DNA of 64,000 nucleotides from a virus. The notes below the pieces were generated by a model. It saw only the letters and a list, made by a program, of their open reading frames with translations, had not been told where the DNA came from and made no database searches. Positions 1-64,000 of the stretch are shown in pieces. The DNA lies in IMG/VR virus record IMGVR_UViG_3300045988_183539. The stretch is one strand, 5' to 3'. Positions within the stretch are counted from its first letter, which is position 1. The number at the start of each line of letters is the position of its first letter. The position numbers and the translations under genes were made by a program.

Positions 1-1
1 A

Positions 2-83
2 ATTGTAATGTGTGGTTTAGGTGTAGCAATGGTAAGTGTAATGTTTAAGAGTATTGGTATTGTAAATGATGCTTTTGGTGGTT
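2..83 (+). CDS. C-terminal end of a hydrophobic protein truncated by the window start
   Basis: Open frame from the window edge to TAA at 81-83; hydrophobic residues (IVMCGLGVAMVSVMF...). Confidence 0.3.
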
Positions 84-102
84 AATTATAGATAATAAAA
101 AA

Positions 103-327
103 ATGGAGGAAATAAAGAAAATGGATAAAGACCTTCGTAAAGATAAAGATATTTTAGTGTGTAAGATAACTAAAGATATATTAAATAAAAATATTTGTAC
201 TTTTGATGATTTAGTTTTAGATGTTTCTAAAATATATGGAGATGAAGGTATTAATATTGTTGCAATGAAGACAACATATTTTAAAGAATTAATAGATAGT
301 AATTTTTCTAAGAAGATTACAAAATAG
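103..327 (+). CDS. hypothetical 74-aa protein
   Basis: ORF track; RBS-like GGAGG before ATG. Confidence 0.4.
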   Translation: MEEIKKMDKDLRKDKDILVCKITKDILNKNICTFDDLVLDVSKIYGDEGINIVAMKTTYFKELIDSNFSKKITK

Positions 328-338
328 GGGAGTTTGTT

Positions 339-728
339 ATGATTGGTATTCCTATAACACAAGACATTTTAAAATATGAAGCTAAATTTGCTCTTAATCT
401 AACAACAAGAAAATGTATTTTTTATGGATTAGGAGCTACAGCTGTATTAACAAGTTTCTTTTTATTATTTAAAGATTTTAGTTTTACATTTAGAGCGTGT
501 GCTTCTATTTGTATAGGAATTCCTTTATTTCTTTGGGGTGCAGTAAAACCTTTTGGTGTTAACCCAGAAAAGATTATAAGCCCTATAATTTTTGATAATT
601 TTATTGCACCTTCTGTACGAATTAAAGAAATCCATATGACAGTATATGATGATAAGAAAAAAATAGTAAAAGAAACAAAAAAGAAAAATAGAGCAAAAAT
701 AAGTAAAGAGTATAAACCTATATATTAA
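339..728 (+). CDS. small two-TM membrane protein directly upstream of the VirB4-like gene (TcpE/Orf17-like position)
   Basis: 129 aa with two hydrophobic helices and GGGGAG RBS. Its position before the VirB4-like ATPase is typical of Gram-positive conjugation loci. Confidence 0.45.
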   Translation: MIGIPITQDILKYEAKFALNLTTRKCIFYGLGATAVLTSFFLLFKDFSFTFRACASICIGIPLFLWGAVKPFGVNPEKIISPIIFDNFIAPSVRIKEIHMTVYDDKKKIVKETKKKNRAKISKEYKPIY

Positions 729-748
729 TATTACGAAAGGATATATTT

Positions 749-3217
749 ATGGGATTTGGTAAAAAAAATAAAAATAATATAAATACTGTTGATAATGAAC
801 AGAATAAAAATAAAAAGAAAACTAATAAAAAGAAGATTAAAATACCTAAAACAGTTCAAGATACTTTAGATTGGGAATGTGTTTTTGAAAATGGTGTTTT
901 TCAAATAGGTCCTAAAAGATTTTCTAAAACTTTTTATTTTGAAGATATTGCTTTTAAAACAAAATCTGATGAAGACCAGATGGCTATTTATCAGGCATAT
1001 TTAAGATTTCTTAATTCTATAAATCCTGATGAAGATTTATTTATTACTTTTGTTAATTATAAAGATGATGAAAATGCTAAGTTAGCGGCAATCCTTCCTA
1101 TAAATAAAGATGATGGCTTTAATAATTATAGAAAAGAATTAGGAACTATTTTAAGAAATAATATTAAATTAAGTAGAAATGCTATATCTACAAAAAGATA
1201 TATTACTGTTTATGTAAATGCAGATACAGTTGATAATGCAATGTTGAGACTAAATGAATTAGAAACAACTTTAGAAAATGCTTTTAAAAAAATATGTGGT
1301 GCAAAATTAACAGCCATATCTTTAGAAGAAAGATTAGAAGTTATTAATAATATTTTAAATGGCACAGATGAAGCAAACTATTGGTTTGTACACGATAAAA
1401 CAGGAAAAACAACTATAGATTTTAAAGAAATGGCAAGACAAAAGCTTACTACTAAAGATATTATAGCTCCTCAGTCTATGAAATTTTATAGTAATCGTTT
1501 TGAAATTAATGAAAGAATAGGACAGGGAATGTATCTTGATAATTTAGCAAACTGGATGGATACTAATTTTTTACCTAGTCTGATAGCTGTTAATTTTGAG
1601 TCAGTTTTTACTATTCATATATCTGCATTAGAGCAGACAGAAGCAATAAAGAAGGTACATAATAAATCTATTAATATAAATGCTGAAATAGAAGATAAAA
1701 TGGATGCAAGAGCAGCAAAAGGCAAAGACCCTACTTTTATTAATGCAGATTTAAGAAAAGCACAGGCTGAAATAGAAGATTTACAAAATGATATTCAAAA
1801 CAGAGACCAGAAATATTTCTTTATGGATATGTCTATTATTCATTTTGCAGAAAATAAGCAGATTTTAAAAGAACAAGAAAAAATAATAAAAAATAGTGCA
1901 AATAAATATATGTGTTCGATAAAACCAGCTTTAGAACAGCAGGAAAGATGTCTTATTAGTACATTACCTTTGGGTCATAACAAAATGTTCCAGACAAGAG
2001 GTCTTACTACAGAAAATTTAGGAGTTTTCTTACCTTTCGATGAGATAAACCAGTTTGATGTTAATGGTATTTATTATGGAGTAAATGCTATTAATAAATC
2101 TTTAATAGTTTATGACAGAACAAAAGGTATGAATTATAATGGTTTAATTTTTGGTGCTTCTGGTTCTGGTAAATCTTTTAGTGCTAAACGTGAAATAACA
2201 AGTGTTCTTCTTAATAAAAATGCAAATTGTTATATCATAGACCCAGATGATGAATATACACCTATTGCAGATGCATTTGGTGGAACTATAATTAAAATAT
2301 CACCTGGTAATGGTGTTTATATAAATCCCTTCGATTTAGATATAGATACATCTGCTGATAGTGATTTAAACCCTATTACTATGAAGATAGATTTTATTTG
2401 TGGTTTGCTGGAAACAATGATAGGAAATAATGCTAAATTATCTCCAACACAAATTTCTATTGTTACTAGATGTGTACAACAGATATATAGACCTTATTTA
2501 GAGCATTTACAGGAACTCCCTCCAGACGAAAATGGTAGAAAACGTACTATAGATAGAGATTATTGTCCTACAATGCAGAATTTATTTGATGCTTTAATTA
2601 ACCAGCCTCAATCAGAAGCTCAAAACCTTGCCTTAATTATGGAAACATATACAGCAGGAGCATTTGATACATTTGCTCATAGAACAAATGTAGATATAGA
2701 TAATAAGTTTATTATTTTTAATATATCTAACATTGGTACAAACTTAAAAGAATTAGGTCTTAAAATTTGTGTAAACCACGTCTGGAATAAAATGGTAGAA
2801 AACAGAAGAAATAAGAAATGGACTTGGTTTTATATAGATGAATTCCATTTACTTCTTAAGAGCCATTCGACATCAGATTTCATAATGTCTATTTTTAAGA
2901 GAGCTAGAAAGTTCTTAGGAGTTACTACAGGTATTACGCAAAATGTTGGAGATTTACTTAGAACAGAAGATGGACAAGCTATTATTAATAATACATCTTT
3001 CATTTATATGTTAAATCAATCAGCAATGGATAGATATGATTTACAAAAATTATTAAAACTGTCTGATGGAGATGTTGAATATGTTACAAATGTAGAACAA
3101 GGTCACGGTCTTATTTATACAGGAACACAGACAATACCATTTTCTGATGATTTCCCAGAAGATACTAAGTTATATGATATTATGACAACTAAACCTAAAC
3201 AAGAGGAAGTTGCGTAA
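749..3217 (+). CDS. VirB4-like conjugative transfer ATPase (TcpF/Orf16/TrsE class)
   Basis: 822 aa; Walker A GASGSGKSF, Walker B WFYIDEFHLLL, with size and domain order of Gram-positive VirB4 homologs. AAAGGA RBS. Confidence 0.8.
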   Translation: MGFGKKNKNNINTVDNEQNKNKKKTNKKKIKIPKTVQDTLDWECVFENGVFQIGPKRFSKTFYFEDIAFKTKSDEDQMAIYQAYLRFLNSINPDEDLFITFVNYKDDENAKLAAILPINKDDGFNNYRKELGTILRNNIKLSRNAISTKRYITVYVNADTVDNAMLRLNELETTLENAFKKICGAKLTAISLEERLEVINNILNGTDEANYWFVHDKTGKTTIDFKEMARQKLTTKDIIAPQSMKFYSNRFEINERIGQGMYLDNLANWMDTNFLPSLIAVNFESVFTIHISALEQTEAIKKVHNKSININAEIEDKMDARAAKGKDPTFINADLRKAQAEIEDLQNDIQNRDQKYFFMDMSIIHFAENKQILKEQEKIIKNSANKYMCSIKPALEQQERCLISTLPLGHNKMFQTRGLTTENLGVFLPFDEINQFDVNGIYYGVNAINKSLIVYDRTKGMNYNGLIFGASGSGKSFSAKREITSVLLNKNANCYIIDPDDEYTPIADAFGGTIIKISPGNGVYINPFDLDIDTSADSDLNPITMKIDFICGLLETMIGNNAKLSPTQISIVTRCVQQIYRPYLEHLQELPPDENGRKRTIDRDYCPTMQNLFDALINQPQSEAQNLALIMETYTAGAFDTFAHRTNVDIDNKFIIFNISNIGTNLKELGLKICVNHVWNKMVENRRNKKWTWFYIDEFHLLLKSHSTSDFIMSIFKRARKFLGVTTGITQNVGDLLRTEDGQAIINNTSFIYMLNQSAMDRYDLQKLLKLSDGDVEYVTNVEQGHGLIYTGTQTIPFSDDFPEDTKLYDIMTTKPKQEEVA

Positions 3218-3246
3218 TTATAAAATTATATATTTGTTTTAAAGAT

Positions 3247-3281
3247 TGTCACATTAAGGAATTAGTGTGACATCTTTTTTT
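3247..3281 (+). terminator. rho-independent terminator after the VirB4-like gene
   Basis: tgtcaca...tgtgaca hairpin followed by a T-run. Confidence 0.55.
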
Positions 3282-3365
3282 ATAGAATAAACATTTATTT
3301 ACAATTAATAAAAAAATAATAGGACATTATTCTATATATATAGTTTTTTTTGAAAGGAAGTTTTT

Positions 3366-4175
3366 ATGGAAAATTGGAATAAATATTTTAACGAAAATAC
3401 AGATGATGATAACAATATTGCAAGCAATGTTTATGCAAATAATGTTTCAGAAAACAATGTTACAAATGATTATGAACTTGAAGATAATTTAGAAATAAAT
3501 CAAAATAATGATAATATAGATGATAATGAGTTAGATAAATATTTAGAAAATGAGAATGATAATTTTAGTTTAACAGTAAGTGAGTATAAAACATTTTGTG
3601 ACAGATTATCTGGATTTAATGAAATAGATGAAACTAAAGCAGCTATAACATATCAGTCTTATAATATAAATCCACAAGATGTTAATGAAAATACAACAAA
3701 TGATATTGTATATAATTTAAATAATGCTGTAGCTGAAATTGCTTATGATGAGTTACATCCAGATTTAGCAGTATTATCTATTAAGTTTAAAAGTTTTGAT
3801 GACCCTGAACTTAGACTTTTCTGGTCAAGAATACAAAAATGGAGAACTTCTTTAAGTAGACCACAAGATAATGATGAAATTCCTGTTTTTGTTATTACTC
3901 TTATAGAAAAAGATAGTGTGAATTCTGTAAAAGATAAAGAGCATTATACAATATTATCTGCAAATATTGTAAATCCCTTAATTTGTTATATCACAAGAGA
4001 AATTCCTACAATTTCTGCTGAAAATATAATTAATGAGCGTGATGAAATTATGGGAGGAAATGTTATAAAAATGCTTTTAGCTACAGATTTTTTAACATTT
4101 GAAGTAAGAGATGATATTGATATTTTAAATGTAAAAGCAGAAGTTTTAAGAGAAAATGAAGAAGAAGCTTTATAG
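3366..4175 (+). CDS. hypothetical protein with acidic Asn/Asp/Glu-rich N-terminus
   Basis: 269 aa; GAAAGGAAG RBS. Confidence 0.5.
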   Translation: MENWNKYFNENTDDDNNIASNVYANNVSENNVTNDYELEDNLEINQNNDNIDDNELDKYLENENDNFSLTVSEYKTFCDRLSGFNEIDETKAAITYQSYNINPQDVNENTTNDIVYNLNNAVAEIAYDELHPDLAVLSIKFKSFDDPELRLFWSRIQKWRTSLSRPQDNDEIPVFVITLIEKDSVNSVKDKEHYTILSANIVNPLICYITREIPTISAENIINERDEIMGGNVIKMLLATDFLTFEVRDDIDILNVKAEVLRENEEEAL

Positions 4176-4201
4176 TTTCTTCTTAAAATATAGGAGAAAT
4201 T

Positions 4202-7200
4202 ATGAATAGTAAGGCAAATAATAGTAGTAATAATACAAAAAATCAGACACGACAGCAAAAAACTACTAATCAGAATAATACATCAAAATCATCAAATAAT
4301 AGTAATAATAGTAAACCATCTGCATCACAGACACAAAATAATGAAACAAAGACTTCAACTTCGTCTTCAACAAATTATAATACAAGACAGGCTGTAAATA
4401 CTATTGGCAGAGATATTTACAATTTAACAGATGGACGAATAAAATTAGGTTCATTTCAAGAAGGTGGAGGACGTGCTGGAGCTAGACAGGCTTTAGCTGA
4501 AACTGTATATAATTATACAACACAAGGTACAAGAGATAGAGAAAACAATTCCTTTTTTGATAATAAAATGAGGTTTAATAAAACAATAGCAGTTATGTCT
4601 GCTGTTGGTCATACAGCTAAAGAGAATGCTGTTATAAATACATATAATAATATTGATTGGAATAGTTCTAAAATACAGACCCAAATGACAAAAATGGGTA
4701 TCCTTTCTAATAACAGCCAGCAATACCTTAATAGCTTTTTAAGTTCTAATACTGTAGTTGTTCCTAATAATGAAATAAAGAATGTAAATGAAGACAAAAT
4801 TACATTAGGTGATTTAAAATTAAATAATTCACAAAAGGCTAGTTTAATAAATACAGGTAAGTTTACTTTTGAAGGACAAGAATATCATATAAAAGATAAA
4901 GAGTTGTCAGAAGTAAGAAAAGCCTATAATGCTGCAAAAATAGAAATAAAAAATAATAATAATATTACTAAAGCTCTTACAGGTAAAGATAAAGAATTAG
5001 TAATGCAGCAGATAAAAAGCAAACAGACAGATTATCTTAAAAAAATTAGTGTTACAGGTGGATTTAATGGTAGTTTAGCTTCTACTAAGAAAGAAATTAA
5101 AGCTATAGATTATAAGTTAGAGATATTAGAATGTAAATTAAAATCTGCTAATAATGCAACAGACTTACATAACTTTAAAAGCCAGATTGCAGAATTAAAA
5201 GATTATAAAGAGTCATTTATGTTATATAAAGAAACAGGAGCTATAACAGAAGACTTTGATAGAGGTGCTGGAAGAAAAAAATATGGCCGTTCTATAATTG
5301 CTCAAAATATCATTGGCAGTGATATGTATAGAGGAACTAAATTTATTCAAAATAGTAGTAAAGCTATTATTAGTGGTGCAAGATTAACAATTAAGACAAC
5401 AACAAAGGCTAGTGCTGGATTAGTTAGTGCAGCAACATATATTCCAAGAAAAACAAGTCCAAATTCTAAAGCAGGAATAATAAGCAATAATATTAATAAT
5501 AATGCACAGAAATATAAGAATAATATTAACGATAAGATAAGACATAAGACAAAAGAAGAAAAAAAAGCTCAGGCAAAAGAAAGAAAAGTTACTCATAAAG
5601 CAGAAGCTTTAGAAAAAAGAGAGAAAAGACTTGAAAGAACAGAAGCTAGAATTAATATTTTAAAAACAGGTAAATTAACTGATGCAGAAGAAAAAAGACT
5701 TCAAAAATTAACAGAAAAGATAAATAGTAAAAAAATAGTATCTAATAAAGAATTAAACGAATATAATGAGTTATTAAATAAAAAAGAAAAAGGTGTTTTA
5801 ACAAGAAAAGACCAGAAAGCTTTAACAAAACAGCAAAAAGTTTATAAAGCAAGAACAACATTATATAGTACTCCAGATAAAGTAAAAGAAACAGTAAAAG
5901 ATGGTTTAAAAAAATCTAAAGGTGTTGTTGTAAAAAAGGTAAAAACAACAAAGGCATATGATAAATATACACAGTTTAAAAATGGCAAATTCTATGGAAA
6001 TGCGATGAAAGTAAAAGGAAAGGTAAGAAATAGTAAGATTGGAAAAGCAAGTAAAGATATAAAATATACTATTTTACATCCTTTTAAAACTGTAAAAAAA
6101 ATAAAAGATATGATAATAGATAAGCCATTAATGTTCATTAAAAAGTATTTATTAAAAATCATTGGAACTGTTATAGCTTTATATCTTTTATTAATAGGTT
6201 TTGCTTTTATTATGTTATTACCTATATTAGGTATAGGTTCATTTTTTGACTCATTACCATCATCAACAATTTCTAATGAATTAGCACAAATAAATTATAT
6301 TCAATTAATTGTTAATGATACAGCTAATAATTTAGGTAAAGAACTTACAAAGACAGCAATAAAAGATGCGGAAACTCATTTTATATCAGAAAATGGAGCA
6401 GTTTCTTCTACAAAATATGATTGGAAGAAGAGTGTATCAGAAGGAAGTATAAAGCATATATGGGCTACAGAAGATTTAAATAAAGATGTCTGGGATAGAA
6501 CAGAACTTGCAGGAGTATCTGCTAATCTTTTACCTATTACAAGTATGATGCATTATAGATATAATCAATCAATTGATTTTGATAATTATTTAACTGCAAA
6601 AGCATATATATATTATATGTATGTAAGGTCACACGATACAGCCGCAGATGAAAATGGCAATATATATAGTTATGATACATTAGCAGATTGTTCAAACGAT
6701 AGTTTATATGTAACAAAACCTACATATGATATTGATAATAGTAAAGTAACAAGAGGAGTGGAAAGCTGTACTAATGTATATGTACACGGATATTCTTCCG
6801 ATTATAATAAAGCTATTAACAAAGCAAGGGCTGAATTAGGTGATTTTTTAAATATGGTTCAGAGTGCTTTAGGTATAGGACATCCAGATGGAACTAATGA
6901 AGATAATGGTGTATTTATAGACAAAAAACCTTATGATAGTAAAGGGGAATGTGACAACTATGAAGCATTTCAAGCTGGTGTAGGAAATAATTATACTAAT
7001 TGTGGAAAAGAAGAACACGACCATAATAAAGAAGGTTGTAGCAAAGCTTGGTATAATGGTGATGATATATGTACTATTGAGGAACATATACATAATGATG
7101 ATTGCTATATTCATAACAAAACATTTTTAGGTTATGATAATTGTGAATTTGGTGATATACACGAAGAAACAGCTGATTGTTATGAACTTCAATTTTTACC

Positions 7201-8647
7201 ACAGAAAACAAGAGTTTATTTTAATGAATGTTCACATAGTATCTTAATAGATATTAATGATTACAAGGAAAATGATGAATATTATTGTGAAGAATGTGAA
7301 CAGTATAGAACAGAAAACCGACATTTTGATGGTTATTTTGAGTGGGTAAATGTTCAAGTATGTAATGGACATCACGAACACAATGAAAATTGTGCTAAAT
7401 ATGATGAATATACTGAATTAATATGTACAAAAGAAGAGCATAGTCACGAAGCTAATGGAGAAACCTTAAATTGGACTTGTGGTAAAGAAGGTCATATACA
7501 TAATGCTTGGCATTCAGAAAATGACCCAGGCTGTTATAAGACAGCTTACATTTGTATGGGTCATTGTGGAGGACATATATCTCCAACAATAAATATATCA
7601 CAGGATATGAGCTATACTACATTAAGCAAATTAGATAATTTTAAAACACCAAAATTAATCACACAATCAGATTTTTCTCTTTGTCAAATTAAAGAAACAT
7701 ATAAAACTATAGATGCTTGGCAGAACCATTGGATAACAACATTTAATTCTTGGTATTATTTTCCACTTAGAGGACCAATACAATCTATAGAATGGAAAGC
7801 TAAAAAACTTACACAAGGAACTTTAACTTTTGCTAATTGGGCTGTAGGTAAAATAAATGGTTCAGAAATATCTTATAAAGATGATGATAAATATAAGATG
7901 GAAGGATATGATTTATTTGAATTTGAAGGCTGGACAAAAGAACAGAATGGTGATTGGGTAATTAAACAAGAAGTATTAGATGATTTAAAATTATTATATG
8001 GTGATTACTATGATGACAAATATGCAATGGGTATACAAAATTGGGATGCTTTTCAAGTAAGTTTTCCATCAGCAGTTAATGAAAGTCTTAGCAGTACACA
8101 GATAGATGATACTTTAACTAAGATAAAGAAAGAAAATTCATTAACTCCAAAACAAGAAGCTATAATAAAAGAAGGATTAAATGCAGTTGGAAATTATTAT
8201 TATTCTGAAAGCAAAAACAGTCCTAATGCACATCTTAATGCTGTGTATGGCAGAAAGATTGATGGACAGGATACTTATAATGGACCAGCAGATGCATCAG
8301 GATTTTTAATAGGTATAATCAGAAGAGGAATAATTTCTGTTAATGGTTATAATGGCTTAATAGATGAAAATACAGATTTTTATGGACAAGGATTTGTTAC
8401 TACAGATTATAAAGTAGGAGATATATTAAGTAGTGCTGATGGCAAATGTGCTATGTATTTAGGAGCATTGGAGAAAGGAATAGATAATTATTCTGTTTTA
8501 ACAATGAAATCACATAGTAGTAGTGATAAACAAAATAAAACAGGTTTTTATGTTTTAGAATGTTCTAAAGATTATGGTGGAGTTGTTGTCAGAAAAGTAA
8601 CAAAAAGTGAATTAGAAGCATCGTACACACATTGTTATAGAATTTAA
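4202..8647 (+). CDS. large multidomain surface/cell-wall protein: low-complexity N-terminus, Lys-rich coiled-coil, TM segment, Cys/His-rich repeat region, C-terminal NlpC/P60-like domain
   Basis: 1481 aa with AGGAG RBS. Central hydrophobic segment IIGTVIALYLLLIGFAFIMLLPILGIGSFF. Repeated C-x-x-EEH-x-H motifs. C-terminus resembles NlpC/P60 (VYGRKIDGQ...DASGFL...GDIL...GKCAMYLG). Position matches cell-wall hydrolases of Gram-positive T4SS. Confidence 0.65.
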   Translation: MNSKANNSSNNTKNQTRQQKTTNQNNTSKSSNNSNNSKPSASQTQNNETKTSTSSSTNYNTRQAVNTIGRDIYNLTDGRIKLGSFQEGGGRAGARQALAETVYNYTTQGTRDRENNSFFDNKMRFNKTIAVMSAVGHTAKENAVINTYNNIDWNSSKIQTQMTKMGILSNNSQQYLNSFLSSNTVVVPNNEIKNVNEDKITLGDLKLNNSQKASLINTGKFTFEGQEYHIKDKELSEVRKAYNAAKIEIKNNNNITKALTGKDKELVMQQIKSKQTDYLKKISVTGGFNGSLASTKKEIKAIDYKLEILECKLKSANNATDLHNFKSQIAELKDYKESFMLYKETGAITEDFDRGAGRKKYGRSIIAQNIIGSDMYRGTKFIQNSSKAIISGARLTIKTTTKASAGLVSAATYIPRKTSPNSKAGIISNNINNNAQKYKNNINDKIRHKTKEEKKAQAKERKVTHKAEALEKREKRLERTEARINILKTGKLTDAEEKRLQKLTEKINSKKIVSNKELNEYNELLNKKEKGVLTRKDQKALTKQQKVYKARTTLYSTPDKVKETVKDGLKKSKGVVVKKVKTTKAYDKYTQFKNGKFYGNAMKVKGKVRNSKIGKASKDIKYTILHPFKTVKKIKDMIIDKPLMFIKKYLLKIIGTVIALYLLLIGFAFIMLLPILGIGSFFDSLPSSTISNELAQINYIQLIVNDTANNLGKELTKTAIKDAETHFISENGAVSSTKYDWKKSVSEGSIKHIWATEDLNKDVWDRTELAGVSANLLPITSMMHYRYNQSIDFDNYLTAKAYIYYMYVRSHDTAADENGNIYSYDTLADCSNDSLYVTKPTYDIDNSKVTRGVESCTNVYVHGYSSDYNKAINKARAELGDFLNMVQSALGIGHPDGTNEDNGVFIDKKPYDSKGECDNYEAFQAGVGNNYTNCGKEEHDHNKEGCSKAWYNGDDICTIEEHIHNDDCYIHNKTFLGYDNCEFGDIHEETADCYELQFLPQKTRVYFNECSHSILIDINDYKENDEYYCEECEQYRTENRHFDGYFEWVNVQVCNGHHEHNENCAKYDEYTELICTKEEHSHEANGETLNWTCGKEGHIHNAWHSENDPGCYKTAYICMGHCGGHISPTINISQDMSYTTLSKLDNFKTPKLITQSDFSLCQIKETYKTIDAWQNHWITTFNSWYYFPLRGPIQSIEWKAKKLTQGTLTFANWAVGKINGSEISYKDDDKYKMEGYDLFEFEGWTKEQNGDWVIKQEVLDDLKLLYGDYYDDKYAMGIQNWDAFQVSFPSAVNESLSSTQIDDTLTKIKKENSLTPKQEAIIKEGLNAVGNYYYSESKNSPNAHLNAVYGRKIDGQDTYNGPADASGFLIGIIRRGIISVNGYNGLIDENTDFYGQGFVTTDYKVGDILSSADGKCAMYLGALEKGIDNYSVLTMKSHSSSDKQNKTGFYVLECSKDYGGVVVRKVTKSELEASYTHCYRI

Positions 8648-8664
8648 AATAAATTTTATTTTTA

Positions 8665-8703
8665 AAGAACCATTTTTAGTAGAGATACTAAGGTGGTTCT
8701 TTT
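8665..8703 (+). terminator. rho-independent terminator
   Basis: aagaacca...tggttctt hairpin plus T-run. Confidence 0.5.
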
Positions 8704-8869
8704 CTAATGTTGTTTTTAATAAAAACACTTATATTAAAAAAATAAATGGATTTTATATATTTTTAAATCTATATTTTTACTTTTCTACATTATTATTTTA
8801 TCTCTTAAAAATATTAAAAATAAACATTTTATTTACAATATTTATAATGTTTATAGAAAGGTAAAAAGA

Positions 8870-10468
8870 ATGAATAATGTAGAAATAAAGAAATATGATG
8901 CTAAAATCAAGGAAATTGATAAAATAATAAACACATATTCTGAGAGTAAAAATTTAGGTATAAAGTTATACTATGTTCCTGAAATATATTCAGAAAATAA
9001 GATTGATTATATAGCAATAAAATCTAATAATGAGTTTTATAAAATTCCTACGATTAAATACAATGATAATCCATTGTATTTAATGAATGTAATTACAAGA
9101 GATTTATGTAATCTGGACTTATTAGAAGTCTTAACAGATGATAAAGTAATAGATGCAATCAAATCTATTTATAAACAGGATATAACATTAAATGAAGCAT
9201 TAAACAACAAAAAAATTGAAAGATTTATAACTCCTATTAAAGAAAGATTAGATGATGTTTTGGAACATATAACATTACCTGCAAGAAGTAATAAGAAAGG
9301 TTTTTATGACAGAACAAAATTAGATGCAATAAAAAGATATGTTGCAGAAAATAGTAATTTTAAACCTGTTTATGAAAACGAATACTGTTTAATTTTTGGG
9401 AAAAAGATGCCAAGAAGTGATGAAAATATATTAATAAGCAGTCATTCTGATATTGTAAATACGATAACAAATGTAAACAGTTCTTATAAGAACGGATTTT
9501 ATCACGGAACATATGATAATTTAGGTACTAATGCGGCAGCAGTATCTATTATGTGTATGAATGAAAATAACTTATCAGATAATGTTTTTTTTGCTTTTAC
9601 TGCTGAAGAAGAGACAGGTAGATGTTTAGGAGCAAAATCAGCTTATCAATTTATGGAAAGAAATTCAAAATATCCAACATTATATGTATCTTTAGATGTA
9701 ACAGATGAAGGATATGATGATAATAGATTATGTTCAATAGAAGGATTACACGCTAACAATGATATTAAAAGTAAAATCGCAGATAGTATGATGATAACTG
9801 AAGGAGAAGAGCAATCATTCTGTGTTATAAAAGCAAAACATAAAGATAGTTCTCCTTTTAATAAAGATTATATTGATGGAAATTATACTGTTTTTGATGA
9901 AGGTGTTTATTATGGTCAGACTTTAAACCAAAATGCATTAAGCTTTTGTTTACCTACTGATGGAAGTATGCATAGTAATACAGGTTTAGATGTTAAAGAT
10001 AGTATATTTACAGGATATATTTTATCGCTTGATACTTTTATACACCAATACACTAATACTAAAAACTTTGAAATTGAAGATATAAAAGATTATAAGGATT
10101 ATCTTGTAAATAAAGCAAAAGAAACAAAGAAAGTCTATGCTTTTGATAATCTTAATTATAGACCTGATTTTAGTTATACGCTAGATGATTATTATGAAGA
10201 AGATGAAGATTTATATGCGGATTCTTTTAGTATTGCTGAATTATATGGAATTGATTTAGATGAAAAAGGAAAAATATCTTCAGATGATATACCATATGAA
10301 TTAGAATCAACATTATCAGAACTTGCAGAAGGATATGGTGCAACTGAAATATATGAATATTTAGCAGATATGGATTGTGAGTTTGGGGGAATTATACCTG
10401 AAGAAGTTTTAGTTCCGATTTTTAATAAATATCACGAACAGGAAGAGGAATTAGATTATACATCCTAA
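8870..10468 (+). CDS. M20/M28/M42-family dinuclear zinc peptidase-like protein with acidic C-terminal tail
   Basis: Motif order H-x-D (SSHSDIV), D-N-x-G (YDNLGTNAAAV), EE (FTAEEETG), D (SLDVTDEG), H (GSMHSNTG), as in M28/M42 aminopeptidases. Confidence 0.5.
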   Translation: MNNVEIKKYDAKIKEIDKIINTYSESKNLGIKLYYVPEIYSENKIDYIAIKSNNEFYKIPTIKYNDNPLYLMNVITRDLCNLDLLEVLTDDKVIDAIKSIYKQDITLNEALNNKKIERFITPIKERLDDVLEHITLPARSNKKGFYDRTKLDAIKRYVAENSNFKPVYENEYCLIFGKKMPRSDENILISSHSDIVNTITNVNSSYKNGFYHGTYDNLGTNAAAVSIMCMNENNLSDNVFFAFTAEEETGRCLGAKSAYQFMERNSKYPTLYVSLDVTDEGYDDNRLCSIEGLHANNDIKSKIADSMMITEGEEQSFCVIKAKHKDSSPFNKDYIDGNYTVFDEGVYYGQTLNQNALSFCLPTDGSMHSNTGLDVKDSIFTGYILSLDTFIHQYTNTKNFEIEDIKDYKDYLVNKAKETKKVYAFDNLNYRPDFSYTLDDYYEEDEDLYADSFSIAELYGIDLDEKGKISSDDIPYELESTLSELAEGYGATEIYEYLADMDCEFGGIIPEEVLVPIFNKYHEQEEELDYTS

Positions 10469-10576
10469 TATAATAAAAAAACAATATATCTTATAAAAAA
10501 TAATATTTTATAAGATATAAATAAAACACCTTAAATAATTTTAGACACCATTATTATTATTTGAGGTGATTTTTTT

Positions 10577-11443
10577 ATGAGAAAAATAATAAATAATTTT
10601 GTACAAATATCTATTCTGTTATGTTTTATTGTAATTTTTAGTTCAAATAAAATAAATGTATATGCTTCAGATGATATTCCAACAGTAACACTTGATGCTG
10701 GACACGATAGCTTTCATACAGGAGCAACAGCAAATGAATTATATGAAGAAAAATTAAATTTAATAATTACAAATTATTGTAAAGATTATTTAGAAAAACA
10801 TTCTAATATTATTGTGTATTTATCAAGGGATAATTTTACCTGTCCTTATCCAGACACACCATATAAAGATTGTAATTATGAAAGGTTAATAAAAGCAAAA
10901 GAAGTAAATACAGACCTTTTTTATAGCATTCATTGTAATTATAGTCCACACGAATATATGAATGGAGCTAGTGTTATAATTCCAAATACAAATTTTAAAC
11001 CATATTTTTATGAAGAAGGAAATATATTAGCAAATATTATAAAAAATAATTATAGTAATTTAATTCCTGTTACAGAAATATATACAAGAAATTCAGATGA
11101 AGATGAAGAAACAATAGATAATTTCTATCCAGATGAAACAAGGGCTGATTATTATAATGTAAATAGAACAAGTAAATATAATGATTTTTTAGGAATTATT
11201 GTTGAACACGGATTTCTTTCTAATACAAATAATGCAGAAATTTTAAAGAATACAGATATTTTAAAACAAATAGGTGAAGCTGATGCAAAGTCTATAATAG
11301 AGTATTTTAAAAATAAAGGATATGATTGTGAATTAGAATATATAGAACAAAAAACAACACCCGATATTGATAAAGTAAAAGATTTATTTATAAAAGAAAG
11401 ATACAAAAAATTCAAATTTTTTATAGAATTTTTAAATAAATAA
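10577..11443 (+). CDS. N-acetylmuramoyl-L-alanine amidase (Amidase_3/CwlD-like) with signal peptide
   Basis: N-terminal hydrophobic signal; motifs TLDAGHDSFHTGAT, SIHCNY, EHGFLSN typical of the Amidase_3 fold. Confidence 0.7.
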   Translation: MRKIINNFVQISILLCFIVIFSSNKINVYASDDIPTVTLDAGHDSFHTGATANELYEEKLNLIITNYCKDYLEKHSNIIVYLSRDNFTCPYPDTPYKDCNYERLIKAKEVNTDLFYSIHCNYSPHEYMNGASVIIPNTNFKPYFYEEGNILANIIKNNYSNLIPVTEIYTRNSDEDEETIDNFYPDETRADYYNVNRTSKYNDFLGIIVEHGFLSNTNNAEILKNTDILKQIGEADAKSIIEYFKNKGYDCELEYIEQKTTPDIDKVKDLFIKERYKKFKFFIEFLNK

Positions 11444-11526
11444 CAACGCTTTTTTACACTTAACTACATTATTATTATAAAACTGTTTAATGGTTTTATA
11501 TTTTAATGAATAAAGGAGTAAAATAT

Positions 11527-13353
11527 ATGAACAAAAATGAGTATGTATCATATTTTTTAGAGGACATTGAAGAACTTTTGGTAGATAACGCTAAAAGCTT
11601 TTATAATATTAGTGCAGCTAAGACATATGATGATGACAAAAGTCCAATATTATTAGTAGGTTATCCTAATTCTGCAATGAGAGCATATGAAATCCCATAT
11701 ATAAAAAGAGATATTAAAAATGCTAATGATTATAGAGATATTTTAACAATTTATAGAGATAAAATAAGAGATTTAAAAACAAATATTATTCTTGATATAG
11801 AAAATTATGAAAATACTCTTGATAATATTAATAATTTTAGGAATACTCCAACAAATGTAGAAAATACAGAAATAGCAGAGGAAATTCCTAGAACAAGATT
11901 ACATTCAGATGAATATTATGAAGAGTACGATACAGATTATTATTCTGAATTTATTGATACAGTAAAAGATTGGATTAGAGATTATGAAGTAGAACATAAT
12001 TGTCATATTGATGATGGTGATTATGGAGCATTGTATAATGATTACAATAATAATGATGATAGCTTTTTAGAAACTATGCTTAGTAATCTTGATAAATTTA
12101 ATATAACTTATAATACTGTTTCAGAAGATAGGCAGGAAGAATTTGATAATGCTGTTCAGGACTTAACAAGTACAGAGGAACAGGAGAGTGAAAATCCTTT
12201 AGATACTGATGAAAGAATAGTTCTTAATCATACAGAAGATTATTATGAAGACTTTGACCCTTATGATTTTGAAGAATTTAAGGATGTTGTAAATGATTAT
12301 ATTGAAGATTACAATAAAACAGTTAGTGAAGACAAAAAAGTTCAGAGAGAATCTATTAGTGAATTTATATTAGAAGACCTTTATGAAAATGATTATTTAG
12401 ATGAGCCATTAAGCTTTTATCATTCTTTTTTAGAAGTTATGGAAGATAATATTGGAAAAATTGATTTTGAAGCAATAGAAAGACATAATTTAATTCCAGA
12501 TGAAAATGAATATATACCTCATCATACAAGAGATTATTATGAAGATTATGATACAGATTATTTAGATGAATTCATTGAAACAGCTAAAGAATGGATTGAA
12601 GATTATGAGCATCTAAATAGTGTGACTATAATAATAGATGATGAGGAATTTGAAGACTTAAATGCTATTTATCAGGATAATGATTATAGTTTTAATGCAA
12701 CAATGCTTGATAATATGGGTAAAGTATTCTATGTTATTAATCATCCAGAAGAATATTATAATAGATTAGATGGACTTATTAGCAATAAAGAACATTTTGA
12801 AAAAAATGCTAAGGAATGGATTAATGATAATTTTAAATACTTAGTTATTTTGTCTAAATCTGATATAGATAATATAGATTATAGTGAGATATATAATAAT
12901 TATTGTAATAATGGTATATCATTTGTTGATACAATGCTTAATAGTATGATTAATTATGATTATTTGATAGAAGACCCAAGAGAAGGTATGGTCTTTACTC
13001 AACCTATTAGCCATATTGTAACACAGCAAAATACTATAAATGAAACTGTAAGCACAAATAGAAGAACTCCACAAGAGCTTAGAGAACTTTATAATCAGGC
13101 AAAAGATTTTGAAAATGTAAGAAATAATCTTGAAAAATTCTTACTAACAGATGAAGATAAAACTAATAATAATATTTATGAAAATTCTGACGGGTTTGGT
13201 TATAGAATTATTTTTGATGATAATACTAAATTAAAAGTACCTAAGTCTATGATTACTAAATGGATAGATGATTATGGTATTGATTATATTGAAGAAAACT
13301 TGTTTAATAAGTCATTTGAATGTCAAGATAATGACGAAATATCTTTAGATTAA
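11527..13353 (+). CDS. highly acidic protein with three internal repeats (possible DNA-mimic/anti-restriction-like)
   Basis: AAAGGAG RBS 7 nt before ATG 11527 (the track ORF starts at 11506). Repeats of YYE-[ED]-[YF]D-x-DY...EFI-x-T-x-K-[DE]WI-x-DYE. Very high Asp/Glu/Tyr content. Confidence 0.55.
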   Translation: MNKNEYVSYFLEDIEELLVDNAKSFYNISAAKTYDDDKSPILLVGYPNSAMRAYEIPYIKRDIKNANDYRDILTIYRDKIRDLKTNIILDIENYENTLDNINNFRNTPTNVENTEIAEEIPRTRLHSDEYYEEYDTDYYSEFIDTVKDWIRDYEVEHNCHIDDGDYGALYNDYNNNDDSFLETMLSNLDKFNITYNTVSEDRQEEFDNAVQDLTSTEEQESENPLDTDERIVLNHTEDYYEDFDPYDFEEFKDVVNDYIEDYNKTVSEDKKVQRESISEFILEDLYENDYLDEPLSFYHSFLEVMEDNIGKIDFEAIERHNLIPDENEYIPHHTRDYYEDYDTDYLDEFIETAKEWIEDYEHLNSVTIIIDDEEFEDLNAIYQDNDYSFNATMLDNMGKVFYVINHPEEYYNRLDGLISNKEHFEKNAKEWINDNFKYLVILSKSDIDNIDYSEIYNNYCNNGISFVDTMLNSMINYDYLIEDPREGMVFTQPISHIVTQQNTINETVSTNRRTPQELRELYNQAKDFENVRNNLEKFLLTDEDKTNNNIYENSDGFGYRIIFDDNTKLKVPKSMITKWIDDYGIDYIEENLFNKSFECQDNDEISLD

Positions 13354-13435
13354 AAAATAATAATATAAAGTCCTTTAAAGTAATAATAATTGCATTATTT
13401 TAAAGGGCTTATATTTATATATAGTACAATAATAA

Positions 13436-13495
13436 ATCGAACATCTGTTGGGTGTCGAAATTGACTAAACTAGGAAAGAAATTTTTAGGTATTTA
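13436..13495 (+). repeat. copy A of the conserved ~55-nt noncoding element (ATCGAAC...GGTGYCGAAA-N-TGACTAAACTAG-rAAAr-TTTTTAGG)
   Basis: Near-identity to 29661-29725 and 58285-58341 seen directly in the sequence. Confidence 0.7.
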
Positions 13496-13529
13496 ATCAA
13501 TAAAAAGACAGATTATAAGGAGAGAAAAT

Positions 13530-14300
13530 ATGTATTGGGAAAATATAGAAGAACAAGTATGGAATAATGCTAGTTTTGTAAATAGTAAAGAAATACAAGA
13601 GATTAGAAGTAAACAATTTAAAAATCCTGTTATTTATGTTGATATGGATGGTACATTGTTTCAATGGAATAGATTAAAAAGTAAAGAATACCCAGATGGT
13701 GTTACTTTAGAAATGGTTTATTCACCTGGTTATTTTAGAAATTTAAAACCTAATTTAGGTATTTTAGAATTAGTAAATGCTTTACACGATAAAGGATATG
13801 ATATAAAGATAGCATCTAAATCTAGTTATACAGCTATAAAAGAAAAATTTGATAGCTTAATGGAATATTTACCTTTTTTAAACAAAAATGATATTTATTT
13901 TATTCCTTTAAATGCAAATAAGTCAGATTTTCTTCCAAATATAAAATCTAATGATATTTTAATAGATGACTATAATCCTAATTTAGATGAATTTAAAGGA
14001 AGTGTTATAAAATGTGTTACAGATATTAATACAATAAATCCTAAATACCCTTGGATTGAAAATAATGCTCCAGTTTATAAAAATATAGATAAAATAACTT
14101 GGACTTTAATAAGAGAATGGAAGTTTTCACAAAATTCAGAAAATCCTTTAAACTTTACAGATTTAAAATACATTTTTGATAAAAGTGTTATGTCTTTTGA
14201 AGATTTTTATAATATATGTAATGGTTTTAATATTAATTTAGATGAGTTTGCTTTTTTAAAAACAGAAAATGAAAAAGATGAAGAAGAAATAGAAATATAA
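13530..14300 (+). CDS. HAD-superfamily 5'(3')-deoxyribonucleotidase-like protein
   Basis: N-terminal VIYVDMDGTLFQW (DxDGT HAD motif I in the NT5C-like context); 256 aa. Confidence 0.55.
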   Translation: MYWENIEEQVWNNASFVNSKEIQEIRSKQFKNPVIYVDMDGTLFQWNRLKSKEYPDGVTLEMVYSPGYFRNLKPNLGILELVNALHDKGYDIKIASKSSYTAIKEKFDSLMEYLPFLNKNDIYFIPLNANKSDFLPNIKSNDILIDDYNPNLDEFKGSVIKCVTDINTINPKYPWIENNAPVYKNIDKITWTLIREWKFSQNSENPLNFTDLKYIFDKSVMSFEDFYNICNGFNINLDEFAFLKTENEKDEEEIEI

Positions 14301-14329
14301 AATAACAAAAATATATAATTTGATTTTTA

Positions 14330-14363
14330 AGTAAGAAATATTATAAAATTTCTTACTTTTTTT
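14330..14363 (+). terminator. rho-independent terminator
   Basis: agtaagaaat...atttcttact hairpin followed by TTTTTTT. Confidence 0.6.
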
Positions 14364-14374
14364 ATACATTTTTT

Positions 14375-14420
14375 TAATGAATTTGTCTTACATTTTCGCA
14401 TTATTATTATAAATAAAAAA
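14375..14420 (+). promoter_or_regulatory. terminator-proximal promoter cassette (family member)
   Basis: cattttcgcaTTATTATTATAAATAAAA matches the recurrent TTtACTTT-n-CACAyTATTATT-rTAtAAA module. Confidence 0.4.
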
Positions 14421-14477
14421 TTAGAAAAATAGGAATGTCATTTGACACTACCATAATAAATTAGGAGATATAAAAAT

Positions 14478-14693
14478 ATGACAAAAACAGAAGCGGTTAT
14501 TCTTGGTATTGATATTTATGATGTTTGTAAGAAAAGTAAGAATGAAACAGAAGCAATAAATAAAATCATTAATTTATTAAAACAAGAGAAATTAATAAAA
14601 ATAGATAAAGAAAATCTTTATGAATGTAAAGGACAAATGAGTATAACAGATTATCCAGAATATTTACCAGATGGTTATGAAATGGATAGATAA
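14478..14693 (+). CDS. hypothetical 71-aa protein
   Basis: ORF track; AGGAG RBS. Confidence 0.45.
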   Translation: MTKTEAVILGIDIYDVCKKSKNETEAINKIINLLKQEKLIKIDKENLYECKGQMSITDYPEYLPDGYEMDR

Positions 14694-14704
14694 GGAAGGT
14701 AAAA

Positions 14705-15802
14705 ATGGGGAAAATAATATACACAAATATAAATGAGATTAATAGTAAAATAAAAAATATGACATATAGTTGTTGCGTTGGTAATTATATTTCGGATAGC
14801 TGGAATAATATAATATGTGCTTACGCTAAAAATGATAATAATATTCCTGTTAATTGGCTTAATGATTTAAGACGTATTAATAATATTTTAGAAAATAGTA
14901 TTTTAGAAAAAATGTTAGAAGATAAACATAGTTGTGGTTTATATGAGAAATGTAAAGATAATAAAGATAAATTGTTAGGAGTAATCTATAATAATTTTTT
15001 ATATATGCCTATAAATAAAGATAATACATATTATATTGAAACTATTTGTAAGAATAATAAATTAAATACAGCAGAAGATATTGAAATGAAAGAGTACAAA
15101 TGGAAAGATATAGAATTAAGTCTTAAAGTGTTAGATGATTTTAAGGAATATGGTTTTAATATTGATTTGGCTCAAAAATATTATAATTTAAAAGGTAAAG
15201 ATAAAAACTTACTTATTAAAATATTAGATAGTAAAACAATAAGATATAGTAAGAATAACAAACCATATATAAATAATGTTAAATTATATAAGGTTATTTA
15301 TGAATGTATAAATAAGAATGAATTAGAATTAGCTGTCTCTGTAAAAGATAGTTTTAATAAATTACATTTTCTGCCTAATTACATTAAAAAAGATAGTAAA
15401 GATTATATAGCAGACATATCTTTTATAACAAGTAATGTTTATGATAAAATATCACACTTTTATGGAGAAAATGGAAAGCAAATCTTTTTTGATAATATTA
15501 AATTTAATACATTTTTAGAACAATTTAGCCCTTATTATTTTGAAAATCCTATAACTAAGGAAAGAACATATTTACCTATAACAAAAGATATTAATACGAA
15601 TAAGTTTATTACTTTTAATGAGTTAAATGAAATAATTAAGGAAAATTTCTACATTAAAAGATATAGTAAAGATTTTAAACATTACGAATGTGTACATAAT
15701 TTAGAAGATATTATTGATATTGATATAAATGATTATATAGATTTAAAAGGATATTCTTATTATAAAGACAAAGAAAAAATAGATTATGAATTAGATAAGT
15801 AA
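14705..15802 (+). CDS. hypothetical 365-aa protein
   Basis: ORF track; GGAAGG RBS; no recognisable motifs. Confidence 0.5.
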   Translation: MGKIIYTNINEINSKIKNMTYSCCVGNYISDSWNNIICAYAKNDNNIPVNWLNDLRRINNILENSILEKMLEDKHSCGLYEKCKDNKDKLLGVIYNNFLYMPINKDNTYYIETICKNNKLNTAEDIEMKEYKWKDIELSLKVLDDFKEYGFNIDLAQKYYNLKGKDKNLLIKILDSKTIRYSKNNKPYINNVKLYKVIYECINKNELELAVSVKDSFNKLHFLPNYIKKDSKDYIADISFITSNVYDKISHFYGENGKQIFFDNIKFNTFLEQFSPYYFENPITKERTYLPITKDINTNKFITFNELNEIIKENFYIKRYSKDFKHYECVHNLEDIIDIDINDYIDLKGYSYYKDKEKIDYELDK

Positions 15803-15920
15803 TGATAAAAGGTAGTCTATATAATAGATTACCTTTACTTTTTGTAATAAATAGGATTATAATACAAACATTAAAAGTTTTTAGATAAAGTCGTAAATAT
15901 TAAATTAAGGAGAGTGAATT

Positions 15921-17450
15921 ATGTTATTTAAAAAAAGAAATAGAGGTTATTATGAACATTTAAAAGGCTTATATGAAGAGTCAGATGAAGCCTTAAAGGA
16001 AAGAAAAAGAAAAGAAGAAGAGCAATTAAAAAAGTTAGAACTATATGGACTTAGTGCAAAACCACCAGAACCAGAAAAATTTAAGCCAAAGTATTTTGAT
16101 ATGCCTAAAAGTATAGCTTGTAATTTTAATCCTAATAATTTTGCTATTGATTATTGGAGAAATATTGAAAAAGAAAAATTTGATGACCAAGCTTATGGGT
16201 TAATTGAAGACAAATTTATGGGAGATGCAGCTTATATTTCTGCGGATTATATAAAAGATGCAATATATTACATAATTAAAACGTATTGGCTTCGTCCTAA
16301 AGTAGCCAAGAAATATAAAAAAGAAATAGAATGGGCTAATTATTTTATTTCTGAAGATTTACCTCGTGTTTTAAATAACCAGCATATGTATGTAGACCAT
16401 TTAAATAAAGAAATTTATGCGGCAGATATAAATACTATCTATGAAGAAATGGAACGTAGGTTTAGGTATAATCCAATTTTAATTCCTAAAGATAGAAATG
16501 TAATAGATGATACCTATGAACATAAGGCTTTTTACAACAAATGTATTTTTAAAGATTATGTAAATCTTCAAAAATATAATGGTTATGACCCATATTATTT
16601 TGATTACATCAAATTTGGATATTCTATTGAAACAGCATTTATGCTTTTAAAAGATGCAGGAAGATATGGTTATGACCCAGGTCTTCAGGGAGTATATCTT
16701 GAAAGTGATTTAAGAGCTATATTAAGATATAGAGATACATTAAAAATAACCAAAGAAGAATTCTTAGCTTTAGATGATTTAGGTAAATCTCTTGTAATGA
16801 GAGCTGCAATAGAAAGTGATATAGGGTTATTTATGTTTCCTGCACCAATAAAAATAGAATACGAAAAAGCGAAAATATGGTTGTATAATGAATATGCGAA
16901 TACAATTAAAAAAGGTCGTAGAAAAATTAATGAAGAAATGTATTTAGAAGAGATATTTGAAACAAATTTTGGAGAAAATCCTATGATTTCAGACCTCATA
17001 CATCCTATTTTTTATTATGATGAAAATAATCATTTTAAAGAACTGCCAGGTTATTTTTTCCAAGATAAAGAAGGAAATATTGATAAACGAAGTTTTACTA
17101 CATTAGCGGAGATGAATTATGAAACAGCAAATACTATGGTATTTGTTCCAAAACCAAATTATGAAGATATAAAAGAGCCTGGTGTTAGTAAAAAAATAGG
17201 TACTCATATATGTGAAATGGAAAAAGATAAGCCAGTTAATACAGGAAAAGTATTTTCTATTAAGGATTTTTTTAATTATGAAAGATTATATGAAGACTTG
17301 ATGTATTATTACAATGATAAATTTAGAAAAGAAAAAGGAACAAATTACAAAGGTATAAAATGTCCTTCAGTAAAAATGACAAAAGAAGATGGTTATAAGG
17401 AAACTGACAACCAATATGGAAAAGTATTAGATTTGGATTTAAGATTATAA
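15921..17450 (+). CDS. hypothetical 509-aa protein
   Basis: ORF track; AAGGAG RBS. Confidence 0.5.
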   Translation: MLFKKRNRGYYEHLKGLYEESDEALKERKRKEEEQLKKLELYGLSAKPPEPEKFKPKYFDMPKSIACNFNPNNFAIDYWRNIEKEKFDDQAYGLIEDKFMGDAAYISADYIKDAIYYIIKTYWLRPKVAKKYKKEIEWANYFISEDLPRVLNNQHMYVDHLNKEIYAADINTIYEEMERRFRYNPILIPKDRNVIDDTYEHKAFYNKCIFKDYVNLQKYNGYDPYYFDYIKFGYSIETAFMLLKDAGRYGYDPGLQGVYLESDLRAILRYRDTLKITKEEFLALDDLGKSLVMRAAIESDIGLFMFPAPIKIEYEKAKIWLYNEYANTIKKGRRKINEEMYLEEIFETNFGENPMISDLIHPIFYYDENNHFKELPGYFFQDKEGNIDKRSFTTLAEMNYETANTMVFVPKPNYEDIKEPGVSKKIGTHICEMEKDKPVNTGKVFSIKDFFNYERLYEDLMYYYNDKFRKEKGTNYKGIKCPSVKMTKEDGYKETDNQYGKVLDLDLRL

Positions 17451-17634
17451 AATTAATCAAATTATAGTTAAAACATAAAAAAAGTAATAAAAAATTGTAA
17501 ATACTAAACAAAAAATATTATATTCTGTTAAAAATATTTATAATATTTTCACAAAAGCTATTGATTTTCCTTCATATATGTTATATTATAACACCACAAA
17601 ATATTTGTTAAAATATGGAAAAGAGGTAGGAAAT

Positions 17635-17994
17635 ATGGCTTCAAAAAAAAGGGACATTTATAATTTAAAATCCATAAAAGATGAATTAAATTCCTACAAT
17701 AGTGACGTTTGTAATTTAGTGGAAAAGGAACAAACTATTGTAAATAAGGCATTTTTTTATTTTTTAGAAGAGTACAGAAGAGAAGATTTTATTTCTGAAT
17801 TAGAAAGGACAAAATACAGCAGACTTGAACTTAATGAACTTAAAACACTCTTTAGTATGTATAATGAAGATAATTTCGACTTGAATACGGTAAGAAAGCT
17901 GGTCAGAGCTGTAAACCACATAGATGAAGCAAATAAGTATGAAAAGGAATGTGGAGATACTCTATTTAAAAAGATAGGAAGTAAAGGTTTTTAG
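17635..17994 (+). CDS. hypothetical protein
   Basis: Internal ATG with GAGGTAGG RBS preferred over the track start 17578. Confidence 0.4.
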   Translation: MASKKRDIYNLKSIKDELNSYNSDVCNLVEKEQTIVNKAFFYFLEEYRREDFISELERTKYSRLELNELKTLFSMYNEDNFDLNTVRKLVRAVNHIDEANKYEKECGDTLFKKIGSKGF

Positions 17995-18033
17995 GAATAA
18001 AGTTGTAGAAAGGTCATATAAAAAGGCTAAAAT

Positions 18034-18390
18034 ATGATGAATGAGTTAAATATATATATAAAGTTTGATTACGAAAAGTTCTTAACAAAGGTAAACAATT
18101 ATTTTAATGATAATGAAATAGATAGAAAGGAGTATAAACGGACAGTATTTGCCCCAGAAGATAAAGGGTATGTAATTTCAATAAACAGAAATAATATTTA
18201 TATTACTTATTTTAATGAAGAAGGACTTAATATCGTAAATCAATTTATTAATGAAAATATCGTGAACCAAGTAATAATATTACAATATAATAACCAAGTA
18301 GACGAAGTAATAACAAACCTAAAAAACAGAAATACTGTTATAAAAGAAGAGTGTAGTAATAGTAAAATACTAATAAGTTCAGGTGTATAA
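18034..18390 (+). CDS. hypothetical 118-aa protein
   Basis: ORF track. Confidence 0.45.
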   Translation: MMNELNIYIKFDYEKFLTKVNNYFNDNEIDRKEYKRTVFAPEDKGYVISINRNNIYITYFNEEGLNIVNQFINENIVNQVIILQYNNQVDEVITNLKNRNTVIKEECSNSKILISSGV

Positions 18391-18408
18391 ATATAGCGGA
18401 GTAACGAT

Positions 18409-18816
18409 ATGGATAATAAACAAAACAAAAATCCAATAAATTTATATGATATTTCTGAAATAGCAATCTTTATAATTATAGTTTTTTTAATATTTATCCG
18501 TATATTTTGCAGAGATAAAGACTATATTTGGATATGGGTTGTAAATTTCATAGGGATGATGATTTCTTTTATCAATTTATTTATAAATCGTATTAATTCA
18601 AAAGATGCAGAAAAAGAAAAGAGAATAATACAATCATTAGAAGGATTAATTTTTTGTTTATTATTTGTAGTCATATTTTTTATTTTTGTAGCATATTTTA
18701 ACAAAATTGTATATTCAGATACATTTAATGATGTTATTACATTGTTGGCTGTATTATTTAGTATTGGTAATAAAATATGGAATGTTATATTTAGTATAAT
18801 TGAAGAATATATATAA
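18409..18816 (+). CDS. small integral membrane protein
   Basis: Three or more hydrophobic helices. Confidence 0.45.
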   Translation: MDNKQNKNPINLYDISEIAIFIIIVFLIFIRIFCRDKDYIWIWVVNFIGMMISFINLFINRINSKDAEKEKRIIQSLEGLIFCLLFVVIFFIFVAYFNKIVYSDTFNDVITLLAVLFSIGNKIWNVIFSIIEEYI

Positions 18817-18832
18817 GATAGGAAAACATAAA

Positions 18833-19495
18833 ATGAAGATATTTAGTAAAAGATATACGGTATATGGTAAATTTTCAAAAATAAAATCATCACCTGCTTG
18901 TACAGAAAAAATATTTAATGTATTAAATAAAGATGATTTTTTACCATTTAATATTCAGGTTTTTCAAATAAACAAAGACAAAGACCAAATTGTAAAAACA
19001 TTACAACCAGGCTTTGTAAATAAAGAGAAAAATATAGAAATAACATTTATGCCTGATAAAATTGAGATAACAATAAAAAATAATTTTAGTGATATGCTTT
19101 CTATGGTTATTAATTATATTAATCAATTTAGTGAAATTTTTAATATAAAAATAGAAGCTTTTTCACTAGAAACAGTTTTACAGTTAAGAAATATTGATTT
19201 AAATTTAAGCAACTCAATAAAAAACAAAATAATACCTTCTAATTCATTATTTTATGAAGCAGATGATATAGTATGGCAGGTTGCACATAAAAAGAAAATA
19301 CACAAACAGGACAATGACATTATTATGTCTGAAAGAATAAATTGTTCAGAAGAAAGTGAAAGTTTAGCTAAGATAGAATATGATATAATTATGAATGTCA
19401 AGAAAAATAAAGATATATCAAATGAAGAACATCTTAAAGAATTAGATAGTATGACAAATACAAATATTTCTGATATAGAAAGGGTGTTAGGATAG
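18833..19495 (+). CDS. hypothetical protein
   Basis: Second ATG with AGGAAAA RBS; the track start 18800 overlaps the previous gene. Confidence 0.45.
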   Translation: MKIFSKRYTVYGKFSKIKSSPACTEKIFNVLNKDDFLPFNIQVFQINKDKDQIVKTLQPGFVNKEKNIEITFMPDKIEITIKNNFSDMLSMVINYINQFSEIFNIKIEAFSLETVLQLRNIDLNLSNSIKNKIIPSNSLFYEADDIVWQVAHKKKIHKQDNDIIMSERINCSEESESLAKIEYDIIMNVKKNKDISNEEHLKELDSMTNTNISDIERVLG

Positions 19496-20082
19496 TGATT
19501 TATATTTCAGAAGGTGACTTAAAAGTTATAAAGCCTACAGATATAATATTTTGTAGAAAACCAGATAAAGATTTAGAAAAATATTATATTTCTGTAGAAG
19601 AAAATGAGAAATTAACTATTATTTTTGAAAGAGCTGCACAAGAGATAATATCTTCTTTAAACTGGAATGATTTAAAGATAGGTGAGATTAATGAAATGGA
19701 AAATATTGTTCGTGAATTAATCTCAGCTACATCATATTCAAAGGTATTAGAATGGTTAAATCGTTTATATTTAGAGTATAATGAAAATAACTTATTCTTA
19801 TGCACATTATTTCATACATTATCACATATGGATTATGATGATATATACCCTACAGCACCAACAATGGCAATGTCAGCATTAAATAATAATAATGATATTG
19901 TTGTTAGATATGCCGTTAAAGCTTTTTCAAATTGGAACTCAAAAGATTGTATTAAATATATGCGTAATAATACGCCTAAACAAGATTGGGTTAGAAAAGA
20001 ATGGCAACAAGTAATAGACTATATAAAAATAAATGGTGATGAAGTAGATGAGTTACTTAATAAGGATGATTGGTCAGAATAA
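19495..20082 (+). CDS. hypothetical 195-aa protein
   Basis: ORF track; GTG-ATT overlap with the previous stop. Confidence 0.45.
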   Translation: MIYISEGDLKVIKPTDIIFCRKPDKDLEKYYISVEENEKLTIIFERAAQEIISSLNWNDLKIGEINEMENIVRELISATSYSKVLEWLNRLYLEYNENNLFLCTLFHTLSHMDYDDIYPTAPTMAMSALNNNNDIVVRYAVKAFSNWNSKDCIKYMRNNTPKQDWVRKEWQQVIDYIKINGDEVDELLNKDDWSE

Positions 20083-20701
20083 AGAGTGGGTTCAGACCGC
20101 AAAACAAATAAATAATTTAGGTTCAATCTCTGCTGATGCAATAAGTGATTTACATTCAACAGATAACTGTATATCAACGTGGGATGTTAATAATAAAAAT
20201 AAAGATGATGTAAAGAAAGGAATACAAGCTTTAACATCTGGATTTAGGGCATTAGAAGATATAAAAATAGTATATTTAGATTTTGATAAATTAATAACTT
20301 CAGGATTTAATATAATACAAACTAATGGTTTAACCAAAATAAAAAATTATGAAAAACTACATAGAGATATTTCAGATTTGAATTCTGATAAATTACAAAA
20401 TTTAGCAAAAATTATTTTAGAAGAAGTATGGAGCAAAAATACTGAAATAATACACAAACAGGATATTATTTGTTATTTAATAGAAGCTTTAAATGATGGG
20501 TTATTAGAATTTAATAGTTTAGAAAAAAATGTAAAACAGGAATTAGCTTCAAATATAAATAAACAGTTAAAAAAAGGTAAATTAAAAGAAAGTGATTTTG
20601 ATAAAAAGGTATTAGATGATATAAAAGAACAGATTAAAAAACAAAATAAAAAGACAAATTGTCGTTATGAAGAATTTTGTGAAAGATATAATAAAAAATA
20701 A
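20048..20701 (+). CDS. hypothetical 217-aa protein
   Basis: ORF track. Confidence 0.4.
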   Translation: MSYLIRMIGQNKEWVQTAKQINNLGSISADAISDLHSTDNCISTWDVNNKNKDDVKKGIQALTSGFRALEDIKIVYLDFDKLITSGFNIIQTNGLTKIKNYEKLHRDISDLNSDKLQNLAKIILEEVWSKNTEIIHKQDIICYLIEALNDGLLEFNSLEKNVKQELASNINKQLKKGKLKESDFDKKVLDDIKEQIKKQNKKTNCRYEEFCERYNKK

Positions 20702-20788
20702 TTTATGTACCATTTAACATCTATTAAGAATGAGTTTAAAAAACTATTTTCTTAATAGGTGTTTTTTTGTTGTTAAAAAAGTGTACAT

Positions 20789-20822
20789 TATTTTTACTTT
20801 TCCACATTACTAGATATAGAAA
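20789..20822 (+). promoter_or_regulatory. promoter cassette family member
   Basis: TTTTTACTTTTCCACATTACTAGATATAGAA. Confidence 0.35.
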
Positions 20823-20877
20823 CAAAAAAAATAAAACAACTATATATTGTTTTTTTATAGAAAGTGATGTGATTAGT

Positions 20878-21408
20878 ATGATGGGAAAACAGCATTTAAC
20901 ATTTGGATTAGCTACAGGAGTAATAACAATATTTACACTAAAAGAATTAGGTTTTACAGAAGTCTGGAATAATTCCTTTTGTTTATTAACACTTACAGGA
21001 TTAGGTTCATTACTTCCAGATATAGATTACCCTTACACAACATTAGGAAAGAAAGTAAAACCTATCAGTAATCTTTTATATAAGACTATAGGACATAGAA
21101 CTTATACCCACGACTTATTTTTAATGATAATAATAATGGCTTTAAGTATATATAAGTATAATAATATATTTATGTATTTTTTATGGCTTGGAATATTAGG
21201 ACATTTATTTTTAGATAGTCTTACAGCAAAGGGTATTCCTTTTTTATATCTTTTTAATAAGAAAAACATACATCTAACACCATACAGATTTAGATTTAAT
21301 TCAAACAGTTTTAGGGCAAAAATAATAACAATATTTTTTTGCTTTTTATATGGTTACATAAATTATTGTATTTTAAAATATTTAGATATTCCTTTAAGTA
21401 TTACTTAA
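20878..21408 (+). CDS. YdjM/DUF457-family membrane-bound metal-dependent hydrolase
   Basis: MMGKQHLTFGLATG start, HRTYTHDLF and GHLFLDSLT His motifs between TM helices. ATG at 20878 chosen over the TTG track start 20767. Confidence 0.55.
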   Translation: MMGKQHLTFGLATGVITIFTLKELGFTEVWNNSFCLLTLTGLGSLLPDIDYPYTTLGKKVKPISNLLYKTIGHRTYTHDLFLMIIIMALSIYKYNNIFMYFLWLGILGHLFLDSLTAKGIPFLYLFNKKNIHLTPYRFRFNSNSFRAKIITIFFCFLYGYINYCILKYLDIPLSIT

Positions 21409-21496
21409 GGGAATATTTTTTTTGTAAAAAATATTACTTTTTTTTGCTTAAAAAAAAATCAATTGCATTATTTTTATATAATCATTAATTAAATTA

Positions 21497-21517
21497 ATGA
21501 TTACTCCTTTCTTTTTG
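21497..21517. promoter_or_regulatory. perfect 9-bp inverted repeat ATCATTAAT-TAA-ATTAATGAT
   Basis: Seen directly; lies in the 260-bp intergenic region beside the tRNA-like fragment. Confidence 0.4.
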
Positions 21518-21561
21518 GTATTTTATTTTTAAAACTTTTCTAACTTATATATTAGAAAATA

Positions 21562-21611
21562 CGCACTACTTTTAAATGGAAGATATTTAGGTTCGAGTCC
21601 TAATAGTGTGT
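21562..21611 (+). other. tRNA 3'-half-like fragment (acceptor strand + T-arm GGTTCGAGTCC + 3' acceptor)
   Basis: ttagg-TTCGAGT-cctaa T-arm followed by tagtgtg, which pairs with the upstream cgcacta. D and anticodon arms are absent, so it is not a full tRNA. Confidence 0.45.
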
Positions 21612-21671
21612 TTTAGGTTTTTATTAATAATTTAAAATCTAAAATACAAAGATATTGAAAGGAATAAAAAA

Positions 21672-21878
21672 ATGCACGAAATAGTTGAACATTATGGAAA
21701 GGTTATTTTAGCTCTTTTTGCTATTGCCGCAATTCTTTTATTAGCAGGATATGTAGTTTTTACAATTACAAAGAAGACAAAGACATCTGTAGATAGTATT
21801 GATTACGAAGATGCTAAAACAAAGGTAAGCGAGGCTTGGGGAGACAACACAAATCCAACAACTCCAAATGGAAATTAA
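21672..21878 (+). CDS. Flp/Fap-type pilin-like small protein
   Basis: 68 aa; E-x-YG motif (IVEHYGKVILALFAIAAILLLAG) then a hydrophobic helix; sits upstream of the TadA-like ATPase. Confidence 0.5.
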   Translation: MHEIVEHYGKVILALFAIAAILLLAGYVVFTITKKTKTSVDSIDYEDAKTKVSEAWGDNTNPTTPNGN

Positions 21879-21989
21879 TAAATAACAGAAGACTAAAAAA
21901 AGAAAAAGAGAAAATAATTATATATTAATAAACAATTAGTATATTATTTAATTTTCTCTTTTTTTAAAAATTAAAGGGAGAAAAATTTA

Positions 21990-23105
21990 ATGGAAAATAC
22001 AAATACATCTTTAACATTAGATGAAATAATAGAAAAGAACAGAAAAGATTTATTTTCAGAATTAAATGAATTCTTAGATAATGAAAAGATAACAGATATT
22101 GAATGGGATGGCGAACATTTATGGATAACAGAGTTAGGAAAAGGCTGTTATCCTGTTGATAAAAAATTATCTATAGATTTTGTGAATAATTTAAGTATCA
22201 GATTATCAAATATAATGAAAACTAATTTTAATGCTTTAAACCCTATATTGGAAGCACATACAAAAGAATTAAGAATATCAATCTTTCACGAAAGCAGAAC
22301 TGGGGAAAAATCTATAACTATTAGGAAAATTCCTACAAATATAAGATATAACCACGAAAAATTAGTAAAAGATAATACAATCCCAGAAGAATTATTAAAC
22401 CTATTAGAAAATTGTGTTAAAGCACATTGTAATATAGTTGTTGGAGGAAGACCTCACGCAGGAAAAACAGAATTAGTTAAATACTTATCTAATTTTATAC
22501 CAGCAAATGAGAAAGTAGTGACATTAGAGGATAATGCAGAAATCCATTATAGAGAAATACATCCTAATAGAAAGAGTGTATCATTTTTAGTTGATGATAA
22601 AGTAACATATTCAGATGCTATTAAGGCTTGTTTGAGACATAATGCTGATTGGTTACTATTATCTGAAGCAAGAGGACCAGAGATTATTGAACTTCTTAAT
22701 GCACTTAGTACAGGAAGTTATTGTATGACGACAGTACACGTAGATGGAGCTAAAGACATTCCTGATAGAATGTATAATATGCTTAATAATAGTAGTATAA
22801 ATGAAAGATTTATCAATAACATATATCGTTATATGGATGTAGGAATAATAATAAAAGCTGATAAAAAAGAAAACAGAATTATATCAGAAGTTGGATTTTT
22901 TAACAGAGCAAATGTTAAGAATGAAGATGGAGAATATGAAATGCAGAACATTTATACACCTTTTTATAATACATTTGAAGGGTTAAAAGATAAAGATAAG
23001 TTACCTATAAATATCCAAAGAGCATTTGTAAGAGAAAATATTAAAAATCCATTTGAAAAACCAGAAATTACTGATGAAATAAAGGAAGTTTCTGTAAATG
23101 GTTAA
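21990..23105 (+). CDS. TadA/CpaF/VirB11-family secretion ATPase
   Basis: Walker A VVGGRPHAGKTE, Walker B/Asp box WLLLSEARGPE, 371 aa. Confidence 0.7.
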   Translation: MENTNTSLTLDEIIEKNRKDLFSELNEFLDNEKITDIEWDGEHLWITELGKGCYPVDKKLSIDFVNNLSIRLSNIMKTNFNALNPILEAHTKELRISIFHESRTGEKSITIRKIPTNIRYNHEKLVKDNTIPEELLNLLENCVKAHCNIVVGGRPHAGKTELVKYLSNFIPANEKVVTLEDNAEIHYREIHPNRKSVSFLVDDKVTYSDAIKACLRHNADWLLLSEARGPEIIELLNALSTGSYCMTTVHVDGAKDIPDRMYNMLNNSSINERFINNIYRYMDVGIIIKADKKENRIISEVGFFNRANVKNEDGEYEMQNIYTPFYNTFEGLKDKDKLPINIQRAFVRENIKNPFEKPEITDEIKEVSVNG

Positions 23106-24597
23106 TACATTTAATAAAATAAAAGATTATTTCTCTTTAAAGCAGATGAAAAAAGAAATCTATGGTTATGGTTATACTGTATCAGGAATAAAATATTTAT
23201 TAATGACAATTATAAGTATATTAATAACAATAGGTTTTAGCTTATTATATCAAATGCAGATTGGCTATACAATAATAGTTGCGTTCCTATCTTTTGCTGT
23301 TATTCCTTTACTAATAAGAGCAAAATTTATTAATTTATATCAGAAAAAACGATTTAATGAAGTAGATATATATTTACATCAGATGGTTTATTCATTTCAG
23401 AAAAAACCTAAGATATTAACAGCTCTTGAAGATACAGTAAAAGTAAGTACAGGTAAATTAAAAAAGACCTTAGAAATAGCTATTGAAAACTTATATACAA
23501 GTTCTTCTGAAAGTTTGTATGAAGAGTCATTTAAAATAATAGAAAAAGAATATAATAATTCCAGAGTAAAAGCGTTAAACAAATATATGTTAAATATAGA
23601 AAAAACAGGTGGAGAGTATTCTAATTCTATTAATATTATGCTTGTAGATATTGATAGCTGGATAAATAGAACATATATGGAACAAGCAGAAGTAGAACGT
23701 ATTAAATTTACCAATATGATAGGTTTATTAATAGGCTTTATAATGGGTAGCGTTTGTTCAATTTTTTCTTATTATATGAACCATAGCCAATATGTATCTG
23801 TAAATGGAAGTGTAGCTGATGATGTATTATATCAGATTGGATGTTTAGTATTTTTAGTTGTATGTGTATTATTTTATACATATACACAAGTTGGATATAA
23901 CAGAGATTGGGTATCCAAAGAATTAAATAAAAAAACAGTAATGAAAGATTATAAAACAGCAACAGAATTTAATCCTAACAAGCTTAGAATAATGAGTATA
24001 CCAATATATATATTTTTCATTATTTTAGCAATAGTTATATATTTTATAAAGGCAATTCCTTTTAGAGGATTTATTTCTATAGGTCTTATAGCTTTTGATA
24101 TATATTTAATAATATCACCTAAATTACAAAAAAATGGAGCTGTTGCAAGAACCAAAAAGAACATTCAGAATAGTTTCTCAGAATGGTTAAGAGATGTTTC
24201 ATTGAATTTACAAAAAGAACCATTGTTGTCTGCTATTCAGGATACATATGATGAATGTCCTGTAGTATTAAAACCAGAATTAGAATTATTTTTAACAAGA
24301 ATAGAAGAAAATCCAACAGCAGTAGAACCATATTATGAATTTTTAGCAAGATTTCGTATTTTAGATATAAGTTCTGCCATTAGAAATTTATATTCTATCT
24401 CAGACAATAATTCAGAAGATATGGATAAACAGTTAAATTCTTTAATAGAAAGAAATTATAGTATTATAAATAAAAATGAAATAGCATCATATGAAGATAG
24501 AAATGCAGCACTGCATTTTTCTGAAAACATTCCTATAATTATAGCCAGTATTAAGTTGGGAATTGATATGTTAGCTTTAATTTCAATATTTATTTAA
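23098..24597 (+). CDS. TadB/TadC (GspF-like) polytopic membrane protein
   Basis: 499 aa with two clusters of TM helices separated by cytoplasmic domains; overlaps the ATPase stop by 8 nt. Confidence 0.5.
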   Translation: MVNTFNKIKDYFSLKQMKKEIYGYGYTVSGIKYLLMTIISILITIGFSLLYQMQIGYTIIVAFLSFAVIPLLIRAKFINLYQKKRFNEVDIYLHQMVYSFQKKPKILTALEDTVKVSTGKLKKTLEIAIENLYTSSSESLYEESFKIIEKEYNNSRVKALNKYMLNIEKTGGEYSNSINIMLVDIDSWINRTYMEQAEVERIKFTNMIGLLIGFIMGSVCSIFSYYMNHSQYVSVNGSVADDVLYQIGCLVFLVVCVLFYTYTQVGYNRDWVSKELNKKTVMKDYKTATEFNPNKLRIMSIPIYIFFIILAIVIYFIKAIPFRGFISIGLIAFDIYLIISPKLQKNGAVARTKKNIQNSFSEWLRDVSLNLQKEPLLSAIQDTYDECPVVLKPELELFLTRIEENPTAVEPYYEFLARFRILDISSAIRNLYSISDNNSEDMDKQLNSLIERNYSIINKNEIASYEDRNAALHFSENIPIIIASIKLGIDMLALISIFI

Positions 24598-24674
24598 TGA
24601 TTTTATTATATTACTAACATAGTTATAAAATAGCTGTGTTAGTAATTATTATAAATAGAAAAGAGGAAAAATAA

Positions 24675-24785
24675 ATGCATACATTAATAGATAATTTTTC
24701 AGACATATTAGTTGCTTTAATAGTAAATAGTGGAGTAATAATAATATTTTTATATTGTTTATTTAAGGTTATGGGAGGTTTTTAG
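24675..24785 (+). CDS. 36-aa hydrophobic peptide (minor pilin-like)
   Basis: AAGAGGAAAA RBS; not in the ORF track because it is under 60 aa. Confidence 0.3.
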   Translation: MHTLIDNFSDILVALIVNSGVIIIFLYCLFKVMGGF

Positions 24786-24791
24786 AATTAT

Positions 24792-24929
24792 ATGAATGAA
24801 ATATTAGAAGTTTATGGAGAAAATTTAATAGAAATGCTGGGAGTTATTGCTGGAATTTCATTAGTTATTGTATTAATGATAAATTATGGGGAAACAATCC
24901 AGCAGATATTAAATGGCATTTTTATATAA
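24792..24929 (+). CDS. 45-aa Flp-type pilin-like peptide
   Basis: ILEVYGENLIEMLGVIAGISLVIVLMI repeats the E-x-YG plus hydrophobic pattern of 21672. Confidence 0.4.
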   Translation: MNEILEVYGENLIEMLGVIAGISLVIVLMINYGETIQQILNGIFI

Positions 24930-24950
24930 AAATAAAAGGATAAATGAAAT

Positions 24951-25442
24951 ATGAAAAGTATTATAGAAAGCAGTATTTATTTATTTCTTATGGCATTAAT
25001 TTGTGGTATCTCAGTACAATTTATTTTGATGAATGAAAGAGTAACAAAAGTAAATGAAGTAGCTTCATATATTGAAAATTATACAGAAGCTAATGGAATA
25101 TGTGAAACAGAAGAAGTAGAAATAGATGGTAAAAAGATAAATAAAATAATATATTACAAATATGATAATGCAAACAATATAGTAAAAGCAACAGAAGAAG
25201 AAATAAATAATAAGGATATTTTAACATTTCCTAAAATACAAGATGATAAAATAGAAGCATTAAAAAATATAACTAAAGATTATGGTTTTAAAATAGATTT
25301 TAAATATATTTCCCCAACAAGCAACTATGGATATATGGATTATACAGTAACATACTATTTAGGTAATAGCTTATTAGGATTTGGAAAAACACACACATAT
25401 TCAGGTTTAGCAAGATTTTCATTAGTAGAGCAGGGAGTGTGA
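24951..25442 (+). CDS. TadE/pseudopilin-like protein with N-terminal TM segment
   Basis: 163 aa with an N-terminal hydrophobic helix and a position after the Tad core. Confidence 0.4.
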   Translation: MKSIIESSIYLFLMALICGISVQFILMNERVTKVNEVASYIENYTEANGICETEEVEIDGKKINKIIYYKYDNANNIVKATEEEINNKDILTFPKIQDDKIEALKNITKDYGFKIDFKYISPTSNYGYMDYTVTYYLGNSLLGFGKTHTYSGLARFSLVEQGV

Positions 25443-25446
25443 TTTT

Positions 25447-25905
25447 ATGAGAACAACAATTACAACCTCTACTTTATTAGTATCATTAGTTATAATAGTA
25501 TTAATTCATTGTACATTAATAGGACATAATGCTAGAGAAAATGAAATATCATCTGGATTAAATAGTTCAATAGATTATGCTTATGGGAAAATGATGGACT
25601 ATTATGAGGATAAAGAGTTTATAGATAAATATGTAGAAACAGACCCTTTTGGGTTTGCTAAATATGATGAAAATAATAAGTTAATATTTAAAATAGATGT
25701 AGAAACTGTAAAGAAAGAATTAGTAAACAAATTCTGTGAAATCTTGCAACAAAGATTAGGTTCAGATGGAAAAATAAAAGTACAAGTATTATATATGGAT
25801 TTAGATGAAGGTACTTTTCAAGTAAATGTTACTGAATATTATGCTTATCCATTATCAAGTAAAACAGGAGCTTGTATGTACGAAAAAACATATACTTTAT
25901 ATTAA
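25447..25905 (+). CDS. pseudopilin-like protein with N-terminal TM segment
   Basis: 152 aa, N-terminal hydrophobic helix, 4-nt gap from the previous gene. Confidence 0.4.
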   Translation: MRTTITTSTLLVSLVIIVLIHCTLIGHNARENEISSGLNSSIDYAYGKMMDYYEDKEFIDKYVETDPFGFAKYDENNKLIFKIDVETVKKELVNKFCEILQQRLGSDGKIKVQVLYMDLDEGTFQVNVTEYYAYPLSSKTGACMYEKTYTLY

Positions 25906-26017
25906 GATTAGGAGTAATTAACTCTTAATCTTTTTTTATAATTTATTGTTAAAAGTCGCAATAATTAAATAAAACTACATTATTATATTTATATTAAAAA
26001 TAAAGAAAGGTGTAAAA

Positions 26018-27286
26018 ATGGAAAAAATAAAATATTCAGCTAGTGAAAAAAAGAATAGACATTTGTTATTTGAAACTAATAAAAATTTATTTATTACAGG
26101 AGCAGGAGGTACAGGAAAATCTACTTTTCTAAATGAATTTATAGAAAAGAACCCTAATACAATAGTAACAGCTCCAACAGGAATAGCGGCTGTAAATATA
26201 GGAGGAGTAACAACTTTTAATGCTTTTAGTATACCAATACCTTGTTTTGGAGCTACAACAAATAAACTGACTGAAGCAAAATTAAAGAAGATAATTATGG
26301 TTGATAATGTAATTATTGATGAAATAAGTATGTGCAGAGTAGATGCTTTTGTTTATATCACAAAGGTAATTAAAAAAGCTGAAAAGATAAAAGGTAAGAA
26401 GATAAGAATTATTGTTAGTGGGGATTTCTCACAGCTTCCTCCTGTAATTACAGATGAAGATGCTAAAATGTTAAAAAAATTTGGTTTTCATAAGTCTGGG
26501 TTGCCTTTTACTTGTAAAGAGTGGGAAAATTGTCATTTTACTACTATAGAGCTTACAGAAGTTAAAAGACAGGATAATCTTGAATTTATAGAAAACTTAA
26601 ATAAAGCCAGATTAGCAGATAAAAAATGTATAACATATTTTAATCAGTTTGTAACAGATGAAATTCCAGATGATTGTATTCATATATGTGGAACTAACGC
26701 AGAAAGTTCTAAACTTAATAAAGAATATTTGGACTCATTAGAGGGTATGCCATATGCGTATCAGGCAGTAAAACAAGGAAGAACTACAGGAGCATATGTA
26801 GATGATATTATTATTCTTAAAGATGGAGCAAATGTATATTTTACAGTCAATGATATATACGAGCATAAATATGTTAATGGAACATTTGGAAAAATACATA
26901 AATGTTTTAATGACCATATAGAAGTAGAAGTTGATGAAGAAATAATAGATGTTTACCCACACAGATATTCGGTTTATAATTATAAAATTATAAATGGAGT
27001 ATTAAAGAAAGAAGAAATTGGTTCAGTTTTACAAATGCCTTTAAAATTAGCTAAAGCAATTACTGTGCATAAATCCCAAGGCAAAACTTTTAATAAAGAA
27101 GTGTTTACACCTAAAATATTCGCAGCAGGACAGGCTTATGTTGCATTAAGCAGAGTAAGAAATCCTGAAGGTTTATTTTTAACAGAACCTTTACTTCCAG
27201 AACAATTAATGTCAGACAGAACAGTACTTAAATTTTATAAAAATAATTATAAATTTGAAAGTAATCGTAAAAAAACAGAAAAATAA
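26018..27286 (+). CDS. Pif1/RecD-family (AAA_30 + UvrD_C_2) DNA helicase
   Basis: ITGAGGTGKST Walker A, APTGIAAVNIGG, IIDEISM Walker B, TVHKSQGKTF, AAGQAYVALSRVRNPEGLF C-terminal motif. Confidence 0.75.
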   Translation: MEKIKYSASEKKNRHLLFETNKNLFITGAGGTGKSTFLNEFIEKNPNTIVTAPTGIAAVNIGGVTTFNAFSIPIPCFGATTNKLTEAKLKKIIMVDNVIIDEISMCRVDAFVYITKVIKKAEKIKGKKIRIIVSGDFSQLPPVITDEDAKMLKKFGFHKSGLPFTCKEWENCHFTTIELTEVKRQDNLEFIENLNKARLADKKCITYFNQFVTDEIPDDCIHICGTNAESSKLNKEYLDSLEGMPYAYQAVKQGRTTGAYVDDIIILKDGANVYFTVNDIYEHKYVNGTFGKIHKCFNDHIEVEVDEEIIDVYPHRYSVYNYKIINGVLKKEEIGSVLQMPLKLAKAITVHKSQGKTFNKEVFTPKIFAAGQAYVALSRVRNPEGLFLTEPLLPEQLMSDRTVLKFYKNNYKFESNRKKTEK

Positions 27287-27312
27287 TACAAATATATTGA
27301 TGAAAATTATAA

Positions 27313-27355
27313 AAGACCTTTAAAGTATATTTAACTTTAGAGGTCTTATTTTTTA
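27313..27355. terminator. bidirectional hairpin terminator between convergent genes
   Basis: aagacct...aggtctt stem with a T-run. Confidence 0.5.
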
Positions 27356-27363
27356 ATAAGTTT

Positions 27364-27507
27364 TTAATGTGTATTTTTAAGATATAGCTTAATATATTCT
27401 CTTGTTTTAGGGTCACAATGTAATTCATCAATAGATTTCTTTCCTGATTTTACATCTTCAACAGCTTGTTTGAAAAATTCATCTTTAATTAAATCATTAT
27501 TATCCAT
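27364..27507 (-). CDS. hypothetical 47-aa protein
   Basis: GGAGA RBS 8 nt upstream on the - strand; not in the track (under 60 aa). Confidence 0.3.
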   Translation of the reverse strand: MDNNDLIKDEFFKQAVEDVKSGKKSIDELHCDPKTREYIKLYLKNTH

Positions 27508-27526
27508 ATAAAAAATCTCCTTATTT

Positions 27527-28558
27527 TTACTCTAATTCATAATTACAATCATCATTATGAGTAATATTTATATCTATAATATTGTTATTACAATTTTTTT
27601 TAGCTGTTTTTTGGTCTTGTAACAATTTTTTTGCTTTATATAAAAACGTAGGATTATTTTTAATTTGAGCTTTATTCATATTGTTAATTATATCATTAAT
27701 TTCATTCATAGATAGTATAGTAATATCATATTTTTTACTAAAGCTATTGTTAGGTATAAAATTAGGATTGTATGTATTATATTCTTGTGTTTCTAATATT
27801 TCCTGTTTCGTTTCTTTATTAAGATATTTTGATACTTCTTTTTCGTTAAGGGATTTTCCCTGATATAATGCTAATATACATATATCATACATAATAGTAG
27901 CTTCTAAGTCATTAGCTGGCTTTATATGGTCATATATATTAAGATAACAAGTATCTATTAAAGTAAATATTTCTTTGTCAGATAAGGATATATTATATAA
28001 TTCTCGAAAGTTTTGTAATTTAATTTGAACTATGTCATCATATTTTTCTGTTATTTTTAAAACATTTTCATAGGCATAGTTAAAAGCTTCACGTTCTAAT
28101 GAACATAAAACATAAAAACATAAAGCAATTTCTTTACTCTTTATATATAGATTGTTATAATCATTTATATATAAATATGCTTTTTTAGACTGTATATAAA
28201 ATACATCATTAAATTGTATTATTTTGTTAAGTTTAAAAAACGAATTAGTTTCTATTAATTTATTTTGATGACTGTGATATAATTCGTGATATAAGGTGTT
28301 ATATAATACATAACAATTGTCATCTCTATTAGATGTTAAAAGGTCTGCATTAATTTTTATAATCTTATCATCATAAGAAAAAAATCCATTTATATCTGGA
28401 GAATTAAAGTTTTTAATAATAAGTTTAGAACAGTTATTTGGAATATTTTTCTTTATTTTATCAAAAAGGGAAAAAGTTATTTTTTCTTTACGATTAATAG
28501 ATAATATTTTCCAATTTTTAGAAGTGAAATAATCTTCAAGCTTACGTTTAAAAAACAT
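27527..28558 (-). CDS. hypothetical protein with HExxH motif (possible zinc metalloprotease-like)
   Basis: 343 aa; YHELYHSHQN contains HELYH. Confidence 0.45.
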   Translation of the reverse strand: MFFKRKLEDYFTSKNWKILSINRKEKITFSLFDKIKKNIPNNCSKLIIKNFNSPDINGFFSYDDKIIKINADLLTSNRDDNCYVLYNTLYHELYHSHQNKLIETNSFFKLNKIIQFNDVFYIQSKKAYLYINDYNNLYIKSKEIALCFYVLCSLEREAFNYAYENVLKITEKYDDIVQIKLQNFRELYNISLSDKEIFTLIDTCYLNIYDHIKPANDLEATIMYDICILALYQGKSLNEKEVSKYLNKETKQEILETQEYNTYNPNFIPNNSFSKKYDITILSMNEINDIINNMNKAQIKNNPTFLYKAKKLLQDQKTAKKNCNNNIIDINITHNDDCNYELE

Positions 28559-28570
28559 AATAGTTCTCCT

Positions 28571-28912
28571 TTATACATATAAATAAAAAAACGAATGTAA
28601 ATATTTTTCTTTATCTTTGTAATTATTTTTACAATAATCATTAAAATAAGGCAAACACATTATAAAATCGTGAATTTGGTTAAAATTATAATCTGAATAC
28701 ATTATATCCCTAATAGATAATCCTTTCACCTTAATATCACTAATATTTTTATTATTTAGCCATTCATAAAAATTAGGAAGGCATTTATCTGGTATATATT
28801 CAGTTCTATTTTTTATAAGCCTTATGGCTTCATCTTCATCATAATCATATCCATCATCATAGGATTGTAATTTTAATATCATTCTTTCTTTTAAATCTTT
28901 AGGTATGGTCAT
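28571..28912 (-). CDS. hypothetical 113-aa protein
   Basis: ORF track. Confidence 0.45.
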   Translation of the reverse strand: MTIPKDLKERMILKLQSYDDGYDYDEDEAIRLIKNRTEYIPDKCLPNFYEWLNNKNISDIKVKGLSIRDIMYSDYNFNQIHDFIMCLPYFNDYCKNNYKDKEKYLHSFFYLYV

Positions 28913-29013
28913 AATTTTTATTTCTCCTTTTATTTTTTATTAAATTGTTTATATGTCTGGTATTATTTTTTCTGTATTTTGTTATCATAATATCTTGATT
29001 AAAATATAAATAA

Positions 29014-29580
29014 TTACTTATTATTGATTTCCTTTTCTTTATTAAAAAATGCTAACCCTATACAAATACTGTCAGCAATATCGTCACTAACATCTATATC
29101 GTATATTTGTTTTACTAATTCGATAGCTCTATTTTTTAATTCTTTTCTTTTTAATTTTACTTTATTTTCTGAATTAGGTATTCCTACAGCTTTTCTCCAA
29201 ACAGTAGGAGAGTAGAAATATATCAAACATCTCTTATGTTCTATTGAATAACTAAGAACTAAGCCTTGTATATGACATAACTTTTTATAAGCATATCCAT
29301 CTTTTCCCATATAAGTATCTTCAATAACTATTACTTTAGGTTTATATTTTTTTAGATAAATATTAATTCCTTTTATCATTTCAATTATTCGATAATCCAT
29401 ATTTTTCTTTTTTATTTCATTTTCCTCTTGTTTATTCATATTTTTATTTGTTTCATAAGGATTATCTGGTTTAATATAAGTGTAATCTATAAGTTCTTTT
29501 GTATTATAATCAAAAACAGCAATACCAGTATTTGTTGTACTTCCATCTATGCTGATTAAATATTGCTTTATTTTATTCAT
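29014..29580 (-). CDS. RuvC-family Holliday junction resolvase-like protein
   Basis: N-terminal ISIDGSTTNTGIAVFD (RNase H-like first Asp motif), C-terminal DIADSICIGLAF. Confidence 0.6.
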   Translation of the reverse strand: MNKIKQYLISIDGSTTNTGIAVFDYNTKELIDYTYIKPDNPYETNKNMNKQEENEIKKKNMDYRIIEMIKGINIYLKKYKPKVIVIEDTYMGKDGYAYKKLCHIQGLVLSYSIEHKRCLIYFYSPTVWRKAVGIPNSENKVKLKRKELKNRAIELVKQIYDIDVSDDIADSICIGLAFFNKEKEINNK

Positions 29581-29660
29581 TTGTTTTTATTCCTTTTTTA
29601 ATAATATATATTATCTTTTTTATTTTTAATTTAATGAAAATCAAAAGTAATTTTATATAA

Positions 29661-29725
29661 ATCGAACGGTTGTTCCGGTGCCGAAAATGACTAAACTAGA
29701 TAAAAAGTTTTTAGGGTTTATTTAG
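29661..29725 (+). repeat. copy B of the conserved ~55-nt element
   Basis: ATCGAACggttgttccGGTGCCGAAAaTGACTAAACTAGaTAAAAAGTTTTTAGGG; overlaps the stop of the - strand gene 29711-30001. Confidence 0.7.
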
Positions 29726-30001
29726 AAATAATTCTATAGTATTAATAGCACTACCATTTATAGATATAATTTCTAATTCTTCTAATTCTTTTTTTATATC
29801 AGTAGACATTCTTTTACTAAAAAAATCTTTTGTTCTAAAATCAATAGGATTGTTTAAATATTGCTCTATTTCAATAATACCTAACCTTTTATTGGTTTCT
29901 ATTTCATATAAAACAATATGTGTTGGAGCTATTCTTGAATATGATGAACCATATTTTATTATTAAATTTTCTAAAAATACTATATAATCTTTTAATTTCA
30001 T
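29711..30001 (-). CDS. hypothetical 96-aa protein
   Basis: ORF track. Confidence 0.45.
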   Translation of the reverse strand: MKLKDYIVFLENLIIKYGSSYSRIAPTHIVLYEIETNKRLGIIEIEQYLNNPIDFRTKDFFSKRMSTDIKKELEELEIISINGSAINTIELFLNKP

Positions 30002-30303
30002 ATTAATAAAATACCTTTCTTTGTGTAATAAATATATGTATATGTATGTTTTATATATTTTAAATTATAATAATAATGTCTTTTATTTTATAAATTGTTT
30101 AAATTTTGATGTATATTTTTTGACATTTTTACATTATTATTAAAAACAAAAAATATGATATAAAATATTATTATTTAATTAAGAAAGAAAAATATTATAA
30201 TTATATTTGACAGTAGTAAAATACAGATTTATAAATATAATTAAAGATATTTAATATAAAAATATCCCAAACTATTAATTATATAAAAAGAAAGGAAAAT
30301 ATT

Positions 30304-30783
30304 ATGAGACCTTTTTATGAAATAGAACAAATGATTATTGCTCATTATAATAATGATGATGATAGTTTTAATAGTTTTGCAAGAGCAGTAATAGACTATT
30401 ATAGAAAAGATGGAAATATATTAGGTGCAGAAGAATTAGAAGAAATTATGACAACAGGTCATTTAGAACCAAGAACTAACAGACCTAAATTTTTACAAGA
30501 GACAACTCCTATTTATCCAGAAAAAGATAATAGTGTTTCTGACAATACAAATGATGTTTCTAACATAGAAACAGTAGAAGAAAAGAAAAATGATATTACA
30601 GAAAGTATAGAAGATAATGATATTCAAGAAAAACCTAAAAGGCATAGAAGAACAAAGGCTGAAATGTTATTAGCAAAACAGCAGGAAGAAAATTCTGTTA
30701 AACAAGATAGTACTGTTAAAACTAAGAGACATAGACGTACTAAATCCGAATTACTAGCTGCTGGATATTATAATAATAAATAA
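30304..30783 (+). CDS. hypothetical protein with duplicated KRHRRTK-[AS]E-[ML]L segment
   Basis: 159 aa; AAAGGAAAA RBS; internal direct repeat. Confidence 0.45.
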   Translation: MRPFYEIEQMIIAHYNNDDDSFNSFARAVIDYYRKDGNILGAEELEEIMTTGHLEPRTNRPKFLQETTPIYPEKDNSVSDNTNDVSNIETVEEKKNDITESIEDNDIQEKPKRHRRTKAEMLLAKQQEENSVKQDSTVKTKRHRRTKSELLAAGYYNNK

Positions 30784-30889
30784 ATATCTTTATAAAGAAA
30801 GACTGTATATTGATTATTTAAATAAAATCAATAACACAGTCTTTTTATTATTTTTACAAAAAAGTGGTTTTTATTATCTTAAAAGTGTG

Positions 30890-30930
30890 CTTTTTTTTCA
30901 CTTTAGCACAATATTATTTTATATTAAAAA
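30890..30930 (+). promoter_or_regulatory. promoter cassette family member
   Basis: TTTTTTTTCACTTTAGCACAATATTATTTTATATTA. Confidence 0.4.
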
Positions 30931-30945
30931 TGAAAGGAGCAAACA

Positions 30946-31197
30946 GTGAATGAGGTACTAAAAATAAAAAAAGAATATAATACGCTTAAAGAAAAATTTT
31001 TAAGCAATGGGATTGGAGAATATAAAATATTATTAGAAGAAATATGGGATAAAATGATAATAGGAGATGAAAATATTATACAAGTTCCATTCAGATATAA
31101 TAAATATATATCCTCTTTATCTCATATAGGTTTTAATGCAACTTTAACAATGGATTTAGATTGTTTAGTTGTGCAGATTACTATGCAGGAAAATTAA
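30946..31197 (+). CDS. hypothetical 83-aa protein
   Basis: AAAGGAG RBS. Confidence 0.45.
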   Translation: MNEVLKIKKEYNTLKEKFLSNGIGEYKILLEEIWDKMIIGDENIIQVPFRYNKYISSLSHIGFNATLTMDLDCLVVQITMQEN

Positions 31198-31219
31198 AAA
31201 AAAGAAAGGTAATTAAAGA

Positions 31220-32788
31220 ATGAGTATTGGAATATTTATAGCTGTAGTAGTTGTAGCTTTATTATTAATGAGTTATATAAAAGCACCAACAGATAAGGCT
31301 TTTATTGTATCAGGCTTAAGGAAGAAGCCTAAGTATGTAATAGGAAGGTCAGCACTTCGTATTCCATTTTTACAGAGAGTAGATAAGCTTGATTTAAAAA
31401 TGATTAGTGTTGATGTAAAAACTAAAGAGTCAGTTCCTACAAATGAATATATTAATGTAAATATTGATTCAGCAGTTAAAATTAAGGTTGGTTTATCACC
31501 AGATATGTTAGAAAAGGCAGCTAATAACTTCTTAAATAAAAATGATTTATATATTAGAGACCAGGTTGTTGATGTACTTGAAGGTAATGTTCGTGAAATT
31601 ATTGGGCAGATGAAGCTTGAAGAAATTGTTCAGGATAGAAAGTTATTTGCTGAAAAGGTACAGGAAAACGCTGCTCCAGATATGGAAAAGATGGGTCTTG
31701 AAATAGTAAGTTTTAATGTACAGAATGTTACTGATGAAGGCAATGTTATTGAAAACTTAGGTATTGATAGAGTAGTAAGTATTTCTAAGTCAGCACAGAT
31801 TTCAAGAGCAGAAAGTGAAAGAGATATTGCTGTTGCTAAAGCTAATGCTGAAAAACAGGCTAATGATGCAAGAATTGAAGCAGAAACAGCTATTGCAGAA
31901 AGAAATAACGAACTTGAAATTAAAAAGCAGGAGTTAAAGAAGGCTGCTGATATTAGAAAAGCTGAAGCAGATGCCGCTTATGAAATTCAGGAACAGGAAC
32001 AACGAAAGACTATTGAAATCACAACTGCAAATGCTAATATAGCAAAGCAGGAAAAGGAGATTGAACTTAGAGAAAAGGAAATTGCTGTTAAGGAAAAGAC
32101 ACTTGATGCTGAAATCCGTAAACAGGCAGAAGCAGAAAAGTATGCCGCACAGCAGAAGGCAGATGCAGACCTTTATTTAAGACAGAAGGAAGCAGAAGCA
32201 AAGCAGTTTGAAATTGTTAAACAAGCTGAGGCTAAGAAATCACAGGCAGAAGCAGATAGATTTGCTAAGGAACAGGAAGCAGAAGCTATTAAGGCACAGG
32301 GATTAGCAGAAGCAGAGAGCATTAAGGCTAAAGGTGTTGCTGATGCTGAAAGTATTAAGGCAAAGGGTATGGCAGAAGCAGAAGCTATGGAAAAGAAGGC
32401 AACTGCCTATGAGAAGTATGGTAAGGCTGCTATGACTGATATGATTATTAAGATACTTCCAGAAATGGCAGGACAGATTGCTAAACCTCTTGAAGCCATT
32501 GATAAGGTTACTATTATTGATGGTGGTAATGGTGAAACAGGGGTAGGTTCATTTAGTGGTAATGTTCCTTCAGTACTTGCAAAGACTATTGAATCTGTTA
32601 AGGAAACAACAGGATTTGACCTTACAGAGGTTATGAAAGCTAATACATATGATGCTAAAACAACTAAGAATGTTAATTTTACAGGACTTCCTAATGAAGT
32701 TAATGTAGATGCTTCTAATGTTTCTGATATAGAAGATGTGTTTGAAAATACTGATTTTGATAAGGCTATGAAAAAGCTTTCTGATTAA
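31220..32788 (+). CDS. flotillin-like SPFH/band-7 protein
   Basis: N-terminal TM helix, SPFH-like region, long Ala/Glu/Lys coiled-coil with EA repeats typical of FloT/YqiK. Confidence 0.7.
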   Translation: MSIGIFIAVVVVALLLMSYIKAPTDKAFIVSGLRKKPKYVIGRSALRIPFLQRVDKLDLKMISVDVKTKESVPTNEYINVNIDSAVKIKVGLSPDMLEKAANNFLNKNDLYIRDQVVDVLEGNVREIIGQMKLEEIVQDRKLFAEKVQENAAPDMEKMGLEIVSFNVQNVTDEGNVIENLGIDRVVSISKSAQISRAESERDIAVAKANAEKQANDARIEAETAIAERNNELEIKKQELKKAADIRKAEADAAYEIQEQEQRKTIEITTANANIAKQEKEIELREKEIAVKEKTLDAEIRKQAEAEKYAAQQKADADLYLRQKEAEAKQFEIVKQAEAKKSQAEADRFAKEQEAEAIKAQGLAEAESIKAKGVADAESIKAKGMAEAEAMEKKATAYEKYGKAAMTDMIIKILPEMAGQIAKPLEAIDKVTIIDGGNGETGVGSFSGNVPSVLAKTIESVKETTGFDLTEVMKANTYDAKTTKNVNFTGLPNEVNVDASNVSDIEDVFENTDFDKAMKKLSD

Positions 32789-32904
32789 TATTAAATATAT
32801 AATTTTGATTATAGGCACTAATTAATATTTTAGTTAGTGTCTATTTTTATATTTATATAAAAGATTGAAAATTTTTTTTACTTTAGAAAAATTAAAATAT
32901 ACTA

Positions 32905-32940
32905 TTTTTTATCTTTTTTACACTATTATATAAAACAATA
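32905..32940 (+). promoter_or_regulatory. promoter cassette family member
   Basis: TCTTTTTTACACTATTATATAAAACAATA. Confidence 0.4.
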
Positions 32941-32959
32941 AAAATTGAGGATTTATATT

Positions 32960-33847
32960 ATGAAAGATTGGATAAAAAATATTCATACCATTGATAAGAC
33001 TTGTGTAAATTCTGAAGGGGAATATTATAAATATACAGAATTTAACAGAAAGCCAATATCTTTATATATCGTTGTAACAAGAGATTGTAATGCCAGATGT
33101 CCTTTTTGTGAATATAGAGGAAAACTAAAAAAAATCAATATCAATAAATTTGAAGAAATTTTTATTGAGTTAAGTAAATATTATGATATTACAACAGTTC
33201 ATTTTACAGGTGGAGAACCTACCTTAGAATTAGATACAATTAATGTATTAAGCAAAGTCATAAAAGAAATTTCTCCTTTAACTAAAACAAGCGTTAACAC
33301 CAATGGAATATTCTTAAATGAATTGTCTAATATAGATACAATAGATAATATTGCTTTAAGCAGACACACTATTATAGATAAAGATAATTTTAATATTTTT
33401 AGAACCAATAATATCGCTACATATGAAAATATTTATAATAATAATTATAAGGAAAAAATTCATTTAAGCTGTAATCTTATAAAAGGATATATAGATAGTA
33501 GTGATAAAATATTAGAATATCTTGAAATGGCATCTAAATTAGATATTAATGATGTAGGTTTTGTTAGTCTTATGCATATAAATAATTATTGTGAAGAAAA
33601 TTTTGTAGAATTTAGTAATATAATTCCAAAGGAAAAGGATTTTTTTAATAAAACAAGAGATTATAAATGTATTAATAATAAAAATATAATTACTTGCAAG
33701 TGTGAAAATTATCTTTATAGAGCTAAAAATATGAATTTTATATCAATGTATCATAGATATGCTATTAAGAATAATGAAAAAGCAGATTTTCTTGTTTATG
33801 AAAACAATCATTTAAAACAAGGCTTTAATGGAAATATATTAATATAA
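32960..33847 (+). CDS. radical SAM enzyme
   Basis: CNARCPFCEY (CxxxCxxC) near the N-terminus and a GGEP motif (HFTGGEPTL). GAGGA RBS before ATG 32960 (track start 32945). Confidence 0.6.
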   Translation: MKDWIKNIHTIDKTCVNSEGEYYKYTEFNRKPISLYIVVTRDCNARCPFCEYRGKLKKININKFEEIFIELSKYYDITTVHFTGGEPTLELDTINVLSKVIKEISPLTKTSVNTNGIFLNELSNIDTIDNIALSRHTIIDKDNFNIFRTNNIATYENIYNNNYKEKIHLSCNLIKGYIDSSDKILEYLEMASKLDINDVGFVSLMHINNYCEENFVEFSNIIPKEKDFFNKTRDYKCINNKNIITCKCENYLYRAKNMNFISMYHRYAIKNNEKADFLVYENNHLKQGFNGNILI

Positions 33848-33862
33848 AATAAGGAGATAATA

Positions 33863-34201
33863 ATGAATAATATAAGAGAATATTTTTATGAGGTATATAA
33901 GAGAGATTGGATTAATACACATATATCCAATGAAAGATATATAGGGACTATGAATGAATATTATAAGGAAAAGAAAGATAATATAAATTATCCTGATTTT
34001 CCTTCATTTAAAGACTATATAGAAGAAAATGGTTTTGATTTTGGAGAAATTTATTGTAGTTATGATGAATTTTTGGATTTTGAATATCAACAGAAAAATT
34101 ATTGGAAAAGTTTAATTAATGATGAAGAGATTTATGGTGAATATTTAGAAGATTTAGAGATATTAAAAGAAGAAGAAAAAACGGATAATTTAGAAATATA
34201 G
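33863..34201 (+). CDS. hypothetical 112-aa protein
   Basis: AAGGAG RBS. Confidence 0.45.
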   Translation: MNNIREYFYEVYKRDWINTHISNERYIGTMNEYYKEKKDNINYPDFPSFKDYIEENGFDFGEIYCSYDEFLDFEYQQKNYWKSLINDEEIYGEYLEDLEILKEEEKTDNLEI

Positions 34202-34213
34202 AAAGGAAAAGAT

Positions 34214-34426
34214 ATGGAAGAAAATGTAACAGAAGAAATGATAGACCTGTTAAAAAAAGTAGCTGATTTATGTTGCAAGGCAAGTGAAGAAGTTTATGAT
34301 GATGATAAAGAAAATGGAACAGCAAATATATTAAATTTATGTGATAAGTTACAGGAAGCTATAGATGAATATGTTTTAGATTATGACTGTAAAAAAATAT
34401 TAGAAAATAATGAATTAGAGTATTAA
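34214..34426 (+). CDS. small acidic Cys-containing protein, paralog of 40936-41160
   Basis: EEMIDLLKKVADLCCKASEEVYDDDKENGTANILNLCDKLQEAIDEY aligns with QEMIDILKNISDLCYKASNEVYEDDDKEKGTAKILILCDNLNEVIDDY. Confidence 0.5.
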   Translation: MEENVTEEMIDLLKKVADLCCKASEEVYDDDKENGTANILNLCDKLQEAIDEYVLDYDCKKILENNELEY

Positions 34427-34454
34427 ACAATATATTATTACAAGGAGAAAAAAT

Positions 34455-34601
34455 ATGGAAAAGATTATTAAGGAATTAAAAGAAGCAGGATATGATTATG
34501 GAGTAGCTATTGCAACTAAAGCAGAAATTAAAGCTGGAGCTGATTGTGGTCAATTAAGTTTAATAGTTGAAAAGAGTTCAGACAAAGTGATGAACTATTA
34601 A
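34455..34601 (+). CDS. hypothetical 48-aa protein
   Basis: AAGGAGAAAAAATATG RBS; absent from the track because of size. Confidence 0.3.
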   Translation: MEKIIKELKEAGYDYGVAIATKAEIKAGADCGQLSLIVEKSSDKVMNY

Positions 34602-34617
34602 GATAAGGAGTTTTAAT

Positions 34618-35319
34618 ATGAAACATAATTCAAAAATGATTAATTTAGCACATAGCATATTAGGGACTGATAATAAAAACATTAATTGGAAAAAAATAGA
34701 CAAGCATTTAGATGAATATATAAAAACAATAAATAAAGTTCACACCATTAAAAATAAAGAAACAATTTTTTATATTGTAGATGATTTAAGGAATACTAAT
34801 TCAATTTCGGAAAAAACTAAGAAGATTGTATTAGAAACTTTAGATATAGATGAAAGTCTTTATAAAAATAGTATAACTAAAGACACTAATGATTTTGAAA
34901 GTTATACTTTTGATAGAAATACAAATATAAGTGATTCTGAAATAGATAAATATAAAGAGATAATTGAAGGTAATAATCATTCGGATATAAGAATTAAAAA
35001 TGAAGATATTCAGTCTGCTCATAATAAAAAATATTATGAATATGAATTAAAAGATTTTTTAAATGTATTTACTGATAATATAGAAGGAAATAATGCATTA
35101 AAAGCTTTAAGAGATGGTGATTTCGTTATAGGCGAAAATAAATATGAATGTAAGACAGGAAATATTTGCGGCACACTTTCAAAAGATTTTGTTGTAAAGT
35201 TTAAAAAAGATGATGAGCTTAGAGCTAAATTTTTAACTATCAATTGGACTAAAATAATTAACGAAGTAAACAGTATAAATAAAGAAAAACACAATGATGA
35301 TTTTGATTATGATTATTAA
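34618..35319 (+). CDS. hypothetical protein, paralog of 35361-35801
   Basis: Shared segment INWKKIDKHLDEYIKTINKVHTIKNKETIFYIVDDL...KKIVLETLDI versus IDWIKLNKNLNEYIETMSKVVNIKNKDSVYYLLTD...KKVIFRTLDI. Confidence 0.5.
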   Translation: MKHNSKMINLAHSILGTDNKNINWKKIDKHLDEYIKTINKVHTIKNKETIFYIVDDLRNTNSISEKTKKIVLETLDIDESLYKNSITKDTNDFESYTFDRNTNISDSEIDKYKEIIEGNNHSDIRIKNEDIQSAHNKKYYEYELKDFLNVFTDNIEGNNALKALRDGDFVIGENKYECKTGNICGTLSKDFVVKFKKDDELRAKFLTINWTKIINEVNSINKEKHNDDFDYDY

Positions 35320-35360
35320 TTATTTTATAAAAATAATTATATTAATATAAGGAGTTTGAT

Positions 35361-35801
35361 ATGAAACATAATATAAAGCAAATATCTTTTATGATAGCGT
35401 CTTTTAAAGATATTACTGATTCTTTTGGAGAAAATAAGAAATCTATAGAATTTTTTAAAAGGCAGGTTGAAGGTCTTGTTAATATAGGTCAGTTAAATTA
35501 TTTAGATGTTATTTTATTCTATAATATATTAGATATATATAATACTAATTTAGAAGAAATAGACTGGATTAAATTAAATAAGAATTTAAACGAATACATA
35601 GAAACTATGAGTAAGGTTGTAAATATAAAAAATAAAGATAGCGTGTATTATTTATTAACAGATAATAATAATATATCTAAGCAGACTAAAAAAGTTATAT
35701 TTAGGACATTAGATATAAAAGATGAAGATTATAAAATAAGTTCAAAGGATAATGATATATCTTTTGGTAGTTATGAAAAGAATAATTCATTTTTATATTA
35801 G
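35361..35801 (+). CDS. hypothetical protein, paralog of 34618-35319
   Basis: See above; GGAG RBS. Confidence 0.5.
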   Translation: MKHNIKQISFMIASFKDITDSFGENKKSIEFFKRQVEGLVNIGQLNYLDVILFYNILDIYNTNLEEIDWIKLNKNLNEYIETMSKVVNIKNKDSVYYLLTDNNNISKQTKKVIFRTLDIKDEDYKISSKDNDISFGSYEKNNSFLY

Positions 35802-36489
35802 AGATTGTATTAATGAACATACTAATGAATTAAGAGAAGATATTTTAGGTTCAAGAAAAGAAAGATGGATGATTGGTGTTAGTTGTATGAGTGGTTGTCC
35901 TGTAAGATGCCAGTTTTGTAATACTGGAAAATTAAAAAGGTATAGAAATCTATCTGCAAAAGAGATATATGAACAGGTTGTTTTTATATTAGACAAGCAT
36001 CCAGAGATAAAAGAGATTGATAGTAAGGAATTTAAGATTAATTATACAAGAATGGGAGAACCTTTTCTTAATATTGAAGCTGTAAAAGAAGCTATCACTC
36101 TTATAGACAATGAGCCAAGATTAAAGAATGTCAAGATACATCATTATATAAGCACAATAGGACTTAAAGGTAGTGATTTTAGTTTTGTAAAGGATAATAT
36201 TACTTTACAAATTAGCTTACATAGTCTTAATGAAGATAGAAGACACAATCTTATTCCTATAGATGGACTTATGAGTATAAAAGAACTTGGCGAAATAAGA
36301 ACAGAAAGTAATCTTAAGACAACTGTTAATATGACGCTTGTAGACACAAAAGACTTTGATATTGATATTATGAAAAAGTATTTTGACCCTAAGTATTTTT
36401 TTATTAAGCTTAGTCCTATTAATGAGAATGAGGTTAGTAAGGAACATAATATGGGTAAAGGTATTATTCATAGAGAAAATTTAATATAA
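35773..36489 (+). CDS. RlmN/Cfr-family radical SAM protein, trimmed form lacking the N-terminal domain and the C-terminal Cys-bearing tail
   Basis: GVSCMSGCPVRCQFCNTG...RNLSAKEIYEQV, TRMGEPFLN, ISTIGL and LQISLHSLNEDRRHNLIPI align with the RlmN core. No Cys after the cluster. Start uncertain (35752, 35773 or 35866). Confidence 0.6.
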   Translation: MKRIIHFYIRDCINEHTNELREDILGSRKERWMIGVSCMSGCPVRCQFCNTGKLKRYRNLSAKEIYEQVVFILDKHPEIKEIDSKEFKINYTRMGEPFLNIEAVKEAITLIDNEPRLKNVKIHHYISTIGLKGSDFSFVKDNITLQISLHSLNEDRRHNLIPIDGLMSIKELGEIRTESNLKTTVNMTLVDTKDFDIDIMKKYFDPKYFFIKLSPINENEVSKEHNMGKGIIHRENLI

Positions 36490-36608
36490 CATTTTTTTAT
36501 TATATCTTCTTAAGTTCTTATTTTTAGGATTTAAGAAGATATTTTTTTATATTCTTTTATTGTATTCTATCCCATAAATAGGGTATAATTAATTATAAGA
36601 GATTGAAT

Positions 36609-36698
36609 ATGAATAAATATATATTAATGCATAAAAATATTGAAGTAGCTTTAATGGATTTAGATGAAAATGATAGAAATGCAAAACCAATAAAATAG
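36609..36698 (+). pseudogene. truncated duplicate of the hipA-like N-terminus
   Basis: MNKYILMHKNIEVALMDLDENDRNAKPIK* versus the N-terminus of 39528 (MKDYILMHKNIEVALMKLDENDANSKPSK). Confidence 0.55.
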
Positions 36699-36750
36699 AA
36701 AATATTATTAATTTAGATTAAAAGTAAAAGAACTCTTGAAAAAAAGGGTT

Positions 36751-36790
36751 CTTTTTTTTACTTTTACCACACTATTATAGTATAGATAAA
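36751..36790 (+). promoter_or_regulatory. promoter cassette family member after a hairpin terminator
   Basis: TTTTTTTTACTTTTACCACACTATTATAGTATAGATAAA. Confidence 0.4.
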
Positions 36791-37003
36791 ACTTAATGAA
36801 AAAGTAGAAATATGTGTTTCACTAGAAAGGAGACATAACAATGTATAGAGTCGAATGGTTAGATATGGATGGAGAAATTAAGATAGTTAGAGGGTTTAAA
36901 ACAAGTGGAAAAATGGATTAGAACACACTGTTTTGATTTAGATTTTGAACATCCTATGGTGCTTTATGACGAAAAATAATGAAATGTCTTTGATTGGAAA
37001 GGA

Positions 37004-37192
37004 ATGATAAAAATGGATATTAGAATTTATGATATTGAAAATCTTCCATTAGGTACAAGGGTGACTTTAGTTACTTGTGATGGATTAAAATATCCAGCAG
37101 TTGTATTTGGAAATAGATTTGGATTTGGAAATGGAAGTTATATGGAAATGGAAATTTGCAAAGAAAAAAATATGGCTGTATTTCTGTCTTAG
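37004..37192 (+). CDS. hypothetical 62-aa protein
   Basis: ORF track. Confidence 0.35.
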   Translation: MIKMDIRIYDIENLPLGTRVTLVTCDGLKYPAVVFGNRFGFGNGSYMEMEICKEKNMAVFLS

Positions 37193-37213
37193 AATACATA
37201 TTCCATAGGAGGA

Positions 37214-37420
37214 TTGGAGGAAATCATTATGGTATGGGAAGTAATTATTCACAATACAAAAACTGATAAAATTTATATTGGTGGCATTTTTTCAACATCA
37301 GAAGAAGCAAGACAGATTGTTGAATTATGGAACAAGAAATATCAAACTTCAGAGAAATGGGCTGATTCCATTGGAGTAACGATTGGGGATAGATATATTC
37401 TTGATTGTAAATGCGATTAG
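37214..37420 (+). CDS. hypothetical 68-aa protein
   Basis: AGGAGG RBS. Confidence 0.4.
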   Translation: MEEIIMVWEVIIHNTKTDKIYIGGIFSTSEEARQIVELWNKKYQTSEKWADSIGVTIGDRYILDCKCD

Positions 37421-37524
37421 AATGAAACTAAGATTTACAAGGAAGGAGCAAAAGTAAATGTATAAATATCTATTAGACCGCATAAGAGATGGTAGAGATT
37501 AATAACAGAAAAGGAATAAACAGT

Positions 37525-37914
37525 ATGAATATTTTAACTTTTGAGAATATTGCATTAATAATTATTGTCTGTAGCGTACTTCTTGCTATAGGAATGACAG
37601 TATTTAACCTGCCTAAAATATTAAGCAAAATTTTCTTTATAATACTTATAGTATTAGTATTAGTATTAGTATCTTCTGAAGCATTATTTAAAAATGCAGT
37701 TCCAACAGAAAGCAGGACTGAAATACAGGAAATAATAAGTAAAGAAAGCATAACAACTGTAGAATATAAGGACTTAGAGGGTAATACCCAAAAGACTTTT
37801 ATCAGTGGAATAAAGACCTCTGATGAATATATTCCTTATTCGTATATAGAAACTAAAACTTATAGCATAGGATTCTTCTATAAAGATGTAAATACACTGT
37901 GTCTTAAAAAGTGA
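37525..37914 (+). CDS. membrane protein (two TM helices)
   Basis: AAAAGGAAT RBS before the second ATG; contains the short TATTAG hexamer tandem repeat. Confidence 0.4.
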   Translation: MNILTFENIALIIIVCSVLLAIGMTVFNLPKILSKIFFIILIVLVLVLVSSEALFKNAVPTESRTEIQEIISKESITTVEYKDLEGNTQKTFISGIKTSDEYIPYSYIETKTYSIGFFYKDVNTLCLKK

Positions 37915-38114
37915 AAATAAAGGAGAAATATTTATCCTAGTACTAATAATTTTAGCAGTAATCATCTTAATTATTATAGGAATTATTTATAATCCTAATA
38001 TACCTACTTTAGTAAAAGTGTGGTTATTATCTTAAGTCATTAATATTAATAGAAATTATATAAAATAAAGCAAAATATATTAAAAATAAAAGATTAAAAT
38101 AGGAGAATACGATT

Positions 38115-38357
38115 ATGGATGGCCAAAAATTAATGAATAAATTAAATTACTTAGGTATGGATAATAAAATTAGATTATTAGCTTTAAAGGATAAGTTAGC
38201 AACAGCAAATGATTTAGCTGTTATGAATGAATTAGAAGTATGCAATCTTATTGTTACAAAATATACACTTGTTTATGCTGAAGATGAAGAAATTGGTTTA
38301 GTAGAAACAGAAAAGTTAGATGAATATAAAACCCTGGTAAAAGTAATCAGTAGATAG
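38115..38357 (+). CDS. hypothetical 80-aa protein
   Basis: AGGAGAA RBS. Confidence 0.45.
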   Translation: MDGQKLMNKLNYLGMDNKIRLLALKDKLATANDLAVMNELEVCNLIVTKYTLVYAEDEEIGLVETEKLDEYKTLVKVISR

Positions 38358-38374
38358 AAAGGAAAGTATCTATA

Positions 38375-38911
38375 ATGGGAAGATTAGTAGATATAGATGA
38401 TGTAAAAGCACTTATTGATGATATTTATAAAAGAGAAAAAGACATTATAAATATGGATTATAAAAGAAATGTTATTAAAGACAGAATAGATGAATTAGAT
38501 ACATCTGTTGATATAAATAGTATTGTAAGTCAATTAGAAGATTATGGTAATGAAGAATGTTCTTATTATGAAGGTACTCCATATAAGGGTGTTATTACAG
38601 AATGTATTGGGAAAGCACTTGAAATTGTAAAATCTAATACAAATAGAATTGTTAAAAAAGATAAAAATATTAATAATAATAATAATTCTAAAACTATGAC
38701 TAAAGAGTATATGATGTCTGTAGATGAATTAAAGATGAAATTCCCTATTGGGAGTAAACAGACTATTAATGATAAGGATTATATTGTTAAGAGTATTAAT
38801 GAACCAGTATCATCTAATTGTATGGCATCATTTCCAACAATTACATATGAAGAATGCAATAATAAAGAAATAGATAATGAAACGGATATTGAGGAATATT
38901 TTAGTTTATAA
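38375..38911 (+). CDS. hypothetical 178-aa protein
   Basis: ORF track. Confidence 0.45.
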   Translation: MGRLVDIDDVKALIDDIYKREKDIINMDYKRNVIKDRIDELDTSVDINSIVSQLEDYGNEECSYYEGTPYKGVITECIGKALEIVKSNTNRIVKKDKNINNNNNSKTMTKEYMMSVDELKMKFPIGSKQTINDKDYIVKSINEPVSSNCMASFPTITYEECNNKEIDNETDIEEYFSL

Positions 38912-39075
38912 ATGGATTAATTTATATGAAGGAATGAAATCAAAACGACAGAAATAATTTACATATCACATCAAAAAATGATTGGTGTGGTATTTTTTTA
39001 CTTGTAATGCATCTCCAATTTGGATATAATATAATAAAGAATAGATTATAGTATAAAAGAAAAAGAGGGATTTTT

Positions 39076-39510
39076 ATGTGTAATAATATTTCAAATAATA
39101 TAAAAGAATTAAGAGAAATGACAGGATTATCACAAAGTGAATTTGCTTCTAAATATAAAATACAAAAGAGAACCTTACAAAATTGGGAGCAAGGTATATC
39201 AAAAGCACCAGAATATTTTATAGACCTATTATCAAAAGATATTCTAAAGGCAAATGATATAGAAAAAATATACTCTATTATTGGAAAAAAAGGAAAATAT
39301 ATCTATAATGATTGTAAAGAATGTCTTATAGACGATAAAGGAAACGATATTAATATAAAAATACCTGATTTTGATAAGATAAACAAACATAACTTAGGTT
39401 TATATTGTGACTTTTTATTTGAAGACTATAAAAATAGTGTTGAAGATTTTATAAATCAATGTAAGGGAGATATTAAATCAGATATGATATGGACTACATT
39501 TGATGATTAA
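39076..39510 (+). CDS. XRE-family HTH protein (HipB-like antitoxin position)
   Basis: IKELREMTGLSQSEFASKYKIQKRTLQNWEQG HTH; immediately upstream of the HipA-like kinase. Confidence 0.6.
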   Translation: MCNNISNNIKELREMTGLSQSEFASKYKIQKRTLQNWEQGISKAPEYFIDLLSKDILKANDIEKIYSIIGKKGKYIYNDCKECLIDDKGNDINIKIPDFDKINKHNLGLYCDFLFEDYKNSVEDFINQCKGDIKSDMIWTTFDD

Positions 39511-39527
39511 TTGATGAAAGGAAGAAT

Positions 39528-40781
39528 ATGAAAGATTATATATTAATGCATAAAAATATTGAAGTGGCATTAATGAAGTTAGATGAAAATGATGCTAATT
39601 CAAAGCCATCAAAGATATATTTGAATGAAAAAGAACAAGACCATATTCCTATCGGAGCAAGAATGAATAATATTAAATTCATTAACTGGTGGCAGGATAG
39701 GGCAATCCCTAAAACAAGGCAGGGAGCAAGAACAGCTTTACAAAGATTAGGATATAGTTCAGTTACAAATGCTATGATAAATAATCTGGCTTTAAGTCTT
39801 AATGATTGTTATTGGATAAAACCCAGATATTCAGAATTAACTTGGGAAGAAGTTAATTTATTTTCAAATAATTTTGTTGATGCTTTTGGAGAACTCACCT
39901 TTAACCAAACAGAGGATTTAGATTTAAGAAAATATACTAAGTTTTTAAGTGCTGTTTCACAAGGAGAAGTTCAAAAGAAATGGTGTATAGATAAGGATAA
40001 TCATAGGTATCTTGTAAAAGGTAATTATGGCAATTCTTATCAACAAAGCATTAATGAAGTATTTGCCAGCAATTTTCATAAAGACCAAAATTTTAATAAT
40101 TACACACCTTATTATTTTTGCAATATTGAACTTACAAATAACAGAAAAGGATTAGGATGTTTTTCTTATAACTTTTGTAATGAAAATATTGAAAGTATTT
40201 CAGCTTGGGAATTATTACAAACTAGAAAGATTAAACAAAATGAAAGCTTATACTATCCTTTCAAAGATATATGCTTATCGCTAGGAATCAAAGAAGATGA
40301 TTTTGATAATTTTATTGATTATGAGATTTGTAGTGATTTTTTATTTACAAATTTAGATAGACATATGAATAATATAAGTATTTTAAGAAATCCAGACACA
40401 TTAGAAATATTAGGGTTCGCTCCTATATATGATACTGGAAATAGTATGTTTTATAATGTTTCTACTAATGAATTAAATAATGTTAAGTTAGGACAAGATA
40501 AAACACATTCATTTATAACATCAAAAGAAAATAGATTGCTAAAGTATGTTAGAAATAAAGAGATTATAAACATAGATAAAATTAATACTGATTTCTCAAT
40601 ATACGAAAAGGATATTTATGATGATTTAAGGATTTCTTTATTAAAAGAAAAATTTGAAAGAAAAATAGATTTGTTGCTGTCTTTTCAAAAAGGCAATAAT
40701 ATCTGGGAAGATAATTATAATAAAATATATATACAGAATTATAATAATTCAATAGAAACTGATGAAATAGACTTAGATTAA
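39528..40781 (+). CDS. HipA-family Ser/Thr kinase-like toxin
   Basis: C-terminal catalytic motif LDRHMNN (D-x-H-x-x-N) and FAPIYDTGNS (DFG-like) as in the HipA fold; 417 aa. Confidence 0.65.
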   Translation: MKDYILMHKNIEVALMKLDENDANSKPSKIYLNEKEQDHIPIGARMNNIKFINWWQDRAIPKTRQGARTALQRLGYSSVTNAMINNLALSLNDCYWIKPRYSELTWEEVNLFSNNFVDAFGELTFNQTEDLDLRKYTKFLSAVSQGEVQKKWCIDKDNHRYLVKGNYGNSYQQSINEVFASNFHKDQNFNNYTPYYFCNIELTNNRKGLGCFSYNFCNENIESISAWELLQTRKIKQNESLYYPFKDICLSLGIKEDDFDNFIDYEICSDFLFTNLDRHMNNISILRNPDTLEILGFAPIYDTGNSMFYNVSTNELNNVKLGQDKTHSFITSKENRLLKYVRNKEIINIDKINTDFSIYEKDIYDDLRISLLKEKFERKIDLLLSFQKGNNIWEDNYNKIYIQNYNNSIETDEIDLD

Positions 40782-40792
40782 ATATAAAGAGA

Positions 40793-40832
40793 GCTTATTT
40801 TTTTATAAATAGGCTCTTTTTTTTATATTTAA
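40793..40832 (+). terminator. rho-independent terminator (same hairpin sequence as 44004-44042)
   Basis: gagcttat...ataggctc + T8. Confidence 0.55.
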
Positions 40833-40935
40833 TTTATTTTAAGGAAATTTTAAAATAATGATTAAAAATAAGAATTCTATATATCCATTATTATTATATA
40901 TTTCAATTGTATAAAAAAAGGAGTGAACTTTAATT

Positions 40936-41160
40936 ATGTTTAAAAAAAATGAAAATTTAAGAGAAAATAATAATAATATGACACAAGAAATGATAGATAT
41001 ATTAAAAAATATATCAGATTTATGTTATAAGGCAAGTAATGAAGTCTATGAGGATGATGATAAAGAAAAAGGAACTGCAAAGATATTAATTTTATGTGAT
41101 AATCTAAATGAAGTTATTGATGATTATATAGATAATTATGAAGATATAGAATTAGATTAA
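40936..41160 (+). CDS. small acidic Cys-containing protein, paralog of 34214-34426
   Basis: See 34214. Confidence 0.5.
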   Translation: MFKKNENLRENNNNMTQEMIDILKNISDLCYKASNEVYEDDDKEKGTAKILILCDNLNEVIDDYIDNYEDIELD

Positions 41161-41180
41161 GTAGTAGGTGATATAGATAT

Positions 41181-41645
41181 ATGTTTGATAGATATAAAAG
41201 AAAAAAATATCCTGCTGGATATGTTGATTTATGTAAGTTTGTAAGATTTTATGATGACTGTAGTTATAATGAAAACGGCATAACAAATAAAGATAAATAT
41301 CATTATGAATATCGTAGTTTTTATTTACAAGGCGTTTCAAATGAAGATTGGACTGTTATTAGTCTTAGTCAAGAAAGAGCAATGGATAAAATTTTAAAAT
41401 TTATGTCTGAACATCCAGAAGCAAGAAAAACAGGTTACATAATAGACGAAGAAAGTAAAGAAAAAGATATTCGTTTAACGAAGGCACTTCATAAACTTAA
41501 TATAAATTATAAAGAAGCTTATGAATACAATAAATATTTGGATAATCAAATAATAGCTGCACTAGATATGGCACTAGAACGACAATATTCTTCTGATAAT
41601 GAGAATAATATGAAAGATAATGATGAATATGATTATGATAGATAA
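41181..41645 (+). CDS. hypothetical 154-aa protein
   Basis: ORF track. Confidence 0.45.
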   Translation: MFDRYKRKKYPAGYVDLCKFVRFYDDCSYNENGITNKDKYHYEYRSFYLQGVSNEDWTVISLSQERAMDKILKFMSEHPEARKTGYIIDEESKEKDIRLTKALHKLNINYKEAYEYNKYLDNQIIAALDMALERQYSSDNENNMKDNDEYDYDR

Positions 41646-41727
41646 ATTTAGATAATAATATTTAAAGCAAATAACAATAAAATAAAAACTTATAAAAGAC
41701 ATCTATAAAAAATATAGATGTTTTTTT

Positions 41728-41770
41728 GTATTTTTTTTAACTTTTTCCCATTATTATTATAAGAATTTTT
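41728..41770 (+). promoter_or_regulatory. promoter cassette family member after a hairpin terminator
   Basis: TTTTTTTTAACTTTTTCCCATTATTATTATAAGAATTTT; a second extended -10 TGGTATAAT lies at 41806. Confidence 0.4.
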
Positions 41771-41827
41771 ACAGAAAAAGAGAATATTTGTATTTTTGTT
41801 TTAATATGGTATAATGGAGGAAAGTTT

Positions 41828-43972
41828 ATGTTTAGTAAAAGAGAGACAGAACTTAATAAAAGGTATATATATACAGAAAGAGGATATATGCACTTAAATG
41901 ATGTACTTAGTAAAATAAATCAAAAAGGTCAGATATTTTCATTAAATCCTAATTTTACAACAATAAGATATATAGATAAAAACGAATATGATAATGATGT
42001 ATATGAATATGTTGAACCAACATTTTTTGAGGAAAATGAAGATAATAGTAATGAAGACAATCCTAAATTTATAATTATTTCAGCTCCAGGAGCAACAGGT
42101 AAAACTGCATTAGCAAAACATATATGTCGTAAATATAATGGAATATATTGGGATTTGCCAGATACAAAAGTAGCTGAATATAGTTTTCAGGGAACAATTA
42201 TGGAAGCTGTTGGCAATGATAAAATTAGTTCCTTTATTCAAAGCTTAATAGATGGTTCTAGTTTTCTGGTTATAGATGCATTTGATGAAGCCGAAACAGG
42301 TTCAGGAAGAACAGGTATTGAATTTTTTTTAAGAGATTTTAATAATATTACTATAAATAATAAAGAAACTTGTGCTGTATTATTAGCAAGAACCGAAAGT
42401 GCATTATTTATAAAGAAATATTTTCAGGATAATAATATCTCTTATAATCATTATGAGGTAAGTTATTTTGAAGAAGATAATGCAAAAACATATATAAAAA
42501 ATGGATTAAAAAAGAGAAATATTCCAATTACTAATATTGTAAATGAATGTATAGAAGCTCAGTTTGAAGAAATTAAACGAATATTAATGAATAAAAATAC
42601 TAATTCATTTTTAGGGTATGCTCCAGTATTAAATGCTTTGTCAGCTTCATATGATGAAGAAAGAAATACTTTAAATTTACTTAAAAATACATATAATTCA
42701 GAAAGTAACTGTCATTTATTAAAAGCTATTATGGACTCTTTATTAACAAGAGAACGTGACAAATTTATAAAATCTTTAAAAATAAAGCTATCTAATGAAA
42801 TAAATAATTTTTCTGATGAAGTTTATGGCCCTAAAGAACAGATTTTAAGAATTTTTGGACAGGTTTTGTATAATGATAGTAATTTCTTCATAGAGTCTCA
42901 TAAGGAAATACCTGCTCAATATTATGAAGAATATTTAGAAGCTGTTAATGCACAATTACCTCAACACCCATTCATAAAATCAAAAGACAAAAATGGTCAG
43001 ATTAATTATGAATTTACAGGAATTGTTTTTAGTGATTACATAATATCTTATATGTTGTCATTAGATGATTATAAAGATTTTGCAGAAGAATATGTTTCAG
43101 AAAGAAAATATAATCCTTCTCCATTATTGATAGAGTTTTATACTATTTTTTCTAAAAATACAATATCAGGTAAAAATATAGCTCTTATGTATAATTCATT
43201 AAAAGCACATACACAGACAGGAGATAAAACATATATTTATATAAATGGTGATAAAAATGATTGTTCTGTTGAATTTTTGCTTGAAAGAAAAAATGTAAAA
43301 TACCTTTCTATTGAATTTAATATATATGATATTCAAAAAGGAATTTATATAAATCAGTTATCAAATTGTTATATTGATATTGGGTCTGATGTTTATGTAG
43401 GAGCTGTTAATAGTGAGTCACGTATTTGCAATTCAATAATTAATTGTAATAGAATAATATGGGGTAGTGAGTATGTCTCAATTGAAGCTTACTCTCCAGG
43501 AGAGACTTCTTTAATCTGTGAAGAAATGGGCTATATAACCCAGACTATTCCTAAATTTGAAATAAAAACAGATTATGATAAGAATTTTAAAGTGTATTGT
43601 CCATCATTAAAAGGATATTATAGATTATTACCTTATCTTAATGAAGAAAACAATAATGATAATACTGATGATTTTATTGTTTTTGCAAATGTACTTAGAA
43701 GAATTTTTAGTTGCTTGCGTTCTCATAGTAAAGATGCTCCTGCAAGAAAAATGGATTTCATTGATAATCGTATTATTAATAATAATGAAGCAAAATTAAA
43801 CATTTTAAAATTCCTTATAAATATAGGTTTATTATATACAGATGAACAGGATTGGCTTTATAAACTAAAAACAGATGAATTATCAACATATTCTATAAAA
43901 TGGAATAATGTTCGTGATGGAGATTTTGCTTCTTTGGAGACATTATATAATAAGTATACTGCTAATAAATAA
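41828..43972 (+). CDS. P-loop NTPase, NACHT/STAND-like
   Basis: Walker A ISAPGATGKTA, Walker B LVIDAFDEAETG (hhhhD[GA]hDE pattern of NACHT), long C-terminal region, 714 aa. Confidence 0.5.
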   Translation: MFSKRETELNKRYIYTERGYMHLNDVLSKINQKGQIFSLNPNFTTIRYIDKNEYDNDVYEYVEPTFFEENEDNSNEDNPKFIIISAPGATGKTALAKHICRKYNGIYWDLPDTKVAEYSFQGTIMEAVGNDKISSFIQSLIDGSSFLVIDAFDEAETGSGRTGIEFFLRDFNNITINNKETCAVLLARTESALFIKKYFQDNNISYNHYEVSYFEEDNAKTYIKNGLKKRNIPITNIVNECIEAQFEEIKRILMNKNTNSFLGYAPVLNALSASYDEERNTLNLLKNTYNSESNCHLLKAIMDSLLTRERDKFIKSLKIKLSNEINNFSDEVYGPKEQILRIFGQVLYNDSNFFIESHKEIPAQYYEEYLEAVNAQLPQHPFIKSKDKNGQINYEFTGIVFSDYIISYMLSLDDYKDFAEEYVSERKYNPSPLLIEFYTIFSKNTISGKNIALMYNSLKAHTQTGDKTYIYINGDKNDCSVEFLLERKNVKYLSIEFNIYDIQKGIYINQLSNCYIDIGSDVYVGAVNSESRICNSIINCNRIIWGSEYVSIEAYSPGETSLICEEMGYITQTIPKFEIKTDYDKNFKVYCPSLKGYYRLLPYLNEENNNDNTDDFIVFANVLRRIFSCLRSHSKDAPARKMDFIDNRIINNNEAKLNILKFLINIGLLYTDEQDWLYKLKTDELSTYSIKWNNVRDGDFASLETLYNKYTANK

Positions 43973-44003
43973 TGATAATATAAATAATACAATTGTGAGC
44001 TTA

Positions 44004-44042
44004 TTTTTATAAAAAAATAGGCTCTTTTTTTATATTTGCAAC
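44004..44042 (+). terminator. rho-independent terminator
   Basis: gagcttat...ataggctc + T7. Confidence 0.55.
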
Positions 44043-44098
44043 AATATTATTATATAAATTAATTATTTAAATATGTCTAATGGAAAGGAAGATATAAT

Positions 44099-44449
44099 AT
44101 GTTTAATAGTGTTCCTTTAACATTATTTACAAATACATATAATAGAAAATCAAATAATAAGAGCTTTTTTAATAATGAAAAAAAGATTAACAAAAATATC
44201 AAAAATTTTATATTAGAAGGAGATATTTATATGGATATAAAGACAGATGAAACAGTATTAATGTTTATTGCTGACAATAAATATAGTACTTGGATTTTAC
44301 GAAAGAATGAAGAAACAATAAGTACTGGAGATATATCTGAATGCTTACAGACAATTTTTTCAAATTATGATGTAAAGGGAATTGATTTAGTCCCAACACA
44401 ATTTAGTGAAAGTTGTGTATTGCAGTATTTAATTATGGCTAAAATCTAA
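44099..44449 (+). CDS. hypothetical protein (alternative start at 44231 with AGGAG RBS)
   Basis: ORF track; two candidate starts. Confidence 0.4.
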   Translation: MFNSVPLTLFTNTYNRKSNNKSFFNNEKKINKNIKNFILEGDIYMDIKTDETVLMFIADNKYSTWILRKNEETISTGDISECLQTIFSNYDVKGIDLVPTQFSESCVLQYLIMAKI

Positions 44450-44545
44450 ATGGAGAATACTATGCATACTAACATATAAGCTTTTTATGTTTAAGTATGC
44501 CATATATAAACAGATAAAATAATTTTATTAGAGAGATGAAAAATA

Positions 44546-45136
44546 ATGAATATCGAATATAATATTACTCTAAAATACACAAAAAACAATATTATAGATT
44601 TTTTGTGTAGAGAGGATGATAAAAAATGGTTTTTACATAAGAATGATTTAAAAAATTATATAGAAAAATATATTTCAAAAATTCCTGAACCAATATTAAA
44701 AGCTTTTGATAAAGAAGGATGGAAAATAATTTTAACAAATGAAAACTTAGAAGATAAGTTTGGTTATGATTTTGAAATATATGGAGTTACAGATAAAAAT
44801 TACAAAACAATATATACTTATGCATATCCTGTAGCAATAACTTACGGTTTGGGTCACGAAATAGGCCATTTTGTTGATATATTTTTAGGAAATATTTCAA
44901 GAACTAACCAATGGAAGAATATATGTAAACAACATAAAGAATTATCAGATATGCCAATATATTATTTTACATTAAATAAATGCGAATTTTATGATGAAGA
45001 ATATTTTGCAGATAGCTTTTTATTATTTCTTAATGACAAGACATTGCTTAAAAGATGTAATGAAAGTGCATATAATTTATTTGATAGGTTATTTAATAAT
45101 ATAGATATAATTATAGATATAATATCAAAAGGTTAA
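44546..45136 (+). CDS. HExxH zinc-metalloprotease-like protein
   Basis: GLGHEIGHFVD contains HEIGH; 196 aa. Confidence 0.5.
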   Translation: MNIEYNITLKYTKNNIIDFLCREDDKKWFLHKNDLKNYIEKYISKIPEPILKAFDKEGWKIILTNENLEDKFGYDFEIYGVTDKNYKTIYTYAYPVAITYGLGHEIGHFVDIFLGNISRTNQWKNICKQHKELSDMPIYYFTLNKCEFYDEEYFADSFLLFLNDKTLLKRCNESAYNLFDRLFNNIDIIIDIISKG

Positions 45137-45153
45137 TAAAAAAAGGAGAAAAT

Positions 45154-45684
45154 ATGAACTATAATATTATTATTACTTTAATGTTAATTATTCCTATACT
45201 AATGTTTTGTATTTATTATTGTTTTGCAGGAATAAAAGAAGAAAATATATGGGATAATCCATCAATAGATAGAGGATGTATATGTGCAATTATTGGTTTT
45301 ATTAACTTTGTATGTTTTGTAGCATTTGAGATTAATAATAGTATTTTTACAACCATACTGATTATTATTGAAGTTCCTATTTTAATATGGACTGTATTTA
45401 CAAAATGTTTTAATAAATTTGAAAATAAAAAAAGGTTATATAACGAATTGTTATATATATATAATCAGGAAGATTTAACTGATTTTAAAAAGCATATGAC
45501 ACGAAAAGAACAAATAGAGTTTCTTAAAAGTATTAAGATTGAATGTTTGGATAGAACCAGAGAAGAAAATATAAATAGTGATGGAGAAAAAGTTGTTACA
45601 ACTAAGGATATTTACCAATATATCCCATTAATCGAAAATGAAGAAGATTTAGAATATTGGGAAGATATTTTAAGAAAGGAATAA
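45154..45684 (+). CDS. membrane protein (three TM helices) with soluble C-terminal domain
   Basis: AAAGGAG RBS. Confidence 0.45.
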   Translation: MNYNIIITLMLIIPILMFCIYYCFAGIKEENIWDNPSIDRGCICAIIGFINFVCFVAFEINNSIFTTILIIIEVPILIWTVFTKCFNKFENKKRLYNELLYIYNQEDLTDFKKHMTRKEQIEFLKSIKIECLDRTREENINSDGEKVVTTKDIYQYIPLIENEEDLEYWEDILRKE

Positions 45685-45687
45685 CTT

Positions 45688-45981
45688 ATGACTTTTAAAG
45701 AAGCAAGAAAACAAGCAAGAGAAATAGCTATCAAAATAGACCATTGGTGTTATATGTATAAAGATAGTGGAAAAAATAATTATTACGTTTCAAAGAATGT
45801 AGATTATAGTGCTGACCCCAAAACAAGTTATTATGTACATAAAAGCGGAAAAATTATAAATATGTATCTTTATGAAAAAATAAATAAAAACCTTAAAAAA
45901 AGAGGTATATACACTTATCCATTCTCTCCTGTAATTATGTATCAAGTAAAAAGCTTTAGAAAAGAAGTTTTAGGTAAGTGA
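45688..45981 (+). CDS. hypothetical 97-aa protein
   Basis: ORF track. Confidence 0.45.
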   Translation: MTFKEARKQAREIAIKIDHWCYMYKDSGKNNYYVSKNVDYSADPKTSYYVHKSGKIINMYLYEKINKNLKKRGIYTYPFSPVIMYQVKSFRKEVLGK

Positions 45982-46256
45982 AGGAGCGTTTTATGATAAA
46001 AGACAAAATAGAAGAAATTATAAAAAAATATTATCATTTATCAGATGATTATTATAGTGAATATAGATATGATAAGAATAATATAGAATATAATATTAAA
46101 GATGAATTAGAACAGTTTTGTATTAAAAATAGACTTCTATATAAAGTTAAAAAATGTGTTGACCCAGATAAAGAAGCATATAGTAGTGATTTACTTATAT
46201 TAACATTTATAGATAAAAATAATGAACTTCAATTATATACTATTTATATAATTTAG
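45978..46256 (+). CDS. hypothetical 92-aa protein
   Basis: 4-nt overlap with the previous gene. Confidence 0.4.
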   Translation: MKERFMIKDKIEEIIKKYYHLSDDYYSEYRYDKNNIEYNIKDELEQFCIKNRLLYKVKKCVDPDKEAYSSDLLILTFIDKNNELQLYTIYII

Positions 46257-46743
46257 AAAAATTTTTACAAAAAAGAAAAAATTATGAATAAAAATGATAT
46301 AAAAAAGTACTACATACTACAGTGTGTTTTATTGTATATGGTTTATTAGAGAAAATGGATAATGATTATGTAAGAATTTACGAAAATTCAAAAGATGATA
46401 AATATAGTTTTAAAGGTTCTTATTGGATACATTTTAAAGACATATATAAAACTCAAGATGAGTGTATTAAGGGGTATTAAAATTAAAGATAATATTATTG
46501 TTGATAAATATAAAGCTGAAATTGTTGATTTATATAGTTTTATTAAATTTCCACTTGAATATTCTTTTAAAAATGAAGAATTTACTGATTATAATGCTAT
46601 CAGAGCTTATAAGAAAAGAGCTGCTGGTTTTATATGAGTAATTATATAAGTAAAGATGACAAAAAATATATTTATATCTATTTTATAGAAGAGATGTGTT
46701 ATTAGTAGATTTATGGTTTATTTTTGAAAGGAAAATATAATTT

Positions 46744-47051
46744 ATGAAAGATGAAAATAATAAAAAGATATTGGTTATTTTAATAATTATATTATAAGCA
46801 GCATAATAGGGTTTACTTATTTTATTTATAACTCAAAGAAAACAGCTAAAGAGAATGCTATAAAATATGAAGAAGAAAAAGACAAACCAGAATTTAACGC
46901 TCTTACTAAAGAAAATATTTCTATTTATAAATTATCAGATACAGAAAATACAGAATATTTTATAAAATTCTCTGATACATATTTTGGCTCTAGTAATTAT
47001 TATCCAATAGGTACAAAATTGCCTGAAGATATTATTTTATCAAAAAATTAA
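46744..47051 (+). pseudogene. small secreted/membrane-anchored protein gene disrupted by a frameshift near 46790-46800
   Basis: MKDENNKKILVILIIIL* continues in the +1 frame as SIIGFTYFIYNSKKTAKENAIKYEEEKDKPEF...ILSKN*. Confidence 0.35.
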
Positions 47052-47069
47052 AAAAATAAAGCTCAATTA

Positions 47070-47285
47070 ATGATTATTAATGACAAAGTATTTATGATTG
47101 AAAGTAGAAGAATATCTGGTAGTGCAGGTGATGGTCATAATTGTAGTGTTGGATTATGGAATATAACTGAAATAATAAATGAAACAGATAAGAATAATAT
47201 TATCAATGAATTATTAAAAGATAATAATAATTATTATAAAATAAATACATCTGATTTAGTAAAAGATGAAACATTATTAAAATAA
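47070..47285 (+). CDS. hypothetical 71-aa protein
   Basis: ORF track. Confidence 0.35.
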   Translation: MIINDKVFMIESRRISGSAGDGHNCSVGLWNITEIINETDKNNIINELLKDNNNYYKINTSDLVKDETLLK

Positions 47286-47330
47286 TTATAATACATTTTT
47301 AGAAAGGGATTATTATTAAAAATAATCTCT

Positions 47331-47365
47331 TTTTTTATACTTTAATACACTATTATTAAAAGATG
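47331..47365 (+). promoter_or_regulatory. promoter cassette family member
   Basis: TTTTTTTATACTTTAATACACTATTATTAAAAGAT. Confidence 0.4.
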
Positions 47366-47393
47366 AAAAACTTATTTAAGGAGAAGTTAAGAT

Positions 47394-47603
47394 ATGAATT
47401 TATTAGAGTGTTATGTTGAAAAGATATATTCAAAAACAGATATTACAGAAGAATATCGTAAAAAGGTAAATAACGCTATTACAGAAAAATATTATCTTGT
47501 TGATATGACTTATAATAGTTATGGTTCAGTTACCAGAACAAAAAAGATGATGAGTGAAAGTGAGTATAATAAGATGATAGAAAAAGGATATTTTATAGGA
47601 TAA
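47394..47603 (+). CDS. hypothetical 69-aa protein (first gene of a 4-gene operon)
   Basis: AAGGAGAAG RBS. Confidence 0.45.
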   Translation: MNLLECYVEKIYSKTDITEEYRKKVNNAITEKYYLVDMTYNSYGSVTRTKKMMSESEYNKMIEKGYFIG

Positions 47604-47613
47604 GGAGAAAAAT

Positions 47614-47865
47614 ATGGAATTTAATAACGAAATAGTAGAATTTATTAACAGATATAGCAATATAAAAGTAGAGTACAATAATACAGAAAATGTAATTAAA
47701 AATATAGATATGTTGCATAAAGATATTTTAAAAAATTTAGATTTACAGAAAGAAATTTCAAGAGAAGAAAGAAATATTATTTGCGATGAAATAATTCTTG
47801 CTACAGGAGCTTTGGAAAGAATTAAGAATATATTAAATGATAATTTAAATGATAGTATAGATTAA
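47614..47865 (+). CDS. hypothetical 83-aa protein
   Basis: AAGGAGAAAAATATG RBS. Confidence 0.45.
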   Translation: MEFNNEIVEFINRYSNIKVEYNNTENVIKNIDMLHKDILKNLDLQKEISREERNIICDEIILATGALERIKNILNDNLNDSID

Positions 47866-47882
47866 AAGGAATATATAATTTT

Positions 47883-48362
47883 ATGAAAACTAAGAAAACA
47901 CTAAAATTAGAACAAGATATATATAATGCTACAAAGAAAGTGGGAGTCTTTGGATGTTTTGAAGTGACAATAGGTTTCTTTGGTAAAGAAAGAGTAGATT
48001 ATATGACATATGATACAAAAGGTATTTTTAGATGTTATGAAATAAAAGTAAGTAAGTCTGATTTTCATAGCAATGCTAAATTAAGTTTTGTAGGTCATTA
48101 TAATTATTATGTCCTTACAAGAAAATTATACGAAGAGGTTAAAGATGAAATACCTGATTGGGTTGGTGTTTATGTAGGAGAGAACCTTGTAAAATCACCT
48201 AAAAAGCAAGATATAGACGAAAAGGTATATAAATATAGAAGAACAATAAATGGTCGCTCTAGTGAGCTTACAATACCTTATAAAGAGATGTTAAAAGAAA
48301 GTATTATTAGGTCTCTATACAGAGATGCAAATAAATGGTATATTTATAATTATCAATTATAA
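47883..48362 (+). CDS. PD-(D/E)xK nuclease-fold protein (VRR-NUC/Hjc-like)
   Basis: GVFGCFEVTIGFFGKERVDYMTYD...FRCYEIKVSKSDF has the core beta-strand order with D...E-x-K. Confidence 0.45.
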   Translation: MKTKKTLKLEQDIYNATKKVGVFGCFEVTIGFFGKERVDYMTYDTKGIFRCYEIKVSKSDFHSNAKLSFVGHYNYYVLTRKLYEEVKDEIPDWVGVYVGENLVKSPKKQDIDEKVYKYRRTINGRSSELTIPYKEMLKESIIRSLYRDANKWYIYNYQL

Positions 48363-48378
48363 AGGTGGTATATATACT

Positions 48379-49176
48379 ATGATGATAGCTTTAACATATA
48401 GATGTAATATGGGATGCACTCATTGTATTTCAGATTGCAAACCAGATGGAATAGATATGAGTAAAGACACTCTTATTGATAGTCTTGATTTTATAAATAA
48501 ACATAAAATAAAAGCAATATTGTTTTCTGGCGGTGAACCATTTGAGCATCCAGATATTATATCTTTACTTGATGTTATAGAAGAAAAATTAGATAAGAAT
48601 ACCCCTATTACCTTTGCTACAAATGGAAGAGTTTTAGCAGATAATATTGAAATTTATGAAAAAGTATCTGAATTAGTTAAGAAGAATAAGAAAAGAATAA
48701 TCATACAGGTAACAGATGATGATAGATTTTACCCTACTAAACTTAATGAAAAGCAAAGATATAGACTAGAAAAGATAGGTGCTGTTATAGAAGGTGTTCC
48801 TAGCTATGTTTCTGATAGAAATAAATGTTTATATCCACAAGGTAGAGCTTTAGATAATTTTGATGAATCTTTTTATTATACTATTGCACCTAAATGCGTT
48901 AATATACGATTATTAGTAAGACAGAATATAAATAAAATATCTAATATATGTGATACATTGCTTATGAGAGGAAAGATGTGTACTCCAGTAATTGCTCCTA
49001 ATGGTATGCTAAAAATAGGAGAGTCAGCCTTGTGTCCTGAAGTAGCTTCAATTTATGATAATGAAAAAGATATTATAAATAAAATATCTCATTTTAATTG
49101 TAATAAATGTACATATGCACTTGAACAATTAAAGAAAAATAATCTACCTGCTTATAATCTATTAATAAAGGAGTAA
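48379..49176 (+). CDS. radical SAM enzyme with Cys-rich SPASM/twitch-like C-terminal domain
   Basis: CNMGCTHC (CxxxCxxC), FSGGEPFEHPD, C-terminal CVNIRLL...CDTLLMRGKMCTPV...ALCPEV...NCNKCTYA. AAAGGTGG RBS before ATG 48379. Confidence 0.6.
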   Translation: MMIALTYRCNMGCTHCISDCKPDGIDMSKDTLIDSLDFINKHKIKAILFSGGEPFEHPDIISLLDVIEEKLDKNTPITFATNGRVLADNIEIYEKVSELVKKNKKRIIIQVTDDDRFYPTKLNEKQRYRLEKIGAVIEGVPSYVSDRNKCLYPQGRALDNFDESFYYTIAPKCVNIRLLVRQNINKISNICDTLLMRGKMCTPVIAPNGMLKIGESALCPEVASIYDNEKDIINKISHFNCNKCTYALEQLKKNNLPAYNLLIKE

Positions 49177-49178
49177 TT

Positions 49179-49700
49179 ATGGGAAATTATTATAAAGGAA
49201 ACATCCGATTTATATTAAGAAAAGATTTACCAGAGTTTATAATAGATGCTTTATTATTTATACAAGATAAAGATTTTAAAATGCCTAAAAAATAATCAGG
49301 AATAGATATTTTTAATGAAGAAAATAGAAATAAGGTCAATATTGATTTTTCTGCTATAATAGATGATATAGATAATACTATGTTTATAGATAAAGATAAT
49401 TATAAATATATTACTAATATATATAAAAATCAAATTGTTGGATATGAATTATTTGTTTCAGTAATACTCAATGGTAAAAATAATTATAATGATTTAATTG
49501 ACAAATGGTATTCTTTCTTTAAAGATTACATAGATATTTCTTTAAGCAAAGAATGCTTTACAGTTAAAAATGATAATATTCTATTAGGAGAAGTTCACGA
49601 TGAAGATGGTACTTATGATAGATATTATCTTCTAAATACCCCATATATTATTTCAAATTTACAAAAATATATAAATTATGAAAATGATTATGAGGTATAA
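49179..49700 (+). pseudogene. gene with strong RBS interrupted by an in-frame TAA at 49293-49295
   Basis: AAGGAG RBS before ATG 49179. 49179 and the track ORF 49380-49700 share a frame (difference 201 nt). Only one stop separates MGNYYKGNIRFILRKD...KMPKK from SGIDIFNEEN... Confidence 0.4.
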
Positions 49701-49719
49701 ATAAGCTTAAAATATGTCT

Positions 49720-49760
49720 TTTTTTTCACTCTTTCGCATTATTATTGTATAAATAAAAAA
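49720..49760 (+). promoter_or_regulatory. promoter cassette family member (clearest copy: TTCACT-17-TGTATAAAT)
   Basis: TTTTTTTCACTCTTTCGCATTATTATTGTATAAATAAAAAAGGAG. Confidence 0.45.
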
Positions 49761-49772
49761 GGAGATAAAAAG

Positions 49773-49952
49773 ATGAAAAAGATTAGATATGCGATTGAAA
49801 AAGTAATAGAAGTTCCTGAAACAGAAGGGGAAGAGTCAATTAATAATATAATCCGCAGAAGATGTGAAGAAGAAGGTGGATTAGATTATATTTATACAAC
49901 AGAAGATGATATGAAGAAAAATAGATGTAAAAGTTTGTTTGATAATATTTAA
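49773..49952 (+). CDS. hypothetical 59-aa protein
   Basis: AAGGAG RBS; just under the track cutoff. Confidence 0.4.
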   Translation: MKKIRYAIEKVIEVPETEGEESINNIIRRRCEEEGGLDYIYTTEDDMKKNRCKSLFDNI

Positions 49953-50005
49953 GAATTGTTTTACAAAAAGCCGCAGGAATAAGAATAAAAAAAGGAATAT
50001 AAAAA

Positions 50006-50284
50006 ATGATAAAATTAAAAATAGGTAGAAAAATCTATGAATTAGATAGTAAAGATATAATTTTAGACAATGGTGTCAGCTATCAGATTATTACTCAAAA
50101 AGATACAAAAGGATTTAGTTGGTCTTATCCTGTAATGAGTAAGAAACTTTTCAATAATTTAAAAAAATCTGAATTGATTTTTACAAATGAAGAGTTACAA
50201 CAGGCAGCTATAGAAGAATATAATACTCAAATTATAACTTATTGGAAATTCAATATAACCAAAATGAAAGAATTAGGTTATTAA
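50006..50284 (+). CDS. hypothetical 92-aa protein
   Basis: AAAGGAATAT RBS. Confidence 0.45.
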   Translation: MIKLKIGRKIYELDSKDIILDNGVSYQIITQKDTKGFSWSYPVMSKKLFNNLKKSELIFTNEELQQAAIEEYNTQIITYWKFNITKMKELGY

Positions 50285-50313
50285 AAAATCACTTTTTAAT
50301 GAAAGGAAAATAT

Positions 50314-50706
50314 ATGACATTAAAAGAATTAGAGTTTCTTAAGAATATAAATAAAATCAATGAATTAATAACAGCAAAGGATTTACTAAATACAAAAGAC
50401 AGAACATTACTTTATGGCTATATGTGTACAAGAGAAACATTTCACGTATATTTAAAAAATAATGAAATTCATACTGTTATATACAGTAGAGATTATAGTG
50501 AAAATAGTATAAAACCTAAAAATATGAGAGAAATATCAATAAAATCAAACGATAATTATATACCAGATAAAAGGCTATACCCTGAAACTTGTGATTATGA
50601 ATTTTGTGTATTATTAAAAGAAAGAGATATTTATTTACCATTCACTACCTACGATGAAAAAAGACCTTTGCGTAACTACTATGGATTTACTTTAGAGGAT
50701 ATATAA
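50314..50706 (+). CDS. hypothetical protein
   Basis: AAAGGAAAATATATG RBS; track start 50242 lacks an RBS. Confidence 0.45.
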   Translation: MTLKELEFLKNINKINELITAKDLLNTKDRTLLYGYMCTRETFHVYLKNNEIHTVIYSRDYSENSIKPKNMREISIKSNDNYIPDKRLYPETCDYEFCVLLKERDIYLPFTTYDEKRPLRNYYGFTLEDI

Positions 50707-50811
50707 TGAAAGATTGTTTTTAATAACAGAGTGAAGAAATAAAATAGGCAATATTCAAAAAATAGAAGAGTTATGTTATTAAAAAATTATTTTTAATAGG
50801 AGGTTTGTATT

Positions 50812-51108
50812 ATGAATATATTATTATCTGATGATGAAATTATACAAAAAATAAAAATGTATCCTGTTCCTAACTGGATATGGATTGAAATATGGGAAAT
50901 GTCTCAATATGAGATACAAGTTGTAATTACTGTGAACAAAGAAGAAATGTGTCATCTGGCAGACCATATAGTTATTCATACTTGTTCGGCTCAAACAGAT
51001 AATGAGAATGATATAATTGAATTAAAAACATATGGAGGATTAATAGTAAAACTAATAAGAAAGAATTTTCCGAATAGTAATGTTCATAGCAGACTTTATT
51101 ATAGATAA
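50812..51108 (+). CDS. hypothetical 98-aa protein
   Basis: GGAGG RBS. Confidence 0.45.
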   Translation: MNILLSDDEIIQKIKMYPVPNWIWIEIWEMSQYEIQVVITVNKEEMCHLADHIVIHTCSAQTDNENDIIELKTYGGLIVKLIRKNFPNSNVHSRLYYR

Positions 51109-51585
51109 AAAATGTTTTTATATAAAATAGTAGAAGGCGATAAATATGAAATGTAAATGTGTAAAAAACTCACATAATAATAGTAATTTTAATTTAGAGC
51201 ATATTTATAAAGTTGAAGAAAATATTGGCATATAGCCTCCAATATTATGCAGATTTAGGTATTGAGATAATCCCAGCACATTATTTAAAAGAATGATTTT
51301 TGAATTTGCTATGTGTAAATTTGAAGTAATATAATAATATTTATGATATTTTATGAATATTATACATTAAATAAAGTAAGGAATGATTTATATATAGAGT
51401 AATTTATAAATTTTACAGTGGTGGTTATAAAATAAGTGATAAAATGAGCTTAGAAGATGCCAGAATTTTTAAACTAAAATGTTTAGAAATGTATTATAAA
51501 GAAGATGAAGTTTATATTATACAAATAATAGAATAAAAATATATTAAAAATCCAGTTTTATACGAAAAGGAGAACTAAAAATAAA

Positions 51586-51924
51586 ATGAATAAACCTCCA
51601 ATATATGAATGTTCAAATTGTTATAATGAATTTTCAGAACAATTATATCCTGTAAATATATCGAATGTCAGATGGGTGAATCTGATATGCGACAAATACC
51701 CAAACGGTTGTATTCAGATAAGCTGTTATGATGCTCAAGAAAATGCTTATTATGCAACGAAACTTTTAAAATGTTATGTGAGTAAGAAAGGCAGATATGC
51801 AATTTGGGGTAAACATAGATTTTATGAAGGATATAGCGGTGGTCTTATATTGAGAGGTGTTCCGTATAAGTCTATTGAAACTATAAGAGATGCGGCTAAA
51901 CCGTATGGAACGATAGTAGAATGA
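51586..51924 (+). CDS. hypothetical 112-aa protein with N-terminal CxxC...C pattern
   Basis: AAAGGAGAA RBS; YECSNCYNEF. Confidence 0.45.
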   Translation: MNKPPIYECSNCYNEFSEQLYPVNISNVRWVNLICDKYPNGCIQISCYDAQENAYYATKLLKCYVSKKGRYAIWGKHRFYEGYSGGLILRGVPYKSIETIRDAAKPYGTIVE

Positions 51925-51943
51925 AAGAATGATTTAAAAGAAG

Positions 51944-52258
51944 GTGTTTAAAATTAGAACAGAAACAAAAGTAATAAAGTTATTATTAAAAGAATTATAT
52001 CCAAATGAAACATTTTCAGTACATCTAAAACAACCTTATTCATATATTAGTAACTCAGACAAAATAAAAATAAAATGTCCTAAATCAACAAATAAAAAAG
52101 ATGTAATTAGTATATTGAAAAAATATGTATATGGTATTGATGTTTATGAAAAAGGAAGTTTTGGGTATATAAAACATATTGATAATACACCATATATCAT
52201 CTTAATGAATGGTGAAAAAATAGATATGGATATGGTTGAATTTATTGAAGTAGAGTAA
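51944..52258 (+). CDS. hypothetical 104-aa protein
   Basis: ORF track. Confidence 0.4.
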   Translation: MFKIRTETKVIKLLLKELYPNETFSVHLKQPYSYISNSDKIKIKCPKSTNKKDVISILKKYVYGIDVYEKGSFGYIKHIDNTPYIILMNGEKIDMDMVEFIEVE

Positions 52259-52281
52259 GGCAATAAAAGAGGTGATTAAAA

Positions 52282-52569
52282 TTGTGGAAAAGGTCTTTAG
52301 ATATTTTTCCTAGTGAATACATTAATCCAGAACACGAAAACGAATTAAATAACGAATTAGAGCTTGGAGATTTTGCAAAAGTTATAGTTGACTCTCAATT
52401 TCAAGATAAATATGAAGATGGTTCTCAATTTCCAAGATTTTTAGGATTAATAGGAAAGGTGATTAATATTAATATATCTGATGAATGGTCTTATCAATTA
52501 TTATTTGAAGATGGATTAACAAATTGGTTTAAAAGATATATTTTAGAAAAACAAATAATAGATGTTTAA
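52282..52569 (+). CDS. hypothetical 95-aa protein (TTG start); truncated paralog at 53083-53184
   Basis: AGAGGTGA RBS. KRSLDIFPSEYI is repeated as KRPLDIFPEEWI in the 33-aa ORF at 53083. Confidence 0.4.
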   Translation: MWKRSLDIFPSEYINPEHENELNNELELGDFAKVIVDSQFQDKYEDGSQFPRFLGLIGKVININISDEWSYQLLFEDGLTNWFKRYILEKQIIDV

Positions 52570-52639
52570 AATAAAAATAGAAGTAAAGATATTGTTAAAA
52601 TAACCTTTATTTTATGTTTTTTAAAATAAAAGGATGATA

Positions 52640-52887
52640 TATGAAAATTATAGAGACAGATTTGAAAGATTTTTCAGATAATGATACTAAAGCCTTTTAT
52701 TTAGAAAAAAGAAGGACAATATACAATCTCTGAATTCATAGAGCTTTTACAGGCGGCTAAAGAAAAATTTGGTGATAAAGAAATTTTAATCCACGATATG
52801 AATGATGGATGTTTATACGGATTTTCTCATATATATTTAAATAAAGGAAATAATGAAGAAGATAGTGCTATATGTATATATGCATAA
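52640..52887 (+). pseudogene. small gene disrupted by a frameshift in an A6 run near 52700
   Basis: MKIIETDLKDFSDNDTKAFYLEK... stops, then continues in the +1 frame as GQYTISEFIELLQAAKEKFGDKEILIHDMNDGCLYGFSHIYLNKGNNEE... Confidence 0.3.
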
Positions 52888-53249
52888 ATTAAAAAGGAGA
52901 AAAAAATGGATTTATAGATATATTATAAAATAGATAATGATTTATATTTTGATAAATATGAAGTGACTTGTTCTTGTTCTGATAATTTGTATTACGCATC
53001 TAATATAAATGATAATCAGTATCGTATAAAAACATAATAATATTGATTTAGACTAATAGTTTGGTTAAGATTGGAGTATCATATGGATAAGTTAGATAAA
53101 AAAACATACATAAATATTGTTAGAAAAATTATGAAAAGACCTTTAGATATTTTCCCTGAAGAATGGATAATAAGTGTTTTATAATAAGCTGATGATAAGA
53201 TTTATAATAAAAAGTGATAAAGAGAGATTTAATACAGGTTTCTCTTTAT

Positions 53250-53285
53250 TTTTTTTTACTTTTTCACACTATTATATATAGATTA
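53250..53285 (+). promoter_or_regulatory. promoter cassette family member
   Basis: TTTTTTTTTACTTTTTCACACTATTATATATAGATT. Confidence 0.4.
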
Positions 53286-53407
53286 AGAAAATTAAGATTT
53301 ATGGAGAGTCAAAAGTAAGCCAGCAATTTAGATTTGAAAGATATTTCGGATGATAATAATAATAAATTAAATAAAAACTGAAACTATTAGAAACAAGAAA
53401 ATCTTAT

Positions 53408-53470
53408 CTAACAGAAAGGAGAATCGCTTCTCCCCTCAGCTAAAGCTAAGGGGTTTCAGCGATTAATTGA
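53408..53470 (+). ncRNA. GC-rich nested hairpin element in the 5' leader of 53478
   Basis: GGAGAATCGCTTCTCCCCTCAGCTAAAGCTAAGGGGTTTCAGCGATT holds mutually exclusive stems (ggagaa/ttctcc; cccct/agggg; aatcgct/agcgatt) in 28% GC DNA. Confidence 0.35.
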
Positions 53471-53477
53471 TGGAGTT

Positions 53478-54146
53478 ATGAAAAATATAAGTAAAAAGAA
53501 ATCATTCTGGAAGGAATTTTTTAATGAGTGTTATGGAGTGATAGCATTCGGAGCAATTACGATATCTATTGTTTTATCTGCCATTGTAGGAAATCTGATA
53601 TTGCCATGTATAAATAATGGAGAGGCAATAAATCCGTATATAGAAGATGTAAGCGGTAAGTTTACATTATTTGTAATAAAAACAGCCATAGGCGGTTTGT
53701 ATTTATTTGGTGTTATTTTCATACTATTAACTGCTTTTTCTATTATAGGCATAATTGTAATAAACTTAGTAACTGGAATAACGCATATACTAGCTGTAAA
53801 AAGATATACATACCTGCCATTAACAATAGATGAAGTAAAAGAAGCTATAAATGTAGGATTATTTGAAGATACTCCTGAAAGCTATACAGATTATCTTGCA
53901 AAACAGATGAAGTATTTTGGTGGCAGTGTAACCTTTTCAGTTGATGATATGAAAATGATAATAAAAACAATAAAAGCAATATGGAATCAATCCTTTAAGC
54001 TTAATAAAGATTTTCTTATTAGAAATAAAATAGAAAGTTATCATCAGCTTCCATTTGGACTTAAGGATGACAGAGCCGATTTATTTTGCAAATTAGAGAA
54101 AAACCAAACAGTATCTTTTGATATGAACGACGTTTATTTCATTTAG
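53478..54146 (+). CDS. polytopic membrane protein
   Basis: 222 aa, four or more TM helices. Confidence 0.5.
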   Translation: MKNISKKKSFWKEFFNECYGVIAFGAITISIVLSAIVGNLILPCINNGEAINPYIEDVSGKFTLFVIKTAIGGLYLFGVIFILLTAFSIIGIIVINLVTGITHILAVKRYTYLPLTIDEVKEAINVGLFEDTPESYTDYLAKQMKYFGGSVTFSVDDMKMIIKTIKAIWNQSFKLNKDFLIRNKIESYHQLPFGLKDDRADLFCKLEKNQTVSFDMNDVYFI

Positions 54147-54237
54147 AACATCAGGTGAAAAGCTGTTTGCATTTAGGCATGAAATTAAGGAAGTTCGTGC
54201 TTTTGTTGCTAGTAAGAGAAAGGAGAAACAATATAAA

Positions 54238-54624
54238 ATGATACATACTTTATCAAAGATATTTATGAATTATGGAGAATCTAATTGGACCGTAGGCGTA
54301 TTAATAGGATTTTTAATGATTACAGCATGCATTATTTTATTTGCAATAGGAATATGTAGTAAAGGAAAGTTAAATATTGCTCTAATAGGACTAATGTTAA
54401 TTATAATTGGAGCAATAATTCTTATTATATCCTCTGTAAATTGTGAAAATGATAATACAAAAAATATAAATGAAGCAATTAGAAAAGAATATGAAGACGC
54501 TTCCTTTATTAAGAGAGACAACAAGTTTACAAGCAATAATATAACATATATTTATTACGTTAAAAATAGAAAAATAGTAGTGTATTCATTATCAAATAAT
54601 GAGAATATTAAAATTATTGAATAA
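54238..54624 (+). CDS. membrane protein (two TM helices)
   Basis: ORF track. Confidence 0.45.
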   Translation: MIHTLSKIFMNYGESNWTVGVLIGFLMITACIILFAIGICSKGKLNIALIGLMLIIIGAIILIISSVNCENDNTKNINEAIRKEYEDASFIKRDNKFTSNNITYIYYVKNRKIVVYSLSNNENIKIIE

Positions 54625-54721
54625 TTTGTATAAAGAGAAAGAAACTATGATTTTTGCAACAGGAGAAAATAATACTCTTATAGATAATATAACCATAGAT
54701 TAATAGAAAGGTAAAACTATT

Positions 54722-55109
54722 ATGACCAGGAATAAAAAGATAGAAATTTGTAAGATTAATTATAATGCTATAAAAAAATCATATAAACATGAACAAATAA
54801 TGAAAATTATATTTATAATTTTATGTTTGATATTATTTTCTTTATTTTTATGCTTGATATATAAAGAAAACGAAAAAGTTCCTTTTTAAAGCAGGACTAA
54901 TATTAGCTATATTCTTTATTTTCCTTTTAGCAATAATAATAACAAGTATTATAGTAGATAAAAAAGTATTAGGAATCGTTAAAGATAGTATTAATAATAA
55001 CGATTATGACATAATTTTAAAAGATGATAATAAGTATTATACATCTATAGACAATGGATTAATTTTATTTACATATGATGGAATAGTTCACAATAATGTA
55101 AAAATATAA
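54722..55109 (+). pseudogene. two-TM membrane protein gene disrupted by a frameshift in a T5 run near 54870
   Basis: MTRNKK...FSLFLCLIYKENEKVPF* then -1 frame KFLFKAGLILAIFFIFLLAIIITSIIVDKK...NVKI*. Confidence 0.3.
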
Positions 55110-55130
55110 GATAGAAAAGGAAAAATAAAT

Positions 55131-55610
55131 ATGAATACGAAAACATTAAAGAAAGAAATATTAAAATTTATCATAAAAGATGGATTATATATAATAATAG
55201 GGTTTATGATTATAGCTATATTTACTTATTTTGTAGTGAAAGATATATTCTCACCAACAATGATAATTCTTAGTATAGTAGGTTTTTTTGTAATATTTGT
55301 AATACTTCAATCATTTTTGTTATATAATGATGAGATAGATGAAATAGATGAAATAGATACAAGGCTTTATATTAAAGAGTTAATAGATAAGGATATACCT
55401 TTAGATATACAATTATGTCCAGATAATTTTAATCAATGTATTGAAATTAAACATTTTGCTATTGACTATTATGGTGAATTAAAGTTAAGAATAGATACTT
55501 TATATGATTATGGTACTGAGTTATCAATTATAATGAAACCTATTGATAAAGATAATAAGAAAATAGAAATAGATAATGAATTAAATGTTTATGTTTATTT
55601 AAAAATATGA
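55131..55610 (+). CDS. membrane protein (two TM helices) with EIDEIDEID repeat
   Basis: ORF track; AAAGGAAAAATAAATATG RBS. Confidence 0.45.
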   Translation: MNTKTLKKEILKFIIKDGLYIIIGFMIIAIFTYFVVKDIFSPTMIILSIVGFFVIFVILQSFLLYNDEIDEIDEIDTRLYIKELIDKDIPLDIQLCPDNFNQCIEIKHFAIDYYGELKLRIDTLYDYGTELSIIMKPIDKDNKKIEIDNELNVYVYLKI

Positions 55611-55814
55611 TAGGATTAAGATAATATGAATATAAAAGTGAGGAAGAAGACATATGACAGATATATTAAAATTAAGATGTTATATGGATGAAACATCTAC
55701 TCCTTATAATGAAAATGAAATTCAAACATTAAATATTAAAGAAGATGATTAATTTAAAAATTTTATCAATATAATTTTAAAGCTGGTGTAAAAGATATAT
55801 ACATCAGCTTTTAT

Positions 55815-55850
55815 TTTATTTTTATACACTATTATTATAAAGATATAAAT
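55815..55850 (+). promoter_or_regulatory. promoter cassette family member
   Basis: TTTTATTTTATTTTTATACACTATTATTATAAAGATAT after the agctggtg...catcagct hairpin. Confidence 0.4.
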
Positions 55851-55872
55851 TTGAAAAATGAAAGGAAAAATA

Positions 55873-56019
55873 ATGTTTGGTAATATTTTATATGTTCTAT
55901 TAATATTATCTTTGATATCTTTTGTTATAAAAGGTATTAGAGATAAAGATATTATTATTTGTTTGTTTAATGTGATGGTCGCTTTTATGATAAGCGTTAT
56001 ATACTTTTGTATATTTTAA
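55873..56019 (+). CDS. 48-aa highly hydrophobic peptide (small membrane protein; type I toxin-like)
   Basis: AAAGGAAAAATAATG RBS; MFGNILYVLLILSLISFVIKGIRDKDIIICLFNVMVAFMISVIYFCIF. Confidence 0.4.
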   Translation: MFGNILYVLLILSLISFVIKGIRDKDIIICLFNVMVAFMISVIYFCIF

Positions 56020-56039
56020 TAATAGGGGTAAGAATAATA

Positions 56040-56328
56040 AATGCAAAAATTTGTAAAAATTAATAACGAAGTGGACACGCCTGTAAGAATAAGGATTGCC
56101 TGAGTTGCCAGGTGGAAACTTAAATATCAAACTTCTTAAATAGGGGCACAGCCCCTTAGAAGCCCATTACCTTTAGGTGATGGGGAGTTCACATGTAATC
56201 TATTTTGTTGCAGAAGACTGTTTAAGCCAGAAAACTTTTGTAAAAAATATGGCTGGAATAAAACTTGTAGAACTTGCCAGCAAAAAGGAAGTTATAAATT
56301 ATTTGAATAATAGTATGAATGATAAAAG
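56040..56328 (+). ncRNA. candidate structured RNA / long structured 3' region ending at a terminator
   Basis: Locally GC-enriched with GGGGCACAGCCCC and CCCAT...ATGGG hairpins and a repeated TTGCCAG. No convincing + strand ORF. Ends at the intrinsic terminator 56329-56358. Confidence 0.3.
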
Positions 56329-56358
56329 ATGTTCTTAAGAATAAGGACATCTTTTTTT
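56329..56358 (+). terminator. rho-independent terminator
   Basis: gatgttctta-agaa-taaggacatc + T7. Confidence 0.55.
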
Positions 56359-56685
56359 ATGACCTTATTTTTATAAAGTACTTTATAAGAAATTATTCAT
56401 TAAAATATAAAAAATTATAGCATAAAGATACTAACTTTTTGTTATTAGGATAAAAAATAATATATATTTTTTGTAAAAATCTATATGTAAATTTAAAATT
56501 TATTACACAAAAGGTTATTTTTAATATAATCACAAAAATTATTAAACACGCTAAATAAAACATAAGGGATTTTATAAATAGACATACTTTAAAATCTATT
56601 ATATTAAACATTTAAGGCTACTAAAATTTCAACAATATAATATCTATTTGTGTAATAAATTAATAATATATACTCTTTATTTTTA

Positions 56686-56745
56686 TTTCTAAAAAAATTT
56701 CTAAAATTCTAAAAAAGTCTAATAAATACTCTAAAAAGATTTCAC
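56686..56745. repeat. iteron-like direct repeats (TCTAAAA(A) x4) upstream of the primase-helicase gene; candidate replication origin
   Basis: TTTCTAAAAAAATTTCTAAAATTCTAAAAAAGTCTAATAAATACTCTAAAAAG. Confidence 0.4.
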
Positions 56746-56812
56746 TTTATAACATTATTTTTATAAAAGAAAAAATAACAGAAGTAAAAAAATAAGAAAG
56801 GAAAGATTTATT

Positions 56813-56956
56813 ATGATTGATTTAAATAATATGCCAATAGATGAACTTAAAAAATATTTATCAGAAAATAATTTATCTATCGTATGTGAAGATGGAAAGA
56901 TTGTTTCTACTGTTTTAGAAAAAGAAGCTGATTTTGAAGACGAAAAAGAAATTTAA
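56813..56956 (+). CDS. hypothetical 47-aa acidic protein
   Basis: AAGAAAGGAAAG RBS; absent from the track because of size. Confidence 0.3.
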   Translation: MIDLNNMPIDELKKYLSENNLSIVCEDGKIVSTVLEKEADFEDEKEI

Positions 56957-57001
56957 CAACATTATTATTAAAAAAAATACAAATGAGAGGAGTATCTGCT
57001 A

Positions 57002-59674
57002 ATGAATAGTAATAATATTGTTGAATGTATGTTTTTTGGTCAGAGATTTAATGAAAAGCCTTCTAAAATGGAAACAGGATATATACAGAAGAATATAACG
57101 ATTGCAAACATAACAATAGAAAATTTAGCAGAAGCTCTTGTTAATGGTGCTTCTTTTAGACCAAGCATATTAATAGGGGGACGTACAAAAGATGATTGGA
57201 AAAGACAACAGCTTTTTGGTTTAGATTTTGATAGTGGTGTTTCTATTGATGCATCATACAATAAAGCTATATCATTAGGTCTTATTCCTGTATTTATGTA
57301 TACTACATTTAGTCATACTCCAGAACATCACAAATATAGAATGATTTTTTGTACAGATAAAGTCATTACAGATATGGCTTTAAGAGACAAATTCCAAGCT
57401 ACTCTTATGGGTTTAATGGGAGATATAGATAAAGTATGTTTTAACAGAGATAGATTATTTTTTGGAGGAAAAGGTAAAGAAATACTTTTTCCTAATTTCA
57501 ATGCAAAACTTAATGCAGAAGAAATTATAGATAAGTATTGGAAAGATGATTTTGAAGTATATATAAAAGGACAAACTAAGTCAAAAAAAAGAAAATTAAA
57601 GAAAACAACAGAACCTAAGCAAAATAATTCATTTACTGTTATAAATTATGAACCAGATATTGATGAAATACCTTATGCAAGTTATCCAGTAAGATGTGTT
57701 ACCTTAGGTAATTTACGTTGTCTAAAAAAATATTATGATAGTATTATTTGGGCAGAAGGAATGCACAGAGAAAGATTTATTTTTATTTACTACAATTGTG
57801 TTAAATTACTTTATGGTTCAGATAGAGCTTATAAAGAATGTATAGAATTAAATAATAGTATGGAAGAACCATTAACAACATATGAATTAAAATCTGCAAT
57901 AATACATACAGATGAACATATGGAAAATAAAGATTGGTATAGAAAAGCATTACACGGAGATGGATGTTTTATTTTTAGACCTGAAACAATTATTTCAGAT
58001 AAATGGTTAAATATAGATGAAGAAACAGCTATAAAATGTGGATTTTTTGATAATAAAATAAGAAAAGAAAAAATAGAAGAAAATAAAAAGTTAGATACTC
58101 TTAGAGATAAAGAAGTAGCTAGATTATATTTATCTGGATTAGGTTATAAAAAAATAGTTAATAACCTTTCTAAGGAATATAAATGTAGTGCATCTACAGT
58201 TAAAAGAACTATAGAGAGATTAGGAATAAAAGAAAGAAATATTTCTTTAGAAGATATAGAGTTTAATGAAAATAAGAAGTATGCCAAACATTCGTTTGGG
58301 GTGCCGAAAGTGACTAAACTAGAAAAAGAAGTTTTTAAGGTAAAGTCTAAAAAAGAAATATCAGATAATAAAGAAGATAATATAGTATTTTTAAATGAAG
58401 ACTGTAAGAGATTATATGAAACGTCTAAAAATGCAGGGTCAGAAAGTAATATTAATGAACAGGAGATAGCTATTGAAACAATATTAAATAATCCTACAGT
58501 TAATTACTGTTTAAAAGGTAAAGCTGGTACAGGTAAAAGTTATTGTATTAATAGTTTATTACAGAGATTAACAGAAGAAGAAAGAAAAAAGACATTAGTA
58601 GTAGCTCCAACAGGAGTAGCTGCTTCTAATATTACATATACAACAGCTCATACAATACATTCAATATTTGAGTTATATACATTCGTACAAAGACAAGATG
58701 AACATATTAGGATACCTAAGATTTTATTAAATGTAGATAGAATTATCATTGATGAAATAGGTATGGTAAGAAAAGATGTATTTAATCAGTTAGTACGAAT
58801 TATTAATAATGCTCAAAAATTAACAGGTAATAAAATACAGTTAATATTAGCAGGAGATTTTGGACAGATTTCCCCTGTTGTTACAAAAGAAGATAAAACT
58901 GTAATGGATATTTATTACAAGGGAAGTGAAGATAAATATTTCTGTTTTGATAGTCCTTTATGGGATAGTTTAGATATTCATACAATAGTATTAAGAAATA
59001 ATCATAGACATAATAATGATGATTGCGATGAATTACAGAAAGAATTTATTAATATATGTGATGAGATTAAATTTGGAGCTATATCAGGATTAAAATGGTT
59101 AAATAATAACTTAAAACATACTGCTATAGAAGATGGAATATATCTTTGTGCTAATAATAAACAGGTTGATGTTTATAATAAAATGTATACAGATAAATTC
59201 ACAGATAAAAAGACATATAATGCTGTATGTTTTGGAATTACATCTGAAAGAAAATTACCTGTAAAGCTTAGTTTAGAATTAGCAGTAGGTATGAAAATAA
59301 TGACTCTTGTTAATACAAAGAAATACAAGAATGGTAGTTTAGGAGTAATAACAAAGCTTTATAAGGATAAGATTAAAGTAAAGTTAGATAATACAGGAAA
59401 AGAGATTACTGTAAAATATACTGAATTTAAGATAAATGAAGAAACTGATGAAGTATTATATCAGTTACCAATAGCTATAGCATATGCTATTACTGTAAAT
59501 AAAGCACAAGGATTAACATTAGAGAAAGTAAATATTGTTCCTGGCTTTTTTGCGGCAGGACAATTATATACAGCTATAACAAGAATAAAGAATGTACATA
59601 ATATTAGTATTATTGGTGAATTAAAAGAAACTGATTTAGTTGTAGATACAAGAGCATTAAGTTTTATTGCTTAA
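57002..59674 (+). CDS. replication protein: N-terminal AEP-type Prim-Pol + PriCT-like region + HTH, fused to a C-terminal Pif1/RecD-like helicase
   Basis: N-terminal LFGLDFDSG (DxD) and TTFSHTPEHHKY (SxH) primase-polymerase motifs; HTH ASTVKRTIERLG. Helicase motifs LKGKAGTGKSY, VVAPTGVAASNI, IIDEIGMV, ITVNKAQGLT, AAGQLYTAITRIKN. GAGAGGAG RBS. Confidence 0.7.
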   Translation: MNSNNIVECMFFGQRFNEKPSKMETGYIQKNITIANITIENLAEALVNGASFRPSILIGGRTKDDWKRQQLFGLDFDSGVSIDASYNKAISLGLIPVFMYTTFSHTPEHHKYRMIFCTDKVITDMALRDKFQATLMGLMGDIDKVCFNRDRLFFGGKGKEILFPNFNAKLNAEEIIDKYWKDDFEVYIKGQTKSKKRKLKKTTEPKQNNSFTVINYEPDIDEIPYASYPVRCVTLGNLRCLKKYYDSIIWAEGMHRERFIFIYYNCVKLLYGSDRAYKECIELNNSMEEPLTTYELKSAIIHTDEHMENKDWYRKALHGDGCFIFRPETIISDKWLNIDEETAIKCGFFDNKIRKEKIEENKKLDTLRDKEVARLYLSGLGYKKIVNNLSKEYKCSASTVKRTIERLGIKERNISLEDIEFNENKKYAKHSFGVPKVTKLEKEVFKVKSKKEISDNKEDNIVFLNEDCKRLYETSKNAGSESNINEQEIAIETILNNPTVNYCLKGKAGTGKSYCINSLLQRLTEEERKKTLVVAPTGVAASNITYTTAHTIHSIFELYTFVQRQDEHIRIPKILLNVDRIIIDEIGMVRKDVFNQLVRIINNAQKLTGNKIQLILAGDFGQISPVVTKEDKTVMDIYYKGSEDKYFCFDSPLWDSLDIHTIVLRNNHRHNNDDCDELQKEFINICDEIKFGAISGLKWLNNNLKHTAIEDGIYLCANNKQVDVYNKMYTDKFTDKKTYNAVCFGITSERKLPVKLSLELAVGMKIMTLVNTKKYKNGSLGVITKLYKDKIKVKLDNTGKEITVKYTEFKINEETDEVLYQLPIAIAYAITVNKAQGLTLEKVNIVPGFFAAGQLYTAITRIKNVHNISIIGELKETDLVVDTRALSFIA
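58285..58341 (+). repeat. copy C of the conserved ~55-nt element, embedded in the primase-helicase CDS at the linker between HTH and helicase domains
   Basis: AAACATTCGTTTGGGGTGCCGAAAGTGACTAAACTAGAAAAAGAAGTTTTTAAGG; encodes ...KHSFGVPKVTKLEKEVFKV... Confidence 0.7.
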
Positions 59675-59735
59675 ATAAAAAGCAGTTAAAAAATACAATA
59701 CATAAATTAAGATTATATGAAAGGAAATTAAAATT

Positions 59736-60209
59736 ATGGATAAAAGAAAAGTAATGACAGGACATTATCAGGAAAATATGTTTGGAGATTTAATGGATAG
59801 AGAAGATTATTTTCATAAGCTGCCGAACCTTTCAAGAAGACAGGTAGAACTTCCTAAGGAAAAAGAGAAAGTATTTTTTATAAAAGAAGATGAAATTGAT
59901 TGGGGATTAAGAAGCCAAGAGCTATTAGATGAAGAAAAAAATACGATATATGAAGTATATGATTTAACTGAATGTCCAGAAGATGCAACAATATATAGAG
60001 ATTTATTTAACGCTAATGATTATATTGCTGCATTAAAATTAGGAATGAAATTAGCAAAAGAAGGTTACACATCTATAAAAGTTATGGATATAGATAAATT
60101 AAATGAATATCTTGAAAGTAAGAATAAAGAGAAGGCTGTAGAAAATACTAAAGAAACAACAAAAGAAATAGCTGATAAAGAAATAGAAGATTTGTTCATA
60201 TTAGATTAA
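59736..60209 (+). CDS. hypothetical 157-aa protein
   Basis: AAAGGAAAT RBS. Confidence 0.45.
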   Translation: MDKRKVMTGHYQENMFGDLMDREDYFHKLPNLSRRQVELPKEKEKVFFIKEDEIDWGLRSQELLDEEKNTIYEVYDLTECPEDATIYRDLFNANDYIAALKLGMKLAKEGYTSIKVMDIDKLNEYLESKNKEKAVENTKETTKEIADKEIEDLFILD

Positions 60210-60283
60210 AGATATAAATATCTTTTCTGTAATGTTCTTATGTAGATATTAAATTATCAAGAAAAGAAGGAAAGTAAATATTA

Positions 60284-60604
60284 ATGGAGTTTGCAGTACA
60301 AAGCAATGTTATTAGAGGACTTTCAAAACAGCAATATCAGACATTAATGGAATTATGTCAGTATTCAAACAATCTTTACAATGTCGCACTTTACAATATC
60401 AGACAATATTTCTTTAATGAGAAACAGTTTTTAACTTACGAGAGTAATTATCACGAGTGTAAAGAAAATGAAAACTATGCTTTGTTACAAGCAGGAGTTG
60501 CACAACAGACTTTAAAAGTCGCTGATAGAAGTTTTAAATCATTCTTTAATCTGTTAAAGAAATGTAAAACTGGTGATTATCGTTACCATAAAGTTCACAA
60601 GTAG
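60284..60604 (+). pseudogene. N-terminal fragment of an IS200/IS605-family TnpB (OrfB)-like protein
   Basis: 106 aa resembling the TnpB N-terminal helical region (LSKQQYQTLMELCQYSNNLYNVALYN...LLQAGVAQQTLKVADRSFKSFFNLLKK...YHKVHK*), then a stop; RuvC-like and zinc-finger parts are absent. Confidence 0.4.
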
Positions 60605-60633
60605 CAATAGAGATTTCAATTTCTAATAAAAGA

Positions 60634-60855
60634 ATGCGAAATACTAATTTTGATATTTTACCTGACGAATATACAAAAATACTAATAACAAAAGATAATA
60701 AAGATGAAAATAATAATATTGAAAAGCTACCATATTATGATTTCATATATGAGTTATCTAAAGGCAAACAATTATTAGAGTACAAGAGAACTCCTATAAA
60801 AGTAAATGAACCTAATATAGAGCAAGAAAAAATATGTGATATAAAAACACAATAA
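60634..60855 (+). CDS. hypothetical 73-aa protein
   Basis: ORF track. Confidence 0.3.
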   Translation: MRNTNFDILPDEYTKILITKDNKDENNNIEKLPYYDFIYELSKGKQLLEYKRTPIKVNEPNIEQEKICDIKTQ

Positions 60856-60872
60856 TAAAATATTTTTAAAAT

Positions 60873-60909
60873 AAGGGCTGTTTTTTAAGACAGAACCCTT
60901 ATTTTTTTT
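60873..60909 (+). terminator. rho-independent terminator
   Basis: aagggctg...cagaaccctt + T8. Confidence 0.55.
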
Positions 60910-60945
60910 CACTTTGAGACAATATTATTGTATAAAGTGATATTG
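60905..60945 (+). promoter_or_regulatory. promoter cassette family member
   Basis: TTTTTTTTCACTTTGAGACAATATTATTGTATAAAGTGA. Confidence 0.4.
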
Positions 60946-60971
60946 TTGTAATTATAAAAAAGGAGCGAAAA

Positions 60972-61223
60972 ATGTTTAATATTCGTAAAAAGAAACTAAA
61001 AAAGATATTAGATAGACAATATGAGTGTTCTTCATTAAGAGATTATTTAAGAAATATAACACATAAAGAATTACATATACTTGCAGAAGAAATAATATGG
61101 AAAAATTATGATGGTTATAATACAGAAGCTTGTTTATCAAAACAAAAGCATTATGATTATATGGATAGAGATAGTAAAGAATTTTTTATATATGAAAATA
61201 GTTCTCTATTAGGATTATATTAG
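60972..61223 (+). CDS. hypothetical 83-aa protein
   Basis: AAGGAGCGAAAAATG RBS. Confidence 0.45.
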   Translation: MFNIRKKKLKKILDRQYECSSLRDYLRNITHKELHILAEEIIWKNYDGYNTEACLSKQKHYDYMDRDSKEFFIYENSSLLGLY

Positions 61224-61252
61224 TTTTTTATTAATATAAGGAGCATATAACA

Positions 61253-61810
61253 ATGAAAAAGAAAAGTTTTATAAAAGAGTTTATAAAAAGAAATGAAGAA
61301 TATTATGCAGAGTTTCTTGTATTTTTAGATGTTACTATTTCTTTTATTATAGGAGGAGTAATAACATTTTTAACAAATAATCATTCAGAAAATAATTGTT
61401 ATTTTTTTATTAATTTACTTGAAAATATAATTATTGTGTTAATTATAAGTTTTTTAATAATGTATTGTTTATTTTTAGTATTTGTAAAAATAATTCCTAA
61501 TGTTATTAATTTTGTAAATAAACAGAAAGCAATTTATAAATATGTTCGTTTATTTAATGAACTTGAAAATAGAAAATTTTTAGATACAGCTTTAGATGTT
61601 ACAGCATATATTATAAAAATATTAAATTATAAAAAAGCAGATGGTTCTTTTTCAGTTATAAAATTAACAAAGGAAGATACATATAAGTTATCAGATTTTT
61701 ATAAAAAAAGATTTAATGAGCCTATAATGATAGAAGATAAAATGTTTAAGAAAATTGGATATAAAAATCCATTTCCATATAGCGAAGTTATATGGTGTTC
61801 TAATCCTTAA
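61253..61810 (+). CDS. membrane protein (two TM helices)
   Basis: AAGGAGCAT RBS. Confidence 0.45.
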   Translation: MKKKSFIKEFIKRNEEYYAEFLVFLDVTISFIIGGVITFLTNNHSENNCYFFINLLENIIIVLIISFLIMYCLFLVFVKIIPNVINFVNKQKAIYKYVRLFNELENRKFLDTALDVTAYIIKILNYKKADGSFSVIKLTKEDTYKLSDFYKKRFNEPIMIEDKMFKKIGYKNPFPYSEVIWCSNP

Positions 61811-61907
61811 AAAATAAAGCTTCAATATTGTTTTTTATAAAAATATGACAATATATATAAAATAATTAATTTATTTCTTACCAATAAAGAAAAGAGGATA
61901 AAAAGCT

Positions 61908-62798
61908 ATGGATAATACAGCTTTAGCAAAGAGAATGAAAAAATATTATGAAGAAGTACCTAAAACAAGATTAATAAGAAGAATGCCAGTATGTATAAGA
62001 TTAGATGGAAAAGCATTTCATACGTTTTTAAAGGGATTTAAAAAGCCATTTGATGATATATTTATAAAAACAATGCAGGATACTATGAGATACTTATGTC
62101 AGAATATACAGGGATGTGTATTAGGTTATTCACAATCAGATGAAATCAGTTTAATACTTATAGATTATCAAAAACTCACAACAAGTGCCTGGTTTGATTA
62201 TAATGTTCAAAAGATATGTAGTGTGTCATCAAGTATGGCTACATTAACCTTTAATAAGCTATTAAAAAACAATGTTGATAAATATAAGGTTGAAAAATGG
62301 GATGGAGTTTCAAAGTATAAAAATGGAGAAGATGAATATATTGAGACATTATTAAGAGCAGTTGATAAAGGTGCAATGTTTGATAGTAGATGTTTTAATA
62401 TACCAAAGGAAGAGGTTGCTAATTTAATATTCTGGAGACAATTTGATGCAAGCAATAATTCAGTACAAATGGTAGGACAGGCTTATTTTACGCAAGAAGA
62501 ACTTAATAACAAGAATACTAATCAGATACAGGATATGTTAATGACACAGAAAGGCATTAACTGGAATGATTATCCTATTTATCAGAAGAGAGGAAGTTGC
62601 TGTATTAAACGAAAATTCTGGATTGATAAAAATGATGGGTGTGAATTTAGTGAAGAATATTCTTGTGAATTAGAAAAAGCAGGCGTTAATAGTGATAATG
62701 CTATTAAAAAAACAGAATGGATTATAGATAAAAACATTCCTATATTCAAAGGAGAAAACAGAAAATATATAAATGAATTAATACTTTTTAAGGAGTAA
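61908..62798 (+). CDS. Thg1-like protein (TLP): tRNA-His guanylyltransferase-family 3'-5' nucleotidyltransferase
   Basis: PVCIRLDGKAFHTFLKGFKKPFD and VLGYSQSDEISLIL match the Thg1 RLDG-x-FH-x-F and GQSDEYSF catalytic motifs; C-terminal ANLIFWRQFDASNN matches the Thg1 WRQ region; 296 aa. Confidence 0.65.
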   Translation: MDNTALAKRMKKYYEEVPKTRLIRRMPVCIRLDGKAFHTFLKGFKKPFDDIFIKTMQDTMRYLCQNIQGCVLGYSQSDEISLILIDYQKLTTSAWFDYNVQKICSVSSSMATLTFNKLLKNNVDKYKVEKWDGVSKYKNGEDEYIETLLRAVDKGAMFDSRCFNIPKEEVANLIFWRQFDASNNSVQMVGQAYFTQEELNNKNTNQIQDMLMTQKGINWNDYPIYQKRGSCCIKRKFWIDKNDGCEFSEEYSCELEKAGVNSDNAIKKTEWIIDKNIPIFKGENRKYINELILFKE

Positions 62799-62804
62799 AA
62801 ATAA

Positions 62805-63002
62805 ATGGATAATGTGTGGCATATATTTGACAAAGAATATCCAGATAAAAAATTAATAAAAGGGAAAAGATATTTGATTTGCACTTGGAGTAATGAGTAT
62901 TTTTGTGCTGAATTTACAGGTGAAGATTTTTTTGGATATCCATTATTAACAAAAGCTTGGGCTGAATTTGAAAGATTTGAAGAAAAAGAATATAAAAAAT
63001 AA
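62805..63002 (+). CDS. hypothetical 65-aa protein
   Basis: ORF track; 6 nt after the previous gene. Confidence 0.4.
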   Translation: MDNVWHIFDKEYPDKKLIKGKRYLICTWSNEYFCAEFTGEDFFGYPLLTKAWAEFERFEEKEYKK

Positions 63003-63112
63003 GTTTGAAAAATAAAAGGAGAATTTTAGATATGGGAAGTTATACAAATTATAGTATGGAAGTAATAGATATTGATAATTAAGGATATAATGCATATAAA
63101 ATTGCAAAATAT

Positions 63113-63298
63113 ATGTTAGACAAAAATAATGAAGCTGAAAAATATTATGCTTTTTATAATAGTTTAGAAAATTTTATAGAAAATATTGACCCTACATTAA
63201 AAATAGATTATTTCCTGATATACTTTTTAAATTACACGAAGAAGGTGAAAGAAATGAAGATATATTGGATAAAGTATTTTATAAATGGAAAAATGTAA
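63113..63298 (+). CDS. hypothetical 61-aa protein
   Basis: ORF track. Confidence 0.3.
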   Translation: MLDKNNEAEKYYAFYNSLENFIENIDPTLKIDYFLIYFLNYTKKVKEMKIYWIKYFINGKM

Positions 63299-63390
63299 CA
63301 TTGCCCAGCAGAAATACATATTCCAGAATTTGATGGAAACAAATTAGAAGGAATAAGTCAAGATAATATAGAAATGGATAGGTAAAGATT

Positions 63391-63615
63391 ATGGAAAAAG
63401 GAACAGATATATGTTTAGCAGAGATAGCTTTTTTAATATTAAGAAATATTCCTAATGGGTATTCAAAAGAAGAAAAAGACTGTTTTGGAAATGGTGTTAT
63501 TACTATGTTAAACACTTTACAAAGTACACTTGATATATTAAAAGAAAATTCTAATATAAGTATGGAAGATATTGAAAATATTATAAAAAAAGAGATTTTA
63601 TTGGGGAAGGAATAA
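63391..63615 (+). CDS. hypothetical 74-aa protein
   Basis: ORF track. Confidence 0.35.
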   Translation: MEKGTDICLAEIAFLILRNIPNGYSKEEKDCFGNGVITMLNTLQSTLDILKENSNISMEDIENIIKKEILLGKE

Positions 63616-63621
63616 ATATAT

Positions 63622-64000
63622 ATGGTCAAAAAAATAAGATTAATTGGAGACAAAACAACTAATTTATTTTGTATGAATTTAAAACAATATTTTAATTTTA
63701 TAGGTACTTATGTTGAAATAGATTATGTGTATGATTATATTTATAAAAACGATTTTATAGATAAAGAGTTATTAAATGATTTATTTATAATAACAGATAA
63801 TAAAGAAAATAATATAAATATTGAGTATGATTTAGTAATTTCAACAATTAAAAATACAGGTAGTGACATTTATATTATAGAAGACAGTATAAATCAAATA
63901 AAATACAATTATGAAGAAGACATAAATATTATTTTATCTCTATTATTAAAAAATAATTATATTACAGAAGATGAATATGATGTTTTAAATATATTAAATC
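63622..64000 (+). CDS. hypothetical protein, 5' portion (continues beyond the window)
   Basis: GGGGAAGGAATAAATATATATG RBS; open frame to the window end. Confidence 0.35.
   Translation, partial: MVKKIRLIGDKTTNLFCMNLKQYFNFIGTYVEIDYVYDYIYKNDFIDKELLNDLFIITDNKENNINIEYDLVISTIKNTGSDIYIIEDSINQIKYNYEEDINIILSLLLKNNYITEDEYDVLNILN

What the first reader, a model, noticed from the sequence alone, without database searches (positions are those of the whole stretch)
35773..36489. Minimal RlmN/Cfr-like radical SAM enzyme lacking both the N-terminal domain and the C-terminal catalytic Cys
The core aligns convincingly with RlmN/Cfr (GVSCMSGCPVRCQFCNTG, NLSAKEIYEQV, MGEPFLN, ISTIGL, LQISLHSLNEDRRHNLIPI). The [4Fe-4S] Cys motif sits only about 45 residues from the N-terminus, so the N-terminal substrate-binding domain is missing. 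No Cys occurs after the cluster motif, whereas canonical RlmN/Cfr need a C-terminal Cys (Cys355 in E. coli RlmN) for methyl transfer. Options are a Cfr-like resistance determinant with altered chemistry, a neofunctionalised enzyme such as a nucleic-acid modifier in a defence or counter-defence role, or a decaying gene. It sits beside paralogous small genes and a hipA fragment in a rearranged region.
Basis: partly seen in the sequence, partly recalled or inferred. Interest (0 to 1): 0.7.

Follow-up and report, generated by a model that had tools for sequence, protein, structure and literature searches.

The report
Split RlmN-like radical SAM enzyme, damaged copy
The gene is the large piece of a two-piece version of the RNA-methylating enzyme RlmN, common in phages and mobile elements, whose "missing" catalytic cysteine is encoded by a separate 48-codon gene 1.2 kb upstream. 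The copy in this window has also lost its first 37 codons.

Summary
ORF 35773-36489 is an RlmN/Cfr-like radical SAM core with the cluster motif near its N-terminus and no later Cys.

The interpretation needs two corrections.

First, the ORF belongs to a large family of 262-266 aa proteins found in crAss-like, FelixO1-like and other phages, in giant mobile elements and in MAGs. Nearly every locus also has a tiny same-strand gene (PEP, about 40 aa) ending in "AGAACGQLS". PEP aligns with the C-terminal stretch of E. coli RlmN, and its Cys aligns with Cys355, the methyl carrier. In fused relatives the same module is part of the core polypeptide. The enzyme is therefore split, not Cys-less. In this window PEP lies at 34455-34601.

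Second, this copy is damaged. A partial duplication of the upstream gene, followed by a deletion, removed the ribosome-binding site and 37 conserved N-terminal codons (three beta-strands). The window's PEP alone has Asp instead of the invariant Ala before the Cys.

The family does lack RlmN's N-terminal helical domain. It also has Gly at the resolving Cys118 position in 118 of 118 members, so its turnover chemistry may differ from RlmN's. The substrate is unknown, and nothing supports a Cfr-type resistance role. I found no description of a split RlmN.

The parts
35773..36489 (+). Core (large) subunit of the split RlmN-like radical SAM enzyme. This is a 5'-truncated allele. An alternative in-frame ATG lies at 35752. 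Homology to the family begins at about 35785-35804.
   Evidence: ORF and motifs. RlmN/Cfr similarity. The family alignment shows 37 N-terminal residues missing and the C-terminus intact. The DNA junction against L004 and L001. No Shine-Dalgarno sequence, whereas the native start in L004 and L001 has AAGGAG.
34455..34601 (+). PEP, a 48-aa small subunit carrying the RlmN Cys355-equivalent cysteine. Its sequence is MEKIIKELKEAGYDYGVAIATKAEIKAGADCGQLSLIVEKSSDKVMNY. It has a strong AAGGAG ribosome-binding site. Asp replaces the otherwise invariant Ala before the Cys (GCT to GAT).
   Evidence: Conserved mini-ORF in related loci. Alignment to E. coli RlmN residues about 327-365 with Cys aligned to Cys355. 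The PEP profile hits the C-termini of fused relatives and no reversed decoys. DNA comparison with L032 and L004.
32960..33847 (+). Second radical SAM protein (c9), MoaA/viperin-like. It is the recurrent partner of PEP and the core in the giant mobile elements. The mechanical ORF starts at TTG 32945.
   Evidence: Pfam Radical_SAM and NCBIfam MoaA-like hits, all far below their cut-offs. Orthologues at 42-55% identity lie next to PEP in L001, L034, L036 and L038.
34618..35319 (+). c4a, a protein of unknown function that travels with c9, PEP and the core in the giant elements.
   Evidence: Homologues in L001, L004, L034, L036 and L038. No Pfam, PHROG or NCBIfam match.
35361..35801 (+). c4b, a partial tandem duplicate of c4 (N-terminal 146 aa). 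Its truncated 3' end abuts and overlaps the truncated core. This marks the deletion that removed the core's 5' end.
   Evidence: blastn shows 35350-35544 matching L004 383-577. blastp against c4 family members. The junction is identical, with 0 differences, in the sister element L032.
36502..36542 (+). Terminator-like hairpin plus T-run directly after the core gene. Together with the hairpin at 32811-32844 it brackets the c9-to-core block.
32811..32844 (+). Terminator-like hairpin between the flotillin gene and c9.

Best explanation
ORF 35773-36489 is the catalytic core subunit of a split (two-polypeptide) class-A radical SAM methylase of the RlmN/Cfr type.

The RlmN C-terminal stretch, which carries the methyl-carrier cysteine, has become a separate roughly 40-aa protein. 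I call it PEP. It lies at 34455-34601 in this window.

Inferred mechanism, by analogy with RlmN:
1. PEP docks on the open side of the core's partial TIM barrel.
2. Its Cys is S-methylated by one SAM.
3. A second SAM is cleaved at the CPVRCQFC [4Fe-4S] cluster to give 5'-dA radical.
4. That radical abstracts H from the S-methyl group.
5. The resulting radical adds to an sp2 carbon of an adenine in a nucleic acid. tRNA or rRNA is the most likely target, and DNA is not excluded.

Shown here:
- The gene fission.
- The near-obligate co-occurrence of core and PEP.
- The homology of PEP to the Cys355 stretch.
- The existence of fused and permuted relatives.

Inferred only:
- Docking of PEP on the core.
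- Methyl transfer.
- The substrate.

The family lacks RlmN's N-terminal helical domain and has Gly at the resolving Cys118 position, so substrate recognition and product release probably differ from RlmN.

The copy in this window is a damaged allele. A deletion next to a partial duplication of the upstream gene removed the ribosome-binding site and 37 conserved codons (three beta-strands). Its PEP carries a unique Ala-to-Asp change next to the Cys. The module is therefore probably impaired or inactive here.
For: Family:
- There are 2026 hits, and the top 120 are 262-266 aa proteins at 65-94% identity.
- They share a conserved N-terminus that is absent from the window copy.

PEP co-occurrence:
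- PEP is present on the same strand in 37 of the first 39 loci. The 2 exceptions are both cut by contig ends.
- PEP is present in 79 of 80 independent IMG/VR loci.

PEP is a separate cistron:
- It is in a different frame from the core in 24 of 27 adjacent cases.
- The gap is 8-66 nt, and 18 of 27 have a Shine-Dalgarno-like motif.

Homology of PEP to the RlmN C-terminus:
- PEP aligns with E. coli K-12 RlmN residues about 327-365 (SKVLMSYGF...DIDAACGQL), with its Cys aligned to Cys355.
- The PEP profile matches the C-terminus of fused relatives: P0202 at 28 bits, P0223 and P0266 at 19 bits.
- It matches the N-terminus of permuted fusions (P0124 at 40 bits).
- It matches none of the reversed decoys.
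- In alignment A5, the split cores end exactly where the fused relatives continue into a linker plus the Cys module.

Structure:
- The fused relative models as a complete RlmN fold, with pLDDT 87.8 and a C-terminal helix-strand-helix-Cys module.
- Its Foldseek matches to E. coli RlmN 5hr7 and 3rfa have E about 1e-14 over 330-348 columns.

Published roles of the two cysteines:
- Cys355 (Cfr Cys338) is the methyl carrier: PMC9692996, PMC4689488, PMC12887959.
- Cys118 resolves the cross-link: PMC9692996.

Damage in this window:
-.
- The three lost strands are E2-9, E12-18 and E24-31 of the model.
Against: - No biochemical data exist for any member.
- The PEP profile alone found nothing in the PDB with default filters, and canonical RlmN proteins match it only on the AACGQL core at 5-8 bits. 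The homology therefore rests on the graded series of fused relatives and on positional correspondence.
- The resolving Cys (RlmN Cys118) is Gly in 118 of 118 family members. No other second Cys is universal. Canonical catalytic turnover is therefore not assured.
- The truncated allele keeps an open frame. It shows dN/dS of 0.15 against the intact L004 copy, and 3 synonymous to 1 non-synonymous differences against a sister element with the same junction. Loss of function is therefore not proven.
Confidence: 0.72

Rival explanations
1. First reader's reading. The ORF is a self-contained minimal RlmN/Cfr-like enzyme that truly lacks a methyl-carrier Cys. It would therefore have new chemistry, or act as a Cfr-like antibiotic-resistance determinant.
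For: The polypeptide has no Cys after the cluster motif. It also lacks the RlmN N-terminal domain.
Against: A Cys355-equivalent module is encoded in trans in essentially every locus, and in cis in fused relatives. Cfr models score 57-61 bits against cut-offs of 468-550. No full-length homologue exists in 72,556 plasmid records, where all 98 hits are partial matches and those listed with annotation are canonical RlmN.
Confidence: 0.04
2. The truncated allele in this window is still functional. On this view the N-terminal three-stranded sheet is dispensable, or translation starts at 35752 or 35773 by coupling to c4b, and the module works here.
For: The ORF is intact. dN/dS against the intact L004 copy is 0.15. 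The same junction persists in a sister element that differs by 1-2% in DNA, and the core shows 3 synonymous to 1 non-synonymous differences against it. The whole block sits between two terminator-like hairpins, so it would be co-transcribed.
Against: The lost 37 residues are among the best conserved in the family, with many invariant positions. They form three strands of the fold. There is no Shine-Dalgarno sequence upstream of either ATG, whereas native starts have AAGGAG. The window's PEP has Asp at a site that is Ala in all but 2 other copies, which have Ser. The dN/dS value mostly reflects history before the deletion.
Confidence: 0.25
3. RiPP-like pathway. PEP is a precursor peptide that is modified by the radical SAM enzymes (core plus c1 or c9) and the small methyltransferase c2. 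The product would be a modified peptide rather than a modified nucleic acid.
For: The cassette of a small peptide gene, two radical SAM genes and a SAM-methyltransferase-like gene (core-c1-c2-PEP) occurs in 44 of 80 viral loci and in 14 MAG loci. In the giant elements PEP lies downstream of the second radical SAM gene (c9), directly after it in most.
Against: About 30 of 80 loci have only core plus PEP. PEP is homologous to an integral part of RlmN, and is fused to the core in relatives at either end. PEP is conserved along its whole length, unlike the leader/core pattern of RiPP precursors. No protease or exporter recurs in these loci.
Confidence: 0.08

Closest known systems
RlmN (23S rRNA m2A2503 / tRNA m2A37 methyl synthase, class A radical SAM methylase; TIGR00048; PDB 3RFA, 5HR7)
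   Same: - CX3CX2C cluster motif.
- The MGEP, ISTxG and LQxSLHS core motifs.
- The RlmN-type partial TIM barrel, which is the best sequence and fold match.
- The three "additional beta-strands" before the core, present in the family's full-length members.
- A C-terminal helix-strand-loop module with AACGQL, whose Cys aligns with Cys355.
   Different: - The Cys module is a separate polypeptide (PEP).
- The N-terminal helical domain (about 65-75 aa) is absent.
- The resolving Cys118 is replaced by Gly in 118 of 118 members.
- The core is 262-266 aa rather than 350-385 aa.
- The core scores 79-80 bits against the 290-bit family cut-off.
- Its distribution is phage and mobile-element rather than housekeeping.
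- The window copy additionally lacks the beta-strand extension.
Cfr (23S rRNA m8A2503 methyltransferase, PhLOPSA resistance; NF000424, TIGR04432; PDB 9P0P)
   Same: Same enzyme class and fold. It is the second-best structural match. It is carried on mobile elements.
   Different: The family scores lower against Cfr than against RlmN, at 57-61 bits against cut-offs of 468-550. It also differs by the split Cys module, the absence of a Cys105/Cys118 equivalent and the absence of an N-terminal domain. No full-length homologue was found in the plasmid collection.
Short, unsplit phage RlmN-like proteins (for example Stenotrophomonas phage BUCTxx99 WPH68542.1 at 319 aa, or cluster representatives P0202, P0184 and P0266; PHROG 24834)
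   Same: They share the lack of an N-terminal helical domain, the phage context and the same core. Their Cys module has the same helix-strand-loop pattern as PEP.
   Different: In these proteins the Cys module is fused to the core: C-terminally in most, and N-terminally in P0124 and P0142. Some keep the Cys118 equivalent (the Stenotrophomonas phage protein and P0184), but most do not.

Membership tests
Class A radical SAM methylases (RlmN/Cfr) | CX3CX2C motif binding the radical SAM [4Fe-4S] cluster, together with SAM-binding core motifs | tested here: met
   CPVRCQFC, MGEP, ISTIG and LQISLHS are present. They are invariant across the family. Pfam Radical_SAM scores 39.9 bits, above its 29.5 cut-off.
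Class A radical SAM methylases (RlmN/Cfr) | Methyl-carrier Cys on the C-terminal stretch (RlmN Cys355, Cfr Cys338) | tested here: inconclusive
   The feature is absent from the core polypeptide. It is present in a separate 48-aa ORF at 34455-34601 that aligns with RlmN 327-365. It is therefore met at the level of the system but not of the protein. Function in trans was not tested.
Class A radical SAM methylases (RlmN/Cfr) | Second conserved Cys that resolves the enzyme-RNA cross-link (RlmN Cys118, Cfr Cys105), 7 residues before the first cluster Cys | tested here: not met
   The aligned position is Gly in the window protein and in 118 of 118 family members. A Cys at -4 occurs in 103 of 118 and a Cys in YTKxC in 85 of 118, but neither is universal.
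RlmN (TIGR00048 equivalog) | Whole-protein score above the curated cut-off (290 bits) | tested here: not met
   79.4 bits for the window protein and 80.3 bits for full-length P0002. Only model positions 86-244 of 355 are matched.
RlmN (TIGR00048 equivalog) | N-terminal helical domain preceding the beta-strand extension | tested here: not met
   Family proteins start at the beta-strand extension. The window copy lacks even that.
RlmN (TIGR00048 equivalog) | C2 methylation of A2503 in 23S rRNA or of A37 in tRNA | not testable with these tools
   This needs in vitro or in vivo assays.
Cfr (NF000424 / TIGR04432) | Score above the curated cut-off, and C8 methylation of A2503 giving PhLOPSA resistance | tested here: not met
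   60.8 bits against a cut-off of 530, and 56.7 bits against 550. The activity itself is not testable here.
Split RlmN-like family defined here (core + PEP) | A core of about 265 aa with the conserved N-terminus FANGxVYxLxTxDGxPxExTDTFLPxYTK | tested here: not met
   The window copy starts at about family residue 34-38. The preceding 37 codons are replaced by the 3' end of c4b.
Split RlmN-like family defined here (core + PEP) | A same-strand mini-ORF nearby encoding GYDYxxAxATxAExxxxAACGQ | tested here: met
   ORF 34455-34601 scores 89.7 bits against the PEP profile. Ala is replaced by Asp before the Cys.

The most novel reading that the evidence does not exclude
The family has no equivalent of the resolving Cys118, whose loss in RlmN traps a covalent enzyme-RNA adduct. 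The Cys also sits on a small, separately made peptide. PEP may therefore be a consumable reagent. On this reading the system would covalently attach a roughly 40-aa peptide, through a methylene bridge, to an adenine in tRNA, rRNA or DNA. That would be a phage-encoded peptide-nucleic-acid conjugation used for host takeover, or for protecting or marking phage nucleic acid, rather than simple methylation.
Probability: 0.1. Interest if true: 0.95.

Novelty: new variant of a known kind. Interest (0 to 1): 0.72.

Why it matters
Class A radical SAM methylases are defined by two cysteines in a single polypeptide. Here a widespread clade puts the methyl-carrier Cys on a separate mini-protein and has no resolving Cys. 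The clade has relatives on 261 IMG/VR contigs and includes cultured crAss-like, FelixO1-like and Moorella phages.

- **Enzymology.** The family offers a natural trans system for dissecting the RlmN ping-pong mechanism.
- **Phage biology.** It points to an unrecognised nucleic-acid modification, or a translation-directed function, in abundant gut phages.
- **Annotation.** "Cys-less RlmN" calls are artefacts of missing a 40-codon gene. The mini-gene has no match in Pfam, NCBIfam or PHROGs.
- **This window.** The gene should be recorded as a 5'-truncated, probably impaired copy.

Tried and rejected
- **Defence system.** PADLOC gives no hit for the core, c9 or c4.
- **Plasmid-borne resistance gene.** The plasmid collection has no full-length homologue.
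- **PEP profile against PDB sequences.** Nothing was found at default filters. Homology was instead shown with hmmsearch --max against RlmN-like proteins, using reversed decoys as a control.
- **Structure of concatenated core+PEP.** A natural fused relative was modelled instead.
- **AFDB50 fold search.** The library was unavailable.
- **tRNA adjacency as a clue to the substrate.** tRNA arrays flank or enclose the gene in about 9 of 26 diverse viral loci and in three cultured phages. There are none in the large block of near-identical core-c1-c2-PEP loci (mostly from one sample) or in this window. This is suggestive only.
- **Are c1 and c9 the same family?** hhalign shows only generic radical SAM core similarity (96.8% probability over 150 columns). 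c2 and c4 are unrelated.
- **A second core copy, or the lost 5' piece, elsewhere in the window.** None was found. The weak tblastn hit at 63484-63891 is spurious.
- **Read-through or recoding as the cause of the split.** This is rejected because PEP is out of frame in 24 of 27 adjacent cases, and is often 1-2 kb away or upstream.
- **Literature searches for a split or phage RlmN.** Nothing relevant was found.
Full report
**1. The observation.**
Window 35773-36489 (+) is an open frame of 238 aa, or 245 aa from an in-frame ATG at 35752. The first cluster Cys is residue 42, and no Cys follows CPVRCQFC.

The similarity to RlmN/Cfr is well above chance:
- Pfam Radical_SAM, E = 6.5e-10.
- NCBIfam RlmN TIGR00048, E = 2.4e-22, covering model positions 95-244 of 355, but at 79 bits against a cut-off of 290.
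- Cfr models at 57-61 bits against cut-offs of 468-550.

The surroundings are as described. There are two paralogous upstream ORFs, a 5' fragment of a hipA-like gene at about 36610-36699, and gene-order rearrangements relative to related contigs.

The window has about 25% GC, and nearly all its genes are on one strand. It carries a TraG/VirB4-like ATPase, a T2SSE ATPase, PIF1-type helicases and a Thg1-like gene. It has no phage structural matches. It therefore looks like a large conjugative or plasmid-like element.

**2. The gene model is a truncated member of a large family.**
A protein search returned 2026 hits. The best 120 are 262-266 aa proteins at 65-94% identity.

Their alignment shows a strongly conserved N-terminus (MLxExxxRxFANGxVYxLxTEDGYPIETTDTFLPFYTKDCINEH...). 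The window protein lacks this up to about "FY.RDCINEH", while its C-terminus is complete.

At the DNA level, window 35804-36489 matches L004 1420-2105 at 94%, where the L004 gene starts at 1308. Window 35350-35544 is a second, diverged copy of the 5' part of the upstream gene c4. So a partial tandem duplicate of c4 (35361-35801) is joined by a deletion to codon 34-38 of the radical SAM gene.

Native starts in L004 and L001 have an AAGGAG ribosome-binding site. The window's ATGs have none.

In a confident model of the full-length homologue P0002 (pLDDT 85.6), the lost residues form three beta-strands: E2-9, E12-18 and E24-31.

The same junction occurs in a sister element (L032/L033, 98-99% DNA identity, with indels elsewhere), so it is not an assembly error. 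dN/dS against the intact L004 copy is 0.15. Against the sister element the core differs at 3 synonymous and 1 non-synonymous sites. The frame is therefore intact and was recently constrained, but these numbers cannot show whether it still functions.

**3. The "missing" cysteine is encoded in trans.**
I compared neighbourhoods in related contigs. A 41-52 aa ORF stood out because it is 77-90% identical between elements whose other proteins are 40-55% identical. Its sequence is MEKIIKELKEAGYDYGVAIATKAEIKAGAACGQLSLIVEN.

A motif and profile search found this ORF (PEP):
- In 37 of the first 39 loci. The two exceptions are both cut by contig ends.
- In 79 of 80 independent IMG/VR loci, always on the same strand as the core.

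In the 27 viral loci where PEP directly follows the core:
- It is in another frame in 24.
- The gap is 8-66 nt.
- Eighteen have a Shine-Dalgarno-like motif.

PEP is therefore a separate cistron and not a read-through product.

I took the E. coli K-12 rlmN sequence from the genome record. Its Cys residues are at 118, 125, 129, 132 and 355, plus three others. A core+PEP concatenate aligns end-to-end with it. PEP falls on RlmN residues about 327-365 ([28 protein letters not shown]), and its only conserved Cys falls on Cys355.

A PEP profile searched with all filters off against 273 RlmN-like proteins gave these results:
- It hit the C-terminus of fused short relatives: P0202 at 28 bits, P0223 and P0266 at 19 bits.
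- It hit the N-terminus of two permuted fusions: P0124 at 40 bits, and P0142.
- It hit the AACGQL core of canonical RlmN at 5-8 bits.
- It hit nothing in the reversed sequences.

In a joint alignment, the split cores end exactly where the fused relatives continue into a linker plus this module.

The fused relative P0202 models as a complete RlmN fold (pLDDT 87.8). Its C-terminal module runs helix 281-293, strand 296-299, helix 301-308, Cys313. It matches E. coli RlmN structures at E about 1e-14 over 330-348 columns. The core-only model reaches only E = 4e-9.

According to the literature, Cys355 (Cfr Cys338) sits on a flexible C-terminal loop and carries the methyl group (PMC9692996, PMC4689488, PMC12887959).

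In the window, PEP is at 34455-34601 and has a strong AAGGAG site. Its motif reads GADCGQL. The residue before the Cys is Ala in all but 2 other copies seen, which have Ser. The sister element L032 has GCT where the window has GAT.

**4. What the family lacks.**
- **N-terminal helical domain.** The RlmN helical domain is absent. Family proteins begin at the beta-strand extension.
- **Resolving cysteine.** The position of Cys118 is Gly in 118 of 118 members. Cys118 is described as indispensable for resolving the enzyme-RNA cross-link, and its C118A mutant traps the adduct (PMC9692996).
- **No universal second Cys.** A Cys four residues before the cluster occurs in 103 of 118 members, and a Cys in YTKxC in 85 of 118. 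No member of this close set lacks both. More distant members do lack both (L022, P0128).

Many fused short phage relatives also lack the Cys118 equivalent. Product release may therefore use another base, or may not occur at all.

**5. Distribution and partners.**
The core+PEP pair occurs in the following places:
- Cultured phages, at the stated identity to P0002: crAss-like Kehishuvirus 'tikkala' (61%), Moorella phage MTATph1 (44%), Pectobacterium phages Wc4, Arno18 and Arno162, Yersinia phage P778 (34-35%), and the 258-kb Vibrio phage D479.
- 261 IMG/VR contigs.
- MAG contigs labelled uncultured Bacilli, Clostridia, Tenericutes, Bacteroidales, Cytophagaceae, Pelosinus and Methanoregula, and the genome of the Bacteroides congonensis type strain.
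- No plasmid record.

Three architectures recur:
- Core-PEP alone, in about 30 of 80 viral loci.
- Core - c1 - c2 - PEP, in 44 of 80 viral loci and 14 MAG loci. c1 is a MoaA/viperin-like radical SAM protein with a CX5CX2C or CX11CX2C motif. c2 is a 146-aa SAM-methyltransferase-like protein (PHROG 5399).
- In giant elements including this window: c9 - PEP - c4 - core, in varying order. c9 is a MoaA-like radical SAM protein and c4 is an unknown protein of 233-320 aa.

c1 and c9 share only generic radical SAM core similarity, and c2 and c4 are unrelated. The minimal unit is therefore core+PEP, and the roles of the accessory proteins are unknown.

tRNA arrays flank or enclose the gene in several phages, but not in most loci. 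This is a weak hint that tRNA is the substrate.

Neither PEP nor the core is covered by a named family. PEP has no Pfam, NCBIfam or PHROG match. The core falls in PHROG 24834, annotated "unknown function".

**6. Mechanism, committed.**
The most likely reading is a two-subunit RlmN-type methyl synthase:
1. PEP docks on the core.
2. Its Cys is methylated by SAM.
3. 5'-dA radical from a second SAM activates the S-methyl group.
4. The activated group adds to an adenine carbon in a nucleic acid.

The fission and the homology are shown. Docking, chemistry and substrate are inferred.

Because there is no Cys118 equivalent, a peptide-nucleic-acid adduct as the end product cannot be excluded. I put this at about 10%.

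For this window, the module is probably impaired (about 60-70%). The core lacks 37 conserved residues and a ribosome-binding site, and PEP has a unique Asp next to its Cys.

**7. Comparison and novelty.**
The closest known enzyme is RlmN, followed by Cfr. As a protein it fails the curated family cut-offs and lacks two of RlmN's defining features in cis.

As a system it is a new variant of class A radical SAM methylases: split, without the N-terminal domain and without the resolving Cys.

I found no description of such a split in the searchable literature. That library is incomplete.

Noticed in passing
L025:143-1768 (Methanoregula MAG contig, 2.8 kb): The core gene carries an intein-like insert of roughly 320 aa placed directly after the CPVGCKFC cluster motif. 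PEP follows the gene as usual.
   Followed up: no
Proteins P0124 (315 aa) and P0142 (695 aa): These are permuted natural fusions, with the PEP module at the N-terminus of the core instead of the C-terminus. P0124 scores 40 bits against the PEP profile.
   Followed up: partly
L036:4158-9703 (99.6-kb metagenomic contig): There are in-frame TAG codons in the c4-like gene (6), the c9-like gene (2) and a 600-aa gene (23), but none in the core. In the c4 and c9 alignments the TAG positions mostly align with Ser in homologues. This suggests amber recoding in that element.
   Followed up: partly
L117:10132-10245; L018:6929-7057; L067:9758-9883: These are PEP variants. L117 has lost the CGQL motif (AGAASIITEE). 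L018 and L067 have CGM instead of CGQ.
   Followed up: no
window 36610-36699 and 39076-40781: A 29-codon 5' fragment of a hipA-like gene lies just after the core's terminator. A complete HTH plus HipA-like pair lies 2.4 kb further on. In L003-L005 the HTH-HipA pair directly follows the core. A HipA_C protein also follows the core in L038.
   Followed up: partly
window 31220-32788: An SPFH/flotillin gene lies immediately upstream of the module, separated from it by a terminator-like hairpin. An SPFH gene also sits two genes upstream of the core in crAss-like Kehishuvirus (L027 4455-5672). "Prohibitin" annotations surround the homologue in Stenotrophomonas phage BUCTxx99.
   Followed up: no
window 48325-49176: A third radical SAM gene (283 aa) gives weak matches to prokaryotic viperin models (PADLOC pVip, E = 1.8e-9) and to a tungsten-cofactor maturase model. 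All scores are far below family cut-offs.
   Followed up: no
window 33863-34201: A 112-aa ORF between c9 and PEP is absent from the sister element L032, so it is an insertion or deletion difference of about 345 nt. It has a weak NGO_1070-like Pfam hit (E = 0.03).
   Followed up: no
window 749-3217, 21990-23105, 26018-27286, 57002-59674, 61908-62798: These ORFs encode a TraG/VirB4-like ATPase, a T2SSE (VirB11/TadA-like) ATPase, two PIF1-like helicases and a Thg1-like tRNA-His guanylyltransferase. No phage structural PHROG matched among the large ORFs. The element looks like a large conjugative plasmid or ICE of a low-GC host.
   Followed up: partly
L006-L020, L026 (MAG contigs): The core-c1-c2-PEP cassette sits in unrelated chromosomal neighbourhoods: NAD salvage genes, ComEC/HolA, and membrane proteins. 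No other phage genes are nearby, so it behaves as a self-contained mobile four-gene cassette.
   Followed up: partly

What the first reader, a model, noticed from the sequence alone, without database searches (positions are those of the whole stretch)
49700..49765. Element-wide terminator-promoter cassette: TTtACTTT-n-CACAyTATTATT-rTAtAAA repeated at least 14 times
At least 14 gene starts carry a near-identical ~35-nt block: 8771, 11449, 14375, 20789, 30890, 32905, 36751, 41728, 44036, 47331, 49720, 53250, 55815, 60905. Each block sits directly 3' of a hairpin + T-run terminator and 40-60 nt upstream of an RBS and ATG. Copy 49720 reads TTCACT-17 bp-TGTATAAAT, a sigma-A-like promoter with extended -10. 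The spacer CACA(C/T)TATTATT is conserved far beyond what sigma-A requires. That suggests a shared operator for an element-encoded regulator, or a promoter class read by an alternative factor. Nearly every accessory gene or mini-operon is thus an insulated unit with the same switch, which is unusual and points to coordinated control.
Basis: seen in the sequence. Interest (0 to 1): 0.75.

Follow-up and report, generated by a model that had tools for sequence, protein, structure and literature searches.

The report
Shared promoter of a gut conjugative element
A short DNA signal repeated about 22 times in this mobile element is a real, direction-specific promoter signal whose core is shared, in clade-specific versions, by a whole family of uncharacterised gut conjugative elements, which suggests these elements use their own dedicated way of switching on transfer and cargo genes together.

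Summary
All 14 cited blocks exist. A PWM finds 15 strong copies on the + strand and none on the - strand, against 0.16 expected. About 7 weaker copies and one - strand copy ahead of the - strand gene block bring the total to about 22. The window is part of a large Bacillota-type conjugative element (PrgI, VirB4, T2SSE) that is common in human-gut metagenomes. The "spacer" CA-N-TATTAT is the element that is conserved across relatives. ICEs with 65-80% identical VirB4 and 27-45% GC carry (A)CACTAYT upstream of genes on the transcribed strand, including back-to-back copies at divergent promoters. More distant clades carry sister versions (TACATATA, TTCATATAT, GCATAATA). In higher-GC relatives no TATAAT-like box follows the core, and ribosome-binding sites start 3-7 nt after it, so the core is initiation-proximal. 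The best reading is a family-specific promoter class that ties T4SS and cargo operons into one regulon, read through a specificity factor that co-evolves with the element. No sigma factor, polymerase or regulator was found, so the mechanism stays inferred. The closest precedent is the establishment regulons of pLS20/p576 plasmids.

The parts
49718..49765 (+). Focal copy: T-run, TTCACT, CTTTCG, core CATTATTAT (49737-49745), TGTATAAAT, then SD AAGGAG and ATG at 49773. No convincing upstream hairpin.
   Evidence: PWM 43.3; leave-one-out 36.8
8768..8806 (+). Strong copy, core CATTATTAT at 8788, upstream of the M20-like 532-aa gene
11447..11485 (+). Strong copy, core at 11467, upstream of the 608/615-aa acidic-repeat protein
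14379..14417 (+). Strong copy, core at 14399, preceded by a terminator hairpin
20785..20823 (+). Degenerate copy (TTTACTTTTCCACATTACTAG), anchor 20805, upstream of the YdjM-like gene
   Evidence: PWM 18.9
30112..30150 (+). Plus-strand half of a divergent promoter hub.
   Evidence: PWM 27.1
30060..30098 (-). [quoted passage not shown] Lies back-to-back with 30132.
30889..30927 (+). Strong copy, core CAATATTAT at 30909, upstream of the 83-aa + flotillin operon
32901..32939 (+). Strong copy, core CACTATTAT at 32921, upstream of a radical SAM gene; terminator at 32811-32844
36726..36788 (+). Terminator hairpin 36726-36755 directly abutting a strong copy, core CACTATTAT at 36770
41729..41767 (+). 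Strong copy, core at 41749, after a terminator hairpin; upstream of the 714-aa gene
43997..44060 (+). Terminator hairpin 43997-44024 abutting a strong copy, core CAATATTAT at 44042 (no TTTAC part)
47328..47366 (+). Strong copy, core CACTATTAT at 47348, after a terminator hairpin
53247..53285 (+). Strong copy, core at 53267, after a terminator hairpin
55807..55845 (+). Strong copy, core at 55827, after a terminator hairpin
60900..60938 (+). Strong copy, core CAATATTAT at 60920, after a terminator hairpin
3300..3340 (+). Weaker A-tract-type copy (AAAAAAATAATAGGA CATTATTCT), core at 3325, just after VirB4. Orthologous to the post-VirB4 CACTATT site of relatives (L161:12501, L020:12570).
10530..10560 (+). 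Weaker copy, core CATTATTAT at 10549, upstream of the Amidase_3 gene. The SD GAGGTG starts 5 nt after the 9-mer. Orthologous sites in L158:20839 and L161:20691.
21440..21510 (+). A-tract-type copy GCTTAAAAAAAAATCAATTG CATTATT TTTATATAATC, core at 21466, followed by the palindrome TCATTAATTAAATTAATGA. Upstream of the second T2SSE operon; closely resembles the T4SS-operon promoter (L001:7824).
25960..25995 (+). Weaker copy, core ACATTATTAT at 25978, after terminator 25904-25932; upstream of the PIF1-like helicase
40866..40904 (+). Weaker copy, core CATTATTAT at 40886, after terminator 40786-40821
56733..56771 (+). Weaker copy TTTCACTTTATAACATTATTTTTATAAAAG, core at 56753
   Evidence: (PWM 11.6)
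56940..56978 (+). Weaker copy, core ACATTATTAT at 56960, 42 nt upstream of the 890-aa helicase gene
15834..15863 (+). Contrast: canonical sigma-A-like promoter (TTTACT-18-TATAAT) without the core, after terminator 15808-15836
749..3217 (+). VirB4-like conjugation ATPase, used to define the element family and its clades

Best explanation
The block is a promoter. The asymmetric core CA-N-TAT-T (window lineage CA[C/T/A]TATTAT) lies immediately upstream of the transcription start, preceded by an A- or T-tract and, in this AT-rich lineage, by TTTAC about one helical turn upstream. The same core, in clade-specific versions, precedes the T4SS operon, the T2SSE operon and the variable cargo operons in a whole family of uncharacterised Bacillota conjugative elements. 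Transfer genes and cargo therefore form one regulon. Intrinsic terminators in front of many copies insulate the units from each other. The version of the core tracks element phylogeny. It does not track host base composition, and it does not look like a sigma-A -10/-35 pair. The most likely reader is therefore a specificity factor that co-evolves with the element: a divergent sigma-like protein, or less likely an activator or a dedicated polymerase. That factor would itself be expressed from one of the ordinary sigma-A promoters of the element. Shown here: the motif, its strand and position rules, its family-wide conservation with clade-specific variants, and the tight spacing to ribosome-binding sites. 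Inferred: promoter activity, the start-site position, and the existence and origin of the factor.
For: (1) Enrichment and strand bias in the window: 15 strong + strand sites, 0 on -, 0.16 expected. (2) Orientation follows transcription. The only - strand intergenic copy in the window precedes the - strand block. In L018, L019, L157, L181, L239 and L240, - strand cores lie in divergent intergenic regions ahead of - strand operons, back-to-back with + strand cores. All other - strand hits are inside genes. (3) Family-wide conservation. In relatives with 65-72% identical VirB4 and 31-45% GC, 21 of 24 + strand CACTATT lie outside ORFs, where about 1 is expected. In further loci 8 of 8 are intergenic. 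CACTATT is the top de novo intergenic 7-mer. Orthologous sites are kept at the T4SS-operon, post-VirB4 and amidase promoters. (4) Clade-specific code: the table of variants against clades is diagonal, with CA[ACT]TATTAT 35 intergenic / 7 coding, CACTAYT 31/5, TACATATA 18/8, TTCATAT 15/19 and GCATAATA 7/1, each enriched only in its own clade. (5) Not sigma-A-like. No consistent -35/-10 pair occurs in higher-GC relatives. Host-type promoters in this bacterial group are canonical TTGACA / TG-n-TATAAT (PMC5171806). Canonical promoters without the core coexist in the window. (6) The start site is adjacent to the core: the SD begins 3-7 nt after it at L019:4130, L239:6850(-), L240:7430(-), L240:1520 and window 10549. 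Short hairpins begin 0-10 nt after the core at the T4SS promoter in nine lineages.
Against: No trans-factor was found. No sigma, RNA polymerase or activator family appears among about 40 window ORFs, 93 flank ORFs of 13 relatives or 85 ORFs of distant relatives (Pfam), nor in NCBIfam, PDB sequence searches or polymerase-motif screens. Only +-10 kb around VirB4 could be read in relatives, and the ends of the window's element were never reached. No transcription data were available, so promoter activity and start sites are inferred. In the window lineage the core contains TATTAT, a good sigma-A -10 (5 of 6, with A-11 and T-7). Some higher-GC sites have TTGAnn 16-21 nt upstream of the core. So host sigma-A, possibly with a helper, is not excluded.
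Confidence: 0.5

Rival explanations
1. Host sigma-A promoters that share an operator for an element-encoded repressor, as in the p576 Reg or IncP KorA/KorB regulons. The conserved core is the operator, overlapping or adjoining the -10. Promoters fire on entry into a new cell and are shut off once the repressor accumulates.
For: There is a direct precedent. In pLS20-family plasmids, variable establishment genes sit in several operons, each preceded by a conserved promoter flanked by Reg operators (PMC8708921). In the window lineage a sigma-A-compatible TATTAT lies inside the core, and T-rich/TTTAC sequence lies upstream. A clade-specific sequence is expected if repressor and operator co-evolve. 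Lineage-specific palindromes just downstream of the T4SS-operon core could be operators. An ImmA-like M78 peptidase gene lies 2 kb upstream of the T4SS operon (L001).
Against: The core is a single asymmetric 7-9-mer with no dyad or direct repeat. In 39-45% GC relatives 14 of 20 sites have no sigma-A-like -35/-10 pair, and none has a -10 where a 'spacer operator' model needs it. No repressor candidate is conserved near the T4SS genes. The T4SS and T2SSE operons carry the same core, not only establishment-type cargo.
Confidence: 0.25
2. Ordinary constitutive sigma-A promoters. The similarity reflects copying of one successful terminator-promoter module within the element, together with AT-rich sequence constraints, with no dedicated factor.
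For: TATTAT is a near-consensus -10. T-runs can act as UP-like elements. The element is a mosaic in which cassettes come and go between variant contigs.
Against: Similarity stops at the edges of the block; the hairpins and leaders differ. The core is kept at orthologous promoters across relatives with 65-80% identical VirB4 and 27-45% GC, while the flanks diverge. CACTATT is a poor sigma-A -10 and has no consistent -35. Different clades hold different fixed versions. Cassette breakpoints do not coincide with the block.
Confidence: 0.15
3. A non-transcriptional signal on one DNA strand: a priming or single-strand initiation site for the transferred strand, a single-stranded-DNA promoter of the Frpo type, or a cassette recombination site.
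For: The copies are strand-specific, spaced every 2-4 kb, and often next to hairpins. Nearly all genes point one way, as in plasmid leading regions. DnaG-type zinc-ribbon proteins occur in relatives.
Against: The orientation flips with gene direction at divergent promoters, which a transferred-strand signal would not do. The hairpins are short, GC-rich terminator-type stems upstream of the block and do not contain it. Copies sit at a regular short distance upstream of an SD and ATG. Breakpoints between variants are mostly far from the block.
Confidence: 0.05

Closest known systems
Establishment regulons of pLS20-family conjugative plasmids (EGeRS1 of pLS20; EGeRS2 / Reg-controlled promoters of p576), PMC8708921
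   Same: A Gram-positive conjugative element in which many variable, mostly unknown or anti-defence-type genes sit in several small operons. Each operon is preceded by the same conserved regulatory sequence, and that repeated sequence is what reveals the regulon.
   Different: In those plasmids the repeated unit is either a ~600-bp region or a canonical sigma-A promoter flanked by palindromic Reg operators, and the conjugation genes are in a separate operon with different control. Here the unit is a ~35-nt block with a 7-9-nt asymmetric core at the -10 position. It also precedes the T4SS and T2SSE operons, no repressor is known, and the core is shared with clade-specific changes across a whole ICE family.
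Promoters with a single extended -10-region element read by dedicated sigma factors of mobile elements or competence systems (T4 late promoters TATAAATA with gp55; streptococcal ComX cin-box TACGAATA with upstream T-tract; pBS32 SigN) - recalled from general knowledge, not tested here
   Same: A conserved 7-9-nt element at about -10, no consistent -35 hexamer, an upstream A/T tract, and many co-regulated units.
   Different: No cognate sigma gene has been found here. The sequence differs from all of these. The start site appears closer to the conserved element than is usual for sigma-70-family promoters.
T7/SP6-type single-subunit RNA polymerase promoters (T7 ...GACTCACTATAG, SP6 ...GTGACACTATAG) - recalled from general knowledge
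   Same: The relatives' core (A)CACTAT(T) matches the -7 to -1 segment. There is an AT-rich tract upstream, and the start site is apparently within a few nt of the core.
   Different: The segment corresponding to the -12 to -8 specificity region is not conserved. The base after the core is mostly T, then A, not G. No polymerase gene (Pfam RNA_pol, catalytic motifs) was found in any sequence examined.
Global operator networks of broad-host-range plasmids (IncP KorA/KorB, IncW ArdK/StbA) - general knowledge
   Same: One short sequence repeated at many promoters coordinates transfer, maintenance and establishment genes.
   Different: Those operators are palindromes bound by dimers next to normal sigma-70 promoters. 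Here the core is asymmetric and replaces a normal -10.

Membership tests
   The proposed -10 is TATAAA, TATAGA or TATAAG (no T at -7) in most of the 15 copies. In 20 sites from 39-45% GC relatives, none has a sigma-A-type -10 at that offset. Such matches are at shuffle frequency in the window.
   Present in only 2 of 15 copies (49737, 60920).
Sigma-A promoter in an alternative register (core itself as -10: CAnTAT or TATTAT) | A at -11 and T at -7 kept; a -35-like hexamer 16-18 bp upstream | tested here: inconclusive
   TATTAT (window lineage) and CAnTAT both keep A-11 and T-7. But the -35 position is only T-rich. In higher-GC relatives TTGAnn lies 16-21 bp (mostly 19-20) upstream, and in only a minority of sites.
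Shared-operator regulon (p576 Reg, IncP KorA/KorB type) | The same short sequence at many promoters of one element | tested here: met
   About 22 copies in the window, with more in the flanks.
Shared-operator regulon (p576 Reg, IncP KorA/KorB type) | Dyad symmetry or repeated half-sites, next to an otherwise complete sigma-A promoter | tested here: not met
   The core is asymmetric and single-copy. No complete sigma-A promoter accompanies it in higher-GC relatives.
Shared-operator regulon (p576 Reg, IncP KorA/KorB type) | Cognate DNA-binding repressor encoded by the element | tested here: inconclusive
   The only HTH in the window is HipB-like, next to a HipA-like kinase. An ImmA-like peptidase is present in L001. 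Nothing is conserved across the family within +-10 kb of VirB4. The element ends were not reached.
Alternative-sigma, -10-only promoter class (T4 gp55, ComX type) | Conserved extended -10-region element without a conserved -35 | tested here: met
   Logos of 32 and 34 independent sites; offset test.
Alternative-sigma, -10-only promoter class (T4 gp55, ComX type) | Cognate sigma factor gene | tested here: not met
   No Sigma70_r2/r4 or related family in any ORF set scanned. Coverage of the elements is incomplete, and very divergent sigmas can escape Pfam.
Alternative-sigma, -10-only promoter class (T4 gp55, ComX type) | Transcription start 5-8 nt downstream of the element, dependent on that sigma | not testable with these tools
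   No transcriptome or biochemical data. SD positions only bound the start to within about 3-7 nt after the core.
T7/SP6-type single-subunit RNA polymerase promoter | Contiguous ~17-20-bp conserved sequence, including the -12 to -8 specificity region, with an initiating G | tested here: not met
   Positions just upstream of the core are variable (..c..a). The first bases after the core are T then A.
T7/SP6-type single-subunit RNA polymerase promoter | Element-encoded single-subunit RNA polymerase | tested here: not met
   No PF00940-type hit and no motif A/B/C pattern in large ORFs. The DYDTD motif of the 615-aa ORFan is a tandem acidic repeat.
Single-stranded-DNA promoter or ssi signal of plasmid leading regions (Frpo type) | Promoter boxes formed inside a long hairpin of the transferred strand, with orientation fixed by the transferred strand | tested here: not met
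   The hairpins are short terminator-type stems upstream of the block. The orientation flips with gene direction.
Cassette recombination site (integron attC-like) | Cassette boundaries coincide with the repeated site | tested here: not met
   Breakpoints between variant contigs are mostly hundreds of nt from the block or inside genes.
Intrinsic terminator preceding the block | GC-containing hairpin followed by a T-run | tested here: met
   Convincing for about 9 of 15 strong copies. The scanner finds + strand terminators above shuffle expectation, several of them abutting copies (9 vs 2.3; 6 vs 2.4). Not met for the focal copy.

The most novel reading that the evidence does not exclude
This prevalent family of gut Bacillota conjugative elements carries its own transcription system. 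A highly divergent sigma-like protein or a non-canonical RNA polymerase, invisible to current profile libraries, would read a start-site-adjacent CA-N-TAT core. The geometry and sequence resemble T7/SP6 promoters. Such a system would let the element express transfer and anti-defence cargo independently of host promoter recognition, with the promoter code diverging between clades.
Probability: 0.15. Interest if true: 0.85.

Novelty: new variant of a known kind. Interest (0 to 1): 0.58.

Why it matters
If the reading is right, one short sequence marks the complete regulon of a very common but uncharacterised human-gut conjugative element: its T4SS, a second secretion ATPase module and dozens of unknown cargo genes. 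That gives a practical way to delimit such elements and their co-expressed cargo in metagenomes. The motif version could be used to sort elements into compatibility or regulatory groups. The finding also points to an unidentified specificity factor, which would be a handle for switching transfer on or off. The clade-specific promoter code across hosts of 25-45% GC is a clean natural experiment in the co-evolution of a promoter and its reader. For annotation, it warns that sigma-A-style parsing of AT-rich DNA is unreliable, since such matches occur at chance frequency here.

Tried and rejected
(1) Near-identity searches of 25 kb against the phage and plasmid collections found nothing useful. 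A protein search of plasmids gave only relatives of <=36% identity, named 'VirB4-like conjugal transfer ATPase, CD1110 family'.
(2) The genome collection scan with the VirB4 protein found nothing. IMG/VR gave 16 single hits. So the host and the host-wide frequency of the motif remain undetermined.
(3) My first PWM missed the relatives' motif because it was fitted to the AT-rich T-run context. The core was found only by reading orthologous intergenic regions.
(4) No tRNA or Rfam family lies in the window.
(5) The search for a trans-factor was negative throughout: Pfam at E<=1 on 30 window ORFs, Pfam on 93 and 85 flank ORFs, NCBIfam on the compact relative's unknowns, PDB sequence searches of four large ORFans, and polymerase-motif regexes.
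(6) The 121-aa first gene of the T4SS operon is VirB2-like, not a regulator.
(7) The DYDTD motif of the 615-aa ORFan looked like a two-barrel polymerase signature, but it is part of a 3-4-fold tandem acidic repeat. I ran no further search on it.
(8) The cassette-junction hypothesis was rejected by breakpoint mapping.
(9) Matches to known alternative-sigma consensus sequences (sigma-E/K/G CATA-type, sigma-H, sigma-54, ECF, TcdR family) were considered from memory. None fits both the sequence and the spacing, so none is claimed.
(10) Two literature searches found no description of this motif or of an ICE-encoded sigma for such elements.
Full report
**What the window is.** The 64-kb window has about 25% GC, and nearly all genes are on the + strand except a block at 27.5-30.0 kb. 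ORF 749-3217 is a VirB4/TraG-type conjugation ATPase, preceded by a PrgI-like gene. The same proteins, residue for residue, are on record in 70-260 assembly blocks, mostly human-gut metagenomes. They sit on contigs of 58-481 kb, never above 1 Mb. The rest of the window holds T4SS accessories and a long one-directional array of small ORFans. Interspersed are radical SAM enzymes, two PIF1-type helicases, a flotillin, Thg1-like, NT5C and HipA-like proteins, and others. Named relatives of the ATPase are at most 36% identical and are called 'VirB4-like conjugal transfer ATPase, CD1110 family', from Bacillota. Relatives at 65-68% identity sit in chromosomes, next to DNA polymerase III alpha and next to plsX-acpP-rnc-smc. 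So this is a large integrative conjugative element, or a close relative of one, from an uncharacterised branch.

All 14 cited blocks are there. I anchored them on the C of the invariant CA-N-TATTAT and built a PWM. It finds 15 + strand sites scoring >=19 and nothing on the - strand above 14. Leave-one-out scores of the training sites are 16-37. Dinucleotide shuffles of the window give on average 0.16 hits >=15 on both strands together. Seven weaker copies share the core in + strand intergenic DNA: 3325, 10549, 21466, 25978, 40886, 56753 and 56960. [quoted passage not shown] Copies continue beyond the window on both sides and in variant contigs, giving 31 distinct 46-mers. Similarity ends at the edges of the block, and the hairpins and leaders differ.

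- A convincing hairpin plus T-run precedes about 9 of the 15 strong copies, and not the focal one.
- Of 43 + strand gaps of at least 60 nt, about half carry a copy.
- At least three gaps carry canonical sigma-A-like promoters without the core.

**The decisive evidence comes from relatives.** Loci with 65-72% identical VirB4 have 31-45% GC and gave no PWM hit. Reading their orthologous intergenic regions showed a shorter shared core, (A)CACTAYT. In five such loci, 21 of 24 + strand CACTATT lie outside ORFs, where about one is expected. In further loci from a metagenome scan, 8 of 8 are intergenic. CACTATT is also the top intergenic 7-mer found de novo. The T4SS-operon promoter keeps the arrangement A-tract, 7-9 nt, core in every lineage, including the window's own: L001:7824, AAAAAAAAATCATTAG-CAATATT.

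Loci at or below 61% identity lack CACTATT but carry sister motifs in the same positions. These are T-tract + TACATATA, TTTTCATATAT, ATAGCATAATA and TGACATATTA. The table of variants against clades is diagonal. The motif therefore follows the phylogeny of the element across hosts of very different base composition.

**It behaves as a promoter element.** Wherever a relative has the T2SSE operon on the - strand, a - strand core lies in the divergent intergenic region ahead of it, back-to-back with the + strand core of the T4SS operon. A second divergent pair exists upstream of the coupling-protein region. All remaining - strand matches are inside genes. Breakpoints between variant contigs do not coincide with the block, which rules out a site-specific cassette junction.

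- Sigma-70-type hexamer pairs occur in this DNA at shuffle frequency.
- The proposed -10 mostly lacks T at -7.
- In 20 sites from 39-45% GC relatives, none has a sigma-A-type -10 at the required offset, and 14 have no sigma-A-like pair at all. The only mildly enriched registers put the -10 on the core itself.
- Shine-Dalgarno sequences begin 3-7 nt after the core at five sites in four loci, including window 10549 and the orthologous pair L239:6850(-) / L240:7430(-).
- Short hairpins of unrelated sequence begin 0-10 nt after the core at the T4SS promoter in nine lineages.

Together these place the transcription start within a few nucleotides of the core. The 'spacer' is then the -10- or initiation-proximal recognition element. 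In a Lachnospiraceae species, primary promoters are canonical TTGACA / TG-n-TATAAT (PMC5171806). The core is not what host sigma-A normally reads.

**Mechanism.** The best-supported reading is a family-specific promoter class that joins transfer genes and cargo operons into one regulon, with terminators insulating the units. It would be read through a specificity factor that co-evolves with the element. I could not find that factor. Pfam, NCBIfam, PDB sequence searches and motif screens of more than 200 ORFs were all negative. A polymerase-like DYDTD motif turned out to be a tandem acidic repeat. Only about 10 kb on either side of VirB4 could be read in relatives, and the ends of the window's element were not reached.

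The main rival is a sigma-A promoter with an overlapping operator for an element repressor, as in the p576/pLS20 establishment regulons (PMC8708921). It is weakened by the asymmetry of the core and by the lack of sigma-A boxes in higher-GC relatives, but it is not excluded. In the window lineage in particular, the core contains TATTAT. The resemblance of (A)CACTAT(T) to the -7 to -1 part of T7/SP6 promoters is noted only as a lead. The specificity region and the initiating G are not conserved, and no polymerase gene was seen.

**Verdict.** This is a new variant of a known kind of organisation, a repeated regulatory sequence defining a conjugative-element regulon. Its unusual features are the start-adjacent asymmetric core, the inclusion of the T4SS genes, and a clade-specific code across a prevalent gut element family. 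Interest is moderate to good, and would be high if a dedicated transcription factor or polymerase were found.

Noticed in passing
L018:8086-8101, L019:8073-8087, L157:7958-7979, L020:7748-7768, L158:7852-7880, L181:7923-7941; window 21484-21502: A short hairpin or palindrome begins 0-10 nt after the core at the T4SS-operon promoter in most lineages. The stem sequences are unrelated (z -1.1 to -4.1). The window's second T2SSE promoter has the perfect palindrome TCATTAATTAAATTAATGA. It could be a 5'-terminal mRNA stem-loop or a lineage-specific operator.
   Followed up: partly
window 11527-13353: The 608-aa ORFan conserved next to the T4SS is an acidic repeat protein with 3-4 tandem modules YYE(D/E)YDTD..EF....WI.DY. 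It has no Pfam or PDB match. It may be a DNA mimic or anti-restriction-type protein.
   Followed up: partly
window 39076-40781: A HipB-like HTH (144 aa) plus a HipA-like kinase (417 aa), a toxin-antitoxin-type pair. It is driven by a canonical TATAAT promoter without the shared core. A further HipA_C gene lies beyond the window (L015:18693-19907).
   Followed up: partly
window 21990-24597 and L001:6290-7582: There are two T2SSE-family (VirB11/PilB-like) ATPase genes. The second is followed by a 499-aa protein with about 6 predicted transmembrane segments, which suggests a second secretion or pilus module in the element.
   Followed up: no
window 27527-30001 (- strand): The only - strand block encodes a RuvC-like resolvase (188 aa), a 343-aa protein with a faint SprT-like hit and two small ORFans. 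In variant contigs (L010, L011) the adjoining + strand region is replaced by five other genes.
   Followed up: no
L016 versus window 42619 / 57526; L013:12944-14077: The variant contigs differ by large rearrangements. One variant joins 42619 to 57526, apparently fusing the 714-aa gene to the 890-aa helicase gene (a 637-aa product). Another carries an IS605-family TnpB insertion.
   Followed up: partly
window 32015-32691: Part of the flotillin-like gene is 83% identical at the DNA level to a 4.4-kb 'Bacteriophage sp.' contig from human faeces (MT839289.1). This was the only nucleotide hit in the phage collection.
   Followed up: no
L239:3095-4909, L240:1-1485, and HD/HD_5 proteins in 6-7 relatives (e.g. 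L240:16721-17308): Relatives of the element carry GGDEF and HD-type (possibly HD-GYP) proteins. Window ORF 17578-17994 has a weak RsiG-like (anti-sigma) hit (E 0.019). This hints at cyclic-di-GMP signalling within the element family.
   Followed up: no
L239:2857 (- strand): An intergenic - strand core is followed 2 nt later by ATG and an open frame reading MDETSPHIHAVITP. The frame resembles a relaxase histidine motif and has no Shine-Dalgarno sequence. It could be a gene remnant or a leaderless transcript.
   Followed up: no
L193, L195 (36% VirB4 identity) and L192, L194, L200, L201: Distant T4SS relatives have their own recurrent intergenic motifs (ATAGCATAATA; TGACATATTA). A 'CA-start' -10-like element may therefore be a general trait of this T4SS superfamily.
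   Followed up: partly

Follow-up and report, generated by a model that had tools for sequence, protein, structure and literature searches.

The window (the whole 64-kb stretch of DNA analysed here) carries on its plus strand a small open reading frame (ORF) at 55858-56019, which encodes 53 aa, or 48 aa when counted from the ATG at 55873. The sequence AAAGGA is located 5' of it. The initial annotation had described a hydrophobic peptide ORF with a ribosome-binding site here, and this ORF is indeed present. Its product consists of two hydrophobic segments with KGIRDKD between them, a pattern also seen in the neighbouring small membrane-protein genes. The peptide gave no match in Pfam or NCBIfam, and the ORF is absent from the gene calls of public contigs.

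Upstream of the ORF lies the putative promoter-like stretch TTTATA-17-TATAAA (55821-55850, plus strand), as read from the sequence. This stretch did not pass the consensus promoter scan, and promoter-like sites in the AT-rich window occur at chance level (34 found, 30.2 expected). Hence, the promoter that had been assigned to the cassette was not confirmed. We also considered the small-ORF promoter as a repeated element and rejected this, as the 30-mer 55821-55850 has a single copy in the window. Its 16-mer core occurs eight times with up to two mismatches (3.5 expected), which is a weak excess. On the 5' side, the hairpin AAGCTGGTGTA...TACATCAGCTT with a T-rich run (55779-55826, plus strand) follows 3' of a 32-aa ORF (55654-55752) and is identical across all contigs of the variant designated A below. 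It is terminator-like and probably forms the left bound of the unit.

Downstream of the small ORF, the GC content amounts to 0.37-0.43 at 56050-56250, compared with 0.11-0.25 on the flanks. The plus strand of 56020-56360 folds better than its shuffled versions (z = -3.55; 0 of 100 shuffles equal), and the minus strand of the same region is not unusually structured (z = -1.68). Two plus-strand hairpins are prominent, hairpin A (GGGGCACAGCCCC, 56143-56155) and hairpin B (CCCATTACC-TTTA-GGTGATGGG, 56163-56184), and they correspond to helices 7 and 9 of the RNA scaffold described below. A further hairpin of 13 bp, AAAGATGTTCTTA-AGAA-TAAGGACATCTTT, is followed by a T-run (56325-56358, plus strand) and appears in both the MFE and the centroid fold. 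It is a putative terminator that is absent from the output of the consensus terminator scan. An Rfam scan, proposed earlier as a check on this region, gave no match at gathering score in the whole 64-kb window and chance-level hits only at E values up to 10 in 55600-56600.

A sensitive blastn search of 55760-56420 against plasmids gave a match which is confined to 56067-56142 of the window and which coincides, in six out of six records, with a gene annotated as tnpB (or "transposase"). Three plasmids were examined (Butyrivibrio pCY360, Clostridium botulinum pCLJ, and a Mycoplasmatota plasmid). There, the match comprises the last ~37 nt of tnpB and ~40 nt downstream with 80-91% identity, the value of 91% (E 6e-20) being that of pCY360. 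The pCY360 protein was tested as an example and is a genuine TnpB (NF040570 at 7e-53; OrfB_IS605 and Cas12f1-like_TNB). By tblastn, window 56068-56103 translates to EVDTPVRIRIA followed by a stop, which is the exact C-terminus of the family TnpBs (...GEVDTPVRIRIA before the stop codon). This TnpB remnant contains only the last 11 codons and the stop (36 nt). The omegaRNA (reRNA) of TnpB is encoded across the tnpB 3' end and the right end of the transposon (PMC10097598). Hence, the overlap of the matched stretch with the tnpB 3' end and the downstream DNA places it at the position of a TnpB guide RNA.

Based on blastn, family alignment, covariation, and a covariance model, 56067-56192 (plus strand) is what remains, after 5' truncation, of the omegaRNA scaffold of an IS200/IS605-family TnpB element. 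In L094 and L061, two copies located behind an intact tnpB, 119 of these 126 nt (94%) are identical. At 69 of 69 strongly conserved columns the window matches the family consensus, and no point decay is seen in the retained 126 nt. The covariance model, which was built from 42 intact members, scores the window with 129.7 bits (E 7.8e-35). The invariant core of the family, GTGGRAACTTAAWTAYCAAACTTC, has one copy in the window. Besides 18 IMG/VR contigs, at least 120 genome contigs from gut and rumen Bacillota contain this conserved core, and a genome often has several copies. A TnpB match is located just upstream of the core in 101 of 142 occurrences, and most of the others stand at the start of the fetched stretch. 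By homology and structure, the GC-rich hairpins descend from the omegaRNA of an IS200/IS605-family, TnpB-only (IS1341-like) insertion sequence. The initial annotation had suggested an sRNA-type locus. This is right insofar as the hairpins come from a structured non-coding RNA gene, namely a TnpB omegaRNA; a new sRNA locus is not present.

The secondary structure of the family was described with a nine-helix model. In the 42 intact members, 94.9% of the cells are paired under this model, compared with 30-51% in slid controls, and both partners change in 21 pairs. For covariation, the model reaches a score of 0.379 and the slid controls 0.06-0.09, and RNAalifold agrees. In the relic, helices 4-9 are intact and helix 3 is represented by its 3' strand. 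The retained helices include TAAG/CTTA (56090-56093/56119-56122), CCTG/CAGG (56099-56102/56109-56112), and CTTCT/AGAAG (56132-56136/56158-56162), all on the plus strand. Hairpins A and B of the window are compensated versions of the family hairpins; the Kandleria equivalents are GAACCGTCAGGTTC and CCACCTACC-TTTA-GGTGGGTGG, respectively. Helices 1-2 are missing in the window, where unrelated AT-rich sequence also stands in place of the 5' strand of helix 3. In the family, the entropy at third codon positions falls from ~25 codons (~75 nt) before the tnpB stop, which indicates that the scaffold normally starts there. Of this constrained 3' part of tnpB, the window retains only 12 codons (36 nt). 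The repeated TTGCCAG that had been listed among the features of the region is a coincidence, as one copy belongs to the stem-loop at 56099-56112 and the other to codons of a gene remnant further downstream.

The right end of the element could be determined from multiple copies. Eleven copies from Kandleria vitulina and seven from Sharpea azabuensis are identical or nearly identical up to a common 3' tail and unrelated beyond it. This tail ends in ...AGTTCAC and is written ...TAGTTCAC, ...GGTAGTTCAC, or ...GGTGGTAGTTCAC. As all 18 copies diverge past the tail, the right end of the transposon is also the 3' end of the scaffold. In the window, the tail is GAGTTCAC (56185-56192, plus strand), and position 56192 is thus the right end. 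The DNA abutting it, ATGTAATCTATTTTGTTGCA (56193-56212, plus strand), is the segment equivalent to the guide. Within the window, no further copies or targets of this sequence were found beyond chance.

The genes around the locus allow a comparison with sister elements. The helicase gene (57002-59674), a 47-aa gene (56813-56956), and the 32-aa gene (55654-55752) were found on numerous contigs (4 to 604 kb) from human-gut metagenomes, and the contigs with any of these genes sort into three variants. Variant A carries the relic and comprises the window, L142, L144, L153, L155, L163-L167, and others. Variant B (L143, L146-L148, L152, L154, L156, L157, L159-L161) has no omegaRNA and an intact 79-aa Cys-rich gene. 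Variant C (L158/L168) has a different deletion at the same place, and the accessory region is hence deletion-prone. Homology between variants A and B (98-99.7%) starts at window position 56194. From there to 56310 (plus strand), the window contains an in-frame 3' remnant (38 codons and the stop) of the 79-aa gene, intact versions of which are present in L143, L152, and L173. The relic is found in most contigs with the neighbouring 32-aa gene, across lineages which differ upstream. Copies of variant A diverge by 0-1% at the relic, which is the same as for the flanking genes (99-100% identical). As relic and flanks have diverged equally little, conservation cannot separate a recent origin from selection.

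In L156 and L159, a vacant allele is present in which GTTTTAT is directly followed by ATGTAATCTATTTTGTTG, a perfect 18-nt match to window 56193-56210. Other contigs of variant B have the vacant allele TTTAT/CTGTAATTTATTTTGT. TTTAT precedes 24 of the 25 recognisable left ends of the family. Thus, TTTAT is the target-adjacent motif of the family, and L156 and L159 display the vacant site. A relative with a 62%-identical helicase has this vacant site too. Its genes are arranged 194 aa - 79 aa - 48 aa - helicase, and its 79-aa protein is 92% identical. As this distant relative has the uninserted arrangement, variant B, the uninserted state, is ancestral. Within the sister elements, the hairpins are limited to the lineage with the insertion; contigs of the ancestral arrangement have none. 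The conservation of the hairpins in relatives, proposed earlier as a check, is therefore a divided matter: more than 100 copies of the insertion sequence have them with compensatory changes, but the ancestral sister arrangement lacks them. Searches for more distant relatives of the element gave little. A megablast of 45000-64000 against phage and plasmid collections returned no relatives of the element and only a 76-nt insertion-sequence match. A distant blastn search against phages gave just a chance 49-nt AT-rich match, and a helicase-based search of IMG/VR revealed no relative.

The left border of the scaffold is a deletion junction with a microhomology of three nucleotides, CGA (56067-56069). 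At this place, the window reads ...ATTAATAACGA/AGTGGACACGCC, L154 reads ...ATTAATAACGA/TATACAATT, and the insertion-sequence family reads ...GTAGAGGCGA/AGTGGACACGCC. The window thus tracks L154 and L158 up to ...ATTAATAACGA and then the insertion sequence (...GCGA/AGTGGACACGCC). The small-ORF cassette corresponds to window 55799-56069 and has 99.6-99.8% identity in L154 and L158, both of which are without the RNA relic. By comparison with these contigs, the cassette (up to 56069) is independent of the relic. In L154, the cassette is followed by an intact 132-aa gene (2244-2642 of that contig; start MQKFVKINND...), and L158 has the same 5' sequence and then a 101-aa remnant of this gene. In the window, the first nine codons of the 132-aa gene run in frame into the final 11 codons and the stop of tnpB, which gives a chimeric 20-codon ORF, MQKFVKINN/EVDTPVRIRIA plus stop (56041-56103, plus strand).

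These borders can be combined into a two-step history. A TnpB-only insertion sequence would have entered the 79-aa Cys-rich gene directly 3' of TTTAT. Its scaffold would overlap the last tnpB codons and end with ...AGTTCAC, and the following DNA, ATGTAATCTATTTTGT..., would be the guide. Later, ~2.5 kb delimited by two CGA triplets would have been lost, namely the left end, tnpB apart from the final 36 nt, the 5' portion of the 79-aa gene, a 195-aa gene, and the rest of the 132-aa gene. This deletion would have joined the 126-nt scaffold to the first nine codons of the 132-aa gene, on the 3' side of an unrelated small membrane-protein ORF. A transcript from the small-ORF promoter would run through the relic and stop at the terminator that once served the 79-aa gene. 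Of these points, the homology and the structure of the remnant, its right end, the vacant site together with TTTAT, and the two junctions can be read directly from the DNA. The insertion probably preceded the deletion, and the relic is probably without function today. Taken as a whole, the structured region is very probably transposon debris, i.e., an inert relic left by an insertion and a subsequent deletion. An exact search of JGI metagenomes for the junction of right end and flank, aimed at an intermediate from before the deletion with a full insertion sequence, gave no hits. Likewise, no full insertion sequence was found at the locus among the contigs listed for the helicase, the 47-aa gene, and the 32-aa gene.

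The hairpin with T-run at 56325-56358 also follows the intact 79-aa gene of variant B, and it occurs in variants without the ORF cassette and without the RNA. It probably belongs to the disrupted 79-aa gene. The region thus begins with 126 nt of RNA scaffold, continues with 117 nt of gene remnant, and ends with the terminator of that gene. For the initial annotation, this means that the high GC content and the hairpins of the ~290-nt region are real but do not form one unit. The clean terminator exists as a 13-bp hairpin with a T-run, but it is part of the end of the 79-aa gene and not of the cassette. The statement that no plausible ORF follows the peptide has to be corrected in part, as 56068-56103 is the end of tnpB and 56194-56310 is the 3' end of the 79-aa gene. 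The supposed unit of promoter, peptide, RNA, and terminator is a chimera of three unrelated pieces.

Three other readings of the locus have to be weighed. A type I toxin-antitoxin system, or a peptide with an sRNA, would comprise a membrane toxin controlled by the downstream RNA or by an antisense transcript. The largely hydrophobic ORF of 48-53 aa with its ribosome-binding site would suit such a toxin, and the strongly structured region on the same strand with a hairpin and T-run at its end would suit the RNA. However, the linkage between the two fails. ORF and RNA are adjacent only through the deletion that made the junction at 56067-56069, and the ORF cassette exists without the RNA in L154 and L158. 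In addition, the structured region is homologous to a TnpB omegaRNA (E 7.8e-35), the minus strand is not unusually structured, and no toxin or antitoxin match was obtained in Rfam, Pfam, or NCBIfam. The peptide has two hydrophobic segments, as do the products of the neighbouring small membrane-protein genes. We consider this reading very unlikely. The chances are slimmer still for a mobilisable miniature element (PATE-like, non-autonomous IS200/IS605) with both ends and an omegaRNA and no protein gene. Standalone mobilised omegaRNA loci are described in PMC10691335, and the right end is intact in the window. However, the window contains no left end (three mismatches allowed), the left boundary is a junction with a gene of the element and not TTTAT plus a left end, and only a single copy exists in the window and the sister DNA.

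The third reading is that the truncated omegaRNA still works as a guide. It would be transcribed from the small-ORF promoter and loaded in trans by a TnpB of the same family, provided by the host or the element. The RNA may then direct the cutting of sister elements with the vacant TTTAT/ATGTAATCTATTTTGT allele, and repair from the copy with the relic would spread the relic together with the cassette (a guide-only homing drive). By analogy to phage sgRNAs with Cas9, it may also act as a decoy that soaks up the TnpB of the host. In line with this, the retained scaffold is undecayed (69 of 69 conserved columns), and its 126 nt compare with 116 nt that suffice for ISDra2 TnpB (PMC10097598). The guide has a perfect 18-nt match, next to the correct TTTAT motif, in a vacant allele that circulates alongside it. 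The relic, present in most contigs with the 32-aa gene, sits between a plausible promoter and a terminator. TnpBs of the family are common in gut Bacillota, standalone omegaRNAs are able to act in trans (PMC10691335), and phage sgRNAs that subvert Cas9 offer a precedent (bioRxiv 10.64898/2026.06.01.729453). On the other side, the breakpoint lies inside the covarying scaffold, with helices 1-2 lost and helix 3 broken. The CGA microhomology is the mark of an accidental deletion, which also destroyed three genes. Moreover, neither the window nor ~310 kb of sister DNA yielded a cognate TnpB, and the sole intact TnpB seen in sister contigs is of another family. One sub-lineage has a stem-breaking change and a 12-nt duplication where scaffold and guide meet, and similar truncated relics with other breakpoints exist elsewhere. 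On balance, a working guide is unlikely, and we prefer the inert relic.

The relic stands in surroundings in which the other parts of its insertion sequence were searched for. The 64-kb window contains no full tnpB, no sequence like the left end or its hairpin (up to three mismatches allowed), and no other copy of the RNA family (model R1); the ~310 kb of sister DNA also lack further copies. The only intact TnpB seen in the sister contigs (377 aa, L164/L171) belongs to another family, and the RNA region downstream of it fails the model. A TnpB N-terminal fragment at 60284-60604 of the window stems from a distant lineage and is decaying. We considered this fragment and the relic as one split gene and rejected this, as the fragment is ~50% identical to the family with the 94%-identical RNA. 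Its downstream position and the lack of a left end before it also led us to reject the fragment as the tnpB of the relic. In the L153 sub-lineage, a stem-breaking G->T change in helix 7 (hairpin A) is accompanied by a 12-nt duplication at the junction of scaffold and guide. Equally lower model scores suggest that L163, L166, and L170 share these changes. In bacterial genomes, 5'-truncated solo copies with other breakpoints were found in L024, L074, L100, and also in L022 and L073.

Several known systems are comparable. The omegaRNA of ISDra2 from Deinococcus radiodurans likewise spans the tnpB 3' end and the right end, has a multi-helix scaffold, shows a last hairpin with a UUUA loop ~20 nt from its end, and takes its guide from the right-end flank. 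A scaffold of 116 nt is sufficient for ISDra2 TnpB, and the 5' region is dispensable (PMC10097598). The 5' target motif is TTGAT in ISDra2 and TTTAT in the family of the relic. Unlike the ISDra2 omegaRNA, the relic belongs to a sequence family without an Rfam model. It is also 5'-truncated, lacks tnpB and the left end, and is located on a giant gut element instead of a bacterial chromosome. Standalone omegaRNAs without an effector (Altae-Tran et al. 2021) are stated in PMC10691335 to be able to work in trans with a compatible effector. That source calls them "evidently mobilized" and places them in genomes that also hold effector loci. They share with the relic a scaffold and a guide without adjacent TnpB or transposase. 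The solo state of the relic, in contrast, comes from an internal deletion into the scaffold, and no left end or compatible effector was found in the data searched. The phage vsgRNAs which subvert Cas9 (bioRxiv 10.64898/2026.06.01.729453) are also guide RNAs on a mobile element without its nuclease. However, the vsgRNAs are intact, selected, and experimentally active, whereas the relic is truncated and known here from its sequence.

The closest system is the TnpB-only family of Bacillota (Kandleria vitulina, Sharpea azabuensis, Lachnospiraceae, Butyrivibrio pCY360), whose TnpBs have 416-422 aa and start with MYLTVKQQVKHLSKE.... The relic shares with it a 94% identical scaffold, the last 11 codons, the right-end tail, and the TTTAT motif; it differs in that it represents the last 126 nt of an element of ~1.6 kb. 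The omegaRNA family is hence of a known kind, although Rfam has no model for it. TnpB omegaRNAs, their overlap with tnpB, their role in homing, and standalone copies have been published, and the locus adds a truncated member of the family. As the locus is explained by known biology, no new RNA or toxin family has to be counted.

The family, as defined here by its nine-helix structure, the TTTAT motif, and the right end, is abundant in gut and rumen Bacillota and present in some viral contigs, and its alignment and covariance model could be used for annotation. The relic guide still matches a circulating vacant allele. If it were loaded by a host-encoded TnpB of the same family, rival sister elements could be cut and converted by recombination. 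With the vacant site, the remnant of the insertion, and the deletion junction in one population of elements, the locus provides a natural before-and-after pair. It also illustrates that IS200/IS605 elements invade very large low-GC gut elements and decay there.

IS200/IS605 elements have entered the giant host element repeatedly. Apart from the 5'-truncated omegaRNA scaffold at 56067-56192, the window holds a TnpB fragment on the plus strand at 60284-60604, where a 106-aa ORF matches NF040570 positions 7-96 (E 3e-11) and covers approximately 100 N-terminal residues of a TnpB. Its identity to the TnpB family of the 56067 relic is only about 50%. No left-end hairpin was found upstream of this ORF. 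In the sister contigs L143, L148, and L151, the start is lost by an ATG to ATA change, the L150 copy carries a frameshift and a premature stop, and one codon is deleted in L161; the remaining changes among the sister contigs are all nonsynonymous. The fragment is a decaying TnpB relic, the second in the window and independent of that at 56067.

An intact TnpB of 377 aa is present in some variants only. In L164 and L171 (positions 1-200 of each), the gene precedes the 32-aa gene by approximately 6 kb and its product matches HTH_OrfB_IS605, OrfB_IS605, and Cas12f1-like_TNB. The GC-rich region following the gene is presumably its own omegaRNA. Model R1, the covariance model of the omegaRNA family of the 56067 relic, gave no match at this locus in L164 or L171, and the 377-aa TnpB belongs to a different family from that of the relic.

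The region upstream of the helicase gene (window ~53400-56310 and the sister loci L142-L172) is a gene mosaic whose content varies by sister contig. Its genes are small, encode mostly membrane or unknown proteins, and differ among variant A (with the relic), variant B (with an intact 79-aa Cys-rich gene), variant C (with another deletion), and their sub-variants. In variant C, the deletion has created a fusion in which the N-terminus of the 195-aa gene runs into the 3' end of the 79-aa gene, read in an alternative frame; the window ORF 56177..56338 uses this frame. The intact 79-aa gene (L152 3256-3495, L143 9070-9309, L173 3960-4199) encodes CCC..C..C..C..C..C motifs, and the protein has no family match. 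Elements with helicases of only 62% identity have 79-aa proteins that are 92% identical, so this protein is strongly conserved; despite this, the gene is lost in variant A. Within variant A, the sub-lineage of L153 carries a 12-nt tandem duplication, ATGTAATCTATT, at L153 ~3361-3384 (window 56193), exactly where the right end of the relic meets the flank, and a G to T change at window position 56144 in the hairpin GGGGCACAGCCCC.

The host element is unusual in its GC content of approximately 22% and in having nearly all genes on one strand; the 64-kb window contains no tRNA genes. Sister contigs are up to 604 kb long. In the index of the assembly collection, 377 blocks contain the 47-aa gene, and the contigs listed for it are from human-gut-type metagenomes. 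Encoded products include a VirB4/TraG-like ATPase (749-3217), an endolysin-like protein (10577-11443), a Thg1-like tRNA-His guanylyltransferase (61908-62798), two Dda/PIF1-type helicases, radical-SAM proteins, and a HipA-like protein, with Tpt1-like and ADP-ribosylglycohydrolase genes outside the window. The element may be a megaplasmid or a huge phage, or of another kind. The 890-aa helicase has an N-terminal domain of ~200 aa (57002-57700) that shares 54-64% identity with the N-termini of hundreds of proteins of 600-645 aa, several from Lachnospiraceae and many with the primase zinc-finger domain PF01807. This similarity hints at a host or gene pool of the Lachnospiraceae type.

Upstream of the 47-aa and helicase genes, the intergenic stretch 56361-56812 is extremely AT-rich (GC 0.11-0.18). 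Among variant-A lineages it is only 91.6% identical, compared with 99-100% for the surrounding genes. The stretch is possibly a hypervariable control region or an origin-like one. The 16-mer TTATAAAGATATAAAT, immediately upstream of the small ORF, has eight window sites with ≤2 mismatches (e.g., 14075, 26980, 37878, and 55835), where 3.5 would be expected; eight were reached in 3 of 100 shuffles. This recurrence hints only weakly that the sites share a promoter-like motif.
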